Part shown: piece by piece, positions 1 to 64,000 of the stretch
Position numbering within the stretch: the first letter of the stretch is position 1
Layout: every line of letters starts with the position of its first letter
Source of the DNA: Nitrosopumilus sp.
GTDB lineage: Archaea; Thermoproteota; Nitrososphaeria; Nitrososphaerales; Nitrosopumilaceae
Assembly (NCBI GenBank): GCA_965205215.1
Contig: OZ242041.1
Coordinates: 640,001 to 704,000 of the forward strand
Direction of reading: 5' to 3'
DNA: 64,000 bases
The notes under the pieces: model-generated
What the model was told of the DNA's origin: nothing
The model's input: only the letters and a program-made list of their open reading frames with translations
The model's database searches: none
Made by a program: the position numbers and the translations under genes

Positions 1-296
1 CACATGTGCTCGTCGCAATATTCACACCATGCCTTTGCCTCGCGAAAGTACACCGACACTATCCTGCCCGCGCGCCCAAGCTTGTTGTCCAGTATCTTTA
101 CGTGGTCCTCGTACATGTTGATGTGCTCAAACCGCCTGCGCTCGAACTTTTCGAGCGCTTCGCGCAGCGCCAGATCCACGAACTGCGCCGCGTTGGTTAT
201 CCCGGCCTTTTTTGCCTCGTCGGTTCGCCGTACCCTCTCGACCTCGTCCAGGAGGCTCTTCTTGACGTTGACCGTCTTCCAGTCTTCCTTTCCCAT
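1..296 (-). CDS. Ribbon-helix-helix regulator with C-terminal Zn-binding motif (partial, runs off window)
   Basis: Not in the ORF track. Manual translation gives MGKEDWKTVNVKKSLLDEVERV...ITNAAQFVDLALREALEKF...WCEYCDEHM (RHH strand-helix-helix pattern plus CxxC); AT-rich promoter upstream. Confidence 0.7.
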   Translation of the reverse strand, partial: MGKEDWKTVNVKKSLLDEVERVRRTDEAKKAGITNAAQFVDLALREALEKFERRRFEHINMYEDHVKILDNKLGRAGRIVSVYFREAKAWCEYCDEHM

Positions 297-640
297 ATGA
301 TATTATTGTTATATGTAGTTATTATGCCTTGTGTTATGATCTAATACGCCCGGCGCACTACTAGGCATGGCCCGGAGCGAGCATCCGGTGTCACGCCGCG
401 CCGGACGACCCCTGCCGACCATTTCTTACAACATATTTGTCATAAAGAATAAATACAAAATTGCCATTGTTACTACGTGAATGGATTGGGGGTGGCTCAG
501 GCCGAGGCGGCGGTTCCTGAGAGGACAGATCGATGTCTGGGCAGCGGGGGGAAAGCCGCGAGGGGGGCCATGTGGAACGGCTGCCGCGGGGCGTCGTTTT
601 TTTACACAGCAACGCACAGCAGGGGGGCGCGCCCGGCATA

Positions 641-811
641 ATGGCCTGCCACGGAACGTGCGTCCGGCACCAGGCAGGCAAGCCGGGCAGGCAGAGCAGG
701 TACGAGGCGGGCCAGGTGCGCTGCCAGCAGTGCAACATCTGGATGGTCAGGGAGGAGCCCGGGTGCCCGTGCTGCGGCCTGAAGCTGCGGCGCAATGCCA
801 GGCGCCACTAG
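641..811 (+). CDS. Small Cys-rich Zn-finger protein of thaumarchaeal type
   Basis: MACHGTCVRH...RYEAGQVRCQQCNIW...CPCCGLKLR resembles the short Zn-finger family common in Nitrososphaerota; start moved to ATG 641. Confidence 0.75.
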   Translation: MACHGTCVRHQAGKPGRQSRYEAGQVRCQQCNIWMVREEPGCPCCGLKLRRNARRH

Positions 812-1028
812 GATAGGCCGCAGTGGCGCGTATCATGCTCAAAAGCGATTGCAGGCGGGGATGGTGATGACAAGTGGTGCGGGGGGGAGGACGGCGCGTG
901 CGCGCATACGCGGGCCGCGCAGGCGCGCCGGCAACGGTGGCAGCAGAAACGGGGCCGGGACGGCCATGCATATCTTTGTCGGGAAGCGGGGCCGGGGGCG
1001 CACCGGCGTGGCGCGTGCCAGAAGAACT

Positions 1029-4000
1029 ATGCATAACGTATGGCGCGCGTCGTGCGAGCCGTGCCATGCCGCCATTGTAATGACCGCAATAGTCGCGGCA
1101 TCGTGCGCCGCGGCAGACACCGCGGTCTGGGCGAACCACTCGCCGACCAGCTGCATACTGCACGTGCGCGGCGAGTCCCACCCCGTCACGTACCTAGGCG
1201 AGCCGCGGCAAAACTCCGACGGCACCTACTACCCGGGGGACGCGTTCTACTACATATTCAGGTGGGAGGATAGATCCGACGAACCAGACGACTGTACAGT
1301 CCATGCGCCGCTCCTTGAGAGCGGCAGACTGCTGCTTGGCCACCATACCGTACGGGTGGACGGCGAGGGCCGCATGTTTCGCAGCGCGCCATTGACGCAC
1401 ACCGACCTCGATCCGGCAGTAGGGTTCCTGAGCGAGACCGACTTTTACGCCGGCAAAATGCAGACGGAGTGCCAGGTGTCGTTTGCAAAGCCCGGCGAGT
1501 CCTGGCGCACGCGGTGGGAGCAGTGGGCCGTATACGACAAGGTGTTCCTCACAAAGGACGGCACAGACAGGCTGACGGAATTTGAAAAGACGCTCAAGTC
1601 CAAGGCGTACCGCGGGGATCCCGCCTGGGAGTGGTGGGAGCAGAAGGGCAAGATGAGGAGCGGCCACCCTGAACTGCCAGAGTGCCAGTTCGAACTGCGG
1701 CCCGGCGGTGCGGGGGAGCAGAACCCGGGACTGCCCGCACACATGAGGTACTACGGCGGGGGCATATTCTACGCCACGTCGTATTCCTGGGGGATCATGG
1801 CAGGCGGGGGCAGCGCGTCTCACGCGCACCTGGCCGCGACTCCCGCAGACCCGGATAGCGCGGCGTGGTTTGAAGAGCGCGTGCAGGAGCTGTGCGGTAG
1901 GCCCGCCCTGCCCGCCCGCTCGGGCTGCGTGTACGGGACGGCCGAGATACGGCCCGACAGGGGGGTGTGCGTGTCCGATGCGGTCGGCTCGTACGCGCGA
2001 TTGCTGGACGCGTGGCATACGGGGCTACCGCCGTACGACATAACCGGAGCAGGCGGCAAGCCTATTGAGCCGCCCCCGGGGCCGCCGCCCGGGTACCCCG
2101 CACCGTCGTGGGGGCACCTGCTGGCCAACCGGACGTACCCGTTTGACGTGCGGACGCCGCCGCCCGGCATTGCGCCCGAGATGTATGAAGTGGCGCCGGC
2201 AGGCGACGTGTGCGCCACCGCGTCGTCAGACGGTTCAAAGCTCGAGCTGACCATATCGGGCACATATCTGACGCCGCACCACCGCGCAAACGACATACCG
2301 GTAAAGGGGGTCAAGGAGGTGGCAAGGGACGCGGGGCCGCCGCTGCAGGACGGCGAGCTGCGCATCATACTGACAAAGCCGCCGCTGCACCACATGGAGG
2401 GGTATGACGCCAAGAATATCGACGGCACCTACTATCACGACGATCCGATATACGTGCGCCACGAGCCGTCGTGGAAGTGGAAGGACGAGCGCATCGCGCA
2501 CATCAGCTTTTCGACGCACCGCCTGCCGCCCTCCACGCTCCCGGCAATAGACGAATTTGACTGCCCCCTTCTTCCTCCTCCTCCGTCAGATGACGGGAAC
2601 AGCAGCAACACTGTCGCGCCCGCTCCTCACACGACGGCGCCTCCGTGTGAGTACGCGGTCGGGGTGGACTCGCCGCCGTGGCTGGCCGAAAAGATACGGT
2701 TCGGCAACGGCGACGGGCTGACGGTCCGGACCGCCGACGCGTCGCACGGTTTCGGCACGCACACATTCTCATACAACATGACCGCCCACAACTTAGGCAG
2801 GCAGGTCGCAGACGCGACGAATTCTACGGAGGCCGAGGTCGTGCCGTACGAGCCGTCCTACGAGACGATGTACTCGTATCCCGTGCTCGCAGACGCCCGC
2901 GAGTACGCCTTTGACGACCGGCACGGGATCGCCATGAGGTACGGCGGGAGCTGGCAGGACGGCGTACTGCATACAATGCGCCGCTCGTTCATCAACGGAT
3001 GGGACGGGGCTGGCGGGGGGCACGACCCGTACACGTACAACCGCTTTGGGCAGGAACACGTGCTAGACACCGGCCGCAACGCCTCGCCCGACCACACCGC
3101 TCTGGAGCACGCACGGGACACGCAGACTGCCATGTTCGTGCAAAGCGGGCACGGCGCAGTCCTGTTTGAGTGGCCCGTGTCCGGATGGGTGTTCTCCGCG
3201 TACAACCAGACGACAGCGGGGGCGCCGGCCGCCGCCACGTATGCGAAGGCGGCAGTCTACGAGAACGTCACGGCGCACCTGCAGGTCTACAGCCGTGACT
3301 TTGCGGGCAAGGACACCCTGCTGTACGAGACTGCTATGCGCTATCCGGAGATGCCGTTTGCAAAGCACGTGGCTATACAGTCAGTCGACCACGCCGGAGC
3401 CATACAGGCCGCGGATGACATCACGTTGCGTGTGACGCCATATGCGGAACTGGGAGCCGAATATCTGACGGACTACATACGAGACAAGGTAACGTGGGAT
3501 ACGGGCGACACGGTCATATCCCAGATCGTCGTAAACGACACTCATCCCATGGTACAGGAGTGGCACGCGTCCGACGGCATGATCAGTGCAACGGTGCTGC
3601 GCACATCAGTCCACTTTGGTGACATTGCCATCCAGAACAGCACAGGCCTGCCGTTCAGCGGCAAGCTGGCGGACCTCCACGAGCTGGCAGAGCATCCGGA
3701 GACTCTACGCCTCACCGCCCCGTACGACCTAGGGCTAAGCGTGCTGGCCCCAACGTCCCTGTACGTCGCGATAAACGGCTTCGGAGAGTATGCCATACAC
3801 CACAAGTACTACTCGTTTGGAGGGAGTGAGACAGTCAGCATCAACGTCCAAAAGGACAACCCGGCAGACATCTCAAGGGAGCCGGGCCGCATCATCATAA
3901 GGCAGCCTGAAAACTTCGGCATGATCAAGCATGTCGAGATAAATGGCACGCGTCTGCTGCAACCGTGTCCCACTGGCTGCATCGTCACGTCCCAGCCAGA

Positions 4001-4187
4001 TGTCGCCTTGGATATAATACTGTACAACGAGTGGGGCGGGGAGGCCCATGGCACCGTCAACGCATCAAGTATGTTTGATACGTTGCGTCCGGACGAACCG
4101 CGGTGGGTGATTATCGGGATTGTCACGTCACTGCTCGTGATTTCATATATGACATATAGAAAGATCACGACTATAGAAAGTCAATGA
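1029..4187 (+). CDS. Large secreted, C-terminally anchored protein (ICE surface/pilus-associated)
   Basis: Hydrophobic signal (AAIVMTAIVAASCAAA), internal NxDGTYY repeat x2, C-terminal TM plus RK. Start uncertain (ORF open from 795). Confidence 0.7.
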   Translation: MHNVWRASCEPCHAAIVMTAIVAASCAAADTAVWANHSPTSCILHVRGESHPVTYLGEPRQNSDGTYYPGDAFYYIFRWEDRSDEPDDCTVHAPLLESGRLLLGHHTVRVDGEGRMFRSAPLTHTDLDPAVGFLSETDFYAGKMQTECQVSFAKPGESWRTRWEQWAVYDKVFLTKDGTDRLTEFEKTLKSKAYRGDPAWEWWEQKGKMRSGHPELPECQFELRPGGAGEQNPGLPAHMRYYGGGIFYATSYSWGIMAGGGSASHAHLAATPADPDSAAWFEERVQELCGRPALPARSGCVYGTAEIRPDRGVCVSDAVGSYARLLDAWHTGLPPYDITGAGGKPIEPPPGPPPGYPAPSWGHLLANRTYPFDVRTPPPGIAPEMYEVAPAGDVCATASSDGSKLELTISGTYLTPHHRANDIPVKGVKEVARDAGPPLQDGELRIILTKPPLHHMEGYDAKNIDGTYYHDDPIYVRHEPSWKWKDERIAHISFSTHRLPPSTLPAIDEFDCPLLPPPPSDDGNSSNTVAPAPHTTAPPCEYAVGVDSPPWLAEKIRFGNGDGLTVRTADASHGFGTHTFSYNMTAHNLGRQVADATNSTEAEVVPYEPSYETMYSYPVLADAREYAFDDRHGIAMRYGGSWQDGVLHTMRRSFINGWDGAGGGHDPYTYNRFGQEHVLDTGRNASPDHTALEHARDTQTAMFVQSGHGAVLFEWPVSGWVFSAYNQTTAGAPAAATYAKAAVYENVTAHLQVYSRDFAGKDTLLYETAMRYPEMPFAKHVAIQSVDHAGAIQAADDITLRVTPYAELGAEYLTDYIRDKVTWDTGDTVISQIVVNDTHPMVQEWHASDGMISATVLRTSVHFGDIAIQNSTGLPFSGKLADLHELAEHPETLRLTAPYDLGLSVLAPTSLYVAINGFGEYAIHHKYYSFGGSETVSINVQKDNPADISREPGRIIIRQPENFGMIKHVEINGTRLLQPCPTGCIVTSQPDVALDIILYNEWGGEAHGTVNASSMFDTLRPDEPRWVIIGIVTSLLVISYMTYRKITTIESQ

Positions 4188-4193
4188 CATGGA

Positions 4194-4432
4194 GTAGCTG
4201 TCCAACCTCGTCCAATAACCTGTGCCTAGACTTGCTTTAGGTGTGTGTAAGAAGATGACGCCCGTGCCCAGTATTTGAGAGGCGTTGAACAGTTACGCTT
4301 CGGCCGCGGAACCCAAACCAGGCCCATTTCTCTTCAGTCATGCCGGGCCTTGGACACAACTTGGCCCGTCCTACAAGTCTGTGTCCACGTCAGGTTCCGC
4401 AAGCGAGCAGGGGTGTGAGGTTGGACAGTTAC
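4194..4432. mobile_element. MITE, IS66-like ends
   Basis: AGTAGCTGTCCAACCTC (4193-4209) vs GAGGTTGGACAGTTACT (4417-4433), 16/17 inverted match; further internal inverted repeats GCGGAACC/GGTTCCGC and TGGACACA/TGTGTCCA. Confidence 0.7.
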
Positions 4433-4459
4433 TTACCATTGACCGCGTTTGGAAGCACA

Positions 4460-5869
4460 CTAGGTGAAAATCTTTTGTCTCGTGTCCGAGTCGACATCTG
4501 CATAAGGCTTCACAGATGGATTTCTTATGTATCTGCCTTTTGTATAGTCGGAATGATACAACAAGGCGCCGGATATTTCGGGATGCGGCCCTAACTCTTC
4601 TTCCACTATCGGCTTAATCTGATTAAAGTCATAATTGCTATCCTCAAACGAACTGCTCCACAACACTGCCTTAATTACAAAAATTATTGGTGAGCCCTGC
4701 ACGTACTGCTTTTTCTCAATCTTGGATTTCAGCTTGCGCCTGATCTGGTTGAAAAACGACTCTTGCTGCAGATCTCCCGTTGTTATGGATGAAGGTTCAG
4801 GCAAGGAAGATAGTTCTCGGTTCGGGGCTGACATGGCATCTTCATGGATTACAACGCACGAGGGCGCGTCTACTGCATTCTTGCAGCTTATTGTGGTGAA
4901 TGGCGCGGAGGCAACGTCCTTGATGGTGATTTTTTTGGCCCATTCTCTGACAGCGTCTTCTTCTTCGAGCATTTTCTTTACGCGTGGGGGATGATAAGGA
5001 TATTCGTACAGCGTGTTGGAAAGATATGATTCTGTGCCCGGAGATCTATAAAGCATCAGCGGAATTGAAACGTTGAATTTTGAGAGCGCGTACAGGGAAA
5101 ATTTATCGATCCACCGAGTGATTTTTTCTAAAGACTCTGCCTCGTCGATCTTACCATCATGACACACTAGCTTTGTAGTGTCCAGATACAAGTTCAATCT
5201 AAAACTATCTTCACTTTTGACGCGTTCAAAAATATGTTTACAAAGTTTGTCGCATATGGATTGTATTTTGTTACTGGTAACTGACTCTGTAACAGAGCTT
5301 AGTTCGAGAAATATATCCCTGTCGTCCATTTTTACCCGAATGTCTGGATTTGTGTTGTTGGGCAAGTTGTATTCATAATCGACGTTTGAAATTCCTATCT
5401 TTTGACCTATTCTGTACGCGGTTGTAATCTCGAAAAAAGCGGATTCGCTGTCATAATAATCGCGTGACGATAAGCGCGTTTTGAATGATTGACGTGCATC
5501 TCTTTTCCGTTGTGAAATATCGAATGCTTCTAGGCTTTTTTCTAACAGAACTAACGGCTGAGGATCAAAGTACAAGTGGGTGTATTCTATATAGTTGGGC
5601 TCTGCTTCGCCATTTGTCTCAACACCTAGTAGCGAATTTAGATCAACGGGCGTTATCTCATCCTTACATTTTAAAAAAATTATGTTTTTGGCTTCTCTGT
5701 AGCTTAAGCCATCATAACCTGCAAAATTATCAACCAGTTTGTTTATCAAAGGAAAACGAGATATGCGCTCTTTCGCTCGCGTGACTTGCCATTCGTGGAA
5801 CTTTTGATAGCTGGGATCGCATTTTGGATATCTTCCCAGAGCATTCATGTAGGTGCACAGAATCGGCAC
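4460..5869 (-). CDS. Low-GC hypothetical protein, possible PD-(D/E)xK nuclease fold
   Basis: 469-aa ORF with AT-rich codons; motif ...FFEITTAYRI...NPDIRVKMDDRDIFLELSS resembles a restriction-endonuclease-like core. Confidence 0.65.
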   Translation of the reverse strand: MPILCTYMNALGRYPKCDPSYQKFHEWQVTRAKERISRFPLINKLVDNFAGYDGLSYREAKNIIFLKCKDEITPVDLNSLLGVETNGEAEPNYIEYTHLYFDPQPLVLLEKSLEAFDISQRKRDARQSFKTRLSSRDYYDSESAFFEITTAYRIGQKIGISNVDYEYNLPNNTNPDIRVKMDDRDIFLELSSVTESVTSNKIQSICDKLCKHIFERVKSEDSFRLNLYLDTTKLVCHDGKIDEAESLEKITRWIDKFSLYALSKFNVSIPLMLYRSPGTESYLSNTLYEYPYHPPRVKKMLEEEDAVREWAKKITIKDVASAPFTTISCKNAVDAPSCVVIHEDAMSAPNRELSSLPEPSSITTGDLQQESFFNQIRRKLKSKIEKKQYVQGSPIIFVIKAVLWSSSFEDSNYDFNQIKPIVEEELGPHPEISGALLYHSDYTKGRYIRNPSVKPYADVDSDTRQKIFT

Positions 5870-5896
5870 GGTATATGTTTAACTTGTATGTGTTCC

Positions 5897-5977
5897 GTGA
5901 CTATTCAACCTACGCGCCTGCACCAAGAGGTGGGCGGATGGATTCGAGTCTAAATTTTGAAGGGGTCGAACAGTTAC
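5897..5977. mobile_element. Short MITE relic, IS66-like ends
   Basis: GTGACTATTCAACC ... GGTCGAACAGTTAC imperfect inverted repeat, 81 bp. Confidence 0.55.
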
Positions 5978-6037
5978 TGACATGGAACGAGCAAACTTTA
6001 TTAAATTAATCCTTTCTAATAAACAAGTACAAAAATC

Positions 6038-6847
6038 ATGAATCTTTGGAAGGAATTTCTCAATAGAAGCAAACGTGATTTGGAGGTGTCAGAAATCTGT
6101 TTTAAAAAGAAAGATTATGAGTTGGCGTCATATCTCTTGCAACAGGCGTTGGAGAAATCTATCAAATCATATATGTTGAAAAATAATGCCATTGGGAATC
6201 CAAAGCAGTTACATCATTTGACACTTGGGGGAATTTTTCATATTATAATAGAGAAACTTAGGGAAGGTAGGCGGAAGCACCAGAACAATATTGGATTAAT
6301 GGGACTATTTGATTGTATGATAAAACTTTGCAAAAAGTATCAAGAAGTTTTCAAGCCACAAGAAATAAACGATACAAAAAAGAAACTTCCGTTTTGGAAA
6401 GTCTCCCTGCAGCTTTCATTAAGTAATGAAGACAAAAAATATCTACAAGAAACATTTATTGTTAACTTCCAACAGGACATAGAAAAATGCAACGATATTT
6501 TTAAAAAAATATCCGAAGATTTTACAAATCTGCCGAAAGGATTCACAAACCGTATCGAAGAATCAAAAATTATGGAAGCTTTGAATGAGTCAAGAGAAGA
6601 TTATGGTGACAAAATTTCACAGATTCCATCATTGAAAATTTTAGAGCCACTTCTTTTGTTCATGGATACTAAACTTGTGAATATAATAATCAAAACATTT
6701 GCCCATGAGGACATAGGCAGGTATCCAACTGAGGTGGATGGGAAGATTTCTACGGAATTATATGCAAAAAATCCAACCTTGATCAAAAATATGATAGAAG
6801 ATGTGAGAACCGTATGTTCAGATTTAGAAAAGAGAATGGAAGAATGA
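6038..6847 (+). CDS. HEPN domain protein
   Basis: SKRDLEVSEICF...YELASYLLQQALEKSIKS...HHL and C-terminal RYP are typical HEPN motifs; very low GC; TATA-like CTTTATTAA upstream. Confidence 0.85.
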   Translation: MNLWKEFLNRSKRDLEVSEICFKKKDYELASYLLQQALEKSIKSYMLKNNAIGNPKQLHHLTLGGIFHIIIEKLREGRRKHQNNIGLMGLFDCMIKLCKKYQEVFKPQEINDTKKKLPFWKVSLQLSLSNEDKKYLQETFIVNFQQDIEKCNDIFKKISEDFTNLPKGFTNRIEESKIMEALNESREDYGDKISQIPSLKILEPLLLFMDTKLVNIIIKTFAHEDIGRYPTEVDGKISTELYAKNPTLIKNMIEDVRTVCSDLEKRMEE

Positions 6848-7036
6848 TTTTAACCCTAATGAGGCGAATCATGGAGCCTGAGACGCGGCATTCATACACT
6901 CCACTGGATTTGTCCAAGGTGACTTCCGTACTGTCACAATCAGCGCACAACCAGCAGCTGGATACTCTCTATTACTTCCTTCTACTGGCCTCCAACGTTG
7001 CATCACATGGGGCGATTATGAGTATATTCTTTTTGG

Positions 7037-7272
7037 GGAACTGTCAAGAACTGGAGACCTGTCACCTGCTGTCAAACGGTGCCCTATCGCCTTACTGTGT
7101 ACTTTCTTCCACGTTATTGTGTCCGATATGAGATTGTCCAAAGACTTGACTTTGAAGCCCGCAGGCATTGTTATAGAGGACACGAACAAGTGGTTTGCCA
7201 TGATACAGGCAACGGCTGAGGCAGGTCACCATTTTGACAGCGTGTAGCAGGTCTCCAGTTCTTGACAGTCTC
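7037..7272. mobile_element. MITE with long imperfect TIRs, IS256-like ends
   Basis: GGAACTGTCAAGAACTGGAGACCTG...GCTGTCAAACGGTG vs reverse complement of the right end GAGACTGTCAAGAACTGGAGACCTG...GCTGTCAAAATGGTG; related end at 14179-14231. Confidence 0.7.
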
Positions 7273-7366
7273 GATATTTGATTTGTACACGTTCGCATAA
7301 GAGTTCTGTCATACACACAGTCGTTTCAAGGCAGGCCAATGAACCCATTTTGCTTAAATATGGATC

Positions 7367-8995
7367 GTGGGAAGCGTCTTGTTGACAAATGGGGACAACT
7401 ACGCCATCTGTAGGTTCGACGACCAAGCGTCTGACCTAGACGTGGTCCAAAAATATCGGGTCGGACAGGCAGGGACAAAAGCTAGCGTCTTTATCACCAG
7501 TGACGGCCGCTACATCATAAGGGAGCCGCCCCTCACCATGCGTGCCGAGGCCGCGTACAGGCGGCTCATGCAGAATATACATCACTCCTTCACGTACCAG
7601 AACATATCCCACAATGATGTCATCCCGTTGCTAAAGCGCACGCTCGAAGAGGAGTCAAAGGCGACAAACGACTTTGAGGTGTGGAGGCGCGAAAAGGAGG
7701 CAGTCGAGTACTACCTGGTCCGCGATATAGCCGGATACGCCGAGCTCGACGTCCTGATAAGGGATCCGCACATAGAGGACATACTGTGCCTCCACTGGAA
7801 CAGGCCCGTGGCAGTCGTGCACCGCGAGCACCCCCACCACACCCTGCTGAGCACGAACGTGACATTCCAGACCGAATCGGCGCTGGAGCGGCTCATACAG
7901 AGGATATCCCAGAGGTACGGCGAGCCGCCCAGCGAGACCCGCCCCATGACCTCGTTTTCTGACGAGCGCGGCATACGTTACACGTTCACCGGAAACAGGA
8001 AGATCACGCCAGACAGCCCGACCGTATCCATCAGGAAGCCGTCAGTATCGGCCGTTACCATATGCCACCTGCTGCAGAGCGGCCTGCTCTCGGTACTGGC
8101 GGCCTCATACCTCTGGTGTATAATGGACCTCAAGGGGTTCGGCCTGGTGATCGGGGCGCCGTCCGCCGGAAAGACCACCATGATAAACGCCATATTCACC
8201 ATGTCAAACCCCAACTGGCACTATTTCACCATAGAGGACGTGCTGGAGCTGAAGGTGCCGCACCAGTATGTGAGCAGGCACCAGACCACCACGAACTCGT
8301 CGCTGCACGGGGAGCAGGGCGCGTCTGCAACGACATCCGGCGGCAGCGGCGGCGCGGGAGGCGCGGCAGGCTTTGGCGTCTTTGACCTGTGCAGGCTGTC
8401 GATGAGGTTCCGCCCCGACTTTGTGGTGGTGGGCGAAATCCTCGGCCGGGAGGCCGACGGCCTGTTCCAGGCAGCTGCGTCCGGCTCCGGGTGCATGTGC
8501 TCGTTCCACGCCAGCAGCGCGGAGCACGCCCTGACAAGGCTGGAGGCGCCCCCCATCTCGCTTTCCAAATCCCAGACAAACCTGCTCACGTACGTCCTGC
8601 ACATGTCATGGGTGCTGCACGACAACAAGAGGCAGCGCAAGCTCATATCGATTACGGAGGTCTCCACGGGGCAGGACGGCGGCCCCGCGACGGGCGCGTC
8701 GTGCGCGGCCGGCACGGGTACAACAACCAACAACAGCAACCCCGACTCCCGGAAGGCGCTGAACACCCTGTTCTGGTACGACCCCGAGCAGAACCGCGTC
8801 ATGCCAGACAGCCTGGACGAGATCATAGAAAGGAGCGCCGTCCTGCCGCGCATGAAGGTCATGCTGGGCGTCGACGACATCAGATGTGACATGGAGCGCC
8901 GCATGGGCATCCTAGAGCGCATACGCGACGACAACATTACCGAGGTGTCCCGGATACACGACGCGATAAACGGCTTTTACCATTCCGACCCCTGA
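7367..8995 (+). CDS. Type II/IV secretion system ATPase (archaeal PilB/FlaI/TadA, VirB11-like)
   Basis: Walker A GAPSAGKTT, Asp box TIEDVLEL, Walker B RFRPDFVVVGEILG, His box SFHASS, N-terminal LIRDPHIEDILC and VSIRKP. Confidence 0.92.
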   Translation: MGSVLLTNGDNYAICRFDDQASDLDVVQKYRVGQAGTKASVFITSDGRYIIREPPLTMRAEAAYRRLMQNIHHSFTYQNISHNDVIPLLKRTLEEESKATNDFEVWRREKEAVEYYLVRDIAGYAELDVLIRDPHIEDILCLHWNRPVAVVHREHPHHTLLSTNVTFQTESALERLIQRISQRYGEPPSETRPMTSFSDERGIRYTFTGNRKITPDSPTVSIRKPSVSAVTICHLLQSGLLSVLAASYLWCIMDLKGFGLVIGAPSAGKTTMINAIFTMSNPNWHYFTIEDVLELKVPHQYVSRHQTTTNSSLHGEQGASATTSGGSGGAGGAAGFGVFDLCRLSMRFRPDFVVVGEILGREADGLFQAAASGSGCMCSFHASSAEHALTRLEAPPISLSKSQTNLLTYVLHMSWVLHDNKRQRKLISITEVSTGQDGGPATGASCAAGTGTTTNNSNPDSRKALNTLFWYDPEQNRVMPDSLDEIIERSAVLPRMKVMLGVDDIRCDMERRMGILERIRDDNITEVSRIHDAINGFYHSDP

Positions 8996-9229
8996 TACCG
9001 AAGGACATGCATATTACCGGCCGGGCCGTACACAGCAGAGATCACATCCCCGTGTGATCGCAGGAGGGCAGGACTCCGCATCGGCGCGGATCTGCCTTCC
9101 CGTCCTCAGTATCGTCGTTCGCGCTCTGGCACATGTCAGGATACCGGGCGGGGGATGTGCGCAAGTTTGCAGTAGTGATGAATCCACCGTATTCCATAAT
9201 AATACTACTTTTATGCTCAGCATCCACCC

Positions 9230-9820
9230 ATGTACGATATCCATGTCGCGCGCATACATAACATGCAACTGCCGCCATTCAGGAGGGACGCCGCGGTGAC
9301 GCGGGACTCCAAGAAAGGCCCGGATGACGCCGGCGGGCCGTCCAGGGCATACGTCGACACGCACTATTTTCTTTCGGTGATATTTGAGGAGGATGTCGCG
9401 TGCGATGCCAGGCGCCTGTTCTACGCGCTGCGGAACCGTAGCTACCGCGTGCTCGTACCCCAGCTGGTTCTGGGAGAGATTAGCGCGAAAATCCTGGAGA
9501 AGACCGGCGCGGACATACTGCCTGATCGCCTTCAAAAGTACGCCTCCCTGTTCTCCGATTACGGCATCGACCACTCGTGCCTTCCCGGAGTCGGCAGGCA
9601 CGTGCCGCAATGCATGTCGGAACTGCAGGAGATCGACGGCCAGATAGACCCGAACGACGCGCTGATCGTGTCCCAGGTCCTGGCAGATCCCGACTCCAAG
9701 TTCTTCTTCACCAACGACGCAAAAATGCTGGACAACCAAAGGATCCGGGAGTACGAGTCCAAACTGCGCGGGACAAACCGAAGAAACACCCGGCTAAAGA
9801 TCATAGACTGGCTAGACTAG
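9230..9820 (+). CDS. PIN domain ribonuclease (VapC-like toxin)
   Basis: YVDTHYF...VLGEI...DPNDALIVSQVL...FFTND acidic PIN tetrad. True start may be 9263-9297. Confidence 0.85.
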   Translation: MYDIHVARIHNMQLPPFRRDAAVTRDSKKGPDDAGGPSRAYVDTHYFLSVIFEEDVACDARRLFYALRNRSYRVLVPQLVLGEISAKILEKTGADILPDRLQKYASLFSDYGIDHSCLPGVGRHVPQCMSELQEIDGQIDPNDALIVSQVLADPDSKFFFTNDAKMLDNQRIREYESKLRGTNRRNTRLKIIDWLD

Positions 9821-10285
9821 CCTCAGCTCTTCCAGCTTGCGGAGCACGCCCGAGATGTACCCGGGCTCGGGCTCGTCCTTGAAGCTCTTGACGCGCCTGA
9901 CAAGATCCTTCCTGTCCGCACAGTGGGGTTTTCTCTCAATCAGCGTGGCCGCAATCTCAAGCCACTTGTCGGTCCTGTCCCTTATGGCGCGCAGGAACCC
10001 GTCCGCGTCAAACGAGCCGTCAAGCCTTCCGTCTGCCCGCTCGTATTCGGTCCGGTTTCGCGCCAGATCATAGTAGTCGCTTGTGAGCGTCTTTGAATAG
10101 GGGCCGCAGAGGTAGATGTCGTACTCGTATGGCATCTTGAACCCCATATTCTTTGCCAGAAACACGTACTTTTGGATCCTGAACCGGTTTGAAAACTCCT
10201 CGTCACCGTCACCAATCACGTCAAACCGCACCAGCCCCCTGTCCTCCAGAAACCTGATAAAATTTGCCAGTGCGGGTTTTTCCAT
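9812..10285 (-). CDS. SocA/Panacea (YwgA-like) antitoxin-like protein
   Basis: RFRIQKYVFLAK...YEYDIYLCGPYSKTL...WLEIAATL pattern; start set at ATG 10285. Confidence 0.7.
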   Translation of the reverse strand: MEKPALANFIRFLEDRGLVRFDVIGDGDEEFSNRFRIQKYVFLAKNMGFKMPYEYDIYLCGPYSKTLTSDYYDLARNRTEYERADGRLDGSFDADGFLRAIRDRTDKWLEIAATLIERKPHCADRKDLVRRVKSFKDEPEPGYISGVLRKLEELRLV

Positions 10286-10530
10286 TGTATGATAAGCGGT
10301 GACGTATCTGTTAAGCGTTGCCGTTGTGCCCTGCATGAGGCACGGGCTTTCACCACCGGCGGCGGGCCGGATGGCAGCGGTGGGCCGCGCAGGCGTCACC
10401 GTGGTGCCGTCCCAGCGGCGGGCCCGGGTTCCGCTGCTGCTGCCGCCCCCGCCGCCACGGCGGCCGCCCCCGCCACCACTGCAGCCCGCCCGACATCTGC
10501 GCCTTTTATCCCGCCCGCGTACCTGATACC

Positions 10531-12006
10531 GTGAAGGACAGGCCCGCGTTCCTGTTGCAGGGACCCGCAATACTGGGCATGATGCTGCTCGGCTTTGTGG
10601 TGTACGTGGGGGTGATGACCGCGTTTACGGGCGTCATACAGGGCAGCCTGGCAGACGCCATAACCGAGGTTCCCACCATGCACGCGTACGATATGGACGG
10701 CAAGCGCGTCGCGGTCATATCAGAGGAGGTCGCGGCGGCCGCGCAGCCGCATATAGAGCGCCGCGACGAGCTGCGCAGGCTCTCGGCCATACACATGCAG
10801 AACGCCGACTACGAGGCGCTGACGCAGGCGGACGGGGAGATCGACGCCATAAACGGGGAGCTGCTAAGGATGGGATACCACGATGTAGACAGCGGCATCG
10901 CGGCCATGTACTGGTGGTTTGCATACCCCGCGGCCGCCATACTGGCCGCGATGATAATATTTTCGGGCGCGGGCCACTTCTGGGAGAAGGGGCTCGGCAT
11001 ATGGCGCCGCGGCACGTCCCTTGAGATGTTCCGCGCGTCGGTCTTCGGGCTGGTGGCGATATTCCTGGTGCCGGAGGTGTGGGATACGTTTGCCATACAC
11101 ATGACGGAGTTCTCCAGATATATGATGAACCCGGGGGGCGACCCGCGTACAGTAATCGACTCGCTCTGGTGCAAGATGGGGGCCTCGGCCGCGTGCATGT
11201 TCGACTTTGCAGGCGTCCTCGACCCCGTGTCGTGGAGCACGGCCCTTGCCAGCCCCAACGACTTTGGCCAGAGCCTGATGGGCGAGGTGTTCATGCCGTT
11301 CTTCAAGCTGATGCCCGCACTGGTGGTGTCGCTTGTCGTGTTCGTGACGGCAAAGGTGCGCGTGCTGTTCATCAGCATCGTGCTGATCACGCTGCCGATG
11401 TGGCTGGTATTACGAAACGTCCCGTACCTCAAAAAGCACGCCAAGAACATGGTGGACAACATGGTGGGCGCCTCGTTTGCGCCGTTCCTCTCGGCGGTCA
11501 CGCTGTACGTGGGCTGGACCCACGTCTCAAACGCGCCCATGCCGTCACTCGAGGAGTGGGTCTCCGTGCTTGGAATCGTCACGCTCGCGGGCCTCTGGCC
11601 CCTGATTTTGGCGCCGTTCCTGAGCAACGTGACGGGATCCATACAGGGCGCGGTGCAGACCGCGGTCATCAGCAGCAGCACCATGGCCATGCAGATCGGC
11701 ATGGGGGGCGCGGTGGGCGCCGCGAGCGGGGCCGGCGGGGCGGCGGCGGGCGCCGCGAGCGGGGCCGGCGGGGCGGCGGCGTCAGGCGGGCTCGGCGGCC
11801 CCCTCAGGGGTCTTGCCATGGGCGCGGGCCGGGGCGCGGTCGGGAGCATGCCTGCAGTCGACGAGCTGATGAAGGGCGCCAAGAACAGCGGAATGCTCGG
11901 GGGGACGGGTTCCGGCAGTGACGGCGGCGCGACCGGGGGCAGTCCGGCCGCCGGCGACATGCCGGGCGACCCTGCAGCCAGCCAGCCCGGCAGGGGCGTA
12001 ACGTAG
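10531..12006 (+). CDS. VirB6/TrbL-like polytopic conjugation membrane protein
   Basis: About 7 TM segments, KVRVLFISIVLITLPMWLVL motif and Gly/Ala-rich C-terminal tail typical of VirB6/TrbL. Confidence 0.75.
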   Translation: MKDRPAFLLQGPAILGMMLLGFVVYVGVMTAFTGVIQGSLADAITEVPTMHAYDMDGKRVAVISEEVAAAAQPHIERRDELRRLSAIHMQNADYEALTQADGEIDAINGELLRMGYHDVDSGIAAMYWWFAYPAAAILAAMIIFSGAGHFWEKGLGIWRRGTSLEMFRASVFGLVAIFLVPEVWDTFAIHMTEFSRYMMNPGGDPRTVIDSLWCKMGASAACMFDFAGVLDPVSWSTALASPNDFGQSLMGEVFMPFFKLMPALVVSLVVFVTAKVRVLFISIVLITLPMWLVLRNVPYLKKHAKNMVDNMVGASFAPFLSAVTLYVGWTHVSNAPMPSLEEWVSVLGIVTLAGLWPLILAPFLSNVTGSIQGAVQTAVISSSTMAMQIGMGGAVGAASGAGGAAAGAASGAGGAAASGGLGGPLRGLAMGAGRGAVGSMPAVDELMKGAKNSGMLGGTGSGSDGGATGGSPAAGDMPGDPAASQPGRGVT

Positions 12007-12175
12007 CGTCCGGCAACTGGATGGCCTCATTCAGGCAAGAGCGCGCCACCCGGTTACGGGAACACGCGTCCCGTGGTCGGATGGCGGCCGTTCCATCCTC
12101 CGCCAGCCGGCAGAGTTGCCATCCGTTCAGCAGCAGCGGCGCCCCGCAGCCAAGATTAATAGCGCAGGGGGGCGC

Positions 12176-12679
12176 ATGCACGCCATGCCCGCAGTACCGG
12201 CACTTGCCACCCCACAGCGGAGGACCCCCAGCTACTGGTACGAGAAGGGCCTCCCGCGCTCCGACCTCAAGACGGACCAGGGCATCAAAACCCAGGACAT
12301 ATCGTACTTTAAGGTGGACGGAAAGATATCGGTCGGCCTGAAGAGAAAAGTGCCAATAGACTGGCCGCGCGCAAGATCCGAGATAACGGGCCTTGGCTTC
12401 GGCGGCCATAACCACTTTATCGGGTTTGAGAATAACAGGACGCTTGAGATGGTACAGTTTGCGCGCTACGAGGCGGACGACTGGTATGCCGACGTACCCA
12501 TCGACAGCAGGAGAAGAGACTGGCAGGGGTTTGTATGGGGATGCCGCGCCGACACGGAATCAGTGCTGAACACAGCGGGACTGTTCTTTGAGGAACTCCC
12601 CTGGTTTGACTCGCTCCCGTTTACAATGCGCAGGGTGTCAGACTGGAAAAAGTATGCGGGACGGGACGCGTCAGCGTAG
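12176..12679 (+). CDS. Hypothetical protein
   Basis: Protein-like composition; AT-rich box GATTAATA about 20 nt before ATG 12176. Confidence 0.6.
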   Translation: MHAMPAVPALATPQRRTPSYWYEKGLPRSDLKTDQGIKTQDISYFKVDGKISVGLKRKVPIDWPRARSEITGLGFGGHNHFIGFENNRTLEMVQFARYEADDWYADVPIDSRRRDWQGFVWGCRADTESVLNTAGLFFEELPWFDSLPFTMRRVSDWKKYAGRDASA

Positions 12680-12703
12680 CGGCATGCAAAAAACGGCATC
12701 AAG

Positions 12704-13843
12704 GGTACTGGTGCAAATTCGTGATATGGAATCTAGGCACATCCGCAGGCACGACGCAATCAGCAAGATGCCCACCGAGGCGGCAGACATTGTAACCGAG
12801 GGCGCCCAAATGGAAACCCATCATTCAGAACAGCAGCCTGTACCTCATGGCGACTAACCAGAGGGTCTGACAATCATCACTCGAACATCTTTCTCAGTTT
12901 GTTCTTAAGGGCTATCACTTGTTGTTCGTCATTCAGATCTGGCAATGGGCCAAACCTATTCATCGTAGGCATCGAACACATAAGATGAATTTCCAGTATG
13001 ATGCACTCTATCATCGTATCTAGTATGTCTGCCTGTCTTCGTGGCGTAGAGCGTTGCTAAATTCTACACAGTTGCCAAGTTTTCGACGCAGGATCTCTTC
13101 AAATTCTGGTGACATGGGCGGGACTTCCATACACCGCAGGACGAGATTTACCGTATTTTAGCATTGACCTTTGTGCTTTTGGAGCCGTCTGCTTTCAAGG
13201 CATGTAAGCCAGCCCATGTCTTTTCAGCCAGTGTTACAAACTCACTTTCTACACATGGATCGACTACCTTGTTCTTCATATCCGTGACTATATGTGGCGC
13301 GATAAATATCTTTCGACGGGCCGTGCCTATCGCGACTAAACGGCATCAAATATCTTGGAGAATGTCTTGTCCAGTTCGGGCTTGACAGCATCCAGCAGGA
13401 CCGCGAGGTGCTTCGACAAGTCCTCCCTTCTCGCCATCCCTTCTTGCTGTAAAAGATACAGCTCGGTGAGTGTAATAGTGGTATCCCCGCAGTTCTTGAA
13501 CGTGCCTTCGATGAACGGGAGGCCGACATCTATGCCGTTTATGAACCGGGGGCTGAACATCCTGCGCAGTTCGGGCTCAACCTCGTACAGCATGATCAGG
13601 TCTCGGTACGGGACGTCCACCCTTTTCACCAGCCCGCATCTCAGAAAGATGTACAGGTCGAGGAGGCTGAATACGTGGTAGTCATGTCCGGGCAGAAACG
13701 TGTTCTGGATGAGTTTGGCGTCGACATCGATGCCGTTTATGGTTCTGTGATTTGTCATAAAAAAGTAGTATGCCATTTACGGTTTATAACTTTGGCGGGT
13801 TTCAGAGAAGATCACACCCAGCTCACGAATTGGCACAAGTACC
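12704..13843. mobile_element. TIR-bounded non-autonomous element with passenger gene
   Basis: GGTACTGGTGCAAATTCGTGA vs reverse complement of 13823-13843 GGTACTTGTGCCAATTCGTGA (19/21); lower GC inside. Confidence 0.65.
13336..13776 (-). CDS. Hypothetical protein (internal INGIDV repeat)
   Basis: 146-aa ORF; TATA-like GTTATAAA upstream on the minus strand. Confidence 0.65.
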   Translation of the reverse strand: MAYYFFMTNHRTINGIDVDAKLIQNTFLPGHDYHVFSLLDLYIFLRCGLVKRVDVPYRDLIMLYEVEPELRRMFSPRFINGIDVGLPFIEGTFKNCGDTTITLTELYLLQQEGMARREDLSKHLAVLLDAVKPELDKTFSKIFDAV

Positions 13844-14273
13844 TTGCATGGCATGACATAATAACAAGAAGTACTCACGTGTAGCGATGGCAAAAGCCAG
13901 TAAAGGATCAGCCGGATGGCCTAGTAAGACCGGCAATCCCTCCGGAAAGGGAAGGGACAACAACAACTAGCAGGGTGCTTTTATCCCCCCCGTAAGGGGG
14001 GCACCCTTTCCAGCAATCAACCTCATGACATCTGAGATCACGTCTAGTCCGTGCCTGACTATACTCAAGTATGTAATTCCCAAAATATTTGAGACTGTTT
14101 GAAAGATGGTGTGGCATGCAGGAGGGCCAATCTGCCCTACTTTTCAGGATGGCCGCCGGTTCCCGGCGGCGGCAAAGGCAGGTCACCGTTTTGACAGCGG
14201 ATTACAGGTCACCAGTTCTTGACAACACCCCGCATCAAGAAAAGGATATAAGGTACAGTACGGTACATGTAAC

Positions 14274-15248
14274 ATGCCCATAATACTGCAGAGGGGCGAG
14301 ATGATGGAGTCCCAGCACAAGATAAGCACCAGGTTTGGCGGCGGCACGCTGCACGTCACAAACAGGGCCCTGATAATCGAGATCAAAAAGAGGGGGATCC
14401 TGTTTCACAGGCTGCACAGCCAGATGTCCGGCATAAGGGCAAGCGGGCTCAGAAAGATAAGGCTGCTGTGGCCCGAGGGCTCCAGCCTGTTTGACTTTGA
14501 GTTCAAGGCGTGGGGCGCCGGAGGCATCGTGCGCGCCATCCGCGAAAGGCACGACTATGCGGAGAACTACTCTCTTGACGGCGTCACCAGAATAATATTT
14601 ACAGAAAAGCAGAGGAAAGGGGCGCGCAGGGACCGCGAAGAGTGGGCGGCCAGACAGCTGCGCGGCGCTGAGTGTGGAGACGACGGGCAGGCAGCCGAGA
14701 TGTGGAGGCAGCTGCTGCTCGACGTGTACGGCATACCGTGCAGCCGCTCCGTGCGGATACCGGGCCGAGTGGGGAACCACCTGTGCTGGAACGACTCCTG
14801 GCTTGACGGAAAATACGCGTACACGTTCAACCGCTACTGGCTGAGCGGTCGCTTCCCAAAGGCCCCGGTGCGCGGGGGCGGGACGGACCCGGAGACCGGG
14901 GCGTACCGCATCCCGGTCGGGCACGTGCGGTTCTTTCACGGGCACCCGTACGTCCGGGGCGACGCCTTTGCGGACCCGGTGTACGAGCAGGGGTTCCTGA
15001 TCCCGACCATGCTGGAGTCCGTGCTTGACGACGAGATTATGGCGAGGCGGTACAGGCCGCTCGACAGGCTCAAGACGGGGGTCGGGATGGACTCGGTGAG
15101 ACCCATCGCCATACTGGGGTACCTCAACGACCCGAATGAGGCCGTTCCCGGCAGCGGCAGCGGCGGCCCGCTCACCAGGACAGAGTCGGGGTTTCTACGC
15201 GGGCACGGCCTCGTGCCCGACGAGGAAACCCGGCAGTCCGGACGATGA
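14274..15248 (+). CDS. Hypothetical protein with N-terminal PH-like domain
   Basis: LQRGEMMES...GGTLHVTNRALII resembles the bacterial PH-domain signature; promoter AAAAGGATATAAG upstream. Confidence 0.6.
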   Translation: MPIILQRGEMMESQHKISTRFGGGTLHVTNRALIIEIKKRGILFHRLHSQMSGIRASGLRKIRLLWPEGSSLFDFEFKAWGAGGIVRAIRERHDYAENYSLDGVTRIIFTEKQRKGARRDREEWAARQLRGAECGDDGQAAEMWRQLLLDVYGIPCSRSVRIPGRVGNHLCWNDSWLDGKYAYTFNRYWLSGRFPKAPVRGGGTDPETGAYRIPVGHVRFFHGHPYVRGDAFADPVYEQGFLIPTMLESVLDDEIMARRYRPLDRLKTGVGMDSVRPIAILGYLNDPNEAVPGSGSGGPLTRTESGFLRGHGLVPDEETRQSGR

Positions 15249-15426
15249 CCTTTCCCGCGTCCGGGGGCGCTGCCAAAAGAATGCACGTCCTTGGCCGGGA
15301 TCCCTGCGCCGGGCGCGCCCCGCTGGCACGGACGTGCCTGCACGGGCCTCACCCCCAAGCCCCGATCATCTCTGAATTCCACCACAGACAGATATTCATA
15401 AATTGCAGCGCGGAGATCGTTTATTC

Positions 15427-15837
15427 ATGGCCGCCATAACCACATACACGGTGCCCGAGGTCATCGGCATGGCAAGGCGCGCAGGACTCGGCGAGGTTGC
15501 GGACCGCATAGACTACCTGTACAAGCTTCCGCTGGAGAACGGCGCCGACCCGATGGATCCGGACTCTGCAAGGTCGCTCGTGTCCTTTCTGATAAAGCAC
15601 CACCAGAAACTGCCAGAGACCGGAATAACGCTGAACCCCGAAGGGCACGTGCACGGAGAATGGATATTTACCAAAGACAGCGACATAGCCGCCCAGTTCC
15701 TGCCATCCGGGGACGTCTGGTTCATACATTCGGCCAGAGACCGGGATACCGGATCCTTCAGGATGCGGGAGAAGGGGACGGTGGCGCCGGAGGACATGCT
15801 CAAAAAGATCATGCCGCTTGTCAACAGTGCGATGTGA
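15427..15837 (+). CDS. Hypothetical protein, putative antitoxin partner
   Basis: Coupled to the next gene (3-nt gap); motif ITLNPEGHVHGEW. Confidence 0.6.
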   Translation: MAAITTYTVPEVIGMARRAGLGEVADRIDYLYKLPLENGADPMDPDSARSLVSFLIKHHQKLPETGITLNPEGHVHGEWIFTKDSDIAAQFLPSGDVWFIHSARDRDTGSFRMREKGTVAPEDMLKKIMPLVNSAM

Positions 15838-15840
15838 GCC

Positions 15841-16281
15841 ATGATCGATGTCAACCGCCTCGGCTTTTTAGCCCGGTACTGCGGTCCGGGTTCCATCAGG
15901 GACGGCATACCACAAGAAAACGCCTTTTGGATTCGTTCTGTCGAGAAATACCTATCCGTCAACATCCTGCCAGAGGATCTGGGGGTGGAGGCGGGGCTTG
16001 CGCAGGTCAGAAAGATACTCGCCAGAAAGGAATACGATGCAAACCAAAACGGCAAATTTGCCGTCTTCAACGCGGGGCGCATCATACAATACATGAGCGA
16101 ATACGAAGGCATGGATGTACAGATAAAGCACAGGCCTTCGCGCAATGATCCCACCCATGCGGGCATCGCGCCTGCAGGCACATACAACGCGAGCGCATGG
16201 TACGAGTCAACGCGTACCATGGCGCGGGCGCTGACAAAGTTCTTCGGGGAAAACCCCGACTCCGTATACCCCGTGCCCTGA
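15841..16281 (+). CDS. Hypothetical protein, possible ADP-ribosyltransferase/RES-like toxin
   Basis: LARYC...AF...YLSVN...NDPTHAGI spacing recalls R-S-(H/E) ART-like folds; fold assignment is inference. Confidence 0.55.
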   Translation: MIDVNRLGFLARYCGPGSIRDGIPQENAFWIRSVEKYLSVNILPEDLGVEAGLAQVRKILARKEYDANQNGKFAVFNAGRIIQYMSEYEGMDVQIKHRPSRNDPTHAGIAPAGTYNASAWYESTRTMARALTKFFGENPDSVYPVP

Positions 16282-16432
16282 ACCGCACACCGTCACTGCG
16301 CGGCGATCCGGATTCTCCTGCCTGCAGGACTCGTACCCGCACCCTGCGGGATCCTCTGGCCAGTACGGACTTGTGCGTGGCCAGCCTCTGGCTGGCGATA
16401 AAAAAATAATAAAAAAAGTGGGATGCCGCAGG

Positions 16433-16945
16433 CTACTGCGGCGATATTACCTTGGTCTGGGAGTACTGGCCCCCGCCGGCAATGTCGGCCCTGACCTCGA
16501 CCAGGTACTTTTGGCCGATGGTGAGGCGGTGGTCCATGTCGTTCTCCACGCTCGCGGTCTGGTTTGCCGAGCGGTCCTCCGTATCCCCGACGAAGATCTT
16601 TTCGTTTACGGTGGCCGTGACCCCGGAGTGTATGCCTGCGGGCTCAAACGCGGCTATGAACAGGTCGTCCTCGTCCACGCTCTTGTCGTTAATGTCAAGC
16701 GTGACTATGACCACTGCGTTGCTGATGTCCGTGTTGCCGGAGTTCTTGATCATGCCCGTGATGTACGAGGTGGTGCCCGTGTTCTGGATGTTGAGCCGCT
16801 TTATCTCCACCGCATCCAGGACCAGTCCGGTCGTTACGATGTCGGTGGTGGTTGTGGCCAGGATGCCCCCGATCGACACCACTATACCGATCAGTATTAT
16901 GGTGACGATCATCCCGGAGATGGCCTGGCGCGGTTGGTTCTTCAC
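16433..16945 (-). CDS. Archaeal type IV pilin
   Basis: GTG start MKNQPRQA|ISGMIVTIILIGIVVSIGGIL resembles a class III signal peptide; IKNSGNTDI pilin motif; TATA CTTTTATA upstream. Confidence 0.8.
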   Translation of the reverse strand: MKNQPRQAISGMIVTIILIGIVVSIGGILATTTTDIVTTGLVLDAVEIKRLNIQNTGTTSYITGMIKNSGNTDISNAVVIVTLDINDKSVDEDDLFIAAFEPAGIHSGVTATVNEKIFVGDTEDRSANQTASVENDMDHRLTIGQKYLVEVRADIAGGGQYSQTKVISPQ

Positions 16946-17124
16946 GCCGCGTACCGCTCGGTTTGTATAAAAGGGGAGGGGATGCTCGACGCTGGCGCCC
17001 CCGGGTGCCGGCGCATACCGTGGTGCCTGCCCATACGCGACAAAGACAGCCACGTCTGCCGAACGGCCATAGTACCTAGCGCAGTTTTGAATTTTTTTAT
17101 AGTATAATATGTGCAATATCTGTC

Positions 17125-18309
17125 ATGGCCCAAACGGACACAGGCACCATACCATCCGGTAGGAGACAGATGAGGCTGGCTCCAGAAGTGCTGAGATGGG
17201 CCCGCGAACGCGCCAGCATCAGAGTGGAGGATCTGGCAAAAAAAATCCCCGCCAAATCAGAGAGAGTGGAAGAGTGGGAACGCACGGGGCTTATATCGCG
17301 AAATCAAGCAGAGAGACTTGCCAGCTCCACGCACACCCCGTTTGGCTACCTGTTCATGAAAAAGCCGATACGCGAGGATCTGCCAATCGTAGACTTTCGT
17401 ACACGCAGTGACAATCCCCGGCAGCGCCGCCCCAGCCCCGGCCTCCTGTCCACCATATACAGCATGCAACGCAGGCGTGACTGGATGCGCGACTACATGA
17501 TCGAGTACGACGTAGATCCTCCAGGGTTTGTGGGAATGTACCGCAAAGGCGGCGCGTCGGCAGGCGAGATCGCCGGCGTGATGCGAAAGACGCTGGGCCT
17601 TGAACCGGAATGGTCTGCAGAACACGACACATGGAAAAGTGCCTTTTCACACCTGCTTGGGATCATGGATGGCGCAGGCGTGATGCGAACTGTCACCGGC
17701 ATCGTCGGAAGTAATACGCACCACAAGCTCGATCCGGATGAATTCCAAGGGTTTGCACTAGTAGACGACTACGCGCCGCTCGTGTTTGTCAACGGCGCGG
17801 ACTACAAAGCTGCGCAGATGTTCACTGCGGCGCACGAGCTTGCCCACATATTCACAGGGGCGGAGGGGCTGTCTGCCCTGGACCGCACCCGGCCCATACA
17901 CGACGGTCCAAAGGAGCGGCTTTGCAACAAGATCGCAGCAGAATTTCTGGTTCCCACAGGCGCACTGGACAAATTTTTGTCCAAAAATAACGCCAAGCCA
18001 GATAGCGTGTCGGCGCACTTCAAGGTCAGCATCATCGTGGCCGCTCGACGCATGCTTGACACGGAGGCGATGAGCCAGGCAGGCTTTGACGAGTTTTATG
18101 CCGATTATACGAGGCGGCAACGGGAAGAACAGAAGACAAAGGGGGGAGACTATTGGAGAAATGTGAATTATCGCACAAGTCCGACGTTTGGGAAGGCTGT
18201 GGTACGGGCCGTAATGGAGGATCGTCTGTCCTATACGGCCGCATACAGTCTTACTGACATGCACGGTTCTACGTTTGAGAAATATGCGGGAGAGATGCTG
18301 TCCAGATGA
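17125..18309 (+). CDS. XRE-HTH + ImmA/IrrE Zn metallopeptidase
   Basis: LRWARER...VEEWERTG HTH; DFRT; FQGFAL; FTAAHELAH (HExxH); ERLCNKIAAEFLVP. Confidence 0.92.
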   Translation: MAQTDTGTIPSGRRQMRLAPEVLRWARERASIRVEDLAKKIPAKSERVEEWERTGLISRNQAERLASSTHTPFGYLFMKKPIREDLPIVDFRTRSDNPRQRRPSPGLLSTIYSMQRRRDWMRDYMIEYDVDPPGFVGMYRKGGASAGEIAGVMRKTLGLEPEWSAEHDTWKSAFSHLLGIMDGAGVMRTVTGIVGSNTHHKLDPDEFQGFALVDDYAPLVFVNGADYKAAQMFTAAHELAHIFTGAEGLSALDRTRPIHDGPKERLCNKIAAEFLVPTGALDKFLSKNNAKPDSVSAHFKVSIIVAARRMLDTEAMSQAGFDEFYADYTRRQREEQKTKGGDYWRNVNYRTSPTFGKAVVRAVMEDRLSYTAAYSLTDMHGSTFEKYAGEMLSR

Positions 18310-18806
18310 GTTCTGCCAACGACACGTTCGTACTGGACGCGAACGTATTCATCAGTGCAAATAACATGTATTATGCGCCGGATCTGTGCGCCGAATTCTG
18401 GAGGCGCTTGGCATACTGCAATAGGGCGAAAACCGTGTTTAGCATAGACAAAGTCTACGAGGAACTAATGCACCATGAAGACGAGCTATCTGTGTGGTCC
18501 CGCAAGAACAGATCCATGTTTGAGTCTGCACGTGATAATCAGACGGAAGAAAAGTACGCCGACATGACCGAATGGGTCAAACGAGAACGCCATGCCGAAG
18601 CATTAGAAGAGTTTAGCAGTGCGGCAGATGGATGGCTTGCCGCCTTTGCGTCAGTTAACGACGCCATACTGGTCACGCACGAGCAGCCCGCGCCAGAGTC
18701 ACTTAGTCATGTAAAATTACCGGATGTCTGCGAGGAATTCGGCATCCAATACGTGAACACGTTTGATATGCTGCGCAGACTGGGGATACGGCTATGCCCC
18801 GCGTGA
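18306..18806 (+). CDS. DUF4411-family PIN-like protein
   Basis: FVLDANVFISA...YYAPD...FW...ADGWLAAFA...LVTHE...KLPDVCEEFGI; 4-nt overlap with the ImmA/IrrE gene, the usual pairing. Confidence 0.88.
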   Translation: MSSANDTFVLDANVFISANNMYYAPDLCAEFWRRLAYCNRAKTVFSIDKVYEELMHHEDELSVWSRKNRSMFESARDNQTEEKYADMTEWVKRERHAEALEEFSSAADGWLAAFASVNDAILVTHEQPAPESLSHVKLPDVCEEFGIQYVNTFDMLRRLGIRLCPA

Positions 18807-19009
18807 TTCCGACTCTTGCGTACGCCGTATCACGTATGCCGGCCTGACCGCACACCACTCCTCCGGCGCACGCTCGGACGGCAAGTCTTGTCATTTGTGG
18901 TGCTTGGCGTCGTGACGGCGTCCCAAAAGAACGCCCAAGCCCCCACCTCATGCAAGCCAGCCGGCCAGCCGGCCACGCACCGCCAAGCGCATGCAGCGCC
19001 AAAAAAAGG

Positions 19010-20701
19010 TCAGACGGGCAGCGCGACTCCTGCAAGCCTGTCATAGTACAGCATGCCCGTTATGACCGCCAGCAGCACCCCCGTGTGCAGGCTGTGCAGT
19101 ATGGTGGCGTACCTTATCTGCGAGACTATAACCATCGAGCAGAACGCCCCCACCACGACAAGCACCAGGTTCAGCTCCTCCAGTAGGCCGCCCAGGTCAT
19201 ATCCCAGGTACGAGGCATCCGATACCGTTTCGGCATCCGGGGCGGTGCCCGCCAAAACGTCGAGCGCGGCGAACTGGTCAAAGCTCACCACCGGGATCAT
19301 CATGATCATCATCACCACGATGACGGACCCCATGTACCCGGTCATCAGCGGCGTCGCGGTCTTGGCCGACATCTCCCTTTTGGTCTCAACGTGGTGCGAC
19401 GCGAACAGAGCCAGCCTGTCCAGAACGGCGGGCGTCACGGAGCCACTCCTGGACGCCTGCGCCATCAGCGCCATGACGCAGTCGGCAAGCCACGAGCCCG
19501 TGCGCACGTCCCCGAGCGCCCGGGATATCTCGACGCCCAGCAGGACGCGCGACTTTACTTTGCGCAGGACGCCGTTGAACTGCTCCGTGTACGGGGCCAT
19601 TCCCTCCGTGGATACGAACGCCGCAAAAAAGCTCGGGTTTGAGCGCATCTTCTGGTTGATGTCCCTCACGAACGCGGGCACCGACCTTTCCAGGTTCGAC
19701 ATGCCCGCGAGGCGCCCGCGGGACATGCAGTGGTTTGCTATACACCATACGACAAGCGGGACCGCCGCTGTCTCCCACCACGACATGCCGAGTAAAAGGC
19801 AGGCGGCGCCCGCGGCGCCCGCCGCCGCCACGGGCATCCTGCGGACCGGTATCCTGCCCGCAGGCACGGGGGATGCTGCCGCCGCCCTTGCCACCAGCAC
19901 GGCGGTGACGGCGGGCACCGCCAGGATGCCGGACGCGCACAAAAACAAAAGCGTGTACTGGTCCATCATTATCCCGCCCACCACCACAAATATCGGGAAC
20001 ATCGCCAGCCCGAACGAACCGACCGTGGCAAGCATCTCTGCCGTAGACGCGTACGCGTCCATCCGCTGCTTGGCGGCCGTGTGGTACTCACGGAGCCTCT
20101 CGTGCAGGTATGCCGAGGTGCCGACTCCCCCCGTGGTCTGCGATACCGCATACCCGCGCACAAAGTCCCGGAACGCCGCGGACGGGTGCGTTGCGCCGAG
20201 GTCGTGCAGCACGTCTGCAAACGACCTTGAGAACACCCGCATCTCGCGGCGTATCACCAGTGACTCGCGGTGCATTGCTGGAAACATCGGGCCGCCGCCA
20301 CCGTCCCGGAGCGCCTCAAAGGCTCCGTGCAGCCCGCGGCCAGTCTTCTCCATTATGTCGCAGTATATGGCAAAAAAGAAGAGCTCCGAGTCCGCTCCTG
20401 ACGCCCTCTTGCGCGCGATGTCGCGGAGCCCCATGCCCCTCATGAAGAACAGGACTATAGGGGCAGACAGGAACAGGAGCGCGTACGGCATTCCCGTTAC
20501 TGCATACAGGATTGCAGAGGCGCAGACTGCCGGTATGACACTGAGAAGCGCGGCGCCTACAGATTCCGTGGCCCGCTGGCGCGGGGAGGCCGCGATGCCG
20601 GCTATGGGAATGTCCCGCGAGTAGCGCCCCGCGAGGTACCGGTGCGCCCGCCTGACTATGCCAAGCCTCAGCATGGCGTGCACGGCGCCGCTTGCAATCA
20701 T
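19010..20701 (-). CDS. TadC/PilC/FlaJ-like pilus membrane platform protein
   Basis: Two cytoplasmic helical repeats (ADSELFFF...HPSAAFRDF; LERSVPAFVRDI...GVEISRAL) separated by TM pairs. Confidence 0.8.
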   Translation of the reverse strand: MIASGAVHAMLRLGIVRRAHRYLAGRYSRDIPIAGIAASPRQRATESVGAALLSVIPAVCASAILYAVTGMPYALLFLSAPIVLFFMRGMGLRDIARKRASGADSELFFFAIYCDIMEKTGRGLHGAFEALRDGGGGPMFPAMHRESLVIRREMRVFSRSFADVLHDLGATHPSAAFRDFVRGYAVSQTTGGVGTSAYLHERLREYHTAAKQRMDAYASTAEMLATVGSFGLAMFPIFVVVGGIMMDQYTLLFLCASGILAVPAVTAVLVARAAAASPVPAGRIPVRRMPVAAAGAAGAACLLLGMSWWETAAVPLVVWCIANHCMSRGRLAGMSNLERSVPAFVRDINQKMRSNPSFFAAFVSTEGMAPYTEQFNGVLRKVKSRVLLGVEISRALGDVRTGSWLADCVMALMAQASRSGSVTPAVLDRLALFASHHVETKREMSAKTATPLMTGYMGSVIVVMMIMMIPVVSFDQFAALDVLAGTAPDAETVSDASYLGYDLGGLLEELNLVLVVVGAFCSMVIVSQIRYATILHSLHTGVLLAVITGMLYYDRLAGVALPV

Positions 20702-20734
20702 TCCTGCACTCCCCCCTCCGTCTGCTCCGCGCTG

Positions 20735-23700
20735 CTACGGCCGCGTCCGGGGCGGTCCCCCGCCCCCTTTTGTCACTCCGTCGAGTATCCCTCCGATCAC
20801 GTATGATATGCGCGGGCCCGCCTTCCTGTATGCAATGTATCCCACAGCCGCCGCCGCGGCAGCCAGCACGATATACGTCACGCGCGCATAGTCCGGCTCG
20901 TACACGGCCGCCATTTCTATATCGCGGTGGGCCTGCATGACAAACGAGGACGGCTTGCCGGGCGCCCCCTCCCAGTATGCCAGGCGCTCCGGTATGAGAT
21001 ACGGTATGACGTGGCCCGGCTCCGCCCGCACATGGACGTCGGCCCCGTACGGGTATATGCCGCCGCCCGCGCCGCCCGTCACGAACACCTGCACGCTGTT
21101 CTCATATATGGCGGTGACCGTTACGGTGTCGTCGCCGGGCCCCACGCGTATCGTGTCATAGATGCCGTCGTCGTCCCCGTCAGTAAGGTACCCCCCGCCC
21201 CCGCCGTATACCACGTCAAGCAGTCCGTACCCGGAGTCGATTGTATCCGGAAACTCGAGCCGCAGGTGCTCCGGGTGGCTCAGCACGGCTTCAAACGGCG
21301 TGGCCAGCATGGTGCCGTTGCCCAGCGAGAACTCCACCTCGAGCCCGCTGCCGCCGTCGTCTGATATGGCATCGACCTGTAGCAGGACCGCCATCTCCGA
21401 GTGCACCGGTACGGACACGGCGCCGGGCTCGAACCCGTCGAGGTGGCCCCGCACCACGATGACGGCGTCGCCCTGGGTGGCGGGGGTGACCCGGAACACC
21501 CCGGGGGCGGTCTGCTCCACGGGCCAGGGCGAGTCTGTCACCTCGTATGATATGGGCGGGGCGCGTGCGGCGCCTGCCGCGCCATCGCCACCATTGTTTT
21601 CACCCGCGGGCGGCGGGGCACCGATCGTCGTAATGGCAGTAACCGGAGACGCCACGCGGATCTCAAACGGCTCGCCCGCGGCGACCCGCGGCGGGGCGTC
21701 GGCCGTGAGGTTCATGAGATTGAGAAACGAGACAATTTCTTTCTGGATGCCGCCCCCCAAAGAATGCAGGACCCCGACCGTGTGGGAGCCGGCCCCCAAT
21801 ACGGCGGCCGCCGTCCCGTTGCTGTACAGGAATCCCGTGGCCGCGGCGGCCGAAGGCGTTATGTCGCCTCCCTCTTCTGCCGACGATACTGCCGCGCCCA
21901 CCCTCTCCACCGGCACCCCGAACGGGTCCACCGTGTGGACCGCGACCGGAAAGTTTTCGCCCGAGTGCACCACGGACGGCACGGCCATCTCTATGGAGAC
22001 CGGGACGCCGCCAGGCGTTATGGTGCCGCGCGCGGGGCCCGCCGCCCCGGGGCTGCCCTCCAGAGTGGCGACCACGTCCGTCTCCCCCGTGACTGCGCCG
22101 TATATGACGGCCGTGTTCGATGATGACGACGACAGCGCGCCGACCGCCACGTTCTCGACGCGCCCGTCCCCAAAGGCCGCGGATATGGTCCTGTCCCGCC
22201 CGAACTCGTCGTATACGTCTATTATCCGGCCCTTGCCGTCCGTAATGCTTGCCACATACAGCGGTTGCACTGTACCGAGCGCGGCGGGGACCGAGACGAG
22301 CTGCAGGCGGTAGTCGGCCTCGTACGGGGCGGCCACGCGGAGAGTGCCGGTGTCCGTACGGCCCCCCGAGGTCACGCTGACGTCGTACGCGCCCTCGCGG
22401 CCCGCTGATATCGGAAAGTCGTACGCGTTGGTGTACCTGGTCGGGTGGGCTATATGGACGGGCTGGACGAGTATGTCCCCGTGCGGCGCGGCCACCGTCA
22501 CGCGGTGGTAGTCCGTCCTTGCCGGGATCATCCGGGTGTACTCGGACTCCGTGTCTATTTTGGTGCCGTTCTCGTCGTATGTGACCGTGTGCACGGTCTC
22601 CGTCTCCAGGTGGTAAAAGCCGACCGTCCCGCGCGCGGCGTGGCTGGTCACGTCGGGATATATCCAGAACCGCACGTGGTTTGCGGGGGGCTGGTCCGGC
22701 AGCTCCCGCGGGAGCTTCGGGATGCTATGGTGCCCGCCATGTACGGCAGCACTGGCGTGCTCGCCTATGATGCGCTGCGCGTACTCCCGGAACGTCTCGA
22801 CGGTACTGCCGCCGCATCCGGCCGCTGCCGCTGCCGCCGCCGCCGCGGTGCCGGCTCCCGCGGCGCCGGTGTCGCGCGCCGCCGTGCCGTTTTCGGGGAT
22901 CTGCAGGGTACCGTCGTCGTCGTCGTCGGCGGCATGGTCGGCGCCGCCATTTGCATCGCCAAACACGACAGCGCCAACACATACCTGGGCGGACGCGACG
23001 CCGTACCCCGGTATCGTCGCGGTCAAAACGGCATGCCCGGGCTCCAGTCCCGCATAGGCCACGCCCCGGGCCACGCCGTTGCGCACCACGATCGTGTCGG
23101 AGCTTGCGTCCTTGTTTGCAGGAACGTTTTCGGTCAGCCGGATCACGTCCACGTCCGTGGTCTGGAGCTCGCCGCGTATCGTGCGCGGCGGGTGGAAGGG
23201 GCTGCCCCCTGCCGCACCATCGTCACCATCCCCGCCCTTTTCCATCCATATCACATAGTGTATGACGCCCCCCTGCAGTACCACGTCGGGCACGGCCGCC
23301 ACGTGGACGCTGACCGCGTCCCGGTCGTACGCGATGCGCTCCGTATCGGACTCCAGCCCCGCGGCCGCCGCCGTTATAGAGCCGGACCCGTTGACCTGCA
23401 GCGCGAACGCCGCGTGGGCCTGCCCCTCCGCTATGGAAACGATCCGGGGGGCGCCTACCATGCCGGATGCCACCACCCGAACGTCCGTGTCCCGTACCGC
23501 CTGCACCGGATACCCGTTCCCGTCAAGTACCATCACGACTGCCGTGACATCGGACGCGGACGTCAGGTTGCCCGGCATGACCAGGTCCAGGCTCCGGGGG
23601 CCCGTATACGGCGAGAACACGGTGCCGCCTGCCATTCCCACGTCTCCCGCGTGGGCGGCGTGCACCTCTGCGGGGCCGCTCCGGACCGCCCGTATCTCAA

Positions 23701-24013
23701 AGAGGCCGTGGTTCATGCCGGGCGGTATGGTCGTAGTATCTGGTATTCTGACGGACGCGGAGCCGGTTGCCAGATGTATGGTGCGGTCGGACAGCATGCC
23801 AAAGGGCGCGGGCCTGTCGGTTACGGCGACCCCCTGGTACGTCTGGCCCGCGATCATCTTGTCCGGTATGTGCAGGTAGAGCGCGGCTTCTGCCCGGGCC
23901 GCTCCAAACGAAGTGACGTGCCCGCCGCCGGCAGCCGCGTCCATAAGGGTAAGAAAGGAGACCGCGGCGGCGCATATCGCCATCAAAAAGTACGCTGCCT
24001 GCCGCGATCTCAC
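20735..24013 (-). CDS. Large secreted multi-Ig-like protein with C-terminal membrane anchor
   Basis: Signal peptide FLMAICAAAVSFLTLM; beta-rich body; InlB-B-repeat-like GGGIYPYG...AYWEG; TM plus RK. Start moved from 24388 because of the divergent gene at 24184. Confidence 0.7.
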   Translation of the reverse strand: MRSRQAAYFLMAICAAAVSFLTLMDAAAGGGHVTSFGAARAEAALYLHIPDKMIAGQTYQGVAVTDRPAPFGMLSDRTIHLATGSASVRIPDTTTIPPGMNHGLFEIRAVRSGPAEVHAAHAGDVGMAGGTVFSPYTGPRSLDLVMPGNLTSASDVTAVVMVLDGNGYPVQAVRDTDVRVVASGMVGAPRIVSIAEGQAHAAFALQVNGSGSITAAAAGLESDTERIAYDRDAVSVHVAAVPDVVLQGGVIHYVIWMEKGGDGDDGAAGGSPFHPPRTIRGELQTTDVDVIRLTENVPANKDASSDTIVVRNGVARGVAYAGLEPGHAVLTATIPGYGVASAQVCVGAVVFGDANGGADHAADDDDDGTLQIPENGTAARDTGAAGAGTAAAAAAAAAGCGGSTVETFREYAQRIIGEHASAAVHGGHHSIPKLPRELPDQPPANHVRFWIYPDVTSHAARGTVGFYHLETETVHTVTYDENGTKIDTESEYTRMIPARTDYHRVTVAAPHGDILVQPVHIAHPTRYTNAYDFPISAGREGAYDVSVTSGGRTDTGTLRVAAPYEADYRLQLVSVPAALGTVQPLYVASITDGKGRIIDVYDEFGRDRTISAAFGDGRVENVAVGALSSSSSNTAVIYGAVTGETDVVATLEGSPGAAGPARGTITPGGVPVSIEMAVPSVVHSGENFPVAVHTVDPFGVPVERVGAAVSSAEEGGDITPSAAAATGFLYSNGTAAAVLGAGSHTVGVLHSLGGGIQKEIVSFLNLMNLTADAPPRVAAGEPFEIRVASPVTAITTIGAPPPAGENNGGDGAAGAARAPPISYEVTDSPWPVEQTAPGVFRVTPATQGDAVIVVRGHLDGFEPGAVSVPVHSEMAVLLQVDAISDDGGSGLEVEFSLGNGTMLATPFEAVLSHPEHLRLEFPDTIDSGYGLLDVVYGGGGGYLTDGDDDGIYDTIRVGPGDDTVTVTAIYENSVQVFVTGGAGGGIYPYGADVHVRAEPGHVIPYLIPERLAYWEGAPGKPSSFVMQAHRDIEMAAVYEPDYARVTYIVLAAAAAAVGYIAYRKAGPRISYVIGGILDGVTKGGGGPPRTRP

Positions 24014-24183
24014 GACATGTGGATTCCGAATCTGATAAAAGGCGGCACGCGCGGCGGTGATGCGGTACCGTCGCGCATCATGCCCCCGTGCGGTCGCGTA
24101 TGTATTGCCGATGAGCGTCCCATTGTTGCCGCCGTGCTCTTTGTGATCTAAGCTTTTAAAATGGATGCGGCGAAAACCTGCCC

Positions 24184-24894
24184 ATGACAGATGTAACATG
24201 TGGTTGTACCACACAGGCCGAGAACAATACTGAATGTGACTGCACTGTACAATCTGAGTGTGTTTGCGACGCAACATGTGATTGCAACGGAGATATCTGC
24301 AAGACTGGCCCCATCCGCAGTCCGCTCCCCCCTTGCGATGTTTGCGGCAGATACTGCAGTGGAGATATCTGTCATGCCAACCCCACACGCTTGAATGCGC
24401 AGAAGGCGGATGCCATGCTCATAGAGCTCAAGTACGAGGAGCAGGAGACGCGTCGGCAACAGCTTCTAGAGGCACACAAGTACTACAGTCAACAGGCTCG
24501 CAAATACGAGGAGCAGGAGACGCGGCGGCAACGACAGCATGCACAGAAGGCGGATTCTATAACCACAGAGCGTAGCGGAGATAACTGTCATACTAACCCC
24601 GTCCGTGGGGCCGAAGCCCCGAACGGGGAGGCGCCGTCAAAGAAGCTCGAGGTGTCGACAACCAATAGCGACAACGACAGCAATGCCAAGGAACGGCTCC
24701 ATCCCAGCCTGACCATCAAGAACACGTTTGCGCCCAACCTTGGCAACGAGTGGCTGTCCCCCGCCGGCGTGATACAGGCCGTAAAGTACCACTTTGCAAA
24801 GTGGGAGGACGTCCCGCCGGATGTCCAAAAGCAGATTCACGACTACATCAAGAGCCAGGAAGAGAAGGGGCTCGCCCCCGGGGACACACGATAG
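24184..24894 (+). CDS. Protein with metallothionein-like Cys-rich N-terminus
   Basis: CGC...CDC...CVC...CDC...C (13 Cys in the first 63 aa); TATA TTTTAAAA about 25 nt upstream. Confidence 0.65.
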   Translation: MTDVTCGCTTQAENNTECDCTVQSECVCDATCDCNGDICKTGPIRSPLPPCDVCGRYCSGDICHANPTRLNAQKADAMLIELKYEEQETRRQQLLEAHKYYSQQARKYEEQETRRQRQHAQKADSITTERSGDNCHTNPVRGAEAPNGEAPSKKLEVSTTNSDNDSNAKERLHPSLTIKNTFAPNLGNEWLSPAGVIQAVKYHFAKWEDVPPDVQKQIHDYIKSQEEKGLAPGDTR

Positions 24895-25407
24895 GTTCAG
24901 GCGCCTGGATGAATAAAGACAGCCGGCGACGATTCCAATCACAATAGTTTATTTCCTATATTTTGATGTGGTTTTTGTCACACATGGCGAGTGCCCTGAC
25001 CGTAGGCCAGCACTTTGACGCTTTGGAGAGCTCTGCTGGCGAGTGGGTACCAGACGCCCGAGCACGTGCTTGGCGAACAACGCATCGGCAACAAGAAGGA
25101 CATGGAGGAGCCACCGGGGAGGAGGAAGTAGACTTCACGAATCTGATGCCCGACAAGCGGGGCAAGCAGGACAATGACGGTACTGATTTCACGTCGCAGA
25201 TCCACAAGGACAAGACCGGCAGCAATAAGTCGGCCGCACTCAGGTTCATGCCTGTCAAATTTCAAAATACTGACGAATAGGCACGAATTTTCAAGGGGCC
25301 TGTTGCAAATTCGTGAGCAAGACACGGCCGTCAAAACGGCGATCTGGCTACCGGAAGATCTGCCGAAACCACTCCGGCGCGCGCCTGTTTTGTATCGTCA
25401 ACGTCGC

Positions 25408-25764
25408 TCACAAGAGATCATAACGGAGGCCCTTTAGAAGCCACTCCAGTGCGCGCCTGTTTTGCCCGGGGCTTCCCATGCGGTAGAACCGCGCCCGAAC
25501 CGAACTGTCGTATTTGAAGTGATCCATGTATGCTACGTATAGGTCGGGCAGCCAACGCCGCACTTGGCCGAGCGCGAGTCCTTGGTGTATGGGCTCTATC
25601 CTCATCCACCCCTTGATTATGCGCTCTGCGCCCTTCACCTCCCAGTCCCCGTATGCAATTTCCGGGAACGCCTCTGAGGCCTCCCAGTACTTTGCAAGGG
25701 ACTCGTCTATGGCCTTGATTAGCGTGTCCTCGTAACCACCGTAGAGGATTTCGCTTTTGCGCAT
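25408..25764 (-). CDS. Hypothetical protein
   Basis: 118 aa; TATA CTTTATA about 25 nt upstream. Confidence 0.6.
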   Translation of the reverse strand: MRKSEILYGGYEDTLIKAIDESLAKYWEASEAFPEIAYGDWEVKGAERIIKGWMRIEPIHQGLALGQVRRWLPDLYVAYMDHFKYDSSVRARFYRMGSPGQNRRALEWLLKGLRYDLL

Positions 25765-26102
25765 GCCCCATATGTGCGCGTGTGGGCAATATAAAGCGGC
25801 CCGTTAGCCAGCGACAACGGATTCTCGTAGCATGCGCCCAGATCCCATTCTCCCTTCTCAATCACGGCAGTGCGCGGCGGTGCTTTCTCATCTCGTTACA
25901 CAGACTGCACGGTAATACTATTTGAGATGTGGCTGGTGCCGCCGTCCGCCCGTGGCGCGCCGCAGTCCGATCCCAAATGTCCGGGATCATGAAAGACCCG
26001 GCCGCGGCCCCGGCTCGCGCAACCATGCCCGCGGAGGCGGTGGGTGCAACCGCGCGGAAACCCAGCGTCACAACCGTTATCAGCGCACGCGCCAAATGGG
26101 GC

Positions 26103-27260
26103 ATGCATGACATCCGGCACCCTTGCCAAGACGTACCAGAGAGCGGGCAGGGAGTGGACGCGCCCGGAAGTTTACGACATACTGGAGCATGCGGCGGGCA
26201 TGCCAAAAAGCAGGGGGTCAGGTTCGGGATAGGCGAGGATGACGCGGGGCGCATAATTGCATGCCCCGAGGAGTCGTTGCCGCGCGACGTCCTGAGGGTA
26301 TGCAGCGCCGCAACCCCGAAATCAGCCGGCCGCCAGGGTACGGAACGGGAGATCGAGTCCTACTCGAGCTGCGGCCTGTCATACGCCGATGAGCGCCTGC
26401 AGGTCGATGATGCGGCTTCAGGGGTTCTTGGCCACCTCGAATACGGAATCGCAGAGAACGGCCCCTTGCTGGACATGACGATGGGCCTCGAACAGCTGAG
26501 TGCGGCATTGGAGAGCACAAGCCGCATACAAAAAAGGCGCGGCGGCAGGCTCATCTGCGACATCAAGCGCAGCCGCAGGGACAAGCACTATGAGCACGTA
26601 GTGGCCATAGCACAAATGTCCAAAAGGCCGGAATTCGTAGAGCCCCTCGCGGCGGTGATTTCAGACGACGGGGTGTCCATGCTCAACAGGCCCCAACACG
26701 CGGCGCGTCTAAGGCCGGGTTCGCGCAGCGGCGATCCGGACAACAAAGCGTGGCGCGACATGACGATGCGCATAACAGACAGAATATACCATGGCGGATG
26801 GAGGTTTGCAACCCTCCTTTATGGGGTGCTGGAGACGGGCAGAATAGGCACCAAAGTTCTGCAAGACGAGATGGCCGACATGGCAACAATATGCAGGGCC
26901 CGTGTACGCGACGAGAGCGACACAATACGGATAAGCGTTAACAGGTATGGCCACCTGCTATGCGCATACTGGCCTGACAGAGGCAGGGCGGCAGATACCG
27001 CCAGCATTACCATCGACTCCAAAAGCCTCTGGGACGGAGACAGGATTTCAAAAGGCGCGGTCGCGAAATCCGCCCAATACGTGGTGCGGAAATTCTCAAG
27101 ACTGCAGCCGTTCATGCCGTGCCCTTATGAACCGGTCGGATACCCCAGCTTCCCGGGGCCGGAGGAAAACTATCCCTCGCCACCCGCCCCGCCTCCCGGC
27201 GGACCGGCCACGCTTCCCATTGTTCGCCATGACTTGCCCTCCGTCGAAATGAGATGGTGA
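26103..27260 (+). CDS. Hypothetical protein
   Basis: Long ORF with protein-like C-terminal two-thirds; start uncertain (open from 25929). Confidence 0.5.
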   Translation: MHDIRHPCQDVPESGQGVDAPGSLRHTGACGGHAKKQGVRFGIGEDDAGRIIACPEESLPRDVLRVCSAATPKSAGRQGTEREIESYSSCGLSYADERLQVDDAASGVLGHLEYGIAENGPLLDMTMGLEQLSAALESTSRIQKRRGGRLICDIKRSRRDKHYEHVVAIAQMSKRPEFVEPLAAVISDDGVSMLNRPQHAARLRPGSRSGDPDNKAWRDMTMRITDRIYHGGWRFATLLYGVLETGRIGTKVLQDEMADMATICRARVRDESDTIRISVNRYGHLLCAYWPDRGRAADTASITIDSKSLWDGDRISKGAVAKSAQYVVRKFSRLQPFMPCPYEPVGYPSFPGPEENYPSPPAPPPGGPATLPIVRHDLPSVEMRW

Positions 27261-27350
27261 TGCCGCAGGACATCAAACGGTGGAAGATTGGCACATGCCC
27301 ATGATGGCAGTGCCTGACCGGCACCAGTAACGCAGCCCGCGGCCTGGCCG

Positions 27351-28808
27351 CTACTCGCTCAGCCTGCCCACCGTGAGTATCGTATCGCCCACGTCCACGC
27401 CGACGTGCGACGAGGCCGGCGCGCCGCCTGAAAACCCGCGGGGGCTGTAAGACAGGGAGATCCTGCCGTTGACCGTTATGACGTCCCCCGCCTCCACGTC
27501 GGCCTCAAGCCACCCGTCCAGCTGGCCGCCGTATGCCCACTCGGCCTCTATGTCCCCGGTCAGCCGGTACAGGCAGTTGTAGTAGTACGTCTCAAAGCCC
27601 GTCCTTGCCAGCTCCACGTCCCTTGCAAAGGACTCGGCGGGCGCGGCCGTCCCCAGCGGGGCGGACTGGACGGTCAGTCCGCCGTTCTGCATGCGCACGG
27701 ACGCGGAGAACACGGGTTTGGGCATGCCGTCCTCCCACGACTTGAGCCGGTCGTCCACGGTATCGTGGAACTCGGAGAGGCAGTCGCACGGGCTGGTCGA
27801 GTGGGCCCCGCTGTCCGTACATCGAAAGTCCGCACCAAAGTCGTATGCGGCGCCGGCCGCCCCCGTGTACGGCGTCTCGACGCGGATCGCCATCTTGCCC
27901 GCATACGGGGCAGTTACGCTGCCGCTTATCGGAAACGTCACCCTAACGTCATAGTCCGCGTTGCTCCGGACCATCTGGAACACGTCAGGATGGCCCTGCA
28001 GCTGTGCGATGCCCGCCGGATATGCGGGCGCGCCCGGGTCGTGCCCGAAGTTGGAGCAGGGCTCGTACTGGTGGTGGCGGCCCGGCTTGATCTTCTCGCC
28101 CGCCTCCCAGTAATACCACGCGGGGCTCCCGGCAGGCCTCGGTATCGCGCCACCGAGCCCGCTGTCGGACACCAGAAAGGGGGTGTCGTATATGATGTGC
28201 TTCTCCCATCTGGTGTACCACGACTCCCCGGGCTTGACGTACGGGACCTTGCAGTATGTGCTGCTGTCCGAGTGGTGGTACGCGACTACCGTGTCGGCCC
28301 CCCTCTGGCTTGCCGAGCCCCCGTCCAGGCTCATGACTGCCACGTGTCCAAACGAGTTTTCGGGAACGCCCTGCGCCGGCGGCGGAGCGGCCCGTTCAAT
28401 CGTGAATACCACGCCCTGCGCCGTCACGCCCCGGAACGCGTAATCCTCGTCGCCCAGCAGGGCCGCCATGCCGCCGGGGAGCGGTGTGCCCGTCAGGTTG
28501 TGTGTCCGGTACGCGGGTACCGTATGGTTGACGTGCCATGCGTCAGACAGCGTCCCGTTCTCGTAGCTACGGAACTGGATCACGGTCACGTCTTTCGCGA
28601 TGTTGTTGGTGATTACTACGTGCGCGCCGTCATGGATCTCGCCGTACACGTGTGACGATGACGCAGACGGGCCGGACGCCCCCGCCGCCCTCTCCAGCAT
28701 CTCCCGCTGGATCTCCCCGAGCTCGGCCTGCTGCTCGAGCCCCGCGTATATGCCGTACAGCCCCAGGGTTATCAGCGACACCATCCCGATGACTATGATT
28801 GGGTTCAT
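27351..28808 (-). CDS. N-terminally anchored pilin-like/adhesin protein
   Basis: MNPIIVIGMVSLITLGLYGIYA helix then VVITNN pilin-like strand; shares a Trp/Cys module with the 1029-4187 protein. Confidence 0.7.
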   Translation of the reverse strand: MNPIIVIGMVSLITLGLYGIYAGLEQQAELGEIQREMLERAAGASGPSASSSHVYGEIHDGAHVVITNNIAKDVTVIQFRSYENGTLSDAWHVNHTVPAYRTHNLTGTPLPGGMAALLGDEDYAFRGVTAQGVVFTIERAAPPPAQGVPENSFGHVAVMSLDGGSASQRGADTVVAYHHSDSSTYCKVPYVKPGESWYTRWEKHIIYDTPFLVSDSGLGGAIPRPAGSPAWYYWEAGEKIKPGRHHQYEPCSNFGHDPGAPAYPAGIAQLQGHPDVFQMVRSNADYDVRVTFPISGSVTAPYAGKMAIRVETPYTGAAGAAYDFGADFRCTDSGAHSTSPCDCLSEFHDTVDDRLKSWEDGMPKPVFSASVRMQNGGLTVQSAPLGTAAPAESFARDVELARTGFETYYYNCLYRLTGDIEAEWAYGGQLDGWLEADVEAGDVITVNGRISLSYSPRGFSGGAPASSHVGVDVGDTILTVGRLSE

Positions 28809-28817
28809 GGGCCATGG

Positions 28818-29621
28818 TCACCTGACAAGCGCATACTCGTGCATGATCCTCGGATCCTCAGATATGCTGCGGGGGTCGTGCCACCTGCTGTACTCTGGAA
28901 ACGGCATGCCGGATACAATGACGGTCCGCGACTCTGCTGTCGTGTCATATCCGAGTATGGACTTGTCCCCGGCCCGGGAGGTAATAGAGAGTGGCACGCT
29001 GTAAAAGTACGCGTCAATGTCCCCCCAGTGCGCCCCCACCTGTAGGCTTTGTTCCCCGTACGGGGCCAGGTGCAGCACCGTATTCTGGATGGAGTCCGCG
29101 AGCCACACGTCCCATGCGGACGTGGGATGCACGGTCATCGTATTATGGGCAAGGAGCATCACGGTGCTCCTGTTGTCAAAGCCCACGTCCATTATCCAGA
29201 CGGGGCCGTACGCGTGGTGCGCCATGCCGTGCACGAAATCCATGCGCAGCGTATAGCAGGGGTTCGGGTGGGTCGCCTCATATGCGTGCATGCTGTTGCA
29301 TATCTCGTACGTGTAGGAGTCGCCCGCCGCTAGGTTCCCGCCCAGCCGCCAGGTCGGGGGCGGGGAGGAGGGGGAGGCAGAGGGTGGCGTCGCCGCCGGC
29401 CCGCCGCCGTGCGATCCGGGCCCCGTGCCGGGATCGGCCGCGGACGGAACGGTATCCACCGCTGCTGCTGCTGCTGCTGCCGCCGCCGCCGCGGCCGCGC
29501 CAATGCACAGCAGGACCGCCGCCGCGGCCGCGCAGGCAAGTAATAAGGCAAAAGGGGCGCGGCGGCCGGGGGCGCGGGGCGCCAGGTTCCACGCGTATGT
29601 GACAACAGGGTGTCGGCTCAC
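28818..29621 (-). CDS. Secreted hypothetical protein
   Basis: Signal peptide then WRLGGNLAAGDSYTYEIC domain; operonic with the 27351-28808 gene. Confidence 0.65.
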   Translation of the reverse strand: MSRHPVVTYAWNLAPRAPGRRAPFALLLACAAAAAVLLCIGAAAAAAAAAAAAAVDTVPSAADPGTGPGSHGGGPAATPPSASPSSPPPTWRLGGNLAAGDSYTYEICNSMHAYEATHPNPCYTLRMDFVHGMAHHAYGPVWIMDVGFDNRSTVMLLAHNTMTVHPTSAWDVWLADSIQNTVLHLAPYGEQSLQVGAHWGDIDAYFYSVPLSITSRAGDKSILGYDTTAESRTVIVSGMPFPEYSRWHDPRSISEDPRIMHEYALVR

Positions 29622-29971
29622 TGTCTGTAAGGCCGCTTTTTGTTAAAAGTACGGATTTTCAGAATCGGGAGGCGCGGCCGGTTCGCGGCAGATGCGCGCC
29701 ATGGCGGTGGCCGCAGGGTCGGCCGCATGGCGGTGCGCAACGCGGCCCCGGCGCCACGTTACCCGCAAACTTTCATAGCGCACTATGAAAGTTTGCGGGT
29801 AACCTACCAGTTACGTGCAGGGCAGGCGGGCCGTTCCGGCGCCCCGTCCTGCGGCGGCAACAGAAATGACTTGGCGGCTGCCCGGGACATGTTCTGTCAG
29901 GCCCTGCATGTTACAAACCCGGCGCGCGGGGGCCGCCCGGTATGCGGCCGCCGCCGTAAAACACGCGGCGG

Positions 29972-30154
29972 CTACTTGTCTGCGGCGGCGACGGCAACGT
30001 CGGGCACGGCCCGCAGAATCAGGGACTTGTTCTTCGTCTTTTGGACGTAGACGTAGGTGTGTTTTTTCCACCCGAGCTCCTTGATGAGGTCCGCGGGAAG
30101 GCTCACTCCCCACGAACCGCCGTTCTTTTGGATTATCTTACGAATCAGCACCAT
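29972..30154 (-). CDS. AbrB/MazE-family transcription regulator
   Basis: RKIIQKNGGSWGVSLPADLIKELGWKKH swapped-hairpin signature. Confidence 0.85.
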   Translation of the reverse strand: MVLIRKIIQKNGGSWGVSLPADLIKELGWKKHTYVYVQKTKNKSLILRAVPDVAVAAADK

Positions 30155-30346
30155 CCGTCACAAGTACGGAAAGCGTAAAAGGGCAAAGGGGCGGGCGCGC
30201 ACACATCCCACCTTCCGGCACGTACGCCCCGCCGCTACATCCGGGCGCCGCGGGCGGCCCGCGCCAAGGACATACTACGGTAATGTACCCCTTTGGGAAG
30301 GCATATTACAAAAACATCAAATACAAAAAGCATTATTGTTACGGGT

Positions 30347-31231
30347 ATGAGCACGACCGCGCCAAGACGCACCGCATCCCCCGAATGCCCCGCGGGGCAA
30401 ATGGCGGCCGCGGATGCCTGCGCGCACGATATGCGATACGAGACGGCCACCCCCGAGGGGGAGATCGTCTGCCGCGCGTGCGGGGTGGTCAAGGGAGACG
30501 ACGACCGGCGGCAGGCGTATGCGGACCCGGCGGCGCTCCCGCGCACCCGGACCAACCTGTACCTTGAGATGGAGGTGGGCGGCAAGCCGGACCCGAGGCT
30601 GCGGGCGGACAGGTTCGTGCGCCGGGGGCGCGACATGGCGGCAGTCAGCAACATATCGCAAAAGCTCGGCATCCCAAACGGCGCGGGCAGGGACGCGTGG
30701 GCGTGGTACCAGAGGCTGCGCCGCGCGCCCGGCATGCGCATGACAAAGGCAAAGCTACTGGTCCTGGCGTTTCACGGCGTCTGCAGGACGTGGGGCTGCC
30801 CGCTAAACGAGGCCAGGCTGCGGGACGCCATACGCATGGAGCTGGGGGTGAGGCACGCGCACTCGTACCTGCACGCCATAATGGAGGCCTCGTCATACGT
30901 GGATGAGGAGACCGGGGAGCACGTGCTGCGCAGGATAGGGTTCCTTGACATGATCGGGCACGGCATGTCTGATGATGCTGATGACGGCAGCGGCGGCGGC
31001 GGCGATGGTAATGATGATGCGGCCCGTAGTCCTCCGCCGCCGCCGTCGAGCGCGTTTTCCATGAGCACCGAGATCCAGTCCCTGGGGTACAAGTACGAGC
31101 CCGGAATCGCGGAGGAGCTGGCGCGCGAGGCGCGCGCCATCCTCCCCGTGCTGGAGCAGAGGGAAACCAGCCGGGGGCGCGCGGCGCGCGCGGCCGTGCG
31201 CATAGCAGAGAGGAGGTACGGGGCGCGGTGA
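30347..31231 (+). CDS. Divergent TFB/TFIIB-like transcription factor
   Basis: Zn ribbon C-x-H...EGEIVCRACGVV followed by a cyclin-like repeat (VSNISQKLGIP...A). Confidence 0.72.
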   Translation: MSTTAPRRTASPECPAGQMAAADACAHDMRYETATPEGEIVCRACGVVKGDDDRRQAYADPAALPRTRTNLYLEMEVGGKPDPRLRADRFVRRGRDMAAVSNISQKLGIPNGAGRDAWAWYQRLRRAPGMRMTKAKLLVLAFHGVCRTWGCPLNEARLRDAIRMELGVRHAHSYLHAIMEASSYVDEETGEHVLRRIGFLDMIGHGMSDDADDGSGGGGDGNDDAARSPPPPPSSAFSMSTEIQSLGYKYEPGIAEELAREARAILPVLEQRETSRGRAARAAVRIAERRYGAR

Positions 31232-32334
31232 GCGCGAAAAACACGCAGTGGCGGCTGCGGCAGGTTCGTACCGCGTCCATACGATATCATGATCTCGACA
31301 TTACGGTCCCGCTGCAAAGGCACGTGGACGCGTACAGGCTCATTTTTGCAGGGGTATCGGCCGGGCAGCCGTCCCCGGCAGACGGGGTTCCGGCAGTCAG
31401 GGTGGGCTACATAGGCGGCACGCCGTACCTGATGGCAGACGGCGACGTGTACCGCGGGGCCCTGGCGGCGGGCGCCGAGCATATCAGGTGCGTCGCCATG
31501 AAATGCGCCGACGCGTCTGACTTTCTTGTAAGGCACGTCCAGTACAACCACAGGCCCGCGGGGATCAACCCGCTCCTCCTCCGCAACGTGTCTGACTACG
31601 TGGCGGCCCACGGAAGCGCGGAGGACGCGGCGGCCCTGTCGCGCATATGCGCGGGGACGGTACACCAAAAGTTCATCGCGCTCGACCTGGGGCCCGGGGC
31701 CGCCGCGATACTGGGCGAGCTCTGCAAGTTTCTGGGCTCCAAGCTGTCACAGTTCGTGCTGCCGTACTACATCCCGTACCGCATAGCAAGGCAGAGGCCC
31801 GACATGCAGGGGGAGCTGGCCGAAAAGGTGTCGGGGCTGGTGAGGGCGCGCCCAGTCAACGACGCCCGCTTTGCGTGGCCCAGTTACGAGGAGGTAAGGA
31901 TGATCTCCGACTCCCCCCGGTACCGCAGGGACGAGGAGCCCGCCATAGTGACCCCGGACGGCGAGAGGCCGCCCCCCGCGGAGGTGCGGCGCGCAAGGCA
32001 GCTGATCAAGGGCGCGCGCGACATCATCGCAATCCCGGGTACCGACGAGCACCCCCCATATCTCATAGACCTCAAGACAAGGCGCGCCTCCATAGTGGAT
32101 GACCGCAAGACGGTCACGGTCCTCAGGGACGCGGACCCCGAGGGCGCCGGCGCCGCCATGACGTACCTGTTCCCGAGTGAGGCGGGCCGGTGGCTGGGGC
32201 TCTCGGGCGGCAAGGGGGACGGTTCGGACGTGGAGATGATGCAGTTTGACGCCGCCGCGAACCTCGCGGAGTTTGCGCAAAAGCACCGCGATACGCGCGG
32301 GGTAGTGTTCTACAGGAGGAGGGGGAGGGCCTGA
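31228..32334 (+). CDS. Divergent ParB/Srx-like protein
   Basis: PAVRVGYIGGTPYLMADGDVYRGALAAG...HVQYNH...INPL matches the ParB N-domain layout with a degenerate GxxRxxA. Confidence 0.55.
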   Translation: MSAKNTQWRLRQVRTASIRYHDLDITVPLQRHVDAYRLIFAGVSAGQPSPADGVPAVRVGYIGGTPYLMADGDVYRGALAAGAEHIRCVAMKCADASDFLVRHVQYNHRPAGINPLLLRNVSDYVAAHGSAEDAAALSRICAGTVHQKFIALDLGPGAAAILGELCKFLGSKLSQFVLPYYIPYRIARQRPDMQGELAEKVSGLVRARPVNDARFAWPSYEEVRMISDSPRYRRDEEPAIVTPDGERPPPAEVRRARQLIKGARDIIAIPGTDEHPPYLIDLKTRRASIVDDRKTVTVLRDADPEGAGAAMTYLFPSEAGRWLGLSGGKGDGSDVEMMQFDAAANLAEFAQKHRDTRGVVFYRRRGRA

Positions 32335-32969
32335 TGCCGCAATCCGGCGGCCGCGACGCCGCGTCAGTCATACGCGGGCTGTCCAGGCGCTCGCACTCTA
32401 CGAGGGCCGTCAAGCTGGGGATGATGCGGGGCGGCATGCCGTGGCCCGTGGGCCCGAGGCGCATAGCCCACATGCACGCGGCCGTGCGCCGCCGCACGCG
32501 GGTCGGCAGCATGGGGCCGGACGACATGAGGCGCATGGAAAACGCGGGACTGATACGATATTCGGGTGACGGCAGGCCTACAGTCACGCGGGTGGGCCGC
32601 TGGTCGGCCACGGCGTCCGGGCTGGGCATATCGTTCCTTGAGATGTGTGTGCTGGCAAAGGTGTACGGGGTTGCGCGCAGTATGGAGGGCGCGGGGAGGG
32701 GAGGGGCAGACGGGAGCCCGGCGCGCATAGTTACAATCCCCCTCAAGACCGTCCAGTACTTTTTTGAGGACTGGCCCGCCTACCCGGGACGCGTCCAGCA
32801 CGCGCTGTCCCGTCTGCGCGGCCGCGGGCTGATCCCAAGGTCGCGCCCCCGGAGGGTCGCGTGCGACATGTCCCGGTTGGACGCCATACGCGCGGAGCTC
32901 TCGGAGGTGGGCAGGTGGGTCGACGACACGGGGGAGGAGATACGCCGCGTACTCTTACATGGATACTGA
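32334..32969 (+). CDS. Putative winged-helix DNA-binding protein
   Basis: MRRMENAGLIRY...VTRVGR and VQHALSRLRGRGLI wHTH-like motifs; operonic overlaps on both sides. Confidence 0.55.
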   Translation: MPQSGGRDAASVIRGLSRRSHSTRAVKLGMMRGGMPWPVGPRRIAHMHAAVRRRTRVGSMGPDDMRRMENAGLIRYSGDGRPTVTRVGRWSATASGLGISFLEMCVLAKVYGVARSMEGAGRGGADGSPARIVTIPLKTVQYFFEDWPAYPGRVQHALSRLRGRGLIPRSRPRRVACDMSRLDAIRAELSEVGRWVDDTGEEIRRVLLHGY

Positions 32970-33648
32970 GCTGATCCGGCTGCTCATGGTGCTGGGCGTG
33001 CTGGCGGCAAACTCGTACACGGACGTCAGGTACAGGACTGTGCTTGGGGGCGACCGCCACTATGCGCTGGTGGGCGGCGCCGGGCTGGTTTTGTTCCTGC
33101 TGGACGGCGGCTGGGCGGACGCGGGCGCCCTGTTCGGGATGGCGGCGGGTGTCACGCTCGCCCTAGTGCTGTACAGGTGCAGGGGGGCGGCCTTTGGGGA
33201 CTGCATAATACTGCTGGTCGTATCGGCCACCCTGCCCACAGCGTTTGGCGTGCCGTTTCTGCCCGTCCTAGCCGGCCTGCTCGGAATTACCATACTGGCA
33301 TTTGCGGTAATGGGATACAACGTGGCGCTGAACGCGTCGCATGCGGCCGGGCTGTACCGGCATCCGGCCGCGGGACGCCTGCCATTCTCCGCGTGCGGGG
33401 ACACAGGCACCCTCAAAAAGGCGGCCGCGTTCTTTGCGGCGCACCACCGGAGGAGGTGGGAGAGACACATGGTCCGCATTGACGACGGGCGTGGCGGTTT
33501 TTCGCTGCGCGCGACGCCCGTGGGCACGAGAATATGGAAAAAGGGCGACGGGGAGGGGCGGCCTGTGATGGTGGCCGCCCCCGTGGTACCGTTTCTGCTG
33601 GCGGGCCTGGTCCTGCTACTAACACTGCCTCCGGCGTTCTCGGCCTAG
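32959..33648 (+). CDS. Prepilin peptidase (A24, PibD/FlaK-like)
   Basis: SYTDVRYRTV first catalytic Asp, AFGD (GxGD) second, C-terminal PVVPFL; multiple TM segments. Confidence 0.85.
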   Translation: MDTELIRLLMVLGVLAANSYTDVRYRTVLGGDRHYALVGGAGLVLFLLDGGWADAGALFGMAAGVTLALVLYRCRGAAFGDCIILLVVSATLPTAFGVPFLPVLAGLLGITILAFAVMGYNVALNASHAAGLYRHPAAGRLPFSACGDTGTLKKAAAFFAAHHRRRWERHMVRIDDGRGGFSLRATPVGTRIWKKGDGEGRPVMVAAPVVPFLLAGLVLLLTLPPAFSA

Positions 33649-33722
33649 CCTCCCCCCATTCCTAGAAATCAATTGTAAGAACGTCTTCCACCGGGATCTC
33701 GGGGTTTTGGTCGATTTTCAGG

Positions 33723-34097
33723 CTATTCCGGCTGATCTAGATTCTCACTTTTTCTGATAAAGTATAGATTGAACATTTTGCGGAGAAGGCAACACCCGCG
33801 GTCGATTTTTTCTTGGTCGTAATCAGGTTCCAATATCAATACCTTGTATGTTCCCTTTTTCAAACCTACCCGTGGATTGTATTCGGAATCAATTCTAGGC
33901 CTGAGTATTACGGTGTACCCGTGAGGACCGTATTTGGAATTCAGGTCATCTTCATATGTCTCGCTGATGTCATGTGGATAGAATACGAAGCTTTTGGTGT
34001 CGGGGATTCCCCATAGCTGGGCATGCCATTCTATCCAGTTCGGTTTTTCTACACTATGTGATTTTTCAAGAATCTGGCTATAATTCAGTCCGTCCAT
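33723..34097 (-). CDS. Low-GC hypothetical protein
   Basis: 124-aa ORF in an AT-rich islet with TATA GATATATAAG upstream. Confidence 0.55.
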   Translation of the reverse strand: MDGLNYSQILEKSHSVEKPNWIEWHAQLWGIPDTKSFVFYPHDISETYEDDLNSKYGPHGYTVILRPRIDSEYNPRVGLKKGTYKVLILEPDYDQEKIDRGCCLLRKMFNLYFIRKSENLDQPE

Positions 34098-34261
34098 TAA
34101 AACATCTTAACGAATCTCACCTTATATATCTACAATGGCCGGTAGTGTACACCCTCAAAAAAATTTGAAGAGGTGTAGCTTCTGTAGTTTATGGAAGAGG
34201 GCACGTCCCATGCAGACGGCCCCATCACATCCGCTTAAAAGCCGCACGGCGCACCGTACGC

Positions 34262-36112
34262 GTGGAGATCATACGAGAGCGCCTCTTTGGCGGGCCGCCC
34301 AAACGGGTATACGGGCACGCGTACTCGATAACCCCCACCAACTTCCGCATACTGCCGGAGGAAAAGAGGCGGCGCAGGCTCGCAGAGTTCTTTGAGATGC
34401 TCAAGATGCTGGAGCGCGCGGCCGTCATCACACTTGAGCGCGTTCCCATAACAGTCAGGGGGGAAGGGAGCCGGGCGGGCGGCACTAGGATGGACGTTCT
34501 GCGCGTCATGCTTGACTCGGCGGAGCCGCTTGACGACATACTGGAGAGATTGAACTTTTCATACACCATCGACGAGCCCCACAACGCGCCGGCGGTCACG
34601 GCGCAGGGGGTCCGGGACTTTGCGTGCGTCGTGGACGGCCTGCCCCTGTACGGGAGGGCGTACACCGTATATGGCGCCCCCGCGGTCCTGCCGCCCGCGT
34701 GGGTACACGACGTGTTCGGCACGTTCCACCGGCTCCAGATACACGTGGCGCCTATACGCCCCGACGACGCCCTGCGCAAGATGGAGAACCGCGAGCTGCT
34801 CTACAGCGGGGTGCGCACAAGCAGGGCAGATATCCAGAAAAAGCTCCGTGACATACGCGCCCTCAAGCGGGAGCTCGAACTGGGCAACACGTCGGCGTTC
34901 GCGTTTACTGTCAACGGGTTCGTGTTTGCCGCGTCCCGGAAAAAGCTCCGCGAACTGCACCGCACAGTCAAGCGCAACACGTCCGCGATGAACGTCAGGG
35001 TCACGACGTCGCTTGGCAGGCAAAAGCACATCGTCTCGGGCGGCGGGGCCTCGTGGCTGGGCGCCATACACAGCATGCACGTGCTCTACCCGTTCGTGTC
35101 ATCCGACATGCTCGAGGTCCCAAACGGCATCATGCTCGGCAGAAACCTCGACACGCAGGGCCCCGTCATATATGATGTCAACCTGCGCAAGAACCACAAC
35201 GTCTTCACAGCGGGGACCACGGGCTCCGGCAAGTCGTTTACAAACAAGATACTGCTAAAGCGGTTTCTCGAAAAGCGCCCGGACATCATGTGTATCGTGA
35301 TAGACCCGCAGGGCGAGTACGCGGAGCACGCAGAATACTTTGGGCTTGACAGGGTGGAGATGGCGCCCGGACAGGAGTACGGACTGGACCCGTTTGCCAT
35401 GCTCGGCTCCGCGGTGGAGGCGGCCGACCTGCTGGGGGCGGCCACCAACGCGCCAAACCAGACGAGGAGGGAGTGGAGGAGCATCTGCGATACCGTACAT
35501 TCCATAGACGGGCTGTACGAGGCGAGCTCCGAGGACTCGAAAAAATATCTGGCCGACCTGGTCCGCGGCGGCGTCTCCCGCGTATTTCGCGGCAGCCCCA
35601 GATTCTCGGACAGAATGGTGGTGTCGCTGAGGAATACTGACGGGCAGGAGTACGAGGGGCTGCTGATACTGCTGGTTTTGGCGTACGCGTGGAGGCGCGT
35701 AAACGAGCTGCCCGCCAAGCGGTGGAAGTTCGTCCTGCTTGACGAGGCGTGGCGCATGACCAAGATCAACCACAGCATACGAAAGATAGGCGAGATGGCG
35801 CGGCAGGGCCGCAAGCGCTCATTGATATTCGCCGTGTCCACGCAGCAGTTCTCCGACATGGACCGCGCGCTCGACGACGAGTCCCGGCTCACCGAGCTGT
35901 TCGACACCAAGGTAATAATGCAGATGTCGCAGTCGGCCGCGCGCGCCATGGGCGCGGCCTTGGGGCTGACCGGGGCGGAGATGGAGCGCGTCACGAACTT
36001 TCGGGCCGGGACGGGGCTGCTCCAGACAAGCGACAACGCCGTATACCTCAGGTTCGAGGCCACGGGCGACGAGGCAAAGCGGTACTTTAACACAAAGGCG
36101 GTGCAGGAGTGA
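34262..36112 (+). CDS. virB4: VirB4-like conjugation ATPase
   Basis: NHNVFTAGTTGSGKS (Walker A), IVIDPQGEY, LLDEAW (Walker B), ARQGRKR, STQQFSD. Confidence 0.9.
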   Translation: MEIIRERLFGGPPKRVYGHAYSITPTNFRILPEEKRRRRLAEFFEMLKMLERAAVITLERVPITVRGEGSRAGGTRMDVLRVMLDSAEPLDDILERLNFSYTIDEPHNAPAVTAQGVRDFACVVDGLPLYGRAYTVYGAPAVLPPAWVHDVFGTFHRLQIHVAPIRPDDALRKMENRELLYSGVRTSRADIQKKLRDIRALKRELELGNTSAFAFTVNGFVFAASRKKLRELHRTVKRNTSAMNVRVTTSLGRQKHIVSGGGASWLGAIHSMHVLYPFVSSDMLEVPNGIMLGRNLDTQGPVIYDVNLRKNHNVFTAGTTGSGKSFTNKILLKRFLEKRPDIMCIVIDPQGEYAEHAEYFGLDRVEMAPGQEYGLDPFAMLGSAVEAADLLGAATNAPNQTRREWRSICDTVHSIDGLYEASSEDSKKYLADLVRGGVSRVFRGSPRFSDRMVVSLRNTDGQEYEGLLILLVLAYAWRRVNELPAKRWKFVLLDEAWRMTKINHSIRKIGEMARQGRKRSLIFAVSTQQFSDMDRALDDESRLTELFDTKVIMQMSQSAARAMGAALGLTGAEMERVTNFRAGTGLLQTSDNAVYLRFEATGDEAKRYFNTKAVQE

Positions 36113-36519
36113 CGCGGCAGGAGCGGCGCGCGGCATCCGGGATGATCGAGGTCCTGATCCTAGTCTCGGTGGCTGTCGTGGGCGCCGGCGCCCTTGCCGC
36201 GTGGTTCTCCGGATCGTACGACGTGCTGCAGGAAACAGGGTGCACCGCGTGGATGGATGCACACGAGATATCCGACGGCTCGTACTGGATCCAGGCTACC
36301 ATACGGAACACGGGCGACCACCCCATACGCGAGTACCACGTCATGGTGGGCGACGGCGACGCGCCGGCCGCGTCGTCCCATGCAGTCTGGGAGCCGGGCC
36401 AGACCGCGGTGCTGGAGTTCGTAGTGGCGGGCGCCGGCGACGGGTCACACCTGCTGCCTGCAAGGGTGACGGCCCGGGGCGGAGGGGGCAGCGCGCTCTG
36501 TGGGGTGGTCACGCCGTGA
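36109..36519 (+). CDS. Archaeal type IV pilin
   Basis: RRA|ASGMIEVLILVSVAVVGAG class III-like signal; IRNTGDHPI motif. Confidence 0.75.
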   Translation: MTRQERRAASGMIEVLILVSVAVVGAGALAAWFSGSYDVLQETGCTAWMDAHEISDGSYWIQATIRNTGDHPIREYHVMVGDGDAPAASSHAVWEPGQTAVLEFVVAGAGDGSHLLPARVTARGGGGSALCGVVTP

Positions 36520-36914
36520 ACCAGATCATACAGTATGTTCTGATATTCGGCGTGGTCGGTGTCTTTTTTGCGGCGCTGTACCAGGGCGCTACGGACGACG
36601 TCGGGGACAGGATCGCGTCGTACGGCGACAGGCTCGACCTGTACAAGGCGCAGGCAGCAGAGCACCTCAGGCTGGTGGAGATTACGGATGCCGAGCCGGC
36701 CACGATAGACCTGGTAAATACCGGCGCAAGGGACGTCAGGATAAGGCACCTGTACGTGGACGGCGCCAGGGACGACGCGTACACGATCAGGGACGGGGAC
36801 GGGCCCGCCGACGGGCTGCGCGCGGGCAGCTTGGCGCGCGTCGTCTCGGCCCTTGACGGCGGCACGGTCTCCATTGTTACAGAGAGCGGCAGGGTCTTTA
36901 GGTTCGGCCAGTGA
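36516..36914 (+). CDS. Pilin-like protein
   Basis: GTG 36516 MNQIIQYVLIFGVV; EHLRLVE, LVNTGARDVRIRHLYVDG and SIVTESGRVF pilin-like motifs. Confidence 0.72.
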   Translation: MNQIIQYVLIFGVVGVFFAALYQGATDDVGDRIASYGDRLDLYKAQAAEHLRLVEITDAEPATIDLVNTGARDVRIRHLYVDGARDDAYTIRDGDGPADGLRAGSLARVVSALDGGTVSIVTESGRVFRFGQ

Positions 36915-37196
36915 CTATGATGATAGTGACGACGCGGCAGACATGATCTCTCCAAACATGGAGGCGCAGCTCTCGGAGGTCAGAGAAACCTGCACCAGTG
37001 AGTCCGCGTCACCGTTGTGAAAAAAGTTGAGCAGTACGGTGTCGTGCGACACCTGCTCTGCAAGCAGCAGATCGCGGAGGGTCACCTCAAAATGGCTTGC
37101 CGCGCCGCCGCCTCTGGCGCAGATAATCGTCCCGTTCTCGGCGACCTCCAGCTCGGCCCTCGTCTTTCCGTATATCTTGACCCTGTAGATGCCCAT
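36915..37196 (-). CDS. Small hypothetical protein (PH-like fold possible)
   Basis: ATG 37196 directly after the PrgI-like gene; beta strands plus a C-terminal helix. Confidence 0.5.
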   Translation of the reverse strand: MGIYRVKIYGKTRAELEVAENGTIICARGGGAASHFEVTLRDLLLAEQVSHDTVLLNFFHNGDADSLVQVSLTSESCASMFGEIMSAASSLSS

Positions 37197-37201
37197 TCCA
37201 A

Positions 37202-37927
37202 TCACCTGTTGCTGCCGGTCCCGGCGCGGCGCACAAACCGCACCGTCCTGCGCAGTAGGACCGCGCCGCCCGCGTGCTCCCGTATGGCAAGGGTTCTGTA
37301 GCCCTCGCGCTCGGGCCTGACATGCAGCACAAGCGCGCCCTCCGCGGACGTCCGTAGCGCGTCTATCAGCTCGTCGTCCAAGTAGCACCTGACGAGCCTG
37401 TTGCCCAGCACGGAGCCGTCGCCGCCGTGTATGGTGACGCGTATGGACTTTAGCTCCTCCAGATCGGCGCACGAAATCTCTAGGACGCGCTCGGCCTTCT
37501 GCGCCACGTCCGTGTCAAGCCGCCGCGGGAACCCCAGCACCCTGGACTTTCTGCGCGTCCCCGCCCCGCCCCGCCCTTTGCGCATCTTGCGCATCAGGCC
37601 GCCGTAACCCGTCCTTTCCCGTAGGCGTGTAGCGAGCAGCGACAGCAGGGCGAGCAATACAACGTCCGCCGTCCCGTACGGCGTCTTTATGATGCCTAAC
37701 ACCGCGCCCGCCCCGAGCGGTAGGAGGGCCGCGCAGATCGGCGCCCAGTCCCGCGTTATCTCCATGTTGTCGGGCACCACGGCCCCGTAAAGCGCGGCGG
37801 ACGCCAGGCCAAAGACGCCCAGCACCGCCAAGTTGCGCAGCGACATGAACCCGAACGGGGTGGTCAGCGCGGGCTCCTCCCAGCCCGAATAGTCCCGGAA
37901 AATCAACACTTCGGAAGGCTCTGCCAA
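37202..37927 (-). CDS. PrgI/VirB3-like membrane protein
   Basis: IFRDYSGWEEPAL...GFMSLRNLAVL then two TM segments, the PrgI-type layout; near virB4. Confidence 0.6.
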   Translation of the reverse strand: MAEPSEVLIFRDYSGWEEPALTTPFGFMSLRNLAVLGVFGLASAALYGAVVPDNMEITRDWAPICAALLPLGAGAVLGIIKTPYGTADVVLLALLSLLATRLRERTGYGGLMRKMRKGRGGAGTRRKSRVLGFPRRLDTDVAQKAERVLEISCADLEELKSIRVTIHGGDGSVLGNRLVRCYLDDELIDALRTSAEGALVLHVRPEREGYRTLAIREHAGGAVLLRRTVRFVRRAGTGSNR

Positions 37928-38101
37928 CTTATGCACCCCACGCGTCCTTGCGGCATCCAAATCCGACCAGATACATCGCACGATGGCGCCCGGAAGGACC
38001 CGTCGCCCTCGCCTCAAGACACATACAAGTCACCACGTGTAATCGCGCGCGTTTTGTTTTAAGCCGGCCTTCTTGATATCTATTCTTACATGCGACACGA
38101 A
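37883..38101 (+). repeat. ~220-bp direct repeat, copy 1 (promoter and 5' end of PrgI-like gene)
   Basis: Aligns to 61741-61957, e.g. TCCGACCAGATACATCGCACG and CAAGTCACC...TAATCGCGCG. Confidence 0.85.
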
Positions 38102-38209
38102 CGTATCAGTAAACCTAACAGAGTGCAGTAGTCAGGTCACCGACTTTCCAGAGGATCTCAGATCACCATAAATTGTCAGCCCCGTCAAGCGGGCACTTGG
38201 GAAGCTCTA

Positions 38210-38638
38210 CTATGGCGCATGCACGTCGGATTCGTATATGCTGTTCGGAAACATGGACGGAAACAGCCACTGTACGGTCCTGCTCACGGGGTCGGTGCAC
38301 TCCACGTGGTACGATCCGTAGAGAACCTTGGGTTCGGGGACGACGATCCCACCCTCGTTAATCCAGAACAGCAGGGCGCCAAGCGCGCTGTCCGGCGGAT
38401 CATTGACGACGATCACCTCGCTCTCCTCGAGGCTCGAGAAGACCTTCTTCAAGATCCTCGGGTTGCCGTCTTGATCTAAGGCAAAACGCAGAACGTCAGG
38501 CTTGATAGGAGAGTTGGTGGGCAGGGGAACCGTGTGCAGATAGTTCTGCATCACAAAACACTCCGTAGGCGTGAGCATCAGTACCAAAGCCGCAACGGCC
38601 ACCGCGCCTACGATTCCCAAGGGCAGGTATGAAATCAT
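38210..38638 (-). CDS. Membrane-anchored hypothetical protein downstream of protease
   Basis: ATG overlaps the protease stop (ATGA); N-terminal TM. Confidence 0.6.
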   Translation of the reverse strand: MISYLPLGIVGAVAVAALVLMLTPTECFVMQNYLHTVPLPTNSPIKPDVLRFALDQDGNPRILKKVFSSLEESEVIVVNDPPDSALGALLFWINEGGIVVPEPKVLYGSYHVECTDPVSRTVQWLFPSMFPNSIYESDVHAP

Positions 38639-40470
38639 TGCATATCTAGCGCCGGCTTTACGTTCTCCCACGGATTGAAGGCCTTGTAGTAATAGGAGTA
38701 GTTCACGTCATCGCACCAGATTGTCGAGGTCACGTTTATTGTACGCGACAGGTATTCTGACGGCGAGGTGAATACGCATACACCTCCCGAATGCAGGCCT
38801 ATCAGGTTGTGCGATCCGCTGGCATTGTGGTGAATTACCGGGGCGCCGCTGTCTCCCCTTATGCTATCATAGCTGGAAATTCCCATGTTGGTAAGCGTGT
38901 TCGTGCCAGACCCGAGAGTTGCATTCTTGTACCGTAGCCATCCGTCATCGTTGGTAAATGCGCCATAGATGTTCACCTTTGACCACCGAGGGACGTCCGA
39001 AAGATTCCCATATGTGACGTTCATCACGGTTCCGTTCAACATCTGGACCTTGTTGCCTATGATTATGTTCGGATCCTCGATCGGAACGAAAGCCACATCC
39101 GCATCAACAGTGTTATGCCGTGCATCAGGATTTCGGTTTAAAATCACATAATCGTTGCCCACGGTGTGGTTGTGAAACACCTACGTGGCAGGATCAAGTG
39201 CGACATTGTGTCCTGCAGTTATGATGCCTTTGACTCCGGTGCTGGCGTTTGTCGCTCCTATCGCCATCGTGCCTGTATACCCGTATGGTCCGCTTGAATC
39301 GGCCAAGAATATCGTATAGTTGTTTCCACCATAGAACTCCAGCACTCTGGATATCATCACGTCGTCTATCCCGACATCCTCAGATGACGAACTCATGTGC
39401 GCCACGAACCTCGCTTGGAACGAGTCCGATATGTACGGGGTGATGTCGAGCCTTTCAAAGTGCCACAGGCCGTCGTCGTCCCCAGAGTTTCCGGCCCATT
39501 CTGCCAGCCGGGCCCATGTTCCGTTGCCCGTAGTCACCTCGACCCGGAGGTATTCCCCGCTGTCAAGGGTCTGGTCGACGTACCTGTAGAACGAGAGCGC
39601 CGCGCGGCCTTCAGAGGAGAGGTCGACGGAGGCCCTGGTGGCGAGCACGCACTGCGTGGTGCACCTGTCGGCCGACGCAACGCTGTTGGTATCGTTGTAC
39701 CCCGGAGGATGGACATTATCGTCAAAACTGCCAGCCTCCCACTTGTATCTGCCGGAGTTGGTCCAGTTGCCCAGCCTGTCGGTCTCAAAGTCATCCAAAA
39801 AGACGGTGGTCGACAACGTGGCGTGGGCCGGTGCGGGGGCCGGCGCCGGTGCGGGCTCCGGTTCGGGCGCCGCGCCCGGGGGCTGCCACTCGTTGTCGGA
39901 GTCCAGCACGTAGTGGTTCTGGGTTGCCAGGTTGAAGAACAGCGCCTTGCACAGGCTGCTTGCGGTGGGCGAGTCGCACCTCGAGTCATACAGCGATATC
40001 CACGGGTCTGTCTGGGACTTGGGCGACGGCGACGTGTGGCCGTCCGGGACGAATACCCCGTACTTTACGTCCATCCTTTCCCCGCCGATCTCCAGAAGGG
40101 GCGCAATGTCGGCCTCGCTATAGTCAAATCCCAATGTCGGCAGTATCGAGTCGAGTATGACGTGCAGCTTTTCCTCATCCTCGTCAACGAACGTCATGGT
40201 GAACACGATGTCGCCTGCCCGGGAATAGTCGTGTTCTGAGTGATCGATCATGATGTCGGTAATGGTGCTGTGGGCCTCGTACAGCTCGCTTACGGTGCCG
40301 ACTGGCCCGACCGCGTCGTCCTCGGGGTTCAGGCCCCCGGACACTGCAGGCCCGCCCGCCCCGCCCCCGCCGGCCGTGCCCGCGTGTGAAGTGGAATCGG
40401 CGACCGTCGCGCGCAGCGCCATCGCAGCCACGGACACGAGAAGGACGGCCGGGGCGGCAAACAGCACCAC
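38635..40470 (-). pseudogene. Secreted trypsin-like (S1) serine protease with MAM-like domain, in-frame TAG at 39181-39183
   Basis: ITAGH (His) in the upstream ORF; DADVAFV (Asp) and RGDSGAP (Ser) in the downstream ORF; same frame, a single TAG between them. Confidence 0.8.
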
Positions 40471-40638
40471 TCTTGGACATCCCGGACTGCTGTCTTGTGA
40501 CGCGTATTAAACGTTGACAAGAACGGGTTGTATGGACTCACCTATGTTAACCCTCGTGCGTAGTTGGCGTGTCTGTGTCGTTGCACTTCCATTCCGTGCG
40601 TGATTGGGTGGCCGGCGGTTTATAGCTTACGCTGGGGG

Positions 40639-42023
40639 TAGTTAGTTGCGCAACCCTGCCTAGAATTTCGAGATACGCCACTTTTGTGAGCTGTTTTGTG
40701 CCCCCAAGTAGAATCTTCTTCACACCGCGTCTTATGTGTGCATGACGTGATGCCCCATCAGCGATCAAGAAGATGGGGCTAACACATCAGCAACAGCATG
40801 TGCTCTCGGAGCGCGAATTTAAGCGGATTGCCGCACCGGCCGGTCCCCGTGCCCGCCTGCGGGGGAGGGCGCGCGGTTGACCTGCGGGGACGGCGGGGCG
40901 ATGAAGCGGAAGCGGAGGTCGCGGCCCGGGATGCCGCACGCGCAGAACGACGCCAGGTACGTGGCGACGGGGCGCGCGCTGGCGCTCGTCACAAGCCCGG
41001 ATGCGGGGGCGGAGCTGAGGCGTATGAACAGGGGGAAGAACGGCCGCCCGTACAAGTATCCGGAATCGCTCATAATGACGCTGGCGGGGTTCAGGAGCTA
41101 CTGCAGGCTCTCGTTTCGCGTATGCGAGGGATTTGCAGGGGGGCAGCTGGGCGGGGGGAGCGTGCCGCACTTTACCCAGATATGGAGGAGGATGAACGCG
41201 CTCGACGTCTCGGTCGGGGCCCGCGCCGTGTCGGTGCGCGGCAGGAACGGCGTGCTGAACCTGTCCATAGACGGCACCGGAATGAGCCCCAGCGGGCGCA
41301 GCGAGTACATCCGGTTCAGGCACAGGGTGGAGCACGGGTTCATCAGGTTCGTCATGGTGGTGGATACGGACACTAGGGAGATCCTCTCGTTCAGCATAAC
41401 GGACGAGACCACCGGCGAGGCGCCGCAGTTCAGGGATCTCACGCTCGAGGCCCTGGAGAACGCCGGGGTCGGCGCGGGCGCGGCAGGCCGGGTGGGGCGG
41501 GGGCCGGGGCCGGGGGCCACACCACGCGGCGGAGGGCCCGAGATAGTGATGAGGGCCGACGGCGGGTTCGACTCGCGCCCCATATTCGCATTCTGCGACA
41601 GGCTCGGGATCATACCGTACATCAGGGTGGGCATAAGCTCGGCCACGCGCTCGCGCGGCGTAAACAGGGCCAGGACCCGCGCCGTCCTCGACCAGCTCGG
41701 GGGAGGCATGCGCGATCCCCGGGAATTTGCAGAACTGACCAGGGACGAGAAGGAGGCAAACCGCAAAAAGTGGAAGAAGAGGGTCGGTTACGGCAAAAGA
41801 TGGCTGGTTGAGATTGTGATCTCGTCGTTCAAGAGGCTGTTCGGGGACTCCGTGCGTGCGGTACGCTGGAAGTACATCGCGCGGGAGATGACGCTCAAGG
41901 TGAACCTCTACAACATGATGCTGAGGGTCCAGAGGGAGGCAATGGCAGTGACATAGGGACAGTGCACCTGAACGCAATCATGGGATATGGGCATGCGGGA
42001 TGAGGGAGTTGCGCAACTAACTA
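40639..42023 (+). mobile_element. IS5-family element, copy A
   Basis: 16-bp perfect TIR TAGTTAGTTGCGCAAC; 8-bp TSD GCTGGGGG; 1385 bp. Confidence 0.92.
40901..41956 (+). CDS. IS5-family DDE transposase
   Basis: GRPYKYP, SIDGTG, ADGGFD and WKKRVGYGKRWLVEIVISSFKRLFG motifs. Confidence 0.92.
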   Translation: MKRKRRSRPGMPHAQNDARYVATGRALALVTSPDAGAELRRMNRGKNGRPYKYPESLIMTLAGFRSYCRLSFRVCEGFAGGQLGGGSVPHFTQIWRRMNALDVSVGARAVSVRGRNGVLNLSIDGTGMSPSGRSEYIRFRHRVEHGFIRFVMVVDTDTREILSFSITDETTGEAPQFRDLTLEALENAGVGAGAAGRVGRGPGPGATPRGGGPEIVMRADGGFDSRPIFAFCDRLGIIPYIRVGISSATRSRGVNRARTRAVLDQLGGGMRDPREFAELTRDEKEANRKKWKKRVGYGKRWLVEIVISSFKRLFGDSVRAVRWKYIAREMTLKVNLYNMMLRVQREAMAVT

Positions 42024-42063
42024 GCTGGGGGTGGCAGCTGCCAAGACCGGGCATCCCGTAGGA

Positions 42064-43179
42064 TTACTGCCGCTTCCGGCCTGCCTTCTTGATCTTGTTC
42101 AGCTTGCGCTGGTACATTGCCTCGTTGCGTGACTTGTACGGTGTCTGGGTGCTCAGCATATGCCACATTATTGTGACCATCTTGTGCGCCACTGCCACTA
42201 TGCCGAGCGCATGCTTGTCCGCGTGCCGCCGCTTGACGGCCTCGTATACGAGTGCCATCTTCGGGTCGTGCATCACGGCCACCTGCGCGGCCTCGCACAT
42301 GGCCCAGTTTACCAAGCGGTTGGTGTTCTGCTTTTTGATGCGGTTCATCCGCGTCGAGTCGCCGGACTCGCGTACCATCGGGCAGAATCCCGCCATGGAG
42401 ACCAGCTTTTTCGGGCCCTTGAACCGCGTTATGCCGTCTATCTCCACTGCCATCAGCAGCGCGACGAACGGCCCGACGCCGGGCATGCTCATCAGCAGCC
42501 TGGCATCTTTGTTCTGCTCTGTCTCTGCAGTGAGGTGCCTGTCAGTATCCGACAGTGACTCTGTAAGGTACTGCATCTGCCTGACGTGCTTTTGCAGCAC
42601 GAACGTCTCGTTTGCGGTTCCGAGCTCGGTCGCCTCCAGCTGCCTGATGCCCTTGAGCGAGTACAGGTTTTTCGCCCCGATGCTTACGTTGTAGGCGTCA
42701 AGGATGCCGCGGATCCTGTTTATCACCTTGGTCCGGTCCTGGGTCAGCCTGACGTGGTGCCGTATCAGGGTCCTGATGCCGCGGACGTGCTTGGTCGGCA
42801 CGTGGCACGCGTCTATCATGCCGGACCGGAGGAGCACTGCAAGCTTGTGCGCATCCTCCCTGTCCGTCTTTTTTGCGCTCTTGGTGATCATCTTCAGCTT
42901 GTACGGGCTGGCCAGGAAGATGCGGACTCCAGCGTCCTCAAACGCCTCGTACGTGGTTCTCCACATGTTGGCGGTGGATTCGCAGACTGCACTGCATTCA
43001 CCCTTTTCCGCGCCGTACTTGCGCGCCATCTCCCGTGCGGCCTCCCTTGCGTCCCGTATCATGTTGGGGTACTGTCCCCTCTCGGCGACCTCCCCCATGG
43101 GATCCAGGACGCAGTAGTCACACTTTTTCTTACTGATGTCGATTCCTATGCTTGTGGTTGCTGTCATGTGTGTGTCCAT
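42064..43179 (-). CDS. IS110-family DEDD recombinase
   Basis: GIDISK, CEST and KTDREDA (DEDD); MPGVG HhH; ESG catalytic Ser. Confidence 0.95.
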   Translation of the reverse strand: MDTHMTATTSIGIDISKKKCDYCVLDPMGEVAERGQYPNMIRDAREAAREMARKYGAEKGECSAVCESTANMWRTTYEAFEDAGVRIFLASPYKLKMITKSAKKTDREDAHKLAVLLRSGMIDACHVPTKHVRGIRTLIRHHVRLTQDRTKVINRIRGILDAYNVSIGAKNLYSLKGIRQLEATELGTANETFVLQKHVRQMQYLTESLSDTDRHLTAETEQNKDARLLMSMPGVGPFVALLMAVEIDGITRFKGPKKLVSMAGFCPMVRESGDSTRMNRIKKQNTNRLVNWAMCEAAQVAVMHDPKMALVYEAVKRRHADKHALGIVAVAHKMVTIMWHMLSTQTPYKSRNEAMYQRKLNKIKKAGRKRQ

Positions 43180-43193
43180 TTTTTGTTCTCACC

Positions 43194-43383
43194 TCCTTTC
43201 GGATGTCTGGTTTTGACGGAACGGAAGCTGCAGTCACCTATCGGGGCGCGCAGCCCAGTTATACAGCAGCTCGGATTGCCCCATTCAGGTCGAAGAGTGC
43301 GCGGTCTGATTGTATTCCGTGTCCCATGAGTACAGAGGGGTCGCTCCATCACGCCCGTCACGACTAGAAGGGTTATCATCCAA
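43194..43383 (-). ncRNA. Candidate bridge RNA, copy A
   Basis: Same sequence as 45036-45225. Confidence 0.6.
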
Positions 43384-43428
43384 TCAGGTCGCCACATCTC
43401 ACGATTCGAGCGTATGCGAAGAACCGTC

Positions 43429-44963
43429 TCAGCATGCGGCGGCAGAAGGCGCCGCCGCTGCGGCCCGCACCGGCCGCTCGGCGCGTTCCGGGCAGTCGGG
43501 CGGCTTGAATATGCGCCAGTCGGGATCCTCGATCATGCGCTCCACCGCCATGCGCGGGAACATGCCCATCTTCTGGCACGTGCGCGCGACGGACACCAGC
43601 ACGGAGAACACGTGGCGTCCCTCGGGTTCTGACAGCTGGTGGCGCACGTTGCGGTGCAGCACTACGGTATCGCGTATCTCCAGCTCGGCGGCGTTGTTGT
43701 GGGGCGGCATGCCCGGATACCTCAGGAACGTGAACAGGTGCGGGGCGGCGCCCTCCAGCGTCTCGCGGAACCCGTGCCCTTTTTTGTAGCCCGACGCTAT
43801 GCGCAGCGCGGCCTTTTCGAGGTTCAGGCACTCGGTACTGTCAGCCGACTTGCGGTCCTTGATCCTCCCGTACAGGGAGAGCAGCCTGCGGTAGCACGAC
43901 AGGTCGTCCCCGCCGTTTCTTACGGCGTATTTCTCGGCCTCGCGCAGTATGTGGGCCCAGCAGCGCTGCCGGACCGGCAGCATGCCGTATACCGCATACC
44001 CGTCGGTGACGGCCGGCATGCCGAGCAGGCCGCCAAAGTGCAGCTCCAGCACGGCCGCGGCCCTGCTCGGGGCCGCCACGATATACGTGGCGTCCCCCGC
44101 CGTCGCCAGCCACACGTACCCGCGTTTGCCGTTCATCCTGACGACCGACTCGTCGAACTGCACGAACGCGGCGCGCGAGATACGCTCCAGGATGCCGCTG
44201 TACGCGGATCTGAGCAGGCCTCCCAGCGCCCTGCGCGCGTTCCAGACGGCGTTTGCCGACACCGAAAAGCCGTAGAGCGCCCGGAAATAGTACGATATGG
44301 TCGCGTCAGTCGACCTCTTGGCGTAGTATTCCAGTATGAACCCCAGGGCCCCCGGGCCGAACGACGTGCCGGGCAGCAGCCCGGGGGCCGGGGCGGTGCT
44401 GACCGCGCCGCACCTCCTGCAGAACCCGCGCTCCAGCACGTACGCGACCGTCTCGACGCGCCTGCTGCTTTCGTCCGGAAAGTCGTTTACGATTCTTGTG
44501 ACGGGGGCCGCGTACGCGAGGTGGCCGCGCCCGCAGTTCCGGCACCGGTACAGGCGCAGTCTCATCCTCCTAGAGGGCCTGTTGCCGTGGGACGCGCCCG
44601 CGTGCCCCTCCGGGGGCCCCTGCGCCTGCCCGCCGAACGCCCCTCCGGTTCAGGTCCGTCTTTCGCGCCGCCGTCCCCTCCGCGCCCCTCCTCTTCTGCA
44701 AGCCTCTTCCGGAACGCGTCGCGCTCCGCATTGTACATGGAACCCGTGGAGGACGGCGCGTTCGGATTCTCGTATTTGGCCAGCCTCCTGTCCTGTTCTT
44801 CAATGGTCTCCATAAGCAGGTCTATCTGCTCCTCAAGGCCTGCCCTTATCCTGTCACGCTCGGCCTCCACACGGGCGACCGCATCCTGCAGCCTCTTGAT
44901 CTCCGCCATCATCTTGGCCATCTCCCGGCGCAGCAGCGCCGTCTCGGAATCGCCCATGGACAA
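43429..44963 (-). pseudogene. IS66 transposase split by a frameshift at a C5 run (44612-44616)
   Basis: Coiled coil + NPNAPSS in ORF1; CxxC, VQFDES, VTDGY, QRCWAH and NNAAELEIR in ORF2; one extra C would restore GPPEGHAG... Confidence 0.85.
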
Positions 44964-45035
44964 TTCGCAGAATATATGATCTATAAGCTTGTCGGCCTAC
45001 CAAAACGACCAACAGAGTCACAGGCACGGACCTGA

Positions 45036-45225
45036 TTGGATGATAACCCTTCTAGTCGTGACGGGCGTGATGGAGCGACCCCTCTGTACTCATGGGACAC
45101 GGAATACAATCAGACCGCGCACTCTTCGACCTGAATGGGGCAATCCGAGCTGCTGTATAACTGGGCTGCGCGCCCCGATAGGTGACTGCAGCTTCCGTTC
45201 CGTCAAAACCAGACATCCGAAAGGA
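45036..45225 (+). ncRNA. Candidate bridge RNA, copy B
   Basis: Contains TGTACTCA, ATACAATCA, CGACCTGA and ATAGGTGA, matching the target and donor half-sites; exact RNA ends unknown. Confidence 0.65.
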
Positions 45226-45239
45226 GGTGAGAACAAAAA

Positions 45240-46355
45240 ATGGACACACACATGACAGCAACCACAAGCATAGGAATCGACATCAGTAAGAAAAAGTGTG
45301 ACTACTGCGTCCTGGATCCCATGGGGGAGGTCGCCGAGAGGGGACAGTACCCCAACATGATACGGGACGCAAGGGAGGCCGCACGGGAGATGGCGCGCAA
45401 GTACGGCGCGGAAAAGGGTGAATGCAGTGCAGTCTGCGAATCCACCGCCAACATGTGGAGAACCACGTACGAGGCGTTTGAGGACGCTGGAGTCCGCATC
45501 TTCCTGGCCAGCCCGTACAAGCTGAAGATGATCACCAAGAGCGCAAAAAAGACGGACAGGGAGGATGCGCACAAGCTTGCAGTGCTCCTCCGGTCCGGCA
45601 TGATAGACGCGTGCCACGTGCCGACCAAGCACGTCCGCGGCATCAGGACCCTGATACGGCACCACGTCAGGCTGACCCAGGACCGGACCAAGGTGATAAA
45701 CAGGATCCGCGGCATCCTTGACGCCTACAACGTAAGCATCGGGGCGAAAAACCTGTACTCGCTCAAGGGCATCAGGCAGCTGGAGGCGACCGAGCTCGGA
45801 ACCGCAAACGAGACGTTCGTGCTGCAAAAGCACGTCAGGCAGATGCAGTACCTTACAGAGTCACTGTCGGATACTGACAGGCACCTCACTGCAGAGACAG
45901 AGCAGAACAAAGATGCCAGGCTGCTGATGAGCATGCCCGGCGTCGGGCCGTTCGTCGCGCTGCTGATGGCAGTGGAGATAGACGGCATAACGCGGTTCAA
46001 GGGCCCGAAAAAGCTGGTCTCCATGGCGGGATTCTGCCCGATGGTACGCGAGTCCGGCGACTCGACGCGGATGAACCGCATCAAAAAGCAGAACACCAAC
46101 CGCTTGGTAAACTGGGCCATGTGCGAGGCCGCGCAGGTGGCCGTGATGCACGACCCGAAGATGGCACTCGTATACGAGGCCGTCAAGCGGCGGCACGCGG
46201 ACAAGCATGCGCTCGGCATAGTGGCAGTGGCGCACAAGATGGTCACAATAATGTGGCATATGCTGAGCACCCAGACACCGTACAAGTCACGCAACGAGGC
46301 AATGTACCAGCGCAAGCTGAACAAGATCAAGAAGGCAGGCCGGAAGCGGCAGTAA
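45240..46355 (+). CDS. IS110-family DEDD recombinase
   Basis: Protein identical to 42064-43179; SD GGAGGTGA upstream. Confidence 0.95.
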   Translation: MDTHMTATTSIGIDISKKKCDYCVLDPMGEVAERGQYPNMIRDAREAAREMARKYGAEKGECSAVCESTANMWRTTYEAFEDAGVRIFLASPYKLKMITKSAKKTDREDAHKLAVLLRSGMIDACHVPTKHVRGIRTLIRHHVRLTQDRTKVINRIRGILDAYNVSIGAKNLYSLKGIRQLEATELGTANETFVLQKHVRQMQYLTESLSDTDRHLTAETEQNKDARLLMSMPGVGPFVALLMAVEIDGITRFKGPKKLVSMAGFCPMVRESGDSTRMNRIKKQNTNRLVNWAMCEAAQVAVMHDPKMALVYEAVKRRHADKHALGIVAVAHKMVTIMWHMLSTQTPYKSRNEAMYQRKLNKIKKAGRKRQ

Positions 46356-46395
46356 TCCTACGGGATGCCCGGTCTTGGCAGCTGCCACCCCCAGC

Positions 46396-47780
46396 TAGTT
46401 AGTTGCGCAACCCTGCCTAGAATTTCGAGATACGCCACTTTTGTGAGCTGTTTTGTGCCCCCAAGTAGAATCTTCTTCACACCGCGTCTTATGTGTGCAT
46501 GACGTGATGCCCCATCAGCGATCAAGAAGATGGGGCTAACACATCAGCAACAGCATGTGCTCTCGGAGCGCGAATTTAAGCGGATTGCCGCACCGGCCGG
46601 TCCCCGTGCCCGCCTGCGGGGGAGGGCGCGCGGTTGACCTGCGGGGACGGCGGGGCGATGAAGCGGAAGCGGAGGTCGCGGCCCGGGATGCCGCACGCGC
46701 AGAACGACGCCAGGTACGTGGCGACGGGGCGCGCGCTGGCGCTCGTCACAAGCCCGGATGCGGGGGCGGAGCTGAGGCGTATGAACAGGGGGAAGAACGG
46801 CCGCCCGTACAAGTATCCGGAATCGCTCATAATGACGCTGGCGGGGTTCAGGAGCTACTGCAGGCTCTCGTTTCGCGTATGCGAGGGATTTGCAGGGGGG
46901 CAGCTGGGCGGGGGGAGCGTGCCGCACTTTACCCAGATATGGAGGAGGATGAACGCGCTCGACGTCTCGGTCGGGGCCCGCGCCGTGTCGGTGCGCGGCA
47001 GGAACGGCGTGCTGAACCTGTCCATAGACGGCACCGGAATGAGCCCCAGCGGGCGCAGCGAGTACATCCGGTTCAGGCACAGGGTGGAGCACGGGTTCAT
47101 CAGGTTCGTCATGGTGGTGGATACGGACACTAGGGAGATCCTCTCGTTCAGCATAACGGACGAGACCACCGGCGAGGCGCCGCAGTTCAGGGATCTCACG
47201 CTCGAGGCCCTGGAGAACGCCGGGGTCGGCGCGGGCGCGGCAGGCCGGGTGGGGCGGGGGCCGGGGCCGGGGGCCACACCACGCGGCGGAGGGCCCGAGA
47301 TAGTGATGAGGGCCGACGGCGGGTTCGACTCGCGCCCCATATTCGCATTCTGCGACAGGCTCGGGATCATACCGTACATCAGGGTGGGCATAAGCTCGGC
47401 CACGCGCTCGCGCGGCGTAAACAGGGCCAGGACCCGCGCCGTCCTCGACCAGCTCGGGGGAGGCATGCGCGATCCCCGGGAATTTGCAGAACTGACCAGG
47501 GACGAGAAGGAGGCAAACCGCAAAAAGTGGAAGAAGAGGGTCGGTTACGGCAAAAGATGGCTGGTTGAGATTGTGATCTCGTCGTTCAAGAGGCTGTTCG
47601 GGGACTCCGTGCGTGCGGTACGCTGGAAGTACATCGCGCGGGAGATGACGCTCAAGGTGAACCTCTACAACATGATGCTGAGGGTCCAGAGGGAGGCAAT
47701 GGCAGTGACATAGGGACAGTGCACCTGAACGCAATCATGGGATATGGGCATGCGGGATGAGGGAGTTGCGCAACTAACTA
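46396..47780 (+). mobile_element. IS5-family element, copy B
   Basis: Same TIRs as copy A; 8-bp TSD CCCCCAGC (46388-46395, 47781-47788). Confidence 0.92.
46658..47713 (+). CDS. IS5-family DDE transposase
   Basis: Identical to 40901-41956. Confidence 0.92.
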   Translation: MKRKRRSRPGMPHAQNDARYVATGRALALVTSPDAGAELRRMNRGKNGRPYKYPESLIMTLAGFRSYCRLSFRVCEGFAGGQLGGGSVPHFTQIWRRMNALDVSVGARAVSVRGRNGVLNLSIDGTGMSPSGRSEYIRFRHRVEHGFIRFVMVVDTDTREILSFSITDETTGEAPQFRDLTLEALENAGVGAGAAGRVGRGPGPGATPRGGGPEIVMRADGGFDSRPIFAFCDRLGIIPYIRVGISSATRSRGVNRARTRAVLDQLGGGMRDPREFAELTRDEKEANRKKWKKRVGYGKRWLVEIVISSFKRLFGDSVRAVRWKYIAREMTLKVNLYNMMLRVQREAMAVT

Positions 47781-47893
47781 CCCCCAGCGTAAGCTATAAA
47801 CCGCCGGCCACCCAATCACGCACGGAATGGAAGTGCAACGACACAGACACGCCAACTACGCACGAGGGTTAACATAGGTGAGTACATACAACG

Positions 47894-47978
47894 GGTTCCG
47901 TTGCTAATTCGTGACTCCTTTCAAAAAACAATCAGTTTCCATCCTTACCTGCGGAGGTCACAAATTCGCAACGGAACC
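47894..47978. mobile_element. 85-bp MITE
   Basis: GGTTCCGTTGCTAATTCGTGAC vs reverse complement of right end GGTTCCGTTGCGAATTTGTGAC (20/22); related to the ends at 12704, 13843 and 25297. Confidence 0.75.
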
Positions 47979-48025
47979 ACCTATCGCGGGAGCCGTGCAG
48001 GGCCGTGCCCTTGAGTCCCTCCGGC

Positions 48026-50323
48026 CTAGTGACAATAGCACCTGGCCGCGGCTACCTCTAGTACCTCTTTGGTCGTGAGTTCCCCGTCAACATAGTCTTG
48101 CATTGCGACATGCCACTCGCCTTCCTGTATCGCGCCGTCGCCGTTGCTGTCATACCGCTCTACCGGGGTACGCGGGTCGGGCTCGGGCTCGTCGCTTTCG
48201 GCTACCAGGCAGAACTGTTCGGTACATTCGATGACCCAGTCATCGCCGTACGTGGCTCTGTTCTTGTCATCTTTGGGTTTTTCCTGCTGCGCCTCCGCGG
48301 GCTCTGGCGCGACTACCGTGACCGTCCTGTTCTGCTGGACGGCCTGGGTGCCCGAGCTGTCGGCCACCCTGTAGTGCAGCGAGTACTCAGCGGCCACTGA
48401 CGTGTCCACGGTACCCGTGACGGTCACGTTGGCGGTTATGTTGCGGCCCGCGTGGTCGGTGGCCGCGTAGCCGGGCTCCTCCCACGCCGAGCCGAGCTGT
48501 ATGGTCATGTCGGGCGAGCCGGCCAGTGTGATCACCGGGGGCTGCGGCGGGTTCGGCGTGACTGTCTTTTGCTGCTGCTCCTCCTCCGCGGGCTCTGGCG
48601 CGACTACCGTGACCGTCCTGTTCTGCTGGACGGCCTGGGTGCCCGAGCTGTCGGCCACCCTGTAGTGCAGCGAGTACTCAGCGGCCACTGACGTGTCCAC
48701 GGTACCCGTGACGGTCACGTTGGCGGTTATGTTGCGGCCCGCGTGGTCGGTGGCCGCGTAGCCGGGCTCCTCCCACGCCGAGCCGAGCTGTATGGTCATG
48801 TCGGGCGAGCCGGCCAGTGTGATCACCGGGGGCTGCGGCGGGTTCGGCGTGACTGTCTTTTGCTGCTGCTCCTCCTCCGCGGGCTCTGGCGCGACTACCG
48901 TGACCGTCCTGTTCTGCTGGACGGCCTGGGTGCCCGAGCTGTCGGCCACCCTGTAGTGCAGCGAGTACTCAGCGGCCACTGACGTGTCCACGGTACCCGT
49001 GACGGTCACGTTGGCGGTTATGTTGCGGCCCGCGTGGTCGGTGGCCGCGTAGCCGGGCTCCTCCCACGCCGAGCCGAGCTGTATGGTCATGTCGGGCGAG
49101 CCGGCCAGTGTGATCACCGGGGGCTGCGGCGGGTTCGGCGTGACTGTCTTTTGCTGCTGCTCCTCCTCCGCGGGCTCTGGCGCGACTACCGTGACCGTCC
49201 TGTTCTGCTGGACGGCCTGGGTGCCCGAGCTGTCGGCCACCCTGTAGTGCAGCGAGTACTCAGCGGCCACTGACGTGTCCACGGTACCCGTGACGGTCAC
49301 GTTGGCGGTTATGTTGCGGCCCGCGTGGTCGGTGGCCGCGTAGCCGGGCTCCTCCCACGCCGAGCCGAGCTGTATGGTCATGTCGGGCGAGCCGGCCAGT
49401 GTGATCACCGGGGGCTGCGGCGGGTTCGGCGTGACTGTCTTTTGCTGCTGCTCCTCCTCCGCGGGCTCTGGCGCGACTACCGTGACCGTCCTGTTCTGCT
49501 GGACGGCCTGGGTGCCCGAGCTGTCGGCCACCCTGTAGTGCAGCGAGTACTCAGCGGCCACTGACGTGTCCACGGTACCCGTGACGGTCACGTTGGCGGT
49601 TATGTTGCGGCCCGCGTGGTCGGTGGCCGCGTAGCCGGGCTCCTCCCACGCCGAGCCGAGCTGTATGGTCATGTCGGGCGAGCCGGCCAGTGTGATCACC
49701 GGGGGCTGCGGCGGGTTCGGCGTGACTGTCTTTTGCTGCTGCTGCTGCTGCTGCTGCGCCTCCGCGGGCTCTGGCGCGACCACCTTGGGCTGCGGCGACT
49801 CCGCGGGAGGCGCGACGATGCACGCTTGGACGGTATCGGTCTGTGACCAGTCCATATCGGTGGCCTTCCAGTGCGCAGCCCTGCCGGGGCTGTCGGAGAA
49901 GGGAAACCTGTCGGCGCCAAAGACAAGCTCCAGGCCGTGTCGGTTCTGGATGGGCGTCTCGGTTGCAAATATCAGGTAATCCAGATCCATGTCGAGGTAC
50001 AGGTACTCTACGCCATAGTTGGCGCCCTCATAGTTAATGTGGCGGGGGGTGAGCCACTGGATGCAGGCGGCATCGTACCAGTACCAGCAGCCATGCGAGT
50101 TGCCCGCCTCGTACGTCACAAGGGTGGCGTTCCAGACGACGTCAAAGGCGCGGCCGTCGTCGGTGACGGGCACGCTGCAGGCGAAATTGCCGCTTTGAGC
50201 CGTTGGCGGGCCGTCCGAGTCACCGTCCGATTGCGCAAAGGCGTCCTCGACGGCCGTGACATTCGACAGGCCGTACGCCGCGACTGCCAAAAGGACGATC
50301 ATCGCACAGAGCCCGGGCTTCAT
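48026..50323 (-). CDS. Secreted surface protein with five DUF5011-type Ig-like repeats and EF-hand-like CYCH tail
   Basis: Signal peptide ending AFA; PVITLAGSPDMTIQLGSAWEEPGYAATD...VDTS..Y x5; C-terminus DSNGDGAI...AAARCYCH. Confidence 0.88.
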   Translation of the reverse strand: MKPGLCAMIVLLAVAAYGLSNVTAVEDAFAQSDGDSDGPPTAQSGNFACSVPVTDDGRAFDVVWNATLVTYEAGNSHGCWYWYDAACIQWLTPRHINYEGANYGVEYLYLDMDLDYLIFATETPIQNRHGLELVFGADRFPFSDSPGRAAHWKATDMDWSQTDTVQACIVAPPAESPQPKVVAPEPAEAQQQQQQQQKTVTPNPPQPPVITLAGSPDMTIQLGSAWEEPGYAATDHAGRNITANVTVTGTVDTSVAAEYSLHYRVADSSGTQAVQQNRTVTVVAPEPAEEEQQQKTVTPNPPQPPVITLAGSPDMTIQLGSAWEEPGYAATDHAGRNITANVTVTGTVDTSVAAEYSLHYRVADSSGTQAVQQNRTVTVVAPEPAEEEQQQKTVTPNPPQPPVITLAGSPDMTIQLGSAWEEPGYAATDHAGRNITANVTVTGTVDTSVAAEYSLHYRVADSSGTQAVQQNRTVTVVAPEPAEEEQQQKTVTPNPPQPPVITLAGSPDMTIQLGSAWEEPGYAATDHAGRNITANVTVTGTVDTSVAAEYSLHYRVADSSGTQAVQQNRTVTVVAPEPAEEEQQQKTVTPNPPQPPVITLAGSPDMTIQLGSAWEEPGYAATDHAGRNITANVTVTGTVDTSVAAEYSLHYRVADSSGTQAVQQNRTVTVVAPEPAEAQQEKPKDDKNRATYGDDWVIECTEQFCLVAESDEPEPDPRTPVERYDSNGDGAIQEGEWHVAMQDYVDGELTTKEVLEVAAARCYCH
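48296..49750 (-). repeat. Five tandem 291-bp coding repeats
   Basis: Identical shadow ORFs recur every 291 bp (48452, 48743, 49034, 49325, 49616). Confidence 0.95.
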
Positions 50324-50662
50324 CGGTGTTCGACGGGGGGGGGGGGGTATAATAACCTTAACCAATAATTCGAGAAAATATGTACAAACATTAACTATTG
50401 GACAGATCAAATTGGCATATGTTTGGCAGCCTTTCTGCCGGGTACCGGGTGGGTTCTGGCCCCGAATGGGGATTTTTTGGATTACAAGGCGGCCGGATCT
50501 GCGGGTGTTGGCCGGTCCGGGGCCCTGCCGGTGCCCGGGCGCCCGACACCCGCGAGGCGCCCGCCGCGGGCGGCCTGCCGTGCGCCCCGGTTTTCACGGT
50601 ACATGGCAACCCCCCCACCGTCCTTCGGGAACGGTGCCGGATTCGGCATGATCCTGTCCGCT

Positions 50663-51064
50663 TCACGCGTCCGGCGGGCGAAGGAAAATCTGCTCGCGGA
50701 GCACCTGCCAGCGCCCGTCTTCGAAACGCCACTCGATGTTGCACAGGAGCTGCATCTCCTCGCCGCTCATTCCGCTGTGCCTTCGGGTCAGCACGCAGAC
50801 CGCGGTGTCGCCCAGGACATGGAAGTCGTGCCAGTCCGCCCACGTATTGAGCCGCGTCCTGCCCTCTTCGGCCTGCTTGCGGAAATGGGCGATGAATCCC
50901 CCCTTGTCATAGGTGGTTACGGTGCCGTCGGGCATCACCAGGGTCGTATGAAAGTCCCTGTGGTAGATGGCCTCCAGCGCGCCGACGTCGAAGTTGGTCG
51001 CGCGATCGATAAGGCGGTCCATTGCCGCGCGGATCGCCCCTGCCGTGTGGGTGGCGTCTGTCAT
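50663..51064 (-). CDS. NTF2/SnoaL-like (DUF4440-like) protein
   Basis: DVGALEAIYHRDF...DG....DK..F...GDTAV...WRFEDGRWQVLREQ. Confidence 0.82.
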   Translation of the reverse strand: MTDATHTAGAIRAAMDRLIDRATNFDVGALEAIYHRDFHTTLVMPDGTVTTYDKGGFIAHFRKQAEEGRTRLNTWADWHDFHVLGDTAVCVLTRRHSGMSGEEMQLLCNIEWRFEDGRWQVLREQIFLRPPDA

Positions 51065-51586
51065 GGCGTCAGTTCCCGCGGATCGCGGGCGCCGTATGAA
51101 AGTATCGACGCCCGGGCCGGCCGCGGCAGCTCCCCGCCGCGAGGATCCGTGCCCTTTTGGCGGGATCCCACGCCATCCCGGCTGCCTCGCCTGTCTCGCT
51201 CTTCGGCCCGGCGACGGTGCCCCTGAAGCATCCCCGGCATGCCCGCTCCGGGGGGCGGGGCGGGGGCGGGGCGGGGGCGGGGCGGGGGCGTCTGCAGCCC
51301 CCTGGCCGCATCGTCCGCCATCCGGCAGGTCTTCTGGGCCTCCGGCAACAGGTAGTCCGTCTCGGGGGCCGCTACGTCGGTGTATGTCCTGCGGAGCCAC
51401 TCAAACTCGGCCGGCCGGCCGGGATACGGCCGCGGGGGCCCGCTTCCGGACAGCATGGCGGTGCCCGCCCTCATCTCAGCCATGGCCGGGTCGACGGATG
51501 GGCGCCGAGTTCGTGCTTAATGCCTCTCTGAGACGGGGGCCGTTATTGGTTAGGTTGGGCACAAGGCCAAACTTTCTAGATCGCCA

Positions 51587-52426
51587 CTTGTGTAACCCCT
51601 CAGACATGATTGGCGCGACTGTCGCCGCACTTCCATTCCGTGCGCGGTTGGGTGGCCGGCGGTTTGTGGATTACACGGGGGGGGGGGGTGGCAGCTGCCG
51701 GGATCGGGCATCCCGCAGGATTGCCGCCGCCCCCGGCCCGCCCCCTTGATCTTGTTCAGCTTGCGCCGGTACATTGCCCCGTTGCGTGGCCCGTACGGTG
51801 TCCCGGTGCCGCGGACGCGCCCGGTCGGCACGCGGCACGCGTCTATCATGCCGGACCGGAGGGGCACCGCAAGCCTGCGCGCGTCCTCCCCGTCCGTCTT
51901 TTTTGCGCTCCCTGTGATCATCTTCAGCCTGTACGGGCTGGCCGGGGGATGCGCGCCCCCGCGTCCCCAAACGCCTCGTGCGTGGCACGCCACATGCCGG
52001 CGGCGGACACACAGACTGCCCCGCATCCTCCATTTTTCGCGCCGTACCTGCGCGCCATCCCCCGCGCCGCCCGTCCCGCGCCCCGCATCGCGTTGTGGTA
52101 CCGCCCACTCTCGACGGCCACCCCCCCCGGGATCCGGGGCGCAACAGTCGCGCTTTTTCTTGCTGATGTCGATTCCTGTGCTTGCGGTTGCTGCCATGCG
52201 CGCGTGTCCATTTTTTGTCCTCGCCTCCCCTAGAATGCCTGGTTTTAACTGAACGGAAGCTGCGGCCACCTATCGGGGGCGCGCAGCCCTGCCATGCAGC
52301 AGCCCGGATTGCCCCATTCGGGTCCGGGAGTGCGCGGCCTGGCCGTATTCCGTGCCCCGTGAGTCCGGAGGGGTCGCTCCACCACGCCCGTCACGACGGG
52401 GGGGGGGGGAGGTTGTCATCCAATCA
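51587..52426 (-). pseudogene. Decayed IS110 copy C (frameshifts, ~630-bp internal deletion, no IS5)
   Basis: Aligns to 40545-40638, 42032-42150 and 42780-43386. Confidence 0.88.
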
Positions 52427-52514
52427 GGTCCACGCCCGTCAAATCTCAAAATACCGACAAGCGGGCACGAGTTTTCGAGGGGCCTGAGCGCATACCGTGC
52501 GCGGTATGGTCTCA

Positions 52515-52731
52515 CGTCGGCACGTCTCGCGAATCGAGCGCATGCTAAGAACCGCCCCGGCATGTCGCGGCGGCAGCGGCGGCAGCAGAAGGCGCCGCCG
52601 CTGCAGCCCGCACCGGCCGCTCGGCGCCCCCCGGGCAGTCGTCGGGCGGCTTGAACATGTGCCAGTTCGGATCCTCGATCATGCGCTCCGCCGCCATGCG
52701 CGGGAGCATGCCCATCTTCTGGCACGTGCGC
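52515..52731 (-). pseudogene. Decayed 3' fragment of the IS66 transposase
   Basis: RTCQKMGMLPRMAAERMIEDPNWHMFKPPD aligns to 43390-43585. Confidence 0.85.
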
Positions 52732-52877
52732 AATCTAATTTATAAACATGTGAAATGGTTATTTGCTATGTTGCAGCGGAATGCAGTTTTTAGCCCTGCC
52801 TCTCCATGCGCGGCCGGCCATCCCGGCCCGCGTGCCATGCGCAGTGAGGCCTCTCGGGGGGGGGGGGGTGACTCCAT

Positions 52878-55800
52878 GTGACGGGCCGCGCCCATCATAT
52901 ACGGATTGCGGCGGCGGTGGTGGCCGCCGCGATGGCCGTTGCCGCCTCGGGGATCGCCGCCAACGACGCCTTTGCCGAGCCGGAGATAGATCTTGTCCCG
53001 CGGGACAGCGTGGCCGACAGCGACTTTACGTATCTTCAGGGGGCAAACCAGGTGGAGGTCTTTGTCCAAGGGAACAAGAGATACGCGGTGGTGGCCTCCA
53101 CCGACGAAAGCATACACCTGCTTGACATCACCGACCCTGCCAACATCAACGAGCTGCGCCACCCGAACCGGCAGCAGCAGAGCGGCAACAACAACTTCAA
53201 CAACGCCATCGGCGGCGAAACGGCCACCACGTACGTGGCCAACGACGGCAACCTCTACATCGTGCTGTCCTGGAGCACCAGTGACGCCATCCAGACGTTC
53301 CACATCCACGAGAACGGGCGGCTGGACGAGCTGGCCCATGTGGTGGACAGCTCCAAGATGGACCTCGCCACGGACCTGTTCGTATATTCGGTGGGGGGCA
53401 AGCATTACGCCGCCGTCGCGGCGAGCCTCTCGAACTCCCTCCGTATAGTGGACGTGACCGACCCGCGCAGCCTCGGCACCGCAGCCCTCAGGGGCCAGAT
53501 CACCGACAATGACGACATACTGCTTCAGGGCCCGTCGGGCGTCGCGCACTACCAGAAGGATGACCGGCACTACGCGGTGGTGGTGACAGATTCAGAGGAC
53601 AGCGTTCAGATTATCGACGTTACCAACCCGAACAGCCCCACCGCCGCCGGCAGCCTGAGGGACAACGGCGATCTCGAACTGAACGGGGCCGAGGACGTTG
53701 CCATATACGCGGTGGGGGACCGCACCTACGCCGTGGTGACCGGCAACACCGACGACGGCATCCAGATTGTGGACATCACCAACCCGAACAGCATCTTCCC
53801 CGCCGGCCAGCTGGAGGACGACCACAGCCTACTGCTGGACAACCCCCGGGGCGTGGCCGTCCATGCAATAGGTGACCGCCACTACGCGGTGGTGGCCTCC
53901 AGCGGCGACCACGGCATCCTGGTGGTGGACATCACCAACCCGCACAACCCCGTACCCAAGGCGAGCCTCGGCGACGGCCAAAGAGGCGCCGACGAGCTTT
54001 ATACCGCAACCGGCGTGGACACCTTCTCGATAGGAAACCGCCACTATGCAATAGTCGCGGCCAACAACGACAACGGCGTGCAGATGGTGGAGATGACCGA
54101 GGTGACCGCCGACGCCCGAGAAAGCCAGGCGGTGAGGGCCGGCCAAGCCGTCGTCCTGGACGGTTCGGCATCCGCCGTCTCCTCCGGCATGCCGCCCACG
54201 TACCAGTGGACCCAGACGGCCGGACCCACTGTCACCCTGCAGGACACCAACGCGGCGCGGCTCAACTTTACGGCCCCGAGCGGCCCCTCGACGCTAGTCT
54301 TTCAGCTGGCCGTAACGCACGGCGGCACCACCTCCACCGATGTCGTAACGGTGTCCGTCGCCCCGGACGCTGCCACACCGGTGGACAACACGGCGGTGGG
54401 CCTCACGCCGCGGGACAGCGTGGCCGACAGCGACTTTACGTATCTTCAGGGGGCAAACCAGGTGGAGGTCTTTGTCCAAGGGAACAAGAGATACGCGGTG
54501 GTGGCCTCCACCGACGAAAGCATACACCTGCTTGACATCACCGACCCTGCCAACATCAACGAGCTGCGCCACCCGAACCGGCAGCAGCAGAGCGGCAACA
54601 ACAACTTCAACAACGCCATCGGCGGCGAAACGGCCACCACGTACGTGGCCAACGACGGCAACCTCTACATCGTGCTGTCCTGGAGCACCAGTGACGCCAT
54701 CCAGACGTTCCACATCCACGAGAACGGGCGGCTGGACGAGCTGGCCCATGTGGTGGACAGCTCCAAGATGGACCTCGCCACGGACCTGTTCGTATATTCG
54801 GTGGGGGGCAAGCATTACGCCGCCGTCGCGGCGAGCCTCTCGAACTCCCTCCGTATAGTGGACGTGACCGACCCGCGCAGCCTCGGCACCGCAGCCCTCA
54901 GGGGCCAGATCACCGACAATGACGACATACTGCTTCAGGGCCCGTCGGGCGTCGCGCACTACCAGAAGGATGACCGGCACTACGCGGTGGTGGTGACAGA
55001 TTCAGAGGACAGCGTTCAGATTATCGACGTTACCAACCCGAACAGCCCCACCGCCGCCGGCAGCCTGAGGGACAACGGCGATCTCGAACTGAACGGGGCC
55101 GAGGACGTTGCCATATACGCGGTGGGGGACCGCACCTACGCCGTGGTGACCGGCAACACCGACGACGGCATCCAGATTGTGGACATCACCGACCCGCACG
55201 ACATCTTCCCCGCCGGCCAGCTGGAGGACACCCTCGCATCCGACATCCGGCTGGACAACCCCCGGGGCGTGGCCGTCCATGCAATAGGTGACCGCCACTA
55301 CGCGGTGGTGGCCTCCAGCGGCGACCACGGCATCCTGGTGGTGGACATCACCAACCCGCACAACCCCGTACCCAAGGCGAGCCTCGGCGACGGCCAAAGA
55401 GGCGCCGACGAGCTTTATACCGCGACCGGCGTGGACACCTTCTCGATAGGAAACCGCCACTATGCAATAGTCGCGGCCAACAACGACAACGGCGTGCAGA
55501 TGGTGGAGATGACCGAGGTGACCGCCGACGCCCGAGAAAGCCAGGCGGTGAGGGCCGGCCAAGCCGTCGTCCTGGACGGTTCGGCATCCGCCGTCTCCTC
55601 CGGCATGCCGCCCACGTACCAGTGGACCCAGACGGCCGGATCCACTGTCACCCTGCAGGACGCCAACACGGCGCGGCTCAACTTTACGGCCCCGAGCGGC
55701 CCCTCGACGCTAGTCTTTCAGCTGGCCGTAACGCACGGCGGCGCCACCTCCACCGATGTCGTAACGGTGTCCGTCGCCCCGGACGCTGCCACGTCGACGG

Positions 55801-58800
55801 GCGAGACGGCGGTGGGCCTCACGCCGCGGGACAGCGTGGCCGACAGCGACTTTACGTATCTTCAGGGGGCAAACCAGGTGGAGGTCTTTGTCCAAGGGAA
55901 CAAGAGATACGCGGTGGTGGCCTCCACCGACGAAAGCATACACCTGCTTGACATCACCGACCCTGCCAACATCAACGAGCTGCGCCACCCGAACCGGCAG
56001 CAGCAGAGCGGCAACAACAACTTCAACAACGCCATCGGCGGCGAAACGGCCACCACATACGTGGCCAACGACGGCAACCTCTACATCGTGCTGTCCTGGA
56101 GCACCAGTGACGCCATCCAGACGTTCCACATCCACGAGAACGGGCGGCTGGACGAGCTGGCCCATGTGGTGGACAGCTCCAAGATGGACCTCGCCACGGA
56201 CCTGTTCGTATATTCGGTGGGGGGCAAGCATTACGCCGCCGTCGCGGCGAGCCTCTCGAACTCCCTCCGTATAGTGGACGTGACCGACCCGCGCAGCCTC
56301 GGCACCGCAGCCCTCAGGGGCCAGATCACCGACAATGACGACATACTGCTTCAGGGCCCGTCGGGCGTCGCGCACTACCAGAAGGATGACCGGCACTACG
56401 CGGTGGTGGTGACAGATTCAGAGGACAGCGTTCAGATTATCGACGTTACCAACCCGAACAGCCCCTTCCCCGCCGGCAGCCTGAGGGACAACGGCGATCT
56501 CGAACTGAACGGGGCCGAGGACGTTGCCATATACGCGGTGGGGGACCGCACCTACGCCGTGGTGACCGGCAACACCGACGACGGCATCCAGATTGTGGAC
56601 ATCACCGACCCGCACGACATCTTCCCCGCCGGCCAGCTGGAGGACACCCTCGCATCCGACATCCGGCTGGACAACCCCCGGGGCGTGGCCGTCCATGCAA
56701 TAGGTGACCGCCACTACGCGGTGGTGGCCTCCAGCGGCGACCACGGCATCCTGGTGGTGGACATCACCAACCCGCACAACCCCGTACCCAAGGCGAGCCT
56801 CGGCGACGGCCAAAGAGGCGCCGACGAGCTTTATACCGCGACCGGCGTGGACACCTTCTCGATAGGAAACCGCCACTATGCAATAGTCGCGGCCAACAAC
56901 GACAACGGCGTGCAGATGGTGGAGATGACCGAGGTGACCGCCGACGCCGGAGGCGACAGGGCGGTGAGGGCCGGCCAAGCCGTCATCCTGGACGGTTCGA
57001 CATCCACCGCCTCCTCCGGCGCGACCCCCGCATACCAGTGGACCCAGACGGCCGGATCCACTGTCACCCTGCAGGACGCCAACACGGCGCGGCTCTTCTT
57101 TACGGCCCCGAACAGCCCCCTGACGCTAGTCTTTCAGCTGGCCGTAACGCACGGCGGCGCCACCTCCACCGATGTCGTAACGGTGTCCGTCGCCCCGGAC
57201 GCTGCCACGTCGACGGGCGAGACGGCGGTGGGCCTCACGCCGCGGGACAGCGTGGCCGACAGCGACTTTACGTATCTTCAGGGGGCAAACCAGGTGGAGG
57301 TCTTTGTCCAAGGGAACAAGAGATACGCGGTGGTGGCCTCCACCGACGAAAGCATACACCTGCTTGACATCACCGACCCTGCCAACATCAACGAGCTGCG
57401 CCACCCGAACCGGCAGCAGCAGAGCGGCAACAACAACTTCAACAACGCCATCGGCGGCGAAACGGCCACCACATACGTGGCCAACGACGGCAACCTCTAC
57501 ATCGTGCTGTCCTGGAGCACCAGTGACGCCATCCAGACGTTCCACATCCACGAGAACGGGCGGCTGGACGAGCTGGCCAGTGTGGTGGACAGCTCCAAGA
57601 TGGACCTCGCCACGGACCTGTTCGTATATTCGGTGGGGGGCAAGCATTACGCCGCCGTCGCGGCGAGCCTCTCGAACTCCCTCCGTATAGTGGACGTGAC
57701 CGACCCGCGCAGCCTCGGCACCGCAGCCCTCAGGGGCCAGATCACCGACAATGACGACATACTGCTTCAGGGCCCGTCGGGCGTCGCGCACTACCAGAAG
57801 GATGACCGGCACTACGCGGTGGTGGTGACAGATTCAGAGGACAGCGTTCAGATTATCGACGTTACCAACCCGAACAGCCCCACCGCCGCCGGCAGCCTGA
57901 GGGACAACGGCGATCTCGAACTGAACGGGGCCGAGGACGTTGCCATATACGCGGTGGGGGACCGCACCTACGCCGTGGTGACCGGCAACACCGACGACGG
58001 CATCCAGATTGTGGACATCACCAACCCGAACAGCATCTTCCCCGCCGGCCAGCTGGAGGACGACCACAGCCTACTGCTGGACAACCCCCGGGGCGTGGCC
58101 GTCCATGCAATAGGTGACCGCCACTACGCGGTGGTGGCCTCCAGCGGCGACCACGGCATCCTGGTGGTGGACATCACCAACCCGCACAACCCCGTACCCA
58201 AGGCGAGCCTCGGCGACGGCCAAAGAGGCGCCGACGAGCTTTATACCGCAACCGGCGTGGACACCTTCTCGATAGGAAACCGCCACTATGCAATAGTCGC
58301 GGCCAACAACGACAACGGCGTGCAGATGGTGGAGATGACCACCGTGACCGCCGACGCCCGAGAAAGCCATACGGTGAGGATCAACCAAGCCGTCGTCCTG
58401 GACGGTTCGGCATCCGCCGTCTCCTCCGGCGCGACCCCCGCGTACCAATGGAACCAGACGGCCGGACCCACTGTCACCCTGCAGGACACCAACGCGGCGC
58501 GGCTCTTCTTTACGGCCCCGAGCGGCCCCTCGACGCTAGTCTTTCAGCTGGCCGTAACGCACGGCGGCGCCACCTCCACCGATATCGTAACGGTGTCCGT
58601 CGCCCCGGACGCTGCCACACCGGTGGACAACACGGCGGTGGAACTTACGCCGCGGGACAGCGTGGCCGACAGCGACTTTACGTATCTTCAGGGGGCAAAC
58701 CAGGTGGAGGTCTTTGTCCAAGGGAACAAGAGATACGCGGTGGTGGCCTCCACCGACGAAAGCATACACCTGCTTGACATCACCGACCCTGCCAACATCA

Positions 58801-61166
58801 ACGAGCTGCGCCACCCGAACCGGCAGCAGCAGAGCGGCAACAACAACTTCAACAACGCCATCGGCGGCGAAACGGCCACCACATACGTGGCCAACGACGG
58901 CAACCTCTACATCGTGCTGTCCTGGAGCACCAGTGACGCCATCCAGACGTTCCACATCCACGAGAACGGGCGGCTGGACGAGCTGGCCCATGTGGTGGAC
59001 AGCTCCAAGATGGACCTCGCCACGGACCTGTTCGTCTATACCGTTCAGGAGGGAACCTGCAAGACGCATACCGGCTGCAAGGTGTCTCCGGGCGATTCGG
59101 GCCTGGTCGTGAACCGGGGTGATCCCATTTACAAACAGTACGCCGCCGTCGCGGCGAGCCTCTCGAACTCCCTCCGTATAGTGGACGTGACCGACCCGCG
59201 CAGCCTCGGCACCGCAGCCCTCAGGGGCCAGATCACCGACAATGACGACATACTGCTTCAGGGCCCGTCGGGCGTCGCGCACTACCAGAAGGATGACCGG
59301 CACTACGCGGTGGTGGTGACAGATTCAGAGGACAGCGTTCAGATTATCGACGTTACCAACCCGAACAGCCCCACCGCCGCCGGCAGCCTGAGGGACAACG
59401 GCGATCTCGAACTGAACGGGGCCGAGGACGTTGCCATATACGCGGTGGGGGACCGCTCGTATGCGGTGGTGACCGGCAACACCGACGACGGCATCCAGAT
59501 TGTGGACATCACCAACCCGAACAGCATCTTCCCCGCCGGCCAGCTGGAGGACGACCACAGCCTACTGCTGGACAACCCCCGGGGCGTGGCCGTCCATGCA
59601 ATAGGTGACCGCCACTACGCGGTGGTGGCCTCCAGCGGCGACCACGGCATCCTGGTGGTGGACATCACCAACCCGCACAACCCCGTACCCAAGGCGAGCC
59701 TCGGCGACGGCCAAAGAGGCGCCGGCGAGCTTTATACCGCAACCGGCGTGGACACCTTCTCGATAGGAAACCGCCACTATGCAATAGTCGCGGCCAACAA
59801 CGACAACGGCGTGCAGATGGTGGAGATGGAAGTCCTGACCGCCGACGCCGGAGGCGACAGGGCGGTACCGGGCAGAATAGACAAAGTCGCCCTGGACGGT
59901 TCGGGATCCACCGTGTCCTCCGGCGCGACCCCCGCGTACCAGTGGACCCAGACGGCAGGGCCGCCCGTCACCCTGAACAGCGCCACTATAGCAAACCCCA
60001 ACTTTGTACCGCCCACCGCCCCCCAGACCCTCTCATTCCTGCTTACGGTATCGCACGGGATGAACGCCAGCGCCGTCGACACCGTCACCATAACCCTAGA
60101 GGGTGACCCGTCTGCCGATATTGAGAGCTTTGGCGGGCAGATAGCCGGCGACGTTACTGTCGGGACCGTCAACGACCCCGTTGGCAGCAGCAACAGCACC
60201 TCCCAATACATCTCCATGCACTTTGCCGGCGAGGGCGAGTCCAAATCCTTCACGTACCACCTGCTGGAGGCGACCAGCAGTACCGTCACCGTAGAGTTCA
60301 TGATGGCTATGGGTCCAGAGGGGTCAGGCATACCGGGCTATGCGTGGGACTTGCAGGCAGTATCCGTCTCGCCCCAGACGCTCACCTTCAACGGGACAAA
60401 CTGGTACACACCCAAGGCCGTGACCGTCACCCCCCAGACAGACGGGGACGACACATCCGAGCAGGTGATCATAGTAATCGTGTCTTCCGTCCCGGACAGC
60501 TACAGCGGCATCCACGTGACCGTCGATGACAGCGCCTCGCCCGTTGGCAACGTGGCCGGCGCGTCAGGCGGCCCGTTCGCCTTCGAGTCGCCGGGGCTAC
60601 CCGTCATCACCCTGTCGGGCCCCACCATAATGGACGTGCCGCTCAACTCCGCATGGACGGATCCCGGCTACACGGCGACCGACGCCGACGGCAACGACAT
60701 TACCGCCAGCGTCACCGTCACCGGGGCGGTGGACACCTCGCAGGAGGGAACCTACCTGCTGTACTACCAGGTGGCCGACGCATACGGCACCCCGGCCACC
60801 CCGCAGATCAGGACGGTCAACGTCGCGGCGCCCCCGCCCCAGTATCAGGCGCCCCCGCCCGGGCCCGAACCGGAGCAGCAGCCGCAGCAGGAGCAGCCGC
60901 AGCAGGGCTACGAGCCGGAGCCCGAGCCCGAGCCCGCGGAGCAGCCGCAGCAGGGCTACGAGCCGGAGCCCGAGCCCGAGCCCGCGGAGCAGCCGCAGCA
61001 GGGCTACGAGCCGGAGCCACGTACCCCGGTAGAGCGGTATGACAGCAACGGCGACGGCGCGATACAGCAAGGCGAGTGGAGCATCGCAATGTCCGACTAT
61101 GTTGACGGGGAACTCACGACCAAGGAGATCAAGGAGATAGCCGCGGCCAGGTGCTATTGTCACTAG
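52878..61166 (+). CDS. Giant secreted surface protein: 5x (LVIVD beta-propeller + PKD/Ig), DUF5011-like domain, Pro/Glu/Gln linker, EF-hand-like CYCH tail
   Basis: Signal ending AFA; YAVV...GIQIVDITNP LVIVD repeats; ADAG...VxLDGS...YQWTQTAG PKD; SD GGGGTGA before the GTG start. Confidence 0.92.
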   Translation: MTGRAHHIRIAAAVVAAAMAVAASGIAANDAFAEPEIDLVPRDSVADSDFTYLQGANQVEVFVQGNKRYAVVASTDESIHLLDITDPANINELRHPNRQQQSGNNNFNNAIGGETATTYVANDGNLYIVLSWSTSDAIQTFHIHENGRLDELAHVVDSSKMDLATDLFVYSVGGKHYAAVAASLSNSLRIVDVTDPRSLGTAALRGQITDNDDILLQGPSGVAHYQKDDRHYAVVVTDSEDSVQIIDVTNPNSPTAAGSLRDNGDLELNGAEDVAIYAVGDRTYAVVTGNTDDGIQIVDITNPNSIFPAGQLEDDHSLLLDNPRGVAVHAIGDRHYAVVASSGDHGILVVDITNPHNPVPKASLGDGQRGADELYTATGVDTFSIGNRHYAIVAANNDNGVQMVEMTEVTADARESQAVRAGQAVVLDGSASAVSSGMPPTYQWTQTAGPTVTLQDTNAARLNFTAPSGPSTLVFQLAVTHGGTTSTDVVTVSVAPDAATPVDNTAVGLTPRDSVADSDFTYLQGANQVEVFVQGNKRYAVVASTDESIHLLDITDPANINELRHPNRQQQSGNNNFNNAIGGETATTYVANDGNLYIVLSWSTSDAIQTFHIHENGRLDELAHVVDSSKMDLATDLFVYSVGGKHYAAVAASLSNSLRIVDVTDPRSLGTAALRGQITDNDDILLQGPSGVAHYQKDDRHYAVVVTDSEDSVQIIDVTNPNSPTAAGSLRDNGDLELNGAEDVAIYAVGDRTYAVVTGNTDDGIQIVDITDPHDIFPAGQLEDTLASDIRLDNPRGVAVHAIGDRHYAVVASSGDHGILVVDITNPHNPVPKASLGDGQRGADELYTATGVDTFSIGNRHYAIVAANNDNGVQMVEMTEVTADARESQAVRAGQAVVLDGSASAVSSGMPPTYQWTQTAGSTVTLQDANTARLNFTAPSGPSTLVFQLAVTHGGATSTDVVTVSVAPDAATSTGETAVGLTPRDSVADSDFTYLQGANQVEVFVQGNKRYAVVASTDESIHLLDITDPANINELRHPNRQQQSGNNNFNNAIGGETATTYVANDGNLYIVLSWSTSDAIQTFHIHENGRLDELAHVVDSSKMDLATDLFVYSVGGKHYAAVAASLSNSLRIVDVTDPRSLGTAALRGQITDNDDILLQGPSGVAHYQKDDRHYAVVVTDSEDSVQIIDVTNPNSPFPAGSLRDNGDLELNGAEDVAIYAVGDRTYAVVTGNTDDGIQIVDITDPHDIFPAGQLEDTLASDIRLDNPRGVAVHAIGDRHYAVVASSGDHGILVVDITNPHNPVPKASLGDGQRGADELYTATGVDTFSIGNRHYAIVAANNDNGVQMVEMTEVTADAGGDRAVRAGQAVILDGSTSTASSGATPAYQWTQTAGSTVTLQDANTARLFFTAPNSPLTLVFQLAVTHGGATSTDVVTVSVAPDAATSTGETAVGLTPRDSVADSDFTYLQGANQVEVFVQGNKRYAVVASTDESIHLLDITDPANINELRHPNRQQQSGNNNFNNAIGGETATTYVANDGNLYIVLSWSTSDAIQTFHIHENGRLDELASVVDSSKMDLATDLFVYSVGGKHYAAVAASLSNSLRIVDVTDPRSLGTAALRGQITDNDDILLQGPSGVAHYQKDDRHYAVVVTDSEDSVQIIDVTNPNSPTAAGSLRDNGDLELNGAEDVAIYAVGDRTYAVVTGNTDDGIQIVDITNPNSIFPAGQLEDDHSLLLDNPRGVAVHAIGDRHYAVVASSGDHGILVVDITNPHNPVPKASLGDGQRGADELYTATGVDTFSIGNRHYAIVAANNDNGVQMVEMTTVTADARESHTVRINQAVVLDGSASAVSSGATPAYQWNQTAGPTVTLQDTNAARLFFTAPSGPSTLVFQLAVTHGGATSTDIVTVSVAPDAATPVDNTAVELTPRDSVADSDFTYLQGANQVEVFVQGNKRYAVVASTDESIHLLDITDPANINELRHPNRQQQSGNNNFNNAIGGETATTYVANDGNLYIVLSWSTSDAIQTFHIHENGRLDELAHVVDSSKMDLATDLFVYTVQEGTCKTHTGCKVSPGDSGLVVNRGDPIYKQYAAVAASLSNSLRIVDVTDPRSLGTAALRGQITDNDDILLQGPSGVAHYQKDDRHYAVVVTDSEDSVQIIDVTNPNSPTAAGSLRDNGDLELNGAEDVAIYAVGDRSYAVVTGNTDDGIQIVDITNPNSIFPAGQLEDDHSLLLDNPRGVAVHAIGDRHYAVVASSGDHGILVVDITNPHNPVPKASLGDGQRGAGELYTATGVDTFSIGNRHYAIVAANNDNGVQMVEMEVLTADAGGDRAVPGRIDKVALDGSGSTVSSGATPAYQWTQTAGPPVTLNSATIANPNFVPPTAPQTLSFLLTVSHGMNASAVDTVTITLEGDPSADIESFGGQIAGDVTVGTVNDPVGSSNSTSQYISMHFAGEGESKSFTYHLLEATSSTVTVEFMMAMGPEGSGIPGYAWDLQAVSVSPQTLTFNGTNWYTPKAVTVTPQTDGDDTSEQVIIVIVSSVPDSYSGIHVTVDDSASPVGNVAGASGGPFAFESPGLPVITLSGPTIMDVPLNSAWTDPGYTATDADGNDITASVTVTGAVDTSQEGTYLLYYQVADAYGTPATPQIRTVNVAAPPPQYQAPPPGPEPEQQPQQEQPQQGYEPEPEPEPAEQPQQGYEPEPEPEPAEQPQQGYEPEPRTPVERYDSNGDGAIQQGEWSIAMSDYVDGELTTKEIKEIAAARCYCH
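52999..59830 (+). repeat. Five near-identical ~1410-1416-bp tandem coding repeats
   Basis: Shadow ORFs recur at 53036, 54446, 55862, 57278 and 58688. Confidence 0.95.
60891..61019 (+). repeat. 48-bp tandem repeat (EQPQQGYEPEPEPEPA), about 2.7 copies
   Basis: Directly visible in the sequence. Confidence 0.9.
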
Positions 61167-61740
61167 GCCGGACGGACTCAAAGGCACGGCCCCGGGCGGC
61201 TCCCGCGAATCAGGCTGCCGCATTACAAAGGGGAAGCGGCGCCGCCCGCAACCTTCCGAGTACGCCGGGAGGCGCCGTGCTAGCGGCATGGCACCGCGTG
61301 ACAAACTCGCCGGGACAGCCTACGGCGGGACGAGCGCTTCGCGGGCGCAATTCCTTCCGAGCAACCCCCGGCGACGACATCGTTTGGGATACTCCCGGGC
61401 CGCCGGACATGCAGGCACGGACCGGCGCGGTCCCGCCTGCCCCGTGATCTCCCCGGGGATGTTCCCCGGCGCGGCAAGACCGGGCTGCACCCCTGCAGGA
61501 TCCCCCCCCCTCCACCCCGCCGGCGCCTCCCGTGCATCCTCCATGGGCCAGATCGCTCGTGGGACGGATCCAAAGGCCGCGCCTTGATCTTGGCCCGTTC
61601 GCTCATTTTCCTACGTTGTCCGGGTTCGACCTGGGCCCGTACACGATCACGCCTGCCGCCCAACGGACCCGCATTCAGCGTCACGGGACGTAGCACCGGG
61701 ACTCCTAGGATCCACGCTTCGCGGAATTCGAATCGGGCCG

Positions 61741-61957
61741 GCCCGAACAGTCCCGGAAAATCAGCGCCTCGGAAGGATCCGTCAACCTATGCACCCCGCG
61801 CGGCCTTGCGGCACGCGGCTCCGACCAGATACATCGCACGGTGGCGCCCGGATGGATCCGCCGCCCCCGCCTCAGGACACATGCAAGTCACCGCGCGTAA
61901 TCGCGCGTTTTGCTTCAAGCCGGCCTTTGCGGCGTCTGCTCCTGCATGCGGCGCGAA
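61741..61957 (+). repeat. ~220-bp direct repeat, copy 2 (decayed, GC-shifted)
   Basis: Aligns to 37883-38101; the minus-strand frame LTDPSEALIFRDCSG stops soon after. Confidence 0.85.
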
Positions 61958-62089
61958 AAGCCGGAAGGGCCACATATGATATCGTGGCGAATCCAAGCCC
62001 GGCAGTGAATCAGGACAGGGCCGCAGTAGACATTAGTATTCACGCCATCGACGACGCGGGGATTGTGCCCCCCTCCACACAACGAACCG

Positions 62090-63538
62090 TCACGCATGCA
62101 CGGCCCTGCGCCTGATCAGGAATTTTCCGTCCGGCATGTCCTTTACCAGGTCCCACCCGTATGCGACGCTTGAGAGCAGCTCCTCACGCGAGATCATCCT
62201 TGTCTGGTATGGCGGCGCCCCGCGCGGGCCGTCCTGCGGCAGCTCCGGGTCTTGCGGCACCGCGACGGCCGGCGCCGGTTCGGGGACGGCGCCCCGCTCC
62301 TGCCCGGTTGTCCCTGCGCCGCCGCCGCCGCCCCCCGCCTGCATCCTTATGCTGGACGGGTCTATCCCGTACGCCCTGGCCTGCTGCCGCAGCGACTGCA
62401 GGAACATCTCCCTCCTGTGCCTGGCATCGTCCACGCTGCCCGCGCTCAGAAACGGCTCGCTCCTTGCAAAGGCGGCACGCATGTCCTCGATCATCTGCTC
62501 CGTCAGCCTTCCCTTGTTGGTGGTATACCTGGCCTCCATGTCGCCCGTGTGCCCCATGAAGAACTGCCTGTACGCGTGCGTCATGCACCCGCTGCTCTCG
62601 GCCATGAGGAGCTGCGTGTCAAAGTACGCGCGGAGCACGTAGGGCCTCGCCTTGATGGCGCTCCTGATTGCGGCCCTTATCGGGAACGTCACGGCCTTTG
62701 TGGTTATGAACTCCCGCCCGCCGCCCGCCCGCCGGCCCGTCATCCTCTTCCTGCATATCAGGGGCGAGTCCGGCCCTATCTTCTCGCCCGCGGCGGCGCG
62801 GCCGCGCAGGTACCCGAGGAGGTACGAGCATCCCTGGGACGTGAGGAACGTAAAGTACCTGTGGCCCGCCTTGCTTATCTGAGGCCTTATCGTAACCATT
62901 GCCGGCGTCCTTTCAAGCGAGACCGTACCCTTTCCGTCGCCGTCCGCGCGCAGGCCCTCCACGTCCGAGACGCGCAGCCCGTCGGTCCCGTCGTGGCTGC
63001 CTATCACCTGCGGCCGCACGCCGGCAAAGGCCATCAGGGACATGCAGGCGCGCGTGCGCGAATCCGCGGCGTTCATGATCGACTCGAGCTGCGCCGGGGT
63101 GGGCACCTGCTCGTCCTCCAGCGTCACGGGAATCCTGGCGTTTGCCACCTTTATCTTGCGCCGTATGTCGACATAGTTGTACGACAGCCACGACTTGAGC
63201 GCCTTTACCACGTCCTCTATGTATCCCGGCGCGTACTTTTGCGCCTCCATCCACGTCACATAATCGAGTATCGTGTCCTCGGCCCTCATGCTGTCCTCCT
63301 TTCCCGTCGCGACCATCTCGGCGGGGGTTATCCCGGTGTTCTTGTAGAACATGTTGAGCCGTCTTATGCGCGAGTCGGCGGTGAGCTGGCTTGAGCGCGC
63401 AAGGTTCGCGTGCCACCTTGCGACATTCTCGTCTGATTCCAACAGGCTCCTGGAAGATCCGCCCAACTTCTCCTCCAAGATCCCCAGTCTCGATTTAAGG
63501 CCGCTGGCGCCGGACTGTAATATATTCACATTATCCAT
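62090..63538 (-). CDS. Tyrosine recombinase/integrase
   Basis: GVRP (R), SKAG (K), PYVLRAYF (YxLR), FFMGH (H) and ARYT (Y); adjacent to tRNA; start moved to ATG 63538. Confidence 0.92.
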   Translation of the reverse strand: MDNVNILQSGASGLKSRLGILEEKLGGSSRSLLESDENVARWHANLARSSQLTADSRIRRLNMFYKNTGITPAEMVATGKEDSMRAEDTILDYVTWMEAQKYAPGYIEDVVKALKSWLSYNYVDIRRKIKVANARIPVTLEDEQVPTPAQLESIMNAADSRTRACMSLMAFAGVRPQVIGSHDGTDGLRVSDVEGLRADGDGKGTVSLERTPAMVTIRPQISKAGHRYFTFLTSQGCSYLLGYLRGRAAAGEKIGPDSPLICRKRMTGRRAGGGREFITTKAVTFPIRAAIRSAIKARPYVLRAYFDTQLLMAESSGCMTHAYRQFFMGHTGDMEARYTTNKGRLTEQMIEDMRAAFARSEPFLSAGSVDDARHRREMFLQSLRQQARAYGIDPSSIRMQAGGGGGGAGTTGQERGAVPEPAPAVAVPQDPELPQDGPRGAPPYQTRMISREELLSSVAYGWDLVKDMPDGKFLIRRRAVHA

Positions 63539-63688
63539 GCGGCAGAACCTCGCACGCATGCAGAGGTTCTGTAACTTCGGACCGCAACGTCGGGCTGACC
63601 CCGCCGCATTCACCCCGCATGGAGATCCCGGCGCCCGTTGCATGTGGCACAACCCCGAAGCTGCTTCCTCTAATGTGATCAGAAAAAG

Positions 63689-63762
63689 CGGGTCTAGAGG
63701 GATTCGAACCCACGACAGCAGGATTAAGAGTCCTGAGCGCTACCTGGCTGCGCCATAGACCC
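63689..63762 (-). tRNA. tRNA-Lys(CUU), probable integration site
   Basis: GGGTCTA acceptor stem, anticodon arm CAGGA-CTCTTAA-TCCTG, GGTTCGAATCC T-arm; no encoded CCA; T-tract downstream and ATTATAAT box upstream. Confidence 0.97.
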
Positions 63763-63889
63763 ACCGTTACAACCGGCGCAAAATTACTATTATAATCTTC
63801 AGATCCGCCTGGGCGCGGGGCCCCGTACCGGGACATGCGTGCAGGCGGCTAATATTCAGGATCTGGAAGCTGCAAAAGCACGGCGTTGC

Positions 63890-64000
63890 CTATCCTGTGA
63901 CGGCAAGCTCTTTCTGCTCTATCTGGTTGTACTTTTGTATGATGGCCGTCAGCGCGGTGGAGACCGGCACGTCGTTCATCTTTTTCTTCTCCTCGAGCAG
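63890..64000 (-). CDS. C-terminal end of a host gene (partial)
   Basis: LLEEKKKMNDVPVSTALTAIIQKYNQIEQKELAVTG*; too short to assign. Confidence 0.45.
   Translation of the reverse strand: MLEEKKKMNDVPVSTALTAIIQKYNQIEQKELAVTG

Follow-up and report, generated by a model that had tools for sequence, protein, structure and literature searches.

Positions 40522-47978 of the DNA analysed here (the window, 64,000 nt) hold a nest of mobile elements in which an IS66-family element lies in a MITE, an IS110-family element lies in both ends of the IS66 and an IS5-family element lies in each IS110. We conclude that these three levels of insertion sequences, on a Nitrosopumilaceae-type archaeal chromosome, were very probably built by site-directed insertion, with the site in the IS66 ends putatively picked by the IS110's own guide (bridge/seek) RNA, which would be encoded in its 207-nt left end. 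All four levels of the nest had been reported in a preliminary description of this DNA, and when read directly in the sequence every junction between them proved exact. The nest represents a natural case of one transposon aimed at another, in an ammonia-oxidising-type archaeon; the archaeal nature of the host genome is given by a match to RF01959 (1459 bits).

At the outermost level, a single-ORF-type IS66-family element inserted 4 bp inside the MITE, giving an 8-bp target duplication, AACGGGTT, with its left copy at 40522-40529 and its right copy at 47890-47897. This duplication overlaps the left end of the 85-bp MITE (47894-47978, with 22-nt inverted ends), as had been claimed, the last 4 nt of the right copy being the first 4 nt of the MITE; a second MITE copy (93%) lies at C1:1107678-1107763. 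The IS66 body (43387-45032, minus strand) begins GGTC at both ends. The outer 11 nt of one inverted end, GTATGGACTCA (40530-40540, minus strand), are severed from that body by IS110, and those of the other, TGAGTACATAC (GTATGTACTCA inverted), lie at 47879-47889 on the plus strand. Five intact IS66 copies in the genome, all without IS110, have uninterrupted ends that read GTATAGACTCA+GGTC... and GTATGGACTCA+CGTCC.... The invaded element is a variant with 90% identity to the other copies and with a frameshift: the loss of 1 nt near 44619, by comparison with the five intact copies, separates a 406-aa frame, holding the 378-aa ORF at 43429-44565, from a 144-aa N-terminal frame. Its protein matches Pfam DDE_Tnp_IS66 and, with the frame broken, scores 151 bits against NCBIfam IS66, below the cut-off of 180.

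Identical IS110 copies in inverted orientation split both IS66 inverted ends, the left one spanning 40541-43386 (minus strand) and the right one 45033-47878 (plus strand). In each case the element entered between IS66 nt 11 and 12, in an orientation set by the end concerned, with no duplication beyond the common TG(A) core. The two copies are 100% identical, and the inverted arms at 42008-43390 and 45029-46411 (1383 nt each) are 100% complementary. The left copy comprises a 207-nt left end with the guide RNA region (43180-43386, structured part about 43214-43353), a transposase gene for 371 aa (42064-43179) and the start of the right end, together 42024-43386 on the minus strand. The last 98 nt of its right end (40541-40638, minus strand) close with ...CATAGG on that strand and bear the subterminal repeat GGGTTAACAT and a 3-nt extension. 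In the right copy, all on the plus strand, the left end with the guide RNA (45033-45239), the transposase (45240-46355) and the start of the right end make up 45033-46395, as far as the IS5 duplication, and the last 98 nt occupy 47781-47878. The element has 10-nt subterminal repeats with 7-nt and 3-nt terminal extensions. Its protein matches Pfam DEDD_Tnp_IS110 and Transposase_20 and scores 227.8 bits against NCBIfam IS110 (cut-off 140); the catalytic DEDD and Ser residues of IS621, the roles of which were taken from the available sections of PMC11208158, correspond in alignment to its D14, E67, D106, D109 and S272. Besides the two full copies, the genome holds one relic, a degenerate, internally deleted third copy (51590-52426, minus strand, ~82% identical), whose left end borders on an IS66-like inner end (GGTCC...) and whose guide slot 1 reads CGGACTCA.

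Both IS110 3' ends are in turn split at the same site, 98 nt from the IS110 right end, by identical IS5 copies. The first (1385 bp, 40639-42023, plus strand) has a perfect 16-bp TIR and a transposase frame at 40877-41956 (plus strand), and is flanked by an 8-bp duplication, GCTGGGGG, at 40631-40638 and 42024-42031. The second (1385 bp, 46396-47780, plus strand) is 100% identical to the first, and its duplication, CCCCCAGC, the complement of GCTGGGGG, lies at 46388-46395 and 47781-47788. Their protein matches Pfam DDE_Tnp_1 and DDE_Tnp_1_5 and scores 154.4 bits against NCBIfam IS5 (NF033579; cut-off 140). On the chromosome, the IS5 copies run in the same direction and the IS110 copies in opposite directions, so that IS5 is oppositely oriented relative to IS110 in the two copies. 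The most likely history, which we put forward tentatively, is that IS5 inserted once into IS110, was carried as cargo during the copying of IS110 to the second IS66 end, and may later have been flipped in place in one of the IS110 copies. Two independent insertions at the same 8 bp of IS110, acting as a hotspot, once in each orientation, are possible but improbable: such a history agrees with the perfect 8-bp duplication that each copy has of its own, with a GGCAGCTGCC palindrome adjoining the insertion site and with the lack of further copies of this IS5 in the genome, but relatives (48% aa) duplicate unrelated 8-bp sequences (AGGAAAAC and GACGTTTA), and in run X15 this IS5, with 4 mismatches and 6 gaps along its 1385 nt, is found at other sites, with the IS110 lacking cover there. 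No site preference of this IS5 is thus seen, and a chance double strike on the same 8 bp in 2.1 Mb would be very unlikely. A single insertion, followed by carriage and inversion, remains the history that we tentatively prefer.

The proposed aiming of the IS110 at IS66 ends is supported by the IS110's 5' non-coding region, which encodes a predicted structured RNA with two internal loops, the slots of which match the split site. Slot 1, TGTACTCA (45085-45092, IS positions 53-60, plus strand), which occupies the 5' side of the first internal loop, is, from the junction onwards, the reverse complement of TGAGTACA (47879-47886), the right target flank, and has 1 mismatch to the flank of the left copy. 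Slot 2, CGACC+TGA (CGACCTGA; 45127-45134, IS positions 95-102, plus strand), on the 3' side of the same loop, reproduces the left target flank followed by the element's first 3 nt, at 8/8 nt for the left copy and 7/8 for the right. Slot 3, ATAGG+TGA (ATAGGTGA; 45178-45185, IS positions 146-153, plus strand), on the 3' side of the second loop, is identical to the joined ends of the IS110 (right-end terminus plus left-end start). A search of the nest IS110 for a convincing fourth guide, the right donor guide, found none; on the loop side where it would be expected, the sequence is TGTAT..., in agreement with the starts of relatives (ACACA or ATACA) but not with that of the nest IS110 (TTGGA). 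The fold has five helices, with 97.6% of 297 cells paired as against 31-51% in slid controls and with changes on both sides in 6/27 pairs, and an outer helix of the predicted RNA surrounds both loops. None of 500 shuffles matched the observed values on four of five measures, and 38/500 did so for further pair types. In the proposed mechanism, one internal loop would pair with the IS66 end on both of its strands, flanking the core, and the second would bear the sequence of the IS110's own joined ends; by analogy with the published IS621, ISEc11 and ISEc21 systems, we infer that this RNA is produced and directs the recombinase.

Variation among relatives follows the same pattern. Across an alignment of 16 related left ends, the scaffold is conserved and the slots are variable. 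Slot 2 equals its own left flank at 4-5 of 5 nt in 16/16 insertions, compared with a mean of 1.24 and a maximum of 3 in 210 cross-family pairs; slot 1 agrees with its own right flank at a mean of 3.5 of 6 nt (1.44 in cross-family pairs), with low scores over the 6 nt beyond the core in L040 (3), L043 (2), L048 (1) and L053 (0). Slots of sisters covary, L043 having TGCAT and L050 TGTAT, each equal to its own flank, and the fit is 4/5 in L044 (slot GGTCG, flank CGTCG) and in L042 (TTTTG, ATTTG). L040, the nearest relative from a different genome (88% aa), has guides that read GGACTCA+GGTCG, the left IS66 end of this window, and at its own insertion site the left flank agrees with its guide at 7/8 nt and the right flank does not fit. 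More distant relatives, in other Nitrosopumilaceae genomes, have inserted at the termini of different IS66-family elements. Rebuilding the target in G092 gives exactly the terminus of an element that is present in at least 7 copies and codes for an IS66-family transposase; L041 and L048 adjoin IS66-family frames, and the L048 tip, GTAACTGGTT, recurs at the opposite end of its IS66-family element. L046 and L068, which are one lineage, sit in the TIR of an IS5-family element.

These data make it very unlikely that the IS110 transposase reads the IS66 end through protein-DNA contacts, with the matching 8-mers being leftovers or junction copies that have no guiding role. The matches are indeed short (8 nt), slot 1 fits poorly in 4/16 insertions and a search of the guide RNA region against Rfam matched no family, all of which would suit direct recognition. 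Yet the slots sit in two internal loops of a fold backed by compensatory changes and vary with the flank in 16/16 insertions, while scaffold and protein remain similar; the slot pattern is, moreover, the signature of bridge/seek RNAs given in the available sections of PMC11208160 and PMC11187229, and NCBIfam names the protein family RNA-guided.

Guide-directed insertion leads to a predicted 13-mer target, from which both occupied sites are 1 position off. The genome has no exact 13-mer site, one further 1-mismatch site (C1:1835369, non-IS66 and empty) and 19 sites with 2 mismatches, among them the left ends of the five intact IS66 copies, the right ends of which are 3 positions off. With a single, variant IS66 occupied and all five intact copies free and more distant from the 13-mer, the earlier suggestion that IS66 gives the IS110 a multi-copy safe target is not supported. 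Immobilisation of the IS66 by the IS110 is a reasonable inference: because the outer 11 bp of each IS66 end now lie 2.85 kb from the rest, the IS66 transposase presumably could not excise this element while the IS110 copies remain, and the transposase gene of that IS66 copy is itself already broken. The further suggestion, that the interruption might be undone by precise excision, is weaker: for an IS1111-type element, the available text of Siddiquee et al. (2024, PMC11187229) reports that the restored target was undetected after circle formation.

We likewise give little credence to a single IS110 insertion, with the second copy made by recombination or gene conversion between the IS66 ends or by palindromic duplication. 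The IS110 copies are perfectly mirror-symmetric as well as identical, and inverted repeats commonly undergo gene conversion; however, the IS66 ends have just ~15 nt in common (GTATG.ACTCAGGTC), not enough for ordinary conversion to carry over 2.85 kb, and they remain distinct both in their outer tips (G or T at position 6) and in their inner sequences. Conversion or fold-back would not, in addition, yield the unlike orientation of IS5 in the two copies. The guide fits each of the two ends with 1 mismatch, and two insertions are therefore expected.

That the nest, or at least the unlike orientation of IS5, is an assembly artefact of a repeat-rich region is scarcely credible. The region does contain long identical repeats (1.4-kb direct and 1.4-kb inverted), and our read-level check rests on contigs, those of runs X13 and X17, of which X13 may be the source sample of the assembly and so does not count as independent support. 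Nevertheless, depth in the X13 contigs is 92.7 over IS5 and 89.8 over the IS110 body but 47-53 over the unique flanks, indicating two copies of each element; over the other IS66 copies it is about 5x. All four IS5/IS110 junction types are present in X13 contigs: a 44-nt contig over the junction of the IS5 right end and the IS110 body has single-copy depth (42.7), and loose ends give the remaining two types. In X17, from another study, a 1888-nt contig runs from the IS5 right end through the IS110 end and the IS66 tip into the MITE flank, matching the arrangement of the right-hand copy, and the genome itself is a single 2.1-Mb contig with several multi-copy insertion sequences, suggesting that long reads were used. 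A chance origin is excluded, since the 2.098-Mb genome has just two full IS110 copies and just two copies of this IS5, and all four lie within the nest.

The targeting of transposon ends by transposons is already known in bacteria, from IS4321/IS5075 in the ends of Tn21 and IS1383 in the ends of IS1384. The earlier remark that no described archaeal IS110 was known to target IS66 TIRs agrees with our literature search, which found no archaeal IS110 aimed at IS66 ends, but the principle has been published for bacteria. IS4321/IS5075 resemble the nest IS110 in being DEDD-transposase elements with subterminal inverted repeats that take a fixed position and orientation inside the TIR of another transposon. 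They differ in host (bacterial rather than archaeal), in target (Tn3-family rather than IS66-family) and in having the guide RNA downstream rather than upstream of the transposase gene; in the nest, moreover, a single target element is occupied at both ends. IS1383, the subject of a 2001 report by Muller, Lauf and Hermann (Mol Genet Genomics 265:1004), is said to have the IS1384 inverted repeats as its specific target in Pseudomonas putida H. Compared by the title of that report, it shares with the nest element membership of the IS110 family and the targeting of another insertion sequence's inverted repeats, but its host is bacterial and its target IS is different.

IS621, as presented in the available sections of PMC11208160 and PMC11208158 (the latter by Hiraizumi et al. 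2024), likewise has its guide RNA upstream of the recombinase gene, within the left end, with two internal loops, target and donor, and the core within each guide; the DEDD and Ser residues described in PMC11208158 are conserved in the nest IS110, although similarity between the two proteins is weak (45 bits). In contrast to IS621, with its CT core in the same sections, the nest IS110 has a TG(A) core, an outer helix around both loops and long subterminal repeats, and its slot order is reversed relative to that set out in the available part of Durrant et al. (2024, PMC11208160), the top-strand complement preceding the bottom-strand match. That order is shared with IS1111-family seekRNA elements (ISEc11, ISKpn4, ISPa11), which, in the accessible portions of PMC11187229, also have subterminal inverted repeats, extended by 7 nt on the left and 3 nt on the right, and tolerate cargo near an end (shown for ISEc11 at 46 bp from the end). 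According to the same portions, their guide RNA lies downstream of the transposase gene, a few IS1111-family exceptions having an upstream non-coding region (Siddiquee et al. 2024, PMC11187229), and their proteins measure 330-350 aa, whereas the nest IS110 has its guide RNA upstream and a transposase of 371 aa.

The genome is a single contig (C1) of 2,098,239 bp with an archaeal rRNA (RF01959, 1459 bits), in which the order of elements in the nest was established by repeat finding and by direct reading of six junction regions on the plus strand. From left to right, the window held an IS66 target duplication (AACGGGTT, 40522-40529), an IS66 tip (GTATGGACTCA, 40530-40540), the last 98 nt of an IS110-family element (40541-40638, minus strand), an IS5-family element of 1385 bp (40639-42023), the remaining IS110 (42024-43386) including its 371-aa transposase gene (42064-43179), the IS66 body (43387-45032), a second, inverted IS110 (45033-47878) with its own IS5 at 46396-47780, the other IS66 tip (TGAGTACATAC, 47879-47889), the right-hand target duplication (AACGGGTT, 47890-47897) and an 85-bp MITE (47894-47978), whose first 4 nt are the last 4 nt of that duplication. 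The nested layout of the preliminary description was therefore recovered at all levels. The IS110 arms were 100% complementary over 1383 nt, and both copies lay between ...ACTCA and GGTC..., with only TCA/TGA common to flank and element end; insertion was site-specific and without target duplication beyond this short common core, as is characteristic of the IS110 family. Beyond the MITE, an ORF at 48026-50410 (minus strand) encodes a 794-aa surface protein with five Bact_surface_Ig-like domains, and contains near-perfect 291-bp tandem repeats (99%) over 48284-49000 and beyond.

Support at the level of reads came from Logan contigs only. Run X13, possibly the source sample and containing 0.79 of the sampled words, gave depths of 92.7 for IS5, 89.8 for the IS110 body, 47-53 for unique flanks and 233 for a contig of the other IS66 type, values that fit two, two, one and five copies, respectively. 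A 44-nt contig from the same run (depth 42.7) crossed the junction between the IS5 right end and the IS110 body, and loose ends showed both junction types of the right-hand copy. In run X17, from another study, a 1888-nt contig linked IS5, IS110 end, IS66 tip and MITE flank. The IS110 body had no contig cover in X15 and X17 and little in X1, holes in contigs proving nothing, and the joints between run contigs included no circle junction, the absence of which contigs cannot show. The small-share runs (X1-X12) were left out of account for habitat.

The claim that the IS110 is aimed at IS66 ends (uninterrupted form GTATG.ACTCAGGTC) was supported, and can be extended by a proposed guide-RNA mechanism, in that segments of the IS110 left end match the junctions and covary with the flanks. 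Read in the sense of the transposase, the left flank ends in ...GACC, the IS110 starts with TGATTGG and ends in ...CATAGG, and the right flank starts with TGAGT(A/C)CATAC. The 207-nt left end holds three 8-mers sitting exactly on these junction sequences: guide slot 1 (TGTACTCA) complements the right flank, beginning at the junction; slot 2 (CGACCTGA) repeats the final 5 nt of the left flank followed by TGA; and slot 3 (ATAGGTGA) repeats the final 5 nt of the element, again followed by TGA, which is the sequence of the joined ends. Three of the four expected guide segments were thereby found. Durrant et al. (PMC11208160) describe each guide as pairing with one strand, core included. Across a left-end alignment of 16 related insertions (the window IS110, a degenerate third copy and 14 further loci), the scaffold was conserved and the three slot stretches were variable. 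Slot 2 matched its own left flank at 4-5 of 5 nt in all 16 insertions, compared with a mean of 1.24 and a maximum of 3 in 210 pairs from different lineages. Slot 1 fitted its own right flank less well (mean 3.5 of 6 nt vs 1.44), with poor fits at loci L040, L043, L048 and L053; in L040, the closest relative, the right flank does not fit the element's own guide.

A five-helix structure drawn on an 11-sequence alignment paired 97.6% of cells and showed compensatory changes in 6 of 27 pairs; on four of five measures, none of 500 shuffles reached the observed values, and in a control with slid partners 31-51% of cells paired. In this model slots 1 and 2 would face each other across one internal loop, with slot 3 placed on the 3' side of a second, and the predicted left-end RNA has the architecture published for bridge/seek RNAs. 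A fourth guide, sought on the 5' side of the second loop, fitted relatives but not the window IS110, for which an extra hairpin with loop CAAUCA is a candidate only. A genome search with the 13-mer that slots 1 and 2 predict returned no exact match: the two occupied sites, when reconstituted, differed from it by one mismatch each, as did an unoccupied site at C1:1835369, while five intact IS66 copies had two mismatches at their left ends and three at their right. Several IS66-like ends (...GGACCTGAGTGCATAC and similar) also lie within 400 bp at C1:169879-170262, unoccupied and with 2-3 mismatches to the predicted target.

These five other IS66 copies, each 90% identical to the nest copy, were all uninterrupted, with 8-bp duplications and an open 523-aa transposase frame; their ends (GTATAGACTCAGGTC... 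and GTATGGACTCACGTCC...) begin GTATAG or GTATGG. Duplications at the sister copies were GCCTGCTG, ACTGATTA, GATCTGTT and ATGCACGA, as against AACGGGTT at the nest. An 8-bp target duplication and inverted ends starting with GTA typify the IS66 family. A 378-aa ORF of the nest copy matched PF03050 (DDE_Tnp_IS66, 80.6 bits), and a 1-nt deletion near 44619 divides its frame into two parts; this break explains a score against NF033517 (151 bits) below the cut-off of 180 and identifies the nest IS66 as a diverged pseudogene copy outside the active set. The accessory tnpA and tnpB of canonical IS66 are absent; with one transposase frame in 1.67 kb, the element is of the single-ORF kind, which we take to be the ISBst12 group. 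At C1:870561-873869, two intact copies stand head to tail with only the 8 bp ACTGATTA between them, and as ACTGATTA also flanks the pair on both sides, they form a tandem dimer with one common target duplication. The suggestion that IS66 offers the IS110 a multi-copy safe target was not supported, given that the five intact copies are uninterrupted and the occupied copy is a pseudogene, and reversibility on precise excision was not supported.

The IS110 transposase comprised an N-terminal DEDD/RuvC-like domain (PF01548, 92 bits) and a C-terminal PF02371 domain (74.9 bits), and scored 227.8 bits (cut-off 140) against NF033542, the IS110 family RNA-guided transposase. Residues D14, E67, D106, D109 and S272 aligned by phmmer with the catalytic DEDD and Ser of IS621, whose roles are given in PMC11208158. 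The core is TG(A) in the window IS110, in contrast to CT in IS621. The left end is TGATTGG followed by ATGATAACCC (a 7-nt extension) and the right end is GGGTTAACAT followed by AGG (a 3-nt extension), and the 10-nt subterminal repeats match at 9 of 10 nt (11 of 12 in relatives from genome G092). For the IS1111 subgroup, PMC11187229 gives subterminal inverted repeats of ~11-13 bp with extensions of 7 bp on the left and 3 bp on the right, a complement of the top strand that precedes the match to the bottom strand, and a longer non-coding region with the guide RNA downstream of the transposase gene, with a few upstream exceptions. The window IS110 resembles this subgroup in its subterminal repeats with 7-nt and 3-nt extensions and in its slot order, with slot 1 (complement, IS positions 53-60) before slot 2 (identity, 95-102). 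In contrast, its guides lie in the 207-nt region upstream of the transposase gene, as in the IS110 subgroup, and the downstream region measures 138 nt. The element therefore mixes features assigned to both subgroups. An Rfam scan of the right IS110 copy (E<=1) gave no match.

The genome census found only two full IS110 copies, both in the nest. The degenerate third copy (window 51590-52426, ~82% identical) adjoins, at its left end, GGTCC..., an IS66-like inner end. Together with neighbouring IS66-like relics (51590-52870) it contains runs of 11-13 G at ~51677, 52399 and 52858, one of which stands in place of sequence where IS5 sits in the intact copies; a loose end in X17 has a matching C run behind 45048. 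Among 201 genomes of the same order, no IS110 transposase outside the present genome was closer than 52% aa, and a metagenome scan with the transposase returned 15 loci, the closest of which (69% identical) was on a contig of 1346 nt that stops within the element and so adds no flanks. A scan of genome contigs, in which the named relatives were Nitrosopumilaceae MAGs, yielded one close relative, L040 (88%). Orthology of L040 with the degenerate copy at 51.6 kb was rejected, the L040 contig being syntenic with C1:1329682-1336373; it carries a mobile-element island of ~10 kb that is absent here at the syntenic place (C1:1332426-1332571). The same island holds, beside the IS110 relative, a frame for an AbiEii-type nucleotidyltransferase toxin (5363-6583, minus strand; PF08843, E 2e-15).

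Several more distant relatives also sit at transposon ends. Genome G092 contains four copies of an IS110 relative (52% aa), whose target, once reconstituted, is present 10 times in uninterrupted and twice in interrupted form when up to three mismatches are allowed. This target coincides exactly with the terminus of an element that has at least seven copies (>=94% alike over 1.5 kb) and encodes a 473-aa IS66-family transposase (PF03050, E 1e-38, plus zf-IS66). One of the four (L044) lies in the end of a target-element copy that is 99.6% identical. Insertion there is after ~nt 16 and in the other orientation, which indicates guides that were re-written and not passed down by descent. At L041 the IS110 stands 63 nt away from the end of an IS66-family frame of 561 aa (a search of the window's genome for the corresponding empty site gave no clean case), and L048 lies in an IS66-family relic whose tip GTAACTGGTT recurs inverted at the relic's other end. 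A 54%-aa relative at L046 and L068 (~3800-6500) is inserted after nt 8 of the TIR of an IS5-family element whose other end was found; this TIR (TAGTCTGTTGCACAAC) is homologous to the TIR of the window IS5; with IS110 in an IS5 end there and IS5 in IS110 here, the two families invade each other in different genomes. L071 is 240 nt from an IS630-type gene, L050 has IS66-like fragments ~430 nt away, and no transposon end was seen at L040, L043 or L053. One reading of these cases together, which we offer tentatively and at somewhat less than even confidence, is that a Nitrosopumilaceae clade of IS110 has specialised on the TIRs of other insertion sequences, with guides re-written as target ends change, such that the point differences in the ends of the five intact IS66 copies would represent variants that escaped in an RNA-guided arms race among transposons, with the occupied copy as a casualty. 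Such a clade may be defined by IS1111-like ends and an upstream guide RNA, and its targets may be ends of the IS66 family, in at least four lineages, and of the IS5 family, in a single lineage.

The IS5-family transposase (PF01609 and PF13737; NF033579, 154.4 bits, cut-off 140) is encoded by two 100% identical copies, the only full ones in the genome. Each is bounded by a perfect TIR of 16 bp and by an 8-bp duplication of its own (GCTGGGGG), and both occupy one and the same position within IS110. The copies are direct repeats although their host IS110 copies are inverted. We favour an account in which a single IS5 would have inserted into IS110, been transported as IS110 cargo, and then been inverted in place across its 16-bp TIRs in one of the copies; Siddiquee et al. 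(PMC11187229) showed that cargo 46 bp from an element end is tolerated. Run X15, a relative's sample, carried this IS5 elsewhere (one contig of 1422 nt covered it with four differing letters and six gaps, and three contigs had different flanks) with no contig on the IS110 body, so that IS5 moves on its own in related strains. Two independent hits at the same site would also account for the orientation. Such a double hit is unlikely because relatives of this IS5 make their 8-bp duplications at unrelated sequences, and because the X15 copies lie elsewhere. Inversion through homologous recombination between the inverted arms can be ruled out by reasoning, as it keeps mirror symmetry, and a composite transposon (IS5-X-IS5) was rejected, the outer flanks being inverted and not direct. 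Under the preferred sequence of insertion, transport and in-place inversion, the last step may also break up an otherwise perfect 2.85-kb palindrome.

This locus places guide and target of an RNA-guided recombinase side by side in a natural archaeal genome, and so offers a ready-made test pair from a host lineage without experimental study in the cited literature. Its combination of an upstream position (as in IS110) with the segment order and ends of IS1111 is useful for tracing the evolution of such RNAs. Comparison with relatives suggests that the targeting habit is a clade trait, possibly clade-wide, in which case IS110 elements of this type may curb how far other insertion sequences spread within the small genomes of these symbiotic or free-living ammonia oxidisers. 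IS110 recombinases are on record from archaea, one survey listing 662. A literature search of article full texts found neither an IS110 member aimed at IS66 ends nor an archaeal case of this kind; the supplementary target lists of PMC11208160 and PMC11187229 might already include IS110 elements aimed at IS66 ends. The mechanism is already known, and what this locus contributes is a further case and a pattern rather than a new principle. In bacteria, IS4321/IS5075 are reported to aim at the inverted repeats of the Tn21 family, and IS1383 at those of IS1384; the elements described here extend this habit of aiming at the ends of other transposons beyond bacteria into archaea, with IS66 and IS5 elements as further targets.

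Follow-up and report, generated by a model that had tools for sequence, protein, structure and literature searches.

An IS110-family element of Nitrosopumilus sp. very probably encodes, in its left non-coding end (45035-45239), a two-loop bridge RNA of about 136 nt. We analyzed a 64,000-nt stretch of the genome (the window), to which all positions refer unless stated otherwise. The element has defined boundaries, inserts at a specific site and in a specific orientation, and carries in this region a conserved structure in which four strands covary with their DNA partners. A sequence-only reading of the window had proposed a guide RNA in the 5' non-coding end of an IS110-family element; domain matches, conserved structure and strand covariation all point the same way.

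The window contains a nest of insertion sequences, in a genome that consists of a single 2.1-Mb contig with 60% G+C. Both terminal inverted repeats of one IS66-family element are interrupted by an IS110-family element, 11 bp inward of the tip. The two IS110 copies, copy B (45035-47878, forward strand) and copy A (40541-43384, reverse strand; within the opposite terminal repeat of IS66), are 100% identical to each other. Copy B spans 2844 bp, including 1393 bp of an IS5-family insertion with its target duplication; the native element of 1451 bp has non-coding ends of 204 nt upstream and 138 nt downstream of the recombinase gene. The body of the host IS66-family element (43385-45034, reverse strand) has its tips at 40530-40540 and 47879-47889, and these are flanked by an 8-bp target duplication, AACGGGTT (40522-40529 and 47890-47897). 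The IS66 transposase fragments match PF03050 and NF033517, and upstream of the transposase frame lies a 133-aa frame (44562-44963, reverse strand) for which Pfam and NCBIfam returned no match.

The ends of copy B were set by empty IS66-type sites and by the termini conserved among relatives. Five further IS66 copies in the genome, at 90% identity, have intact and unoccupied ends that read GTATAGAC-TCA-GGTCG and GTATGGAC-TCA-CGTCC, and short IS66-derived elements bear GTATGCAC-TCA-GGTCC. Two of the IS66 copies stand head to tail with 8 bp between them and unoccupied ends, outside the window (genome positions 870560-873869). A TG is found at both IS110 junctions (45033-45034 and 47879-47880), a single TG (TCA in the orientation of the sequence-only reading) at the empty sites, and there is no target duplication. 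The target reconstructed in that reading thus exists, as uninterrupted IS66-type ends GTAT(A/G)GAC-TCA-(G/C)GTC elsewhere in the genome. Its three-base core stands in part: a shared core is real, and it comprises 2 nt, TG or AG at both ends, in relatives, the third base, A, not being assignable here.

Inside the junctions, the left subterminal inverted repeat ATGATAACCC (45040-45049) is preceded by 5 nt of the element and the 2-nt core (TG+ATTGG, 7 nt in all), and its right partner GGGTTAACAT (47866-47875), which matches it at 9 of 10 positions, is followed by 3 nt (AGG). These repeats are 10 bp long in this element and reach about 24 bp with mismatches in a relative, L011. Junctions, 10-bp repeats and the 204-nt 5' non-coding end are all as first described, and the combination of a long upstream non-coding region with IS1111-like subterminal repeats is likewise observed. 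A decayed third IS110 copy (51587-52424, reverse strand), 82% identical, sits within the end of a short IS66-derived element, and insertion position and orientation are identical in three of three copies, bearing out the targeting of IS66-type terminal inverted repeats. The recombinase frame of this third copy is broken; runs of 10-12 G occur at 51678-51689, 52399-52410 and 52858-52869. The flank extends to 52731 and includes an IS66 fragment (52579-52731) that is 91% identical to 43436-43585.

The insertion in the right non-coding end of copy B is an IS5-family element of 1385 bp (46396-47780, forward strand; PF01609 and NF033579), flanked by an 8-bp duplication, CCCCCAGC (46388-46395 and 47781-47788). 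It is absent from the decayed third copy and from the X3 and X4 contigs of a related organism (two contigs per run), in which 46386 is joined straight to 47780. The genome holds just two copies of it (40639-42023 and 46396-47780), both at the same IS110 nucleotide and with the same 8-bp duplication, in opposite orientations relative to IS110. Copying of a composite unit fails to explain this opposite orientation, leaving two alternatives: the element inserted twice, independently, at a strongly preferred site, or it was inverted in place. Since both intact IS110 copies carry the insertion in their right end, the present-day activity of the element is only putative.

Elsewhere in the window, a large open frame contains a tandem repeat of five 291-bp units at 99% identity (48284-49747), and further tandem units of about 1416 bp, 93-99% identical, lie within large open frames at 52998-59975. 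These frames probably encode repeat-rich surface proteins.

The recombinase gene (45240-46355, forward strand) encodes 371 aa with both domains of the family, PF01548 (DEDD_Tnp_IS110, E 4.3e-26) and PF02371 (Transposase_20, E 6.6e-21), and matches NF033542, 'IS110 family RNA-guided transposase', at 227.8 bits against a cutoff of 140. Its N- and C-terminal parts can be aligned with the recombinases of ISCro4 and IS621. The nearest relatives come from Nitrosopumilaceae and Nitrososphaerales assemblies, 11 of the related proteins (P0001-P0011) having 67-90% identity, and among plasmids the IS110-family genes of haloarchaea match best, at 32-34% identity, with one of them annotated ISHvo9. A metagenome scan returned 15 loci, of which the sole close one (L051, 69%) ends 126 nt upstream of the gene.

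We compared the upstream regions of 32 non-identical relatives and found a conserved scaffold interrupted by four variable stretches. The comparative fold is a three-way junction with two internal loops, one per arm. In the present element the predicted RNA core covers 136 nt (45069-45204, forward strand), in which helix P1 (45069-45077 with 45196-45204) encloses two arms, one binding the target and one the donor. The helices P2 (45079-45082 with 45137-45140) and P3 (45148-45153 with 45188-45193) lie within P1, and each arm is capped by an apical hairpin, at 45163-45175 in the donor arm. Standard pairs occupy 88.4% of 845 cells, compared with 34.9-48.8% after shifting partners by 1-3 columns; both sides change at 15 of 27 pairs, and the covariation score was attained by none of 500 shuffles, although the sequences scored are those from which we had drawn the structure by eye, so that the test favors it. 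Folding of the single sequence did no better than shuffles (z = 0.43; 131 of 200 shuffles at least as stable). From the first alignment RNAalifold predicted just the helices of the donor arm plus an alternative helix of 4 bp, missing P1 and P2, and a scan of 40000-53000 against Rfam 15 gave no match at E up to 1.

A covariance model (R1), which the sequence-only reading had suggested building, was made from 30 sequences. It matches 27 of the 151 genomes sampled from the family, a count that takes in the present genome and one unpublished genome, with up to 22 copies per genome. One relative, L032, has, ahead of its recombinase gene, a partly duplicated donor arm whose parts are separated by a (CTA)n/(CTG)n run; this locus was excluded from alignments A1 and A2, and L039 and L042 were excluded from A2. 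Apical hairpins of the donor or target arm are expanded by 20-30 nt of unrelated sequence in two sets of loci (L096-L098, L088 and L106-L108; L099-L101, L091, L110 and L104), which indicates that the hairpin tips tolerate insertions.

Four strands face the two internal loops. The target loop has a 5' strand (45083-45093) with guide TGTACTCA at 45085-45092, the reverse complement of the core and right flank of copy B, and a 3' strand (45125-45136) with guide CGACCTGA at 45127-45134, in the sense of left flank and core, which is identical to copy A and agrees with copy B at 7 of 8 positions. The donor loop has a 5' strand, UGUAUAACU (45154-45162), homologous by position to the family's left-end guide, and a 3' strand (45176-45187) with guide ATAGGTGA at 45178-45185, which has the sense of the right end and core and is identical to them. 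In a further segment, ATACAATCA (45104-45112), 8 of 9 positions agree with the reverse complement of core and left end. The sequence-only reading had taken TGTACTCA, CGACCTGA, ATAGGTGA and ATACAATCA as four guides, and all four matches lie at the coordinates it gave.

Each of the exact matches is just 8 nt long, which leaves room for the view that they arose by chance or are remnants of a target that entered the element. In 20,000 first-order Markov simulations of the 192-nt body, an exact 8-mer appeared 403 times for the left flank, 176 times for the right flank and 35 times for the right end, and a left-end 9-mer with at most one mismatch 329 times; at least two of the three exact 8-mers were found together in 5 simulations. 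The same alignment columns also match the flanks in relatives that have unrelated targets. Taken with the simulations, this makes chance or relics extremely unlikely as the origin of the matches, and we retain the guide reading.

When about 60 thaumarchaeal relatives are compared, each of the four loop strands varies in step with either a flank or an end of the element itself, as the guide-target check proposed in the sequence-only reading would have it. Element ends were located through conserved termini, independently of the target strands, with the right end placed according to a score for the subterminal repeat, and 21 distinct guides entered each target-strand test. The 3' target strand agreed with left flank and core at 143 of 168 positions (shuffled 74.0, sd 6.5) and the 5' target strand with the reverse complement of core and right flank at 105 of 168 (shuffled 72.8, sd 5.4); the 5' donor strand agreed with the reverse complement of the start of the left end at 145 of 160 (shuffled 106.4, sd 4.3). 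In each case none of 20,000 permutations scored as high, figures that overstate independence because the relatives are kin. Wrong-partner controls behaved differently: with the 3' target strand set against the right flank, 2933 of 5000 shuffles were at least as high, and with the 5' target strand set against the left flank, 317 of 5000.

The donor test drew on 32 distinct guide/end pairs from a wider set that included model matches from other genomes. In this second set, left ends were placed by the 3' target strand and right ends by the 3' donor strand, and only the 5' strands were tested. We dropped 'frag', 'mainA' and loci without a left end, as well as second-set loci with a left-end offset outside 28-40 nt or a flank score below 6, and the 65 remaining rows collapsed to the 32 pairs. 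The 3' donor strand, GATAG(G/A)(T/A)G, tracks the right end CATAG(G/A) and core (T/A)G, its two variable positions agreeing in 26 of 30 rows (the others are L009, L025, L026 and L030). Some loci fit less well. Right flanks misfit the 5' target strand in L009, L012, L017, L019, L022 and L030, with 2-4 of 9 Watson-Crick pairs in the register used, and in the element studied here the 5' donor strand and the left end agree at 3 of 5 positions, the family minimum, tied with L010.

Relatives and paralogues show these strands changing together with their targets. L011 and L013, found in one genome, are 98.1% identical, and their 3' target strands, TTTTTTGTG and TTGGTCGTG, disagree at 4 of 9 positions; the corresponding left flanks, AGATTTGTG and TACGTCGTG, show differences that match those of the strands. 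We read this pair as a clear case of natural reprogramming, in line with the potential for reprogramming that had been suggested for the element. In the present genome, an IS110-family paralogue with 42% amino acid identity (L006, genome positions 1053014-1054315, outside the window) has a microsatellite on either side, (GCT)n(GTT)n and (GTGTGGTT)n, and its target strands, TTGTTGTTG and CCACACA, match those repeats. The two occupied IS66 ends score 15 of 16 against the two 8-nt target guides of the present element, and all 17 unoccupied look-alikes score 13-14 of 16.

These observations also bear on whether the region acts through RNA at all. Protein-DNA contacts could instead read the subterminal repeats and the target, with the 5' region serving as an mRNA leader or as a protein-binding DNA site, and both the conservation of the subterminal inverted repeats and the Shine-Dalgarno-like GGAGGTGA that follows the region would suit such an arrangement. 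However, neither a DNA site nor a leader predicts four variable strands that change with flanks and ends while the helices keep pairing through compensatory changes. The G-U pairs in P1 and P3 suit the sense strand only, and the protein family has been experimentally shown to use such RNAs, according to the available text of two reports (PMC11208160; PMC11187229). We therefore regard a mechanism without guide RNA as very unlikely and the bridge RNA as the better account of the region.

The sequence-only reading had gone further and placed the left-end donor guide between the two target guides, at ATACAATCA, in the order LTG-LDG-RTG-RDG. Three of its four guides, TGTACTCA, CGACCTGA and ATAGGTGA, are covarying loop strands; the fourth does not follow the left end in the three closest relatives. 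ATACAATCA lies in the target-arm apical hairpin (45094-45124), which has 31 nt here and 13-15 nt in most Nitrosopumilaceae-type relatives, within a 12-nt loop (45103-45114) that is unpaired when the fold is constrained to the consensus helices. Besides its 8-of-9 match, the poor fit of the canonical 5' donor strand speaks for a guide at this place, as some compensation is conceivable. The hairpin expansion, however, is found in just four related RNAs: the present element, L009, L137 and, in an unrelated form, L010. The loop is AAUACAAUCAGA in the present element (core and left end TG-ATTGGAT), AACACAAUCAGA (ACACAATCA) in L009 (TG-ATTAGAT) and ACCGGAAUCAGA (CCGGAATCA) in L137 (TG-AATGGAT), and the last two match their own left ends at 6 and 5 of 9 positions only. 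L010 (TG-AATGGAT) has no such loop and an unrelated hairpin in its place. The present element and L137 share left-end bases 4-7 and yet differ wholly in the pairing part of the loop, and the conserved AAUCAGA of the loop stays constant although the left end changes. Other lineages enlarge the target- or donor-arm hairpin with unrelated sequence, and in two lineages with an expanded target arm (the L099 group and L104) we saw no left-end complement by eye.

Across the family, the left end is read by the 5' strand of the second loop, here UGUAUAACU, so that the order becomes LTG-RTG-LDG-RDG, a target loop followed by a donor loop. Because this strand fits the left end less well here than anywhere else in the family, an interleaved bridge RNA with ATACAATCA as donor guide keeps a small probability. 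The same low probability attaches to the history it would imply, in which the canonical left-end guide of this lineage decayed and the target-arm hairpin gained a 9-nt loop complementary to core and left end; the donor would then be read partly from inside the target arm, by a three-site interleaved bridge RNA. We also considered ATACAATCA as a handshake guide and rejected this reading, since the handshake bases of IS621 are not in a hairpin loop; in the available text of PMC11208158 they are the 2 nt immediately 3' of the 3' strands.

In the sequential two-loop reading, which we prefer, P1 would close the two arms, each with one internal loop. The 5' strand of the donor loop (45154-45162) would read the start of the left end and its 3' strand (45178-45185) the right end and core. 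Loaded with this RNA, the DEDD/Ser recombinase (45240-46355) would synapse the circle junction (...CATAGG-TG-ATTGG...) with the GGTC-side/TG/AGT(A/C)CATAC of IS66-type terminal repeats, and strand exchange would then take place at the TG core. We infer that the bridge RNA is made and bound by the recombinase and that the circle is formed. The X1 and X2 contigs stop at the repeat borders, and no go-back joints at the element ends are listed for them, which makes them uninformative on circles.

A conserved AGCTATAAA in the right non-coding end (47792-47800, forward strand; 40619-40627 in copy A) suggests how such a circle could be transcribed. It is preceded by TAGCG and lies 87 nt from the end in this element. 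All 16 Nitrosopumilaceae-type relatives whose right non-coding end exceeds 125 nt have it too, at a distance of 87-90 nt from the right terminus; we saw no similar box in the left end. The IS5-family insertion lies 3 nt upstream of the TAGCG..AGCTATAAA motif. As the box faces outward, in a circle it would direct reading over the junction, and the RNA and recombinase gene would lie downstream. It is thus a candidate TATA box of an outward-facing archaeal promoter, which would drive transcription across the circle junction. The whole promoter may be kept inside the right end, and guide RNA and recombinase may be made solely from the excised circle.

The closest parallel is the bridge RNA of IS621 and the IS110 group, as set out in the available text of PMC11208160 and PMC11208158. 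In both systems, a DEDD/Ser recombinase gene is preceded by the RNA, which is encoded in the left non-coding end and forms a target loop followed by a donor loop, both internal. The 5' and 3' strands of each loop run toward a 2-nt core and are separated by an apical hairpin, and insertion occurs without target duplication. The loop order is therefore that of IS621 and does not make the distinct topology that the sequence-only reading had claimed; the real difference is a mirrored strand polarity. Here the 5' strands read right flank and left end, whereas in L111, a plasmid-borne, annotated IS621 copy from E. coli, they read left flank and right end. L111 has the left-flank-sense ATCGGGCCT and the right-end-sense ACAGTATC on the 5' sides of its loops, and strands of these senses occupy the 3' sides in the present element. 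The polarity of IS621 given in the accessible part of Durrant et al. 2024 (PMC11208160) is the same as our reading of L111.

Further differences from IS621, taken from the same partial texts, concern structure, ends, host and promoter. IS621 has consecutive stem-loops, whereas here an enclosing helix, P1, produces a three-way junction; its subterminal repeats, which in elements of its type are absent or very short, measure 2-3 bp rather than 10 bp, and its core is CT rather than TG (AG in some relatives). The host is archaeal, and in place of a bacterial-type junction promoter there is the conserved TATA-like box 87-90 nt inside the right end.

In ends and polarity the element resembles the IS1111 group. 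IS1111 elements have, in the available text of PMC11187229, subterminal inverted repeats of 7-17 bp, extensions of 7 bp on the left and 3 bp on the right, and a downstream non-coding region. The seekRNA elements ISEc11, ISKpn4 and ISPa11 share with ours the 7-nt left extension (including the core) and the 3-nt right extension. IS1111-family RNAs place the top-strand complement first, and IS110-type RNAs show the reverse (Siddiquee et al. 2024, PMC11187229, as far as its available text goes); in our element, too, the top-strand complement is 5' of the bottom-strand match. In contrast to the IS1111 group, whose guide RNA is downstream of the recombinase gene in that account, the RNA here is upstream, and the donor strands lie in a simple internal loop.

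Other elements in the same partial text share single features, by description. Three are listed there as exceptions, and that text gives no RNA structure or guide assignment for them: ISMtsp17, an IS1111 relative, has an upstream non-coding region as here, and ISHvo10 and ISAcp5 have long non-coding regions on both sides, like the present element. ISEc21, of the IS110 family, also combines an upstream non-coding region with a conserved target in another IS family, although this target lies inside an IS3-family transposase gene rather than a terminal repeat and the bottom-strand match comes first. The habit of inserting into the terminal repeats of another mobile element is shared with IS4321 and IS5075, which target those of another transposon according to the title of a reference in PMC11208160. 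A 2026 preprint (bioRxiv 10.64898/2026.10.21.760802) reports, in its available part, 86 bridge-RNA models over bacterial and archaeal data. A literature search turned up no paper on the guides of an archaeal member, and the surveys (PMC11208160, PMC11187229 and the preprint) may already hold the family or the polarity.

The union of IS1111-type ends and polarity with an upstream RNA of two internal loops, in archaea, is, as judged from sequence, a new combination. To our knowledge, bridge and seek RNAs have so far been experimentally characterized in bacterial elements. By its ends, polarity and RNA location, the family is an apparent intermediate form between the IS110 and IS1111 groups, which bears on how the RNA gene moved between the ends of such elements. 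It would offer a compact system, with a 371-aa recombinase, a 136-nt RNA and clear natural reprogramming. The TATA-like box is a candidate for the archaeal answer to the junction-promoter problem. The family is spread through ammonia-oxidizing archaea, a group without genetic tools, and in this genome the two occupied IS66 ends are the best guide matches. By homing into IS66-type ends, a putative guide-directed IS110 element would show how one mobile element can hold another in check.
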